22,392 bases of DNA from the NCBI GenBank assembly GCA_964577555.1, contig CAZNZM010000005.1:47693-70084 (forward strand). Reading direction: 5' to 3'. This document shows, in pieces, positions 1 to 22,392 of the stretch. Origin of the DNA: an uncultured archaeon. Lineage in GTDB: Archaea; Iainarchaeota; Iainarchaeia; Iainarchaeales; Iainarchaeaceae. The stretch's first letter is position 1, and each line of letters begins with the position of its first letter. A model generated the notes under the pieces. That model worked only from the letters and a program-made list of their open reading frames with translations, was not told where the DNA came from and ran no database searches. A program made the position numbers and the translations under genes.

Positions 1-169
1 TAATTTTTTGTTTTGTTTGTTTTTGCAAGTTATTTTTTTTTGTTGTTTTTTTTTGCTTTTGTGAATTTTTTTATTTGAAATTTTGTTTTTTTTTGGCCAA
101 GTTTTTTTTTATTTTTGTTCTGCGAGCCGTTTTTTTATCGTTTTTTTTGGAGTGCTGTTTTTTTGGCTT
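1..169 (+). repeat. Oligo(dT)-tract / GC-island low-complexity spacer (cut by window edge)
   Basis: Runs of T6-T10 on the + strand are separated by 4-12 nt G/C-containing islands (GCAAG, GGCCAAG, GCGAGCCG at 122-129, GGAGTGCTG, GGC). There are almost no A-runs. The architecture matches 1700-2067, 15165-15563 and 22194-22392. Confidence 0.6.
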
Positions 170-1624
170 TTATCCTTTTATGTTTCCTATTGGTTTCAGC
201 GAAAACACTTTTTTTGAAATTCCTATTTCGTCCATTGTTTTGATTACTTCGCTTATGTCTTTATAGGCTATGCCTGCTTCTTCAGCAAGCCCGGAGTAGG
301 TTGCAGTTTTTACGTATATCCCTTTTTTTTCCATTTCTTTTTGCAATTGTTTTCCTTTCACTATTTCTTTTGCTTTTGTTCTGGACATTACCCTGCCTGA
401 GCCATGCATTGTGCTTCCGAAAGTTTCAAGCATTGCTTTTTCAGTTCCTACGCAAACATAACTTCCTGTTTCCATTGATCCTCCAACTATTACTGGTTGT
501 CCAGTTTCTTTGTATATTTTTGCCAATTCTTCATGTCCAGGTCCAAAGCCACGCGTAGAACCTTTTCTATGCACAATGACTTTTTTTGATTTGCCGTCCA
601 CTTCGTGTTTTTCTATTTTTGCAATGTTGTGGGCAACGTCGTAAATCAAATTCATTTCCATTTCTTCAGGAGTTTTTTTGAATATTTTAGCAAATGCTTG
701 TCTGACATTGTGGGTTATTACCTGTCTGTTTGCGAATGCGTTGTTTGCCGCGCAAGCCATTGCAGAATAGTATTTTTGCCCTTCTTCGCTTTGAAATGGC
801 ACTCCTGCAAGTTCTTTATCTTTGATTTTTAATTTGTATTTTTGCATTGCAGATTGGAAGTCTTTCAAATAGTCTGTTGCAATTTGGTGTCCTGTTCCAC
901 GAGAACCGCAATGTATCATTATCATGACTTGTTTATCGTCATACACTCCGAATTTTGAAGCTATTTCTTTGTCATAAATATTTTCTGCTTGTATTACTTG
1001 CACTTCAAGGTAATGGTTGCCAGATCCAAGAGTGCCTAATTGGTTCATGCTTCTTCCAATTGCTTTTTCAGATACATTTTCAGGGTTTGCTTCGTTTATG
1101 CAACCTTTTTCTTCAATTCTTTCAATGTCTTCTTTCCAAGCATAGCCATTTTCAAGGCACCATTTTGCACCGCTCTGCATTACTTCAATAACTTGTTTTC
1201 TTTGCAAACTTATCATGCCTTTTACTCCAACGCCTGCAGGTATTTTTTCAAAAAGGCAATTCATTAGTTCTTTTATCCTTGGCTTGACTTCCTCGTGTGT
1301 CAGATTGGTGCTTATTAACCGCATGCCGCAATTTATGTCAAAACCTATTATGCCGGGGCTTATTATACCTTCAATCGCATCAAATGCCGCTACTGCTCCT
1401 ACAGGCGCGCCATAACCCCAATGCGCGTCAGGCATAGCCATTGCATATTTTTGTATTCCTGGAAGACACGCAACATTAGTTATTTGTTCAAATACTCCTT
1501 CGTCCATTTTATTGAACAATTCGTCGGTTGCAAAAATTCTTGCAGGAACATTCATTCCGCTTTTTTCAGTCTTTGGTATTTCCCAAACGTTTTTTGAAAC
1601 TTTTATTGCTTTATATTTTGGCAT
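170..1624 (-). CDS. rtcB: RNA-splicing ligase RtcB (3'-phosphate/5'-hydroxyl RNA ligase)
   Basis: 484-aa ORF with an ATG start at 1624. RtcB hallmarks are readable: N-terminal IPKxxxxGMxVPARIFA, CLPGI, MPDAHWGYGAPVG, FDINCGMR, GSGNHY, HCGSRGxGHQ and HGSGR. GGAG lies at 1635-1638 (minus sense), about 10 nt before the ATG. Confidence 0.95.
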   Translation of the reverse strand: MPKYKAIKVSKNVWEIPKTEKSGMNVPARIFATDELFNKMDEGVFEQITNVACLPGIQKYAMAMPDAHWGYGAPVGAVAAFDAIEGIISPGIIGFDINCGMRLISTNLTHEEVKPRIKELMNCLFEKIPAGVGVKGMISLQRKQVIEVMQSGAKWCLENGYAWKEDIERIEEKGCINEANPENVSEKAIGRSMNQLGTLGSGNHYLEVQVIQAENIYDKEIASKFGVYDDKQVMIMIHCGSRGTGHQIATDYLKDFQSAMQKYKLKIKDKELAGVPFQSEEGQKYYSAMACAANNAFANRQVITHNVRQAFAKIFKKTPEEMEMNLIYDVAHNIAKIEKHEVDGKSKKVIVHRKGSTRGFGPGHEELAKIYKETGQPVIVGGSMETGSYVCVGTEKAMLETFGSTMHGSGRVMSRTKAKEIVKGKQLQKEMEKKGIYVKTATYSGLAEEAGIAYKDISEVIKTMDEIGISKKVFSLKPIGNIKG

Positions 1625-1699
1625 TTTCCTGCAACTCCGTGTTTTTCAATTTAGGCTTGGACTTGTTTTTAAATTTAATATATTTTTCTACGCCTAATA

Positions 1700-2067
1700 T
1701 TTTGTTTAAATTGAACTATTTTTTTATTTTACCTTTTTTAGGATGCTTTTTTTTTAATTATTTTTTGTGTGTTGTTTTTTTCATAGTATTTTTTTGAACT
1801 GAGTTTTTTCGTCTAATTTATTTTTTTGCCAGACAAAGTTGTTTTTTTTGGCGAGCCTTGTTTTTTATTTTTTTAATTGTTTTTTTTGTTTTTGATTTTT
1901 TTTATCTTTATTTTTTTCCCAATTTTTTTGTTGTTTTTTTGTGAGGCAAGTTTTTTGTCTTTTTTTTGTTTTTTTGGCTTGCATTTTTTTGTTGATCTAG
2001 TTTTTTTTGCCAATTTTTTTTGCTTTTTTTTTTGAAAAATTTTTCTCGTTTTTTTTGTTTATTTCTT
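1700..2067 (+). repeat. Oligo(dT)-tract / GC-island spacer between archease and rtcB
   Basis: About 20 T6-T10 runs on the + strand are interrupted by islands such as GCCAGACAAAG, GGCGAGCC (1850-1857), GTGAGGCAAG, GGCTTGCA and GCCAA. The only ORFs here are poly-Phe artefacts. Confidence 0.65.
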
Positions 2068-2487
2068 TTAGATGTCAACAACTATTGTTGCAACCCAGTT
2101 TTTTCCTTTTTTTTTCAAGCTGAACATGTACATTGTAATTGCTTTAACATCGTTTTTCAAATTGTTTTTTCCAATGTCTTCAAGTTTGGCTCCAAAACAT
2201 TTCGCTTCAAGTTTTTTTTCACGAATTTTTATTTTGAATTTCTTGAAAATCAAGCCTTCCACGTCCTTCATATAAACAAGTTCTTCAAGGAAATTATACA
2301 AAAGGCTTTCATTATCGTTTCCTTCAACCGAAAATTCTTTTTGCAATTTTAAAGGTATTTTTTTGGTGTTAGCCATTATTTCCGCCAAAGCTATTCCTGC
2401 GTTTGCAATTGTTTTTTCCAATGATGTTCCAAATGCTTGGAAAGCTATTTCGGAAATAGCCACGTCTTTGAGAAACTTGTATTTCAT
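2068..2487 (-). CDS. Archease (RtcB activator/chaperone family), divergent
   Basis: 139 aa. The N-terminal MKYKFLxxxxxxEIAFQAFG lines up by eye with the archease YxxxxHTADxxxxAYG motif. The C-terminal VKAITMYMFSL...WVATIVVDI matches the archease VKAxTYHxLxV...W.A.V..DI ending. The size is typical and it lies near rtcB. Confidence 0.8.
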   Translation of the reverse strand: MKYKFLKDVAISEIAFQAFGTSLEKTIANAGIALAEIMANTKKIPLKLQKEFSVEGNDNESLLYNFLEELVYMKDVEGLIFKKFKIKIREKKLEAKCFGAKLEDIGKNNLKNDVKAITMYMFSLKKKGKNWVATIVVDI

Positions 2488-2519
2488 GCAAAAAAATTGT
2501 TTTAGGAATTTAATATAAT

Positions 2520-4046
2520 TTAATGCTTTGAAGCTTTGTTTATTTTTTCAATTAATAAGCTCTTGAGTTTTTCGGCGTTTTCTTTGCTGAGTCCGTCTAT
2601 GTGTGACTCTGTGCTAGATACAGGTGTGACCGTTGAAATGTGCAAATCATAAAGCCCTAAAATCTTGTCAAAAATGTCCTGGTCAATGAAAATATTTTCA
2701 ATACGATGGAATGGAATTGCAATTTCAGTTGTTCTTATAACGCCTTTTCTGATGTAAATAATGTCTTCGGATTGGTTGTAATAATAATTTTTGTAATAAA
2801 GTAATTCAAATAAATACCTGCCAATGACAACAAAGAAGAATGCCAATATTGTACCAACTATATTCAAAAAATTGAGTTTTGGAACGTATAGAACTTGAAG
2901 AGTTATTGCTATCAAAAGTAGGATAAAAAATATGATTGCTGTTTGTATTGTTCTTTTAATAGGTTTGCGTTGTTCGAGCGGAATTCTTTTTGATAAAGGT
3001 TCGATGTCTTGGTTTTGATTTAAGTCGTTGCTTGAAAATAGAAATTCCCTTAACCAAAATGCTTTATCAGGCTTTATATATGGTATTGCAGTATCCACAT
3101 TAAGTAATTGATCGTTCTTGTTTGAAGAAAAAATTTTTTCTATGCCGCCTGTTTCAGCTTTTACGTTTGACAAATTGAAGAATTTTTCAACAATGTTTCT
3201 GGTAATGACAATGTCCTGTATTTTTGAAATATTGAATGAAGCTTTTTTTATTGAAAACAAACCATATTGTATTTCAAGTCTGTTGTTTGAAATTGAAACT
3301 TTGAAATTTATTAGTTCTATATGTCTTGCAACCATAATTAGCAAAAATAAGACAATTATTATGGCAATTGAACCAAGTGTAATAAAAGAAAAATTACCAA
3401 TATTTTTGATTAATTCCCATTCTAAAAATCCTGAAAAACTAAGCAACAAATAAATTGCAAAAAACAGAATGAGAACAAAAATGATGCTAATAAATGCAAT
3501 TGCAGAGCTTATCATTCCTAAAGCAATATTTTTTAATTCCAAGGTTAATGCAGCTTCTTTCAAGATTTTTTCGGGTTTTTCCAATTTTTTTTCCTGCCTT
3601 TTGTTTTTCAAGTTTTCAATGGTTTTCATTTTTTCAAAAATAGTGTTTTTTATTTCATCAGATTCGGCAACATTGAATAAAGGCAATTCTGTTGCAAGAA
3701 CAGACGTATAAGTCATTGTTACTATTCTGAGCCGCTTTACTCCTAAAATAGCATCATACAATGTTTGAGCTTCTTTTATGTCCTGTATTTGCGAATAAAG
3801 GAAAGTTGATCTTTCTTCTGTAATCACTCCTTTTCTTATAGTCAATCCTTGTTCGTCCAACTTTATCCAAGTTTTAGTTATTTTCAAATAACCCCAACCG
3901 GTTAGTACTATAAATAAGAATGCCGCGATAAGAATGTTAAGCGGAAAAACCGGCATTAAAATCAAAAACGAAAAAAATGAAATATACAAGGATGAAAAGA
4001 AAACTAATAATAAATTGATGTTGCTTGGCTTGTAAATCTTTTCCAT
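2520..4046 (-). CDS. YdbT-like membrane protein with three bPH_2 (bacterial PH-like) domains
   Basis: 508 aa. A module of two TM helices followed by a PH-like segment occurs three times: TIRKGVITEERSTFLYSQIQDI...LGVKRLRIVT, EIQYGLFSIKKASFNISKIQDI...LSNVKAETGG, and IYIRKGVIRTTEIAIPFHRIENI...LGLYDLHISTVT. The ATG at 4044-4046 overlaps the upstream stop. Confidence 0.75.
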   Translation of the reverse strand: MEKIYKPSNINLLLVFFSSLYISFFSFLILMPVFPLNILIAAFLFIVLTGWGYLKITKTWIKLDEQGLTIRKGVITEERSTFLYSQIQDIKEAQTLYDAILGVKRLRIVTMTYTSVLATELPLFNVAESDEIKNTIFEKMKTIENLKNKRQEKKLEKPEKILKEAALTLELKNIALGMISSAIAFISIIFVLILFFAIYLLLSFSGFLEWELIKNIGNFSFITLGSIAIIIVLFLLIMVARHIELINFKVSISNNRLEIQYGLFSIKKASFNISKIQDIVITRNIVEKFFNLSNVKAETGGIEKIFSSNKNDQLLNVDTAIPYIKPDKAFWLREFLFSSNDLNQNQDIEPLSKRIPLEQRKPIKRTIQTAIIFFILLLIAITLQVLYVPKLNFLNIVGTILAFFFVVIGRYLFELLYYKNYYYNQSEDIIYIRKGVIRTTEIAIPFHRIENIFIDQDIFDKILGLYDLHISTVTPVSSTESHIDGLSKENAEKLKSLLIEKINKASKH

Positions 4047-4546
4047 TAAACCACTTTTTTTCGATTAATGGTTTTGAGAATAATGTCCCTCATTGTTTCT
4101 GCGTCTTGCTTTGATACTCCGTCAATGTGGGCATGATACCCTGACATTATGGTTGCAGTGGATACGTGCAAATCCCAAAGCCCGAAAACCCTGTCCAACA
4201 AATCCTGGTCCAAATATACGTCTTGTATTTTGTTCCAAGGCAAAGTGGTTTCAGTAGGCATGAAAACCCCTTTTCTTATTACAAGAAAATCAGTTTCAAA
4301 ATTATAAAAGTACTTTTCATAATATTTGCTTTCATACCAATAATTAATTAATGTGGCCGCAACAAAAAAAATCAATGCCAAGCTCAACAAAACGATTTTC
4401 AAACCATATTCAAGCTGAACCAAAAATATGGCTATTCCAATAATAAAAAACAAGATTCCAAGAACTACTTCCCTGGAAATAAATTTCTTCAAAATTTTCG
4501 CTTTTTGCAAAGGATACTTTTTTATCGTAGGAACATCTTGAGACAT
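4046..4546 (-). CDS. YdbS-like membrane protein with a single bPH_2 domain
   Basis: 166 aa with two TM helices, then LVIRKGVFMPTETTLPWNKIQDVYLDQDLLDRVFGLWDLHVSTAT, the same signature as the downstream gene. Stop and start overlap as TAATG at 4044-4048, which implies translational coupling. Confidence 0.75.
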   Translation of the reverse strand: MSQDVPTIKKYPLQKAKILKKFISREVVLGILFFIIGIAIFLVQLEYGLKIVLLSLALIFFVAATLINYWYESKYYEKYFYNFETDFLVIRKGVFMPTETTLPWNKIQDVYLDQDLLDRVFGLWDLHVSTATIMSGYHAHIDGVSKQDAETMRDIILKTINRKKVV

Positions 4547-4599
4547 TTTAATAAACCAATTTGCAAAATGTTTTAAAATAAATATATTATATATTAAAA

Positions 4600-4910
4600 G
4601 AAAGCAAAACCCAAAAAACGCGAGAAGAACAAAAAATTAATTTGCCTAAAAAAACCAACAAAACCGCTTACAGAAAACACGGCTTGCAGAAACAAGCCAA
4701 AAAGCAAAACAAAAAATTTCAATTTTTAAAACAAAAACCAGGCAAAAAACACCCGGCAAAAAGACAAAAAGAATTTTTAAAATTAAAAAAATAGTTTCAA
4801 GTTTGGCTTACAAAACAAACAACATGGTTATAAGTCTTGCAAAACCAAAGCTCTAAAAAAGGCTGCATTTTCAAACCAAAAACAAGTTTGCCAAAACAGG
4901 CAAAAAAAAT
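4600..4910 (-). repeat. Oligo(dT)-tract / GC-island spacer, inverted polarity (A-rich on + strand)
   Basis: The + strand shows A5-A8 runs separated by islands (CGCGAG, CCGCTTACAG, CACGGCTTGCAG, CAGGC, CACCCGGC, GGCTGC, GTTTGCC, CAGGC). This is the reverse-complement architecture of the other spacers. It lies in the divergent gap between the ydbS-like gene and the 349-aa gene. Confidence 0.6.
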
Positions 4911-4966
4911 ACTTTTTTAAATATCAAAATTGTTTCTGTTATATTGAATGTTTGAGGTGATTTGGT

Positions 4967-6016
4967 TTGGTTGGTTCACTAAAAAGAGCTTGGTCCGGAT
5001 TGATTGGAGCAAGCAATCGTTCTTTATTGAGAAAAGCGCAAAAGGAATATTTAGCTGCAGAAAGAGTTGATAAAAGAGCACGGTTTTTTGGCAATGTCAT
5101 GGCTCGCAGAGCCGATGTCTTAGAAAGAGGAGTCATACACGCTCTTTATCGTTCCGATTTGGCTGGGGCACGCGCTGAAAAGTATAAAGGGAAAATGGAA
5201 AAGGCAATTGGTTGGCAATTATATTTATATGGTGTTTCTGCAAGCAGATCCAATCTTAATCCTATTAGAATGCTTGCTACTGCACTAGCTAAAATAATGG
5301 CGTGGAGAGCTAATGAAAACGCTGTTAAATATGGTCGTAATAGTGCTGCTTCTAGGATTCTTGAGAGAGCCGCATATAAATTAATCAGTGGAGGAGAAAA
5401 AACTTATCTTGCTAAAGCTCGTCTTCCTTCTGCTAGGGCTAAAAAAACATATATGTTAGGTGAAAGGTTCGAAGCTCTTTTAGCAAGGCAAGTTCCAACA
5501 ACTGCACGAAATGCTATTTCCATATTTGAAGAGTTAGTTAAAAATCACTCTCTGCTTAAAATGGCATATATTGATTATAGGCAAAAATTGGCTTCCGAAG
5601 CGGCTAGATTGCTTAAAGCTGCAAAAGATGCTAAGGCACTTGCTGAGAAAATGTCTAAACCAAGGAGTGAAATTATAAAAGCTGAAGAAAAAATAAAAAT
5701 TTATGAAAACGCCATTAATGAAATAAAAAGTTTGGCTCCTCCATCAGAATTCGTTTCTAGAATTAGAGCTCTTGGAGATAAAGTTGAGTCCCTTTATTCA
5801 GAATTTCTTGACGGTTCAACCTCTCTTGAGAAACAAAACAAAATTGCAAACGAGATAGAATTTTTGAGGGCCACAGCGTTGGAATTAAGTAGGCTTAATA
5901 AAGGATTAGTATATGGCGTAACTGTAAAGCACGGAAAAGTTTTGTTAGAGAAGCCACAAATAATTGAAAATATGAGCAAAGTAATAGAATTATTAAATTT
6001 AAGAAGAGCAACTTAA
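4967..6016 (+). CDS. Hypothetical protein, all-helical, Ala/Arg/Lys-rich, probable coiled coil
   Basis: A 349-aa open frame in an AT-rich background. TTG start at 4967, preceded by GAGGTGA (4954-4960) with a 6-nt spacer. The alternative ATG is at 5099. I recognise no family motif. The C-terminal half is heptad-like (EKIKIYENAINEIKSL, LEKQNKIANEIEFLRATALELSRLN). Confidence 0.6.
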   Translation: MVGSLKRAWSGLIGASNRSLLRKAQKEYLAAERVDKRARFFGNVMARRADVLERGVIHALYRSDLAGARAEKYKGKMEKAIGWQLYLYGVSASRSNLNPIRMLATALAKIMAWRANENAVKYGRNSAASRILERAAYKLISGGEKTYLAKARLPSARAKKTYMLGERFEALLARQVPTTARNAISIFEELVKNHSLLKMAYIDYRQKLASEAARLLKAAKDAKALAEKMSKPRSEIIKAEEKIKIYENAINEIKSLAPPSEFVSRIRALGDKVESLYSEFLDGSTSLEKQNKIANEIEFLRATALELSRLNKGLVYGVTVKHGKVLLEKPQIIENMSKVIELLNLRRAT

Positions 6017-6022
6017 TAAGCT

Positions 6023-6052
6023 AAAAAAATCAGCCTGGTTAAAATCCGGCTG
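6023..6052 (-). terminator. Hairpin plus T7 run downstream of the giant gene (minus-strand sense)
   Basis: The CAGCCTGG (6031-6038) and CCGGCTG (6046-6052) arms form 7 bp with one bulge and a 7-nt loop. In minus sense the hairpin is followed by TTTTTTT (A-run at 6023-6029 on +). It lies in the convergent gap between the 349-aa gene and the giant gene. Confidence 0.4.
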
Positions 6053-6115
6053 TCCAAAATCCTCAATAACTGATTTCTTTTACCCTAAAAATTAAATTCC
6101 AGTTTTTTTTAATCT

Positions 6116-9100
6116 TCAATTCCAAGCGTAGCTGGCCCATTTTTTATAAATATCGTTGAATTCTTCATTATTGTTGATTGTAATATAATTGCTGGTTTGA
6201 TTGTCATTGTCTTGATTATACTTGTCTAAATAACAACCTGGATCTTTATTGCATTCGTTCATATAAGAAATCAATTTTTTCTTTGCGCATATTGCATTAT
6301 TGTAAATGTTTTCTTCTTCTTTGTTTTGTTTTTTAAGGTTGCATCCAAACATGTACTTGTTGCTTTTGTCAATTCCCAAACCGGATTTTACTACCCCTAA
6401 AGATACCACCATTGCTTCAAGATCAAGATCAGTATTACTTTTGAAGTTTGTTTTTTCGTCTTTAACCGCTTCCGATATAATAACTCCTATTCTTTCTCCG
6501 GATTCCTGCTTTTTCAAATAATTAAGCACCATTGAAGCGTGTTTTATTTCAATTCCTTTTCTTATCATTATGCTTGGCGGGTTATGTGCGTCAGGCAAAA
6601 GTCCCGGAAGAACTGTTGCGATTTCGTTGTTAATATTTTGATTGTTGCATTCATTCAAAACCTGTTCAATACTTGTTCCTTCAGGTATTATTGCAGGCCC
6701 TGATATTATAATCTTTTTTTCCTCAGGAGTTTGTGTTATAATAATTTTGTAGGTTCTGTAATTAATTATTTCTTGTGTCCCCATGTCTTCCCCTTCAATT
6801 GTGAGCAGGGAAACATCTATTCCTGATCTGTTAAGTTCTTCTCCTCTTGATAACGGAGTATTTTTTAATGATTCTTCCAAGGAAAGTTCATAGAATTTCA
6901 TTCCTACAAAATTGGCCAACGCTCCAAAGGCTCCTTCTTTAAGCAGTGTTCTTGCGCCTGTAAAAAACGCTTTCCACCCTGGCTTTGCTTTTTTTACTAT
7001 TTTTTCGGCGTTTAATGTTTTAGTGTATTGTTCTTTAATCCATTTTTCATATTTTTCCTTTGCAGATACTCCCACAGTGTCTTTTAAAATTTCTGGGTTG
7101 TATAGAACATATCTTTCTATTTGGTTATTAATTATTGTGAACTTGTTTTTTATGTCATACACAACAATTTTGTCATTAGGTATGTTTTGAAGTTCATTTT
7201 TTAGTAACTCTTCTAATTCCTTTGGCAATTTTTGAATTTTAAGTTCTCTTTTCAATTTTGCTTCGATTCTATCTATAAGTTTATTCAGGATTTCATTTTT
7301 TTGACTTGTATTTTTTTGTTCGAAACCTGCCAATTCTGGAAATTCATCAGTATTTAATTTTATTTTTTCCATTAATTTTGATTCTTCCAAGGCTTCCTCA
7401 AAGAATTTTCTTTCCAATGCTTCTTCATCATTTTCACCTTCCAAAAATTCGTAACTGAAATATTTTCTGTTTTCATAATAAAAGCCTAAAACTTTTTTAT
7501 CAGAACCCACTTTTCTAATTACATTTTGAACTGCTTTGATTTTTTCTTCTTCAGGTATTTCCACGTGCCTTCCAAATGTGGAAGCGTCTATTCTTGCATT
7601 TTCTCTTGCTATTTCGTCGAATTCTCCCAAAAGTTCTATTTCAATATCTTTTTGTAATGACTTTTCAAATGCTATTAATATTTGCCTGTTTCCAATGCCT
7701 TTGTCGAATGTATTTTTTGCAACTTCCCTGCTTATTTCTTCAGCAATTGATTTTGCAAGCACGGTTCTGTCAACTATTCCTGCTCTTGTGTTTATTTTGC
7801 TGCTGGATTGAATTATTGATTTTAGTGTTTGTGCTGGCACAAATGCTTCTATTATGTTGCTTGTGGCTTGTTCTTCCGCTTTTTGAATTTGTTGCAGTTG
7901 TTGGTTAGGATTTGTTGTTTCTCCAACCCCAATTGCACCAAATAACAGGTTTAAGAGTTTGCTTGCTCCATTATAAACTAATTTTAATGCATCAACTATT
8001 GGTTTTGTAATTTTTTCCACAAATCCTGTAAAGTCTTTGAATATGTCTTTGTCTCCCCATTGATTGTATGCATAAGGTATTCCGCAATCGAATACTATGT
8101 TGAATAATGCTCCTATCCGACCTATTGTCGGTCTTAAGAATGATGTTATTGCGCTTGTTATGGAGCATATGCCCAAATAGACAAGGTTTGCTTTTGTTTT
8201 TGCCGCTTTTACTTCCGGCGGGTCGTCATTAAGTATTTTTATTTCGTTTTTTTCTATTTGATTTGCGGTTTTTAGGTTTGATTCTATTTTGTTTAGTTTT
8301 GCAATGTCGCTTATCAGTATTTTGTCGTTGTCTTTGCCTTTCCAAATGAATGTTGCATAATATGGTGTTTTGCTTGGTTGTTTTTCTCTTATTTTTTCCA
8401 TGAAATCCAACGGATGTATTCCGCATATTTGCAAGTTTATTTGTTCCCATTTTGGGTTTTTTGCTTCGTTTTCAATTCTTTTTGCAGAACCCAATATTGC
8501 TTTACCTTGAGCTTGGTGTATTTGCGAATTTCCTTTTACACAAATTTTTGCTTCTCCAATAAATTTGTTTGTTTTTTGGTCAAGTTTATCAATTTTTAAT
8601 TGTGTTATGGTTTCGTTGCTTGAATTTGCTTGTATGAAGAATGGTTCGTCAACTCCGTCAAATTGTGTTGCTTTTTTTGCTGTTAATATGGCATTTTCTT
8701 TTATGTCGCTTAATACGTTAAAGTCGGTGCATGAAGGTGTGCCATATTGTACTTTGATTTCTTTTCCAGCCTTGACTTCAATTAAGCCTATGTCTTTTGT
8801 AGCTTTTATTTTCAAGTAGCTTTCATCAACGCCTATACATCCGTTAATTACGTTTTCTCTCAGGTTTTTTATTGCTTGTGCCGCTTCTTTTACTATTTCT
8901 TTTTGCAGTTTTTCGTCTCCGCCAATGCTTTCTTTTATGAATGCTTCAACAGTAACAGGGTTGTTTGGCGATGCTGGAGGCATTCTTATTTTTACTATGT
9001 AATCGCTTTCATTTGAGAGGTCAAGTTTGAGGTTGTTGGTGCTTGCTTCGCTTTGTGTTGCTCTTTGGTCAGACCCAAATAGGCTTTTTGCTATTTCTTT

Positions 9101-16843: not shown

Positions 16844-16917
16844 GGCGACCACTGGGATTCGAACCCAGCCCCAAAGCTCCACAGGCTTCGATGCGAAACC
16901 ACTACACCATGGTCGCC
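16844..16917 (-). tRNA. tRNA-His (anticodon GUG) with genome-encoded G-1, no encoded CCA
   Basis: The minus-strand sequence is GGCGACCATGGTGTAGTGGTTTCGCATCGAAGCCTGTGGAGCTTTGGGGCTGGGTTCGAATCCCAGTGGTCGCC. It folds by hand into a cloverleaf. The acceptor stem is GCGACCA/UGGUCGC, with an extra 5' G opposite discriminator C73. The D stem is GUGU/GCAU. The anticodon stem is GAAGC/GCUUU with loop CUGUGGA. The T arm is CUGGG-UUCGAAU-CCCAG. Confidence 0.85.
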
Positions 16918-17100
16918 ATGAAATTAAGTTTGTTTGTTTCAATAGCAAAACAAAATAACCAAAATTAGAATTGCAATTTTTATATGTGAAGACACTCACT
17001 ATCCATGACAAAATATTTCAGCGTTTTGTTTAAAAATCAATCTGGAATTGTTGCCGTGTCATGCCTTGTTTTGTTCGCTTTTGAAAAAACCCCCTTTGCT

Positions 17101-17116
17101 AAAATATAATAATATC
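17101..17116 (+). promoter_or_regulatory. TATA-box candidate for the pilus-like operon
   Basis: AAAATATAATAATATC lies about 50-60 nt upstream of the ATG at 17165, in the divergent gap shared with tRNA-His. Confidence 0.35.
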
Positions 17117-17164
17117 ATTTATCTAATTATTCTCGCAGTAACCAGGTTTTTGAGTTGTTATTTT

Positions 17165-19438
17165 ATGGATCCAAGCACTTTCGGAGTCAGCCCTTATGTA
17201 ATCAAAGATGAAGGAGGAAAAAGGGCTCTCGTAATTGATGCTAGAGGCGCTTTTTATACTCCTTCAATTGCAGACGACCGAAATGCGCGTTTTACAGTCA
17301 TCAAGATTCTCACAGAAGTTGAAGCCGATTTTATTATATTGGCTGATATTTATGAGCGGGTTTATAATGAATACCAAACCAAAATGCTTGCGGAAATTGC
17401 CGCTCTTTATAATAAATTTGAAATGGATGGTATTTGGAGTTATTCGCATTTGGGCGACCCTGTTAAGGAATCTGAAAAGGATTTTGGCGAAAGGCACAAC
17501 GTCATTGTGAAAGTCAGCCATGAAGAGCTTCTTTTTGACCCCATAAGCGCTTATTTGTTGCTCTTGGAAGAAATGAAAAAAGAAGCAAGCCGATTAGATT
17601 CTTTGCCAAGCGAAAAAAAAGCCATGGTTTATGCAAAAACCCTGCTTGAAATAAAAAACGCTTTTGAAGGAACGGAATTGATAAAGCGAGCAAGAAGCAT
17701 TATATCAAAACTTGAAAAGGTTCCAGACACTTCGCAAATTTACAGGGTTTTTTTTGAGGTTGATGTCAAGCCAAGTTTCATAGGTTCAAGGCTTGTTTTC
17801 GGCGACGAGGAAAGGCTTGAACTTCTTGACGAGTACAACGTCAAAGAAGCCAACGTACAAATCTTCAAACACCCGAGCAAAACAGAAAAACTTTATTTTA
17901 TCAGTTTGCCAGAATATTCCCTTACTCCTGAAAAATATTTTCTCGTAAGCAAGACAAAGGAAACAGTTGCTACTTACAAGCCCGGCAGAATATCATTGTC
18001 CAACATTGCAAAAAGCAGGCGTTATTTTGAAAGAATTTACCAATCAACAATGAAAGAAATAGCCAAATTGGAAAAAATCAATATTGCCAACGATGAGATT
18101 GTCGAGCTAAGCCAAATAGTTGCGCGTTATACTGTTGGTTATGGAGTTCTTGAAGTAATTCTTTCAGACAGAAAAGTCACTGATGTATATATTGATGCCC
18201 CAATAGGTTCAAAATTGATTTATTTGGTTCATTCAGAGTACGGACAATGCCAAACCAACGTAATTTACACTCAAGACGAAGCATCTTCTTTTATTTCAAA
18301 ATTAAGGGCAATGTCCGGCAGGCCTTTTGACGAAGCCCACCCAGTCCTTGATTACGATTTGCCGGAACTTGATACGAGAGTTGCTGCGATAAGCCCGCCT
18401 CTTTCGCCAGATGGAAACGCTTTTGCTTTCAGGTTGCACAAAACAACTCCTTGGACTCTTGCACAATTCTTGGACGTAAAATACTTGCCTCCTCTTGCAG
18501 CAGGATTGCTTTCTTTTTTCGTGGATTCTCAATCAACAATGCTGGTTACTGGGAGCAGGGGTTCAGGAAAAACCTCTCTTATGAGCGCTCTAATGCTTGA
18601 AATTTTGCAAAACACAAGAATAATTTGCCAAGAAGACACGCTTGAATTGCCAGTGGAGTACATGAAAAAAATAGGTTTCAATGTTCAAAGACTGAAAACC
18701 AGGTCGCCAATAGGTTCAAGCGAAAGCGACAGCGAAGTGCCTCCTGAAGAATCGCTCAGAACAGCATTAAGACTTGGCGACAGCGCCCTAATCATAGGAG
18801 AAGTGAGAAGCAAAGAAGCCAAGGTTTTGTATGAAGCAATGCGCGTTGGAGCAGCAGGAAACATTGTCATGGGAACAATACACGGAGACAGCGCTTATTC
18901 GGTTTGGGACAGAATAGTTAATGACCTTGAAGTTCCAACAACTTCTTTTAAAGCAACCGACATTGTTGTTGTGGCAAGGCCAATAAGGTTTAAAGGCAGC
19001 ATTTCAAGGCAAAGGAGAGTTGTCCAAATAACCGAAGTCAAAAAGCATTGGAAGGATGATCCCAGCGAAGAAGGAGGCTTGCTTGATTTAATGTCTTATG
19101 ATGCCGGCAGAGACTCTTTAGATTTGATAGAAGATAACTTAAAAGAAAGCGACCTTTTTTCAAGAGTGAGCAAAACATCAGGATTGTCGCTTGACCAAAT
19201 ATGGAAATGGATAAATGTAAACGCAGAATCAAAAGCATATCTTGTCCAAATGAAAAACGAATTCAAAGTACCTCAAATACTTGAAGCAGAATATACTGTC
19301 ATGGCTCAAAACAAATTAGCTTTGATAAAAGAAGCACAATTAGAAGAATTCGGTTCTGTCGATTATGATGAAGCTCTTGGTCAATGGAAAAATTGGGTGC
19401 GCTCAAATCTTGTAAAAAAAGTCAAGGAGAGAACATAA
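17165..19438 (+). CDS. Type IV pilus/archaellum-family secretion ATPase (FlaI/PilB/VirB11-like) with a long N-terminal extension
   Basis: 757 aa from the ATG at 17165. The ORF-track TTG at 17048 adds a Cys/Leu-rich junk-like leader that overlaps the TATA region. Walker A is VTGSRGSGKTS (Lys at about residue 469). The Walker B/Asp box is ALIIGEVRSKEA and the His box is MGTIHGDSA. The stop overlaps the next start as TAATG at 19436-19440. Confidence 0.85.
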   Translation: MDPSTFGVSPYVIKDEGGKRALVIDARGAFYTPSIADDRNARFTVIKILTEVEADFIILADIYERVYNEYQTKMLAEIAALYNKFEMDGIWSYSHLGDPVKESEKDFGERHNVIVKVSHEELLFDPISAYLLLLEEMKKEASRLDSLPSEKKAMVYAKTLLEIKNAFEGTELIKRARSIISKLEKVPDTSQIYRVFFEVDVKPSFIGSRLVFGDEERLELLDEYNVKEANVQIFKHPSKTEKLYFISLPEYSLTPEKYFLVSKTKETVATYKPGRISLSNIAKSRRYFERIYQSTMKEIAKLEKINIANDEIVELSQIVARYTVGYGVLEVILSDRKVTDVYIDAPIGSKLIYLVHSEYGQCQTNVIYTQDEASSFISKLRAMSGRPFDEAHPVLDYDLPELDTRVAAISPPLSPDGNAFAFRLHKTTPWTLAQFLDVKYLPPLAAGLLSFFVDSQSTMLVTGSRGSGKTSLMSALMLEILQNTRIICQEDTLELPVEYMKKIGFNVQRLKTRSPIGSSESDSEVPPEESLRTALRLGDSALIIGEVRSKEAKVLYEAMRVGAAGNIVMGTIHGDSAYSVWDRIVNDLEVPTTSFKATDIVVVARPIRFKGSISRQRRVVQITEVKKHWKDDPSEEGGLLDLMSYDAGRDSLDLIEDNLKESDLFSRVSKTSGLSLDQIWKWINVNAESKAYLVQMKNEFKVPQILEAEYTVMAQNKLALIKEAQLEEFGSVDYDEALGQWKNWVRSNLVKKVKERT

Positions 19439-21765
19439 TGCAAAAAAAGAATGACCCTACAATAGGTGAACTTTACGGAAAAATAGTTACAACCAGCGAG
19501 GATTTTGATTTAGGCGACCACAAGCTTGTCAAAGAACCAGACCATCCTTTTGTAAGGCTCTGCAAAAACATTTACAAGGTTGCCCCTTCTTTAGGCAAAG
19601 GAGGAAAATTCAGCGATGAAAACAAAAAAGCTGTTGAATTTTTGCAATGGAATCTAAGCCCTGAAGAATTTGCAGGAGCATCAACAATAGTGGCTTATGT
19701 TTCATTTGCAACAGCTTTTTTGCTTGGCTCTCTTTTTATTTTCACTGACTTGAGAAAACTTATTGAACTTATTGGAGGCAACGAAATCAGCGGACTTTTT
19801 TATGCATTCGCCCCATTTCTTTTGGTTGCTACAACTATTGTTTATTTGTTTCAAACATACCCTTCCTCAGAAGCAAAACGCGAACAAACAAGGGCTCTCA
19901 CATATGTGCCTGAAATGATGGGTTACATGGTAATGTCCATAAAACTTGTTCCAAACCTTGAAAAAGCTGTGGAATTTGCTAGTTCCCATGGCAAAGGAAA
20001 AATTGCAAAAGATTTCAAAGACATAATATGGAAAACACAATTAGGATTTTACAATTCTCTTGCAGAAGGACTTGACACGCTTGCATATCGCTGGGGACAC
20101 TATTCAACAGAATTCAAAAGAGCCCTCATGAGGATAAGAGTATCAGTAATAGAAAATTCCGAAGCTAAAAGATATGCATTACTTGACGACACCATGTCCG
20201 AAATGCTTGACAGCATCAAAAACAAAATGGAACAATATGCCAGAGATTTGTCCCAGCCAAGCACAATGCTGTTTTATATTGGCGTCTTACTTCCTTTATT
20301 GCTTATAATAATACTCCCAGTCGGAAGCACTTTTACCGGCGCGCCACTTGCAAATCCTATTGTCCTATTTTTGATTTACAACATCATAATTCCACTAATC
20401 ACTATAATATTTGCTTACAATTTGATAACCACAAGACCACCTACTTATGAACCCCCAATAATACCAGACAATTATGAAGGAATCCCCAAACCTTGGCACG
20501 GAAAATTTTCAGGTTTAACAGTCGATGTGCGCCTAGTTGCATTGCTTATATTTGTTTTTGGATTGTCAATTTCCTTCCTGATTTCCACACAAGGTTTTCC
20601 CCCTAATTTCGTGCTTGGCACGGAAGGAAGGCAAGCTTGTTACGAAGGCAAGCAAATAATCTGCCCTGACCTTTCAAAAAAAGTTGCTTTGGAACGCGTA
20701 GGCAGGCCTGAAACATATTTCAACCTTGACGAAACAGGAGTGCTTTTTCCAGAAAAATTCAACGAAAAAAAACGCTACATGGATTTGACCGATACAGAGT
20801 CTCTTGAACAAGCAGAAGAACAAGCAAAAAAGGAAGTGCTTGCAGAAGAACAACTTTTCTTTTCATCAAAAGAAAACGACATTGCCCCATACATTCTTGT
20901 CTTCGGCATTCTTATAACTTTTTCAATATGCGTCTTCATACTGCTTTACTATTCAAGCATTTACAAACGCAAAGCCCAATTAGAAATACAAGAAATGGAA
21001 TCAGAGTTCAAGGATTCACTTTATATTCTTGCATCCCGAATGGGAGAAAACAAGCCAGTTGAAGACGCTATGAAACACGTCCAAGATTTTTTACCAGAAG
21101 CCAAAATATCAAAACGGGTTTTCGGAAAAACACTTGACAACATAAAATTCACGGGAATGCCCCTTGAACAAGCAGCATTTGACCAAAACCTTGGCTCAGT
21201 TTCAAAATTACCATCTTCAATAATCAAAGGAGCAATGAAAATGCTTGTGGATTCCGTACAATTAGGCTCTAACGTAGCTGCACGCACCATGATTTCACTC
21301 TCAATACAATTGCAAAACGCCGAAAAAGTTAACAACAACCTAAAAGTTTTGGTATCAGATATTACAAGCACAATGCGAACCATGGCAATGTTCATTGCAC
21401 CAATGGTGCTAGGCATAACAACCAGCCTGCAAAGAATAGTCATTGTAACGATTTCATCAATAGCTTCCTCAGGCATAGCCGAATCAAGCGTACAAGGCGC
21501 GGATTATTTGGGCGTAAGCTTTGCCAGTGCAGCAGGTTTCATCAAACCAGAAGCAATAGCAGGAATAGCTTCGCCAACACAATTCATATTCATTGTATCC
21601 CTTTACATAATTGAACTTGTCTTGATAATGGGCTACTTTACCACCAAAATAGAAGAGGACAACGATTTACTCCTAAAAATCAATATATCAATTTTTATGC
21701 CGATTGCAATAATAGTGTTTGTAATTTCAATGATTGTTTCAAACATGTTTGTGGGTTCAATATGA
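19438..21765 (+). CDS. FlaJ/PilC/TadC-like polytopic platform membrane protein (two T2SS-F-like repeats, enlarged)
   Basis: 775 aa from the ATG at 19438, with AAGGAGAG 7 nt upstream. There are two cytoplasmic helical segments of T2SSF type (LTYVPEMMGYMVMSIKLVPNLEKAVEFAS...EGLDTLAYRW and FKDSLYILASRMGENKPVEDAMKHV...PLEQAAF), each followed by TM clusters. It is positioned immediately after the ATPase, as in archaeal flaI-flaJ or pilB-pilC pairs. Confidence 0.7.
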   Translation: MQKKNDPTIGELYGKIVTTSEDFDLGDHKLVKEPDHPFVRLCKNIYKVAPSLGKGGKFSDENKKAVEFLQWNLSPEEFAGASTIVAYVSFATAFLLGSLFIFTDLRKLIELIGGNEISGLFYAFAPFLLVATTIVYLFQTYPSSEAKREQTRALTYVPEMMGYMVMSIKLVPNLEKAVEFASSHGKGKIAKDFKDIIWKTQLGFYNSLAEGLDTLAYRWGHYSTEFKRALMRIRVSVIENSEAKRYALLDDTMSEMLDSIKNKMEQYARDLSQPSTMLFYIGVLLPLLLIIILPVGSTFTGAPLANPIVLFLIYNIIIPLITIIFAYNLITTRPPTYEPPIIPDNYEGIPKPWHGKFSGLTVDVRLVALLIFVFGLSISFLISTQGFPPNFVLGTEGRQACYEGKQIICPDLSKKVALERVGRPETYFNLDETGVLFPEKFNEKKRYMDLTDTESLEQAEEQAKKEVLAEEQLFFSSKENDIAPYILVFGILITFSICVFILLYYSSIYKRKAQLEIQEMESEFKDSLYILASRMGENKPVEDAMKHVQDFLPEAKISKRVFGKTLDNIKFTGMPLEQAAFDQNLGSVSKLPSSIIKGAMKMLVDSVQLGSNVAARTMISLSIQLQNAEKVNNNLKVLVSDITSTMRTMAMFIAPMVLGITTSLQRIVIVTISSIASSGIAESSVQGADYLGVSFASAAGFIKPEAIAGIASPTQFIFIVSLYIIELVLIMGYFTTKIEEDNDLLLKINISIFMPIAIIVFVISMIVSNMFVGSI

Positions 21766-22193
21766 AAACCTCAAACCAATCAGGCCAAGCTTTCGAACCT
21801 TTCAACCTTCTTATAGGCGCAATCTTTGCTCTTACAGTGCTTGTAATAATAATAAGCGCAGTAAATTATTTTGACAACGAAAGAATAAAAATAAGCCAAC
21901 AACGATTTTATGACGGCTTGGCCAATGCAGTAAAATCACCAAATAAAGAAACACTTGTAATAAGAGAGATCCAATTGCCAACAGACGCCTCTTTCTCTGC
22001 CAAATCACTTGGAAATTCAATCGGCTTGGACGAAAAATGCGTTTCAATAGAAGCATCACCAAGCTTTGAAATCACCGGCTCAACAATCAAGGCAAAAAAC
22101 AACATAAGAACAGACATATACATCAGATGTTTTACTGGCGGAACCTGCGAAATAGACTGTGAAATTTCATTCGGCAAAGACTTTGAAAATTGA
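21762..22193 (+). CDS. Candidate type IV pilin-like protein (class III signal peptide)
   Basis: 143 aa. The start overlaps the upstream stop as ATGA (21762-21765). The N-terminus is MKTSNQSG/QAFEPFNLLIGAIFALTVLVIIISAV. This is a short polar head, a G-Q junction, an acidic residue near +4/+5, and then a hydrophobic helix of about 21 aa, resembling archaeal prepilin signals. The C-terminal domain is predicted beta-rich and has 4 Cys. Confidence 0.5.
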   Translation: MKTSNQSGQAFEPFNLLIGAIFALTVLVIIISAVNYFDNERIKISQQRFYDGLANAVKSPNKETLVIREIQLPTDASFSAKSLGNSIGLDEKCVSIEASPSFEITGSTIKAKNNIRTDIYIRCFTGGTCEIDCEISFGKDFEN

Positions 22194-22392
22194 GGTCCTA
22201 AACAATTAAAATTCGAATTTGCAAAAAAAATTTAGTCTTTGTTTTTAAAGCCAGATTTTACGATTTTGTTTTTAATTCAATTGTTTTTTTGCAAGCCTAT
22301 TTTTTTTCAATTTTTTTATCAGCAATTATAAAAGCGTTTTTTTTGCTATTTGAGTCTTAAAGTTGTTGTTAAACTGCTTGTATTTTTTTTTA
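22194..22392 (+). repeat. Oligo(dT)-tract / GC-island spacer downstream of the pilus-like operon (cut by window edge)
   Basis: T5-T9 runs on the + strand alternate with islands (GCAAGCC, GCCAG, CAGCAA, GCG). In this orientation the T-runs could also act as archaeal oligo-T terminators for the + strand operon. Confidence 0.5.

What the first reader, a model, noticed from the sequence alone, without database searches (positions are those of the whole stretch)
6116..14437. Giant 2,773-aa membrane-anchored surface protein with mostly unassignable sequence
One uninterrupted 8.3-kb frame in an AT-rich genome cannot be a chance ORF. It takes up about 37% of the window. The N-terminus has an internally duplicated D(K/R)GIP element and one TM helix. 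At least 6-7 tandem beta-sandwich modules of CarboxypepD_reg/PEGA/Ig-like type follow, at about aa 78-600 (nt about 12650-14225). One more such module lies near ILLEDDAQQPVENARIILSNPNG. Between these and the C-terminus are more than 1,300 aa in which I recognise no family. This stretch is rich in Asn/Thr/Ser and has paired cysteines (for example NVCESEN...PQCDTAYCD...TNCAQIELAGGYC), which suggests an extracellular disulfide-bonded region. Giant adhesin-like proteins are candidates for host contact in episymbiotic small-genome archaea. This one has its own strong TATA element.
Basis: partly seen in the sequence, partly recalled or inferred. Interest (0 to 1): 0.8.

Follow-up and report, generated by a model that had tools for sequence, protein, structure and literature searches.

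The report
Giant pilus-linked archaeal surface protein
This is a real 2,773-residue membrane-anchored surface protein found only in one group of tiny (DPANN) archaea; its gene sits next to a miniature sortase-like enzyme and a pilus-assembly machine, which suggests an undescribed cell-surface apparatus whose target is unknown.

Summary
Window 6116-14437 (-) is one intact 2,773-aa gene; the chance of such a stop-free frame is about 1e-95. It has full-length homologues of 28-52% identity in independent assemblies of Iainarchaeota (Diapherotrites, DPANN).

Its layout is:
- an acidic 43-aa N-tail with two D(K/R)GIP copies;
- an IPAFP motif and one TM helix;
- about six CarboxypepD_reg/Ig-like modules;
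- roughly 900 aa of conserved sequence matching no family;
- a Cys-rich alpha/beta region with no PDB fold match;
- a moderately hydrophobic helical hairpin;
- a variable helical spacer;
- a conserved all-alpha C-terminal domain.

The C-terminal domain looks lysozyme-like (GH73/GH23), but every supporting hit is weak. It has Lys where those enzymes have the catalytic Glu.

A 160-200-aa archaeosortase-family protein with invariant Cys/Arg/His lies directly upstream. A FlaI/TadA-like ATPase, a platform protein and pilins lie beside it. This synteny recurs in dozens of loci, most of which also carry a pilin-like gene and one or two further giants with the same N-terminal module.

My best reading is a type-II-anchored adhesin or envelope fibre belonging to a pilus- and archaeosortase-linked surface module. 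The sortase substrate, the target and the host-contact role are all untested. I rate it a new variant of a known kind.

The parts
6116..14437 (-). Giant gene, 2,773 aa plus stop (stop codon at 6116-6118)
   Evidence: Full-length homologues P0002-P0009 share 28-52% identity.
14472..14483 (-). TATA-like element TTTATATAAATA. A GGTG (14443-14446) lies 6-9 nt before the ATG.
   Evidence: Read directly from the sequence. Its function is inferred, not tested.
14309..14437 (-). Acidic N-tail, aa 1-43, with DKGIP (27-31) and DRGIP (41-45). This is the first part of the N-terminal module shared by giant1 and giant2 paralogues.
   Evidence: (alignment A4: Y11, E15, D23, Y33, E40, P45 and P48 invariant in 23 sequences).
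14237..14308 (-). IPAFP motif (aa 44-48) plus TM helix (aa 49-67)
   Evidence: KD 2.75. The motif is conserved as [IL]P.[FL]P. Giant2-type versions weakly match the Loki-CTERM sorting domain, and the match disappears when the motif is mutated. The window's own module gives no such hit.
12638..14230 (-). Array of about six CarboxypepD_reg/Ig-like beta-sandwich modules, aa 70-600
   Evidence: Pfam PF13620 at 7.7e-22 with 3 stretches; found in 9/9 homologues. hhalign pairs aa 69-180 with aa 248-361.
9833..12637 (-). Conserved region with no family match, aa 601-1535. Identity to homologues is 52-55%, and it contains many invariant residues, e.g. H650, R652, D662, S663 and YGRSY 680-684.
   Evidence: Not modelled here. 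Beta-rich by eye only.
8318..9832 (-). Cys-rich alpha/beta region, aa 1536-2040, with 11 invariant Cys
   Evidence: AF2 model m32a06d14aaf6 has pLDDT 75.9. Foldseek against PDB gave only generic Ig-like hits at E~1e-3. hmmsearch against PDB found nothing.
8057..8218 (-). Moderately hydrophobic helical hairpin rich in small residues, aa 2074-2127, ending in DCGIP (2117-2121)
   Evidence: AF2 predicts helices at model residues 539-566 and 571-592. KD is 1.5. Conserved pattern YLG.C..TS..TS..RP..G....N...DC..P. No sorting-domain HMM hit.
7121..8047 (-). Variable, Lys/Glu-rich helical spacer, aa 2131-2439. Identity is 20%, and length varies from 250 to 550 aa among homologues.
6611..7120 (-). Weakly conserved linker, aa 2440-2609, containing the conserved KEGAFGALANFVG element (aa 2500-2512)
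   Evidence: (AF2 pLDDT below 55)
6119..6610 (-). C-terminal all-alpha domain with conserved Cys, aa 2610-2773. Probably lysozyme-like (GH73/GH23), with Lys2684 at the catalytic-Glu position.
   Evidence: AF2 pLDDT is 80-96. The top Foldseek PDB hit is GH23 chitinase 3w6e (E 0.49, TM 0.5 on the target). Family member P0059 hits Pfam Glucosaminidase at E 0.0024, and P0055 hits SLT_2 at E 0.08. Alignment. The domain occurs only at the C-termini of these giants.
14556..15116 (-). Mini-archaeosortase (exosortase/archaeosortase family), directly upstream on the same strand. The mechanical ORF starts at the TTG at 15164.
   Evidence: NCBIfam TIGR04178 scores 36.4 bits against a cut-off of 23. LCTG..E, FN..RI and H are invariant. 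It lies next to giants in 13 giant-anchored loci and in 19 of 34 independently found loci.
17048..19438 (+). FlaI/TadA-like type-IV-pilus/archaellum-type ATPase, 796 aa, with the T2SSE domain at aa 416-646
   Evidence: It is syntenic with the giant in 8 of the giant-anchored loci (window included) and in 14 of the 34 art-anchored loci.
19384..21765 (+). Platform (PilC/FlaJ/TadC-like) membrane protein, 793 aa
   Evidence: Faint Pfam T2SSF hit. 51-71% identical orthologues sit next to the ATPase in related loci.
21762..22193 (+). Pilin-like protein, 143 aa, with a class-III-type N-terminus (…SGQAFEPFNLLIGAIFALTVLV…)
   Evidence: Sequence. Orthologues occupy the same position in related loci. The signal was recognised by eye, not by a tool.

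Best explanation
The gene encodes a lineage-specific giant cell-surface protein of Iainarchaeota (DPANN archaea). It is one part of a conserved surface module made of a type-IV-pilus-like machine, a mini-archaeosortase and one or more giants.

Proposed working, step by step:
1. Shown: the gene is real and conserved.
2. Inferred: it is transcribed from its own TATA-like element.
3. Inferred from charge distribution: the protein inserts as a type II membrane protein. The conserved acidic 43-aa N-tail stays in the cytoplasm, one TM helix spans the membrane, and about 2,700 aa lie outside.
4. Partly shown by Pfam: about six Ig-like CarboxypepD_reg modules, followed by roughly 900 aa of conserved sequence that matches no family, form a stalk.
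5. AF2 models, with function inferred: the distal part is a Cys-rich (presumably disulfide-bonded) alpha/beta head of unknown fold. After it come a hydrophobic helical hairpin, a variable helical spacer and a C-terminal lysozyme-like domain. That domain has lost the catalytic Glu, so it more likely binds a glycan than cuts one.
6. Inferred from synteny only: the N-terminal module (two GIP repeats, IP.FP and the TM helix) is shared with the paralogous giants of the cluster. It is the label by which a cluster-encoded partner handles these proteins. That partner could be the pilus ATPase/platform or the mini-archaeosortase.

The net function I propose is adhesion to, or scaffolding at, a surface. 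That surface could be another cell's wall, a substrate or the cell's own envelope.
For: - The ORF is real and collinear with 8 full-length homologues. There are 22 species-level loci, all labelled Iainarchaeum, Diapherotrites or 'archaeon', with one labelled Micrarchaeota.
- CarboxypepD_reg modules are present.
- K/R counts run 3-5 in the N-tail against 0-2 after the TM, in 23 modules.
- Cys pairs are invariant.
- Synteny around the giant is [pilins][platform][ATPase] <-> [art-like][giant1][pilin-like, KGFTLFTAL...][giant2][giant3].
- The reverse test started from the art-like gene. In 34 metagenome loci, a giant carrying the N-terminal module lies downstream on the same strand in 19 overall, and in 10 of the 12 loci that have at least 4 kb of downstream sequence.
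- In L055 all components lie on one strand.
- The art-like protein passes the exosortase/archaeosortase signature and keeps Cys, Arg and His.
- The C-terminal domain has a confident all-alpha model. Its top PDB fold hit is a GH23 enzyme, and it has GH73 and SLT_2 sequence hits in the same stretch.
- An exhaustive search shows the C-terminal domain exists only on these giants.
Against: - There is no experimental or expression data.
- Topology rests on simple charge counting. No dedicated predictor was available.
- Sequons are not enriched.
- Every lysozyme-like indicator is below significance: Foldseek E 0.49; Pfam 19 bits against a cut-off of 30.2; hhalign against goose lysozyme gave probability 0.24%.
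- The mid region (aa 601-1535) was not modelled.
- No cluster protein carries a canonical archaeosortase signal. By my topology reasoning, the N-terminal IP.FP motif faces the cytoplasm while the enzyme's catalytic residues face outward. Enzyme-substrate pairing is therefore unproven.
- The window's locus lacks the pilin-like and giant2 genes, and HisRS is inserted between the art-like gene and the ATPase.
- Four giant loci (L005, L011, L019, L023) have no art-like gene in 2.4-10 kb of upstream sequence.
Confidence: 0.5

Rival explanations
1. The giants are substrates of the mini-archaeosortase through a new N-terminal sorting signal (GIP repeats, IP.FP and the TM helix). The enzyme would cleave at or near IP.FP, then release or lipid-anchor the protein. 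This would be analogous to PGF/PEF-CTERM processing but at the opposite end of the protein.
For: - The art-like gene sits immediately upstream of module-bearing giants in most loci, whichever gene the search started from.
- IP.FP plus the TM helix is the only conserved Pro-motif-plus-TM element in the cluster.
- Giant2-type modules hit the Loki-CTERM sorting-domain model at the motif in 8 of 23 cases, with a best E of 0.057. The hit is lost when IPSFP is changed to ASSAS.
- The catalytic Cys, Arg and His are invariant.
Against: - The hits fall below the model's cut-off (13.4 bits against 19.9). The window's own giant1-type module gives none.
- Charge counts put the motif at the cytoplasmic face. 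Basic N-tail, KKR loop and C-tail place the enzyme's active site at the outer face (alignment).
- No basic cluster follows the TM helix.
- L032 and L041 pair art-like genes with large proteins that lack the module.
Confidence: 0.2
2. The giant is itself a pilin-like subunit. A prepilin-type cleavage after the conserved (K/R/H)G at aa 42-43 would expose the hydrophobic helix. The pilus machine would then mount the 2,700-aa body on a filament as a tip or minor 'mega-pilin' adhesin.
For: - In giant1, (K/R/H)-G precedes I/L-P and a hydrophobic helix in all members. This resembles a class III signal-peptide site; the resemblance rests on my own knowledge of such sites.
- The ATPase, platform and bona fide pilin-like genes are syntenic with the giant.
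- The pilin-like gene between giant1 and giant2 encodes 344-627 aa, so large pilin-type proteins do exist in this system.
Against: - The leader is 43 aa, acidic and highly conserved, unlike short basic class III leaders.
- Giant2 paralogues have Asn, not Gly or Ala, at position -1.
- No prepilin peptidase gene was seen in any fetched locus.
- A 300-kDa subunit with a second hydrophobic hairpin is hard to fit into a filament.
Confidence: 0.12
3. It is the main envelope or S-layer-like stalk protein of these archaea. The pilus genes would then be neighbours only, and the art-like enzyme would process it as ArtA processes the Haloferax S-layer glycoprotein.
For: - It is present in many Iainarchaeota species.
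- It has its own TATA-like element.
- It has a long Ig-like stalk.
- Archaeosortase-S-layer coupling is established for ArtA and the S-layer glycoprotein (PMC6098224).
Against: - No S-layer family hit was found.
- It has no C-terminal anchor signal.
- Two or three paralogous giants and the pilin genes co-occur in the cluster, which fits an appendage better than a lattice.
- A variable spacer and a lysozyme-like end are not typical of lattice proteins.
Confidence: 0.13
4. It is an attack or feeding device against another cell. The hairpin would insert into a target membrane and the C-terminal lysozyme-like domain would digest the target's wall. This would parallel the giant proteins near type II secretion genes in predatory Omnitrophota.
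For: - The C-terminal domain is lysozyme-like.
- A hydrophobic hairpin is present.
- A comparable arrangement of giant genes beside T2SS-like genes has been reported (bioRxiv 10.1101/2023.11.21.568195).
Against: - The catalytic Glu is replaced by Lys, Gln or Tyr in 18 of 19 family members, including this one.
- The hairpin's hydrophobicity is borderline.
- The lineage is regarded as possibly free-living (PMC12892359).
Confidence: 0.05

Closest known systems
SPEARE proteins of Nanohaloarchaeota (PMC6642349)
   Same: Both are multi-thousand-residue, membrane-anchored, mostly extracytoplasmic DPANN proteins with adhesion-type domains. Those genomes also encode FlaI/FlaJ/pilin-like genes.
   Different: The window protein has no serine-protease, laminin-G or restriction-endonuclease domain. 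It is anchored at the N-terminus by a distinct conserved module. No sequence similarity was found. No archaeosortase link is described for SPEARE.
Archaeosortase/exosortase systems with cognate substrates (ArtA with PGF-CTERM; PEF-CTERM, Loki-CTERM) (PMC6098224)
   Same: A family enzyme with conserved Cys, Arg and His is encoded next to large surface proteins that carry a Pro-containing motif abutting a TM helix.
   Different: The enzyme is about half the usual size (160-200 aa). The motif and TM helix are at the N-terminus rather than the C-terminus. No basic tail follows. Processing is untested, and the geometry is apparently inverted.
Archaeal type IV pilus loci with large accessory or adhesin proteins (Makarova et al. 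2016, PMC4858521; DPANN loci in PMC6393860)
   Same: An ATPase, TadC/FlaJ-like platform and diverse pilins are clustered with large N-terminally anchored surface proteins.
   Different: The giants here are 2,400-3,070 aa, form their own family with a unique N-terminal module, and come with an archaeosortase-family gene. Neither paper mentions such a gene: a search of PMC4858521 for 'archaeosortase' and 'exosortase' gave 0 hits.
Giant proteins of Omnitrophota beside type II secretion genes (bioRxiv 10.1101/2023.11.21.568195)
   Same: Both are giant, largely unannotated, membrane-associated proteins with adhesion and carbohydrate-related domains, sitting next to T2SS/T4P-type machinery in ultra-small cells.
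   Different: Those proteins are bacterial and 10-30 times larger, with many TM helices and SecA-like domains. No homology to them was detected.
GH73 N-acetylglucosaminidases and GH23 goose-type lysozymes/lytic transglycosylases
   Same: The C-terminal domain is all-alpha. Its helix-loop motif ..PEAL.V..GI.(E/K)SG.G...(M/L)FG. parallels the ..ESGWG...NLFG motif (GH73, from my own knowledge). Its top PDB fold hit is a GH23 enzyme.
   Different: The catalytic Glu is Lys2684 here. Scores are below family thresholds. The domain carries 4-5 extra conserved Cys.

Membership tests
CarboxypepD_reg (PF13620) domain-containing proteins | A match to the Pfam model above its gathering score | tested here: met
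   77.9 bits against a cut-off of 32.3, with 3 stretches. All 9 homologues match.
Exosortase/archaeosortase family (for the upstream gene at 14556-15116) | A match to the TIGR04178 signature, plus conserved Cys, Arg and His | tested here: met
   36.4 bits against a cut-off of 23. LCTG, FN..RI and H are invariant in 10-13 orthologues.
Archaeosortase D (ArtD, TIGR04175) (for the upstream gene) | A score above the model's cut-off of 125 bits | tested here: not met
   22.8 bits. At about 185 aa it is also much shorter than the canonical enzymes.
Archaeosortase substrates (PGF-, PEF-, VPXXXP-, Loki-CTERM) | A C-terminal tripartite signal of motif, TM helix and basic cluster | tested here: not met
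   The C-terminus ...KKWASYAWN has no hydrophobic segment. The giant has no NCBIfam hit. The internal hairpin region has no sorting-domain hit.
Archaeosortase substrates (sequence resemblance of the N-terminal module) | A match to a sorting-domain HMM above its cut-off | tested here: inconclusive
   Loki-CTERM hits appear in 8 of 23 modules with a best E of 0.057, and depend on the motif. The best per-protein score I saw was 13.4 bits against a cut-off of 19.9. The window's own module gives no hit.
Type IV pilins / class III signal-peptide proteins | A short, usually basic leader ending in [KR]-[GA], followed directly by a hydrophobic helix of about 20 aa (definition from my own knowledge) | tested here: inconclusive
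   RG followed by IPAFP and the TM helix is present. However, the leader is 43 aa, has a net charge of about -6 and is conserved. Paralogues have Asn at position -1. No FlaFind-type tool was available.
SPEARE proteins | Serine-protease, laminin-G/adhesion and type III restriction-enzyme domains, with a TM helix near the C-terminus (PMC6642349) | tested here: not met
   Pfam finds none of these domains. The strong TM helix is N-terminal.
S-layer protein families | A match to any S-layer Pfam or NCBIfam model | tested here: not met
   No such hit at E<=1 in Pfam or E<=0.1 in NCBIfam.
Lysozyme-like superfamily (GH73 Glucosaminidase PF01832, GH23 SLT) | A significant sequence or fold match to a family member | tested here: inconclusive
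   - Foldseek hit to 3w6e: E 0.49, probability 0.66, TM 0.5 over the whole target.
- P0059 against PF01832: E 0.0024, 19 bits against a cut-off of 30.2.
- P0055 against SLT_2: E 0.08.
- The window's own domain gives no Pfam hit.
- hhalign against goose lysozyme: probability 0.24%.
Lysozyme-like superfamily (GH73/GH23) | A catalytic Glu at the end of the first conserved helix | tested here: not met
   The window protein has Lys2684 in VVKSGLG. Of 19 family members, 18 have K, Q, Y or another residue at this position; only P0059 has Glu, in ITESGFG.

The most novel reading that the evidence does not exclude
The conserved N-terminal module (two GIP repeats, IP.FP and the TM helix) is a new kind of sorting signal. 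A dedicated minimal archaeosortase would read it, and a type-IV-pilus-like ATPase and platform would then deploy the processed giants. This would be the first exosortase-family system acting on the N-terminal end of its substrates, and the first link between archaeosortase processing and pilus-type machinery. It would define a DPANN-specific surface organelle.
Probability: 0.15. Interest if true: 0.85.

Novelty: new variant of a known kind. Interest (0 to 1): 0.62.

Why it matters
DPANN archaea are ultra-small and mostly uncultured, and how they touch other cells or surfaces is an open question. This locus gives a concrete, conserved parts list for one phylum:
- a pilus-type motor;
- pilins;
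- a half-size archaeosortase;
- two or three proteins of about 300 kDa sharing one N-terminal label.

The giants are among the largest genes in genomes of roughly 1.2 Mb. They are well conserved: 45-55% identity over 2,000 aa, and 60% in the cytoplasmic tail. They are therefore likely central to the cell's surface biology.

If the mini-archaeosortase acts on the N-terminal module, that would extend the known rules of exosortase/archaeosortase sorting. The C-terminal lysozyme-like domain without its catalytic Glu suggests the protein recognises a glycan, such as a cell wall. That idea can be tested with recombinant protein and could point to the partner organism or substrate.

Even on the plain reading, the family is an undescribed protein family, and about 78% of its length matches no known domain.

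Tried and rejected
- Word-indexed homologue searches: the full-length alignment added only one protein. The N-terminal module search returned only 21 short fragments.
- The first exhaustive-search job (aa 1574-2773) failed because the profile exceeded 1,200 positions. I re-ran it with the C-terminal 334 aa only. The Cys-rich region was therefore never searched exhaustively.
- Foldseek of the Cys-rich model against PDB gave only generic Ig-like hits. Profile searches of A1, A2, A3 and A6 against PDB sequences gave nothing significant.
- hhalign of the C-terminal family against goose lysozyme was not significant.
- Internal-repeat detection by blastp self-comparison and tiled hhalign found only one pair of related Ig modules.
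- I considered an internal tripartite archaeosortase signal at the hairpin (PE...AKTKA, helix, RP), by analogy with the non-C-terminal ArtA substrate cited in PMC6098224. I rejected it as unsupported: basic residues lie between motif and helix, the helix is only weakly hydrophobic, and there is no sorting-domain HMM hit.
- I considered an inverted topology, with the N-tail outside and the body in the cytoplasm, which would suit the sortase geometry. I rejected it on the K/R distribution, the Ig-like modules, the conserved Cys pairs and the lysozyme-like end.
- Sequon enrichment, tried as evidence for surface exposure, showed no enrichment.
- Literature searches found no description of this family or of an archaeosortase-pilus-giant cluster in DPANN. 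The Youssef 2015, Haft 2012 and Abdul Halim 2017 papers were not held.


Full report
**1. The observation**

The ORF listing reports one ORF at 6116..14455 on the minus strand. The ATG at 14437 gives 2,773 aa beginning MGFGES. Homologues begin the same way (MGLGD, MGISE and similar). The frame covers 37% of the window.

Stops make up about 7.6% of random codons at this composition. The chance of 2,773 stop-free codons is therefore about 1e-95. The longest stop-free run in 300 shuffles of the window was 202 codons. The gene's own two alternative frames hold 216 and 185 stops.

A TATA-like TTTATATAAATA lies at 14472-14483, and a GGTG lies 6-9 nt before the ATG. These fit an archaeal promoter and ribosome-binding site, but that is inference only.

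**2. Is the gene real, and whose is it?**

A search of 5.8 billion proteins found the identical protein (JGI) and eight homologues of 2,418-3,065 aa. They share 28-52% identity, and several cover 100% of the query. They align collinearly (A1), which argues against a chimera or mis-assembly.

A scan of one genome per GTDB species found 22 loci. All are labelled Candidatus Iainarchaeum, Diapherotrites or 'archaeon', including Ca. Iainarchaeum andersonii SCGC AAA011-E11. One is labelled Micrarchaeota. The lineage is phylum Iainarchaeota, a DPANN group.

The window's other genes fit a small archaeal genome:
- RtcB;
- archease;
- two bPH_2 membrane proteins;
- HisRS with tRNA-His.

**3. Anatomy of the protein**

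Percent identity is the mean to the eight homologues.

- **aa 1-43: N-tail.** It is acidic (9 D/E against 3 K/R) and carries DKGIP (27-31) and DRGIP (41-45). At 60% identity it is the best-conserved segment of the whole protein.
- **aa 44-67: IPAFP and the TM helix.** This is the only strong TM helix (KD 2.75).
- **aa 70-600: Ig-like array.**
  - Pfam CarboxypepD_reg scores 7.7e-22 with three significant stretches and is present in all nine proteins.
  - Six ~85-aa units can be read by eye.
  - Profile-profile tiling relates only aa 69-180 to aa 248-361, so the units have diverged far.
- **aa 601-1535: conserved, no family.** Identity is 52-55% and there are many invariant residues. Nothing matches in Pfam, NCBIfam or PDB sequences except a tail-fibre domain at E=0.46 near aa 940-1015. 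I did not model this part.
- **aa 1536-2040: Cys-rich region.**
  - It holds 11 invariant Cys.
  - The AlphaFold2 model has pLDDT 75.9 and shows mixed alpha/beta domains plus one Ig-like sandwich.
  - Foldseek against PDB returned only generic Ig-like hits at E~1e-3.
  - A PDB profile search found nothing.
- **aa 2074-2127: helical hairpin.**
  - The model shows two helices.
  - The pattern YLG.C..TS..TS..RP..G....N...DC..P is conserved in 20 or more sequences.
  - Hydropathy is borderline for a TM segment (KD 1.5-1.7).
  - The hairpin ends in a third D-x-G-I-P copy, DCGIP.
- **aa 2131-2439: variable spacer.** It is Lys/Glu-rich and helical, with 20% identity. Its length ranges from 250 to 550 aa among homologues.
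- **aa 2440-2609: linker.** It is poorly modelled and contains the conserved KEGAFGALANFVG element.
- **aa 2610-2773: C-terminal domain.** It is modelled confidently as all-alpha (pLDDT 80-96) and has 4-5 conserved Cys.

**4. The C-terminal domain**

I ran an exhaustive HMMER search of 1.84 billion representative proteins with the C-terminal profile. It found only 31 proteins. All are the C-termini of 2,650-2,980-aa giants, or fragments of them. The domain is therefore private to this family.

Aligning 19-20 divergent members shows the conserved core ..(V/I)PEAL.V..GI.KSG.G..(7-10)..(M/I)(F/T)GC...CA...C...C..Y...Y..W.

Three independent weak signals point to the lysozyme-like superfamily:
- The top Foldseek hit in PDB is the GH23 chitinase catalytic domain 3w6e. 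It covers the whole target at TM 0.5, with E 0.49 and probability 0.66.
- One member, P0059, reads ITESGFG...YLFGC. It matches Pfam Glucosaminidase (GH73) across the catalytic region at E 0.0024. The score is 19 bits, below the 30.2-bit cut-off.
- Another member, P0055, matches SLT_2 in the same stretch at E 0.08.

I put the lysozyme-like assignment at about 65%.

The position of the GH73/GH23 catalytic Glu is Lys2684 in the window protein (VVKSGLG). It is K, Q, Y or another non-Glu residue in 18 of 19 members. A canonical glycosidase activity is therefore unlikely, and a glycan-binding or structural role is the simpler inference.

**5. Genomic context**

This is the main new finding.

Directly upstream on the same strand, at 14556-15116, lies a protein of about 185 aa. 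It passes the exosortase/archaeosortase signature TIGR04178 with 36.4 bits against a cut-off of 23. It fails the ArtD model. Its orthologues are 160-200 aa, about half the size of canonical archaeosortases. All keep LCTG..E, FN..RI and a His.

Further upstream, after HisRS and tRNA-His, three genes lie in divergent orientation:
- a FlaI/TadA-like ATPase (796 aa);
- a platform protein (793 aa, faint T2SSF hit);
- a 143-aa protein with a pilin-type N-terminus (SGQAFEPFNLLIGAIFAL).

The neighbourhoods of the homologues and ORF-level comparison of 25 loci show a recurrent order: [pilin][pilin][platform][ATPase] <-> [multi-TM protein][art-like][giant1][pilin-like protein of 344-627 aa starting ..KGFTLFTALIAF..][giant2 of about 2,550 aa][sometimes giant3].

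Giant2 shares only its first ~930 aa with giant1, at 23% identity. Its N-terminus is the same module: Y..E.KYY.F.D.L...GIPVY...D..E..NIPSFP followed by the TM helix.

The art-like gene precedes the giant in 13 loci. It was absent from the upstream flanks of four loci: L005, L011, L019 and L023.

As a reverse test I searched JGI metagenomes with the art-like alignment, which gave 34 loci.
- A module-bearing giant starts downstream on the same strand in 19 of them.
- It does so in 10 of the 12 loci that have at least 4 kb of downstream sequence.
- The two exceptions, L032 and L041, carry other large N-anchored proteins.
- In L055 the ATPase, platform, two pilins, art-like gene and giant all lie on one strand.

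The window's own locus is a reduced version. The pilin-like gene and giant2 are replaced by an orphan 349-aa basic protein on the other strand.

**6. Topology and the sortase puzzle**

In 23 N-terminal modules, the tail holds 3-5 K/R and the 12 residues after the TM helix hold 0-2. This favours N-in and body-out. That orientation agrees with the Ig-like modules, the conserved Cys pairs and the lysozyme-like end.

For the art-like protein, the basic N-tail, the KKR loop after the Cys-bearing helix and the basic C-tail place Cys, Arg and His near the outer face, as in canonical exosortases. I reasoned this from the alignment.

No protein in the cluster has a C-terminal signal of motif, TM helix and basic cluster. 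The only conserved Pro-motif-plus-TM element is the giants' IP.FP followed by the TM helix.

Giant2-type modules weakly hit the Loki-CTERM sorting-domain model at exactly this motif, in 8 of 23 cases with a best E of 0.057. The hit disappears when IPSFP is mutated to ASSAS. The scores are below the cut-off, and the window's own module gives no hit.

The motif therefore resembles a sorting signal but appears to sit on the wrong side of the membrane for the enzyme. I leave this unexplained.

An internal signal at the hairpin has a precedent in principle: a non-C-terminal ArtA substrate is cited in PMC6098224. It found no support here.

**7. Most likely mechanism**

The protein is a type-II-anchored fibre of about 300 kDa. 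An Ig-like stalk carries a Cys-rich head of unknown fold and a distal, probably glycan-binding, lysozyme-like domain.

It belongs to a conserved module made of pilus-type machinery, pilins, a mini-archaeosortase and paralogous giants. The cytoplasmic N-terminal module is shared by the giants and is the most conserved segment. It is the best candidate for the element that couples them to a cluster partner.

Which steps rest on what:
- **Shown:** the gene is real; its family distribution; its domain content; the synteny.
- **Inferred:** topology; extracellular location; adhesion or glycan binding; the functional coupling.

The rivals are, in order: N-terminal sortase substrate, mega-pilin, S-layer-like envelope protein, and attack device. 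Each is listed with its evidence and probability in the rival explanations.

**8. Comparison with what is known**

The closest analogues are:
- SPEARE giants of Nanohaloarchaeota (PMC6642349);
- large accessory proteins in archaeal type IV pilus loci (PMC4858521, PMC6393860);
- ArtA/PGF-CTERM-type sorting (PMC6098224);
- giant genes beside T2SS-like genes in Omnitrophota (bioRxiv 10.1101/2023.11.21.568195).

The window protein shares a general logic with each but is a member of none. Full-text searches found no description of this family, or of an archaeosortase-pilus-giant cluster in DPANN.

That should be softened, because Iainarchaeota are discussed as possibly free-living (PMC12892359, PMC6642349).

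**9. Verdict**

The family is undescribed and lineage-restricted, and about 78% of its length has no recognisable domain. Its genomic company makes it more interesting than an isolated 'giant adhesin'.

I rate it a new variant of a known kind, with interest 0.62. There is a roughly 15% chance that it represents a truly new sorting and deployment system.

Noticed in passing
window 16843-16917 (-) and 15564-16874 (-): tRNA-His (GTG) lies immediately upstream of the histidyl-tRNA synthetase gene on the same strand. It overlaps the mechanically called TTG start, so the real HisRS start is probably the internal MIGFQTVRGMRDF. A tRNA sitting next to its cognate synthetase is a neat arrangement.
   Followed up: partly
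window 1-108, 1858-2056, 4594-4794, 15147-15556: Degenerate T-rich tandem repeats (periods about 13-94 nt) fill several intergenic regions. On the opposite strand they read as short Lys-rich ORFs (KKKNAKK...). I did not determine whether they are promoter or terminator regions, small basic proteins or just AT-rich spacers.
   Followed up: partly
window 17048-19438 (+) and 19384-21765 (+): The pilus-type ATPase (796 aa) has about 400 aa of unannotated sequence before its T2SSE domain (aa 416-646). The platform protein (793 aa) gives only a faint T2SSF hit. Both are much larger than typical FlaI/FlaJ, and they are 51-84% conserved across the related loci.
   Followed up: partly
window 4967-6016 (+): A 349-aa basic, apparently helical orphan protein lies convergent with the giant gene. 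It has no Pfam or NCBIfam hit and no homologue in 25 related loci. It occupies the place where other loci have the pilin-like gene and giant2.
   Followed up: partly
window 170-1624 (-), 2068-2487 (-), 2520-4546 (-): An RtcB RNA ligase and its activator archease are encoded close together. They are followed by two membrane proteins with bacterial PH (bPH_2) domains: a 508-aa protein with three copies and a 166-aa protein with one.
   Followed up: no
L001 19964-21130, L002 17511-18545, L004 9954-11837: Between giant1 and giant2, most related loci encode a protein of 344-627 aa. Its N-terminus (..KGFTLFTALIAFILI..) looks strikingly like a bacterial-type type IV pilin leader. This gene is absent from the window.
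   Followed up: partly
P0059 (718 aa fragment), residues about 600-690: This is the only family member that keeps Glu at the predicted catalytic position of the C-terminal lysozyme-like domain (ITESGFG...YLFGC). It is also the only one to hit Pfam Glucosaminidase. It may be an active relative of an otherwise inactivated domain.
   Followed up: partly
L032 7122-10850, L041 8392-12489: In two metagenome loci the mini-archaeosortase is followed by other large (>1,200 aa) N-terminally anchored proteins that lack the GIP/IP.FP module. The enzyme family is therefore not strictly tied to that module.
   Followed up: partly
L001 8500-9375, L004 80-1072 and orthologues: Multi-TM proteins of about 290-330 aa with no Pfam hit lie next to the art-like gene in many loci. 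One type overlaps it on the same strand, and the other is divergent. They might supply the membrane helices missing from the half-size sortase. The window has no such gene.
   Followed up: no
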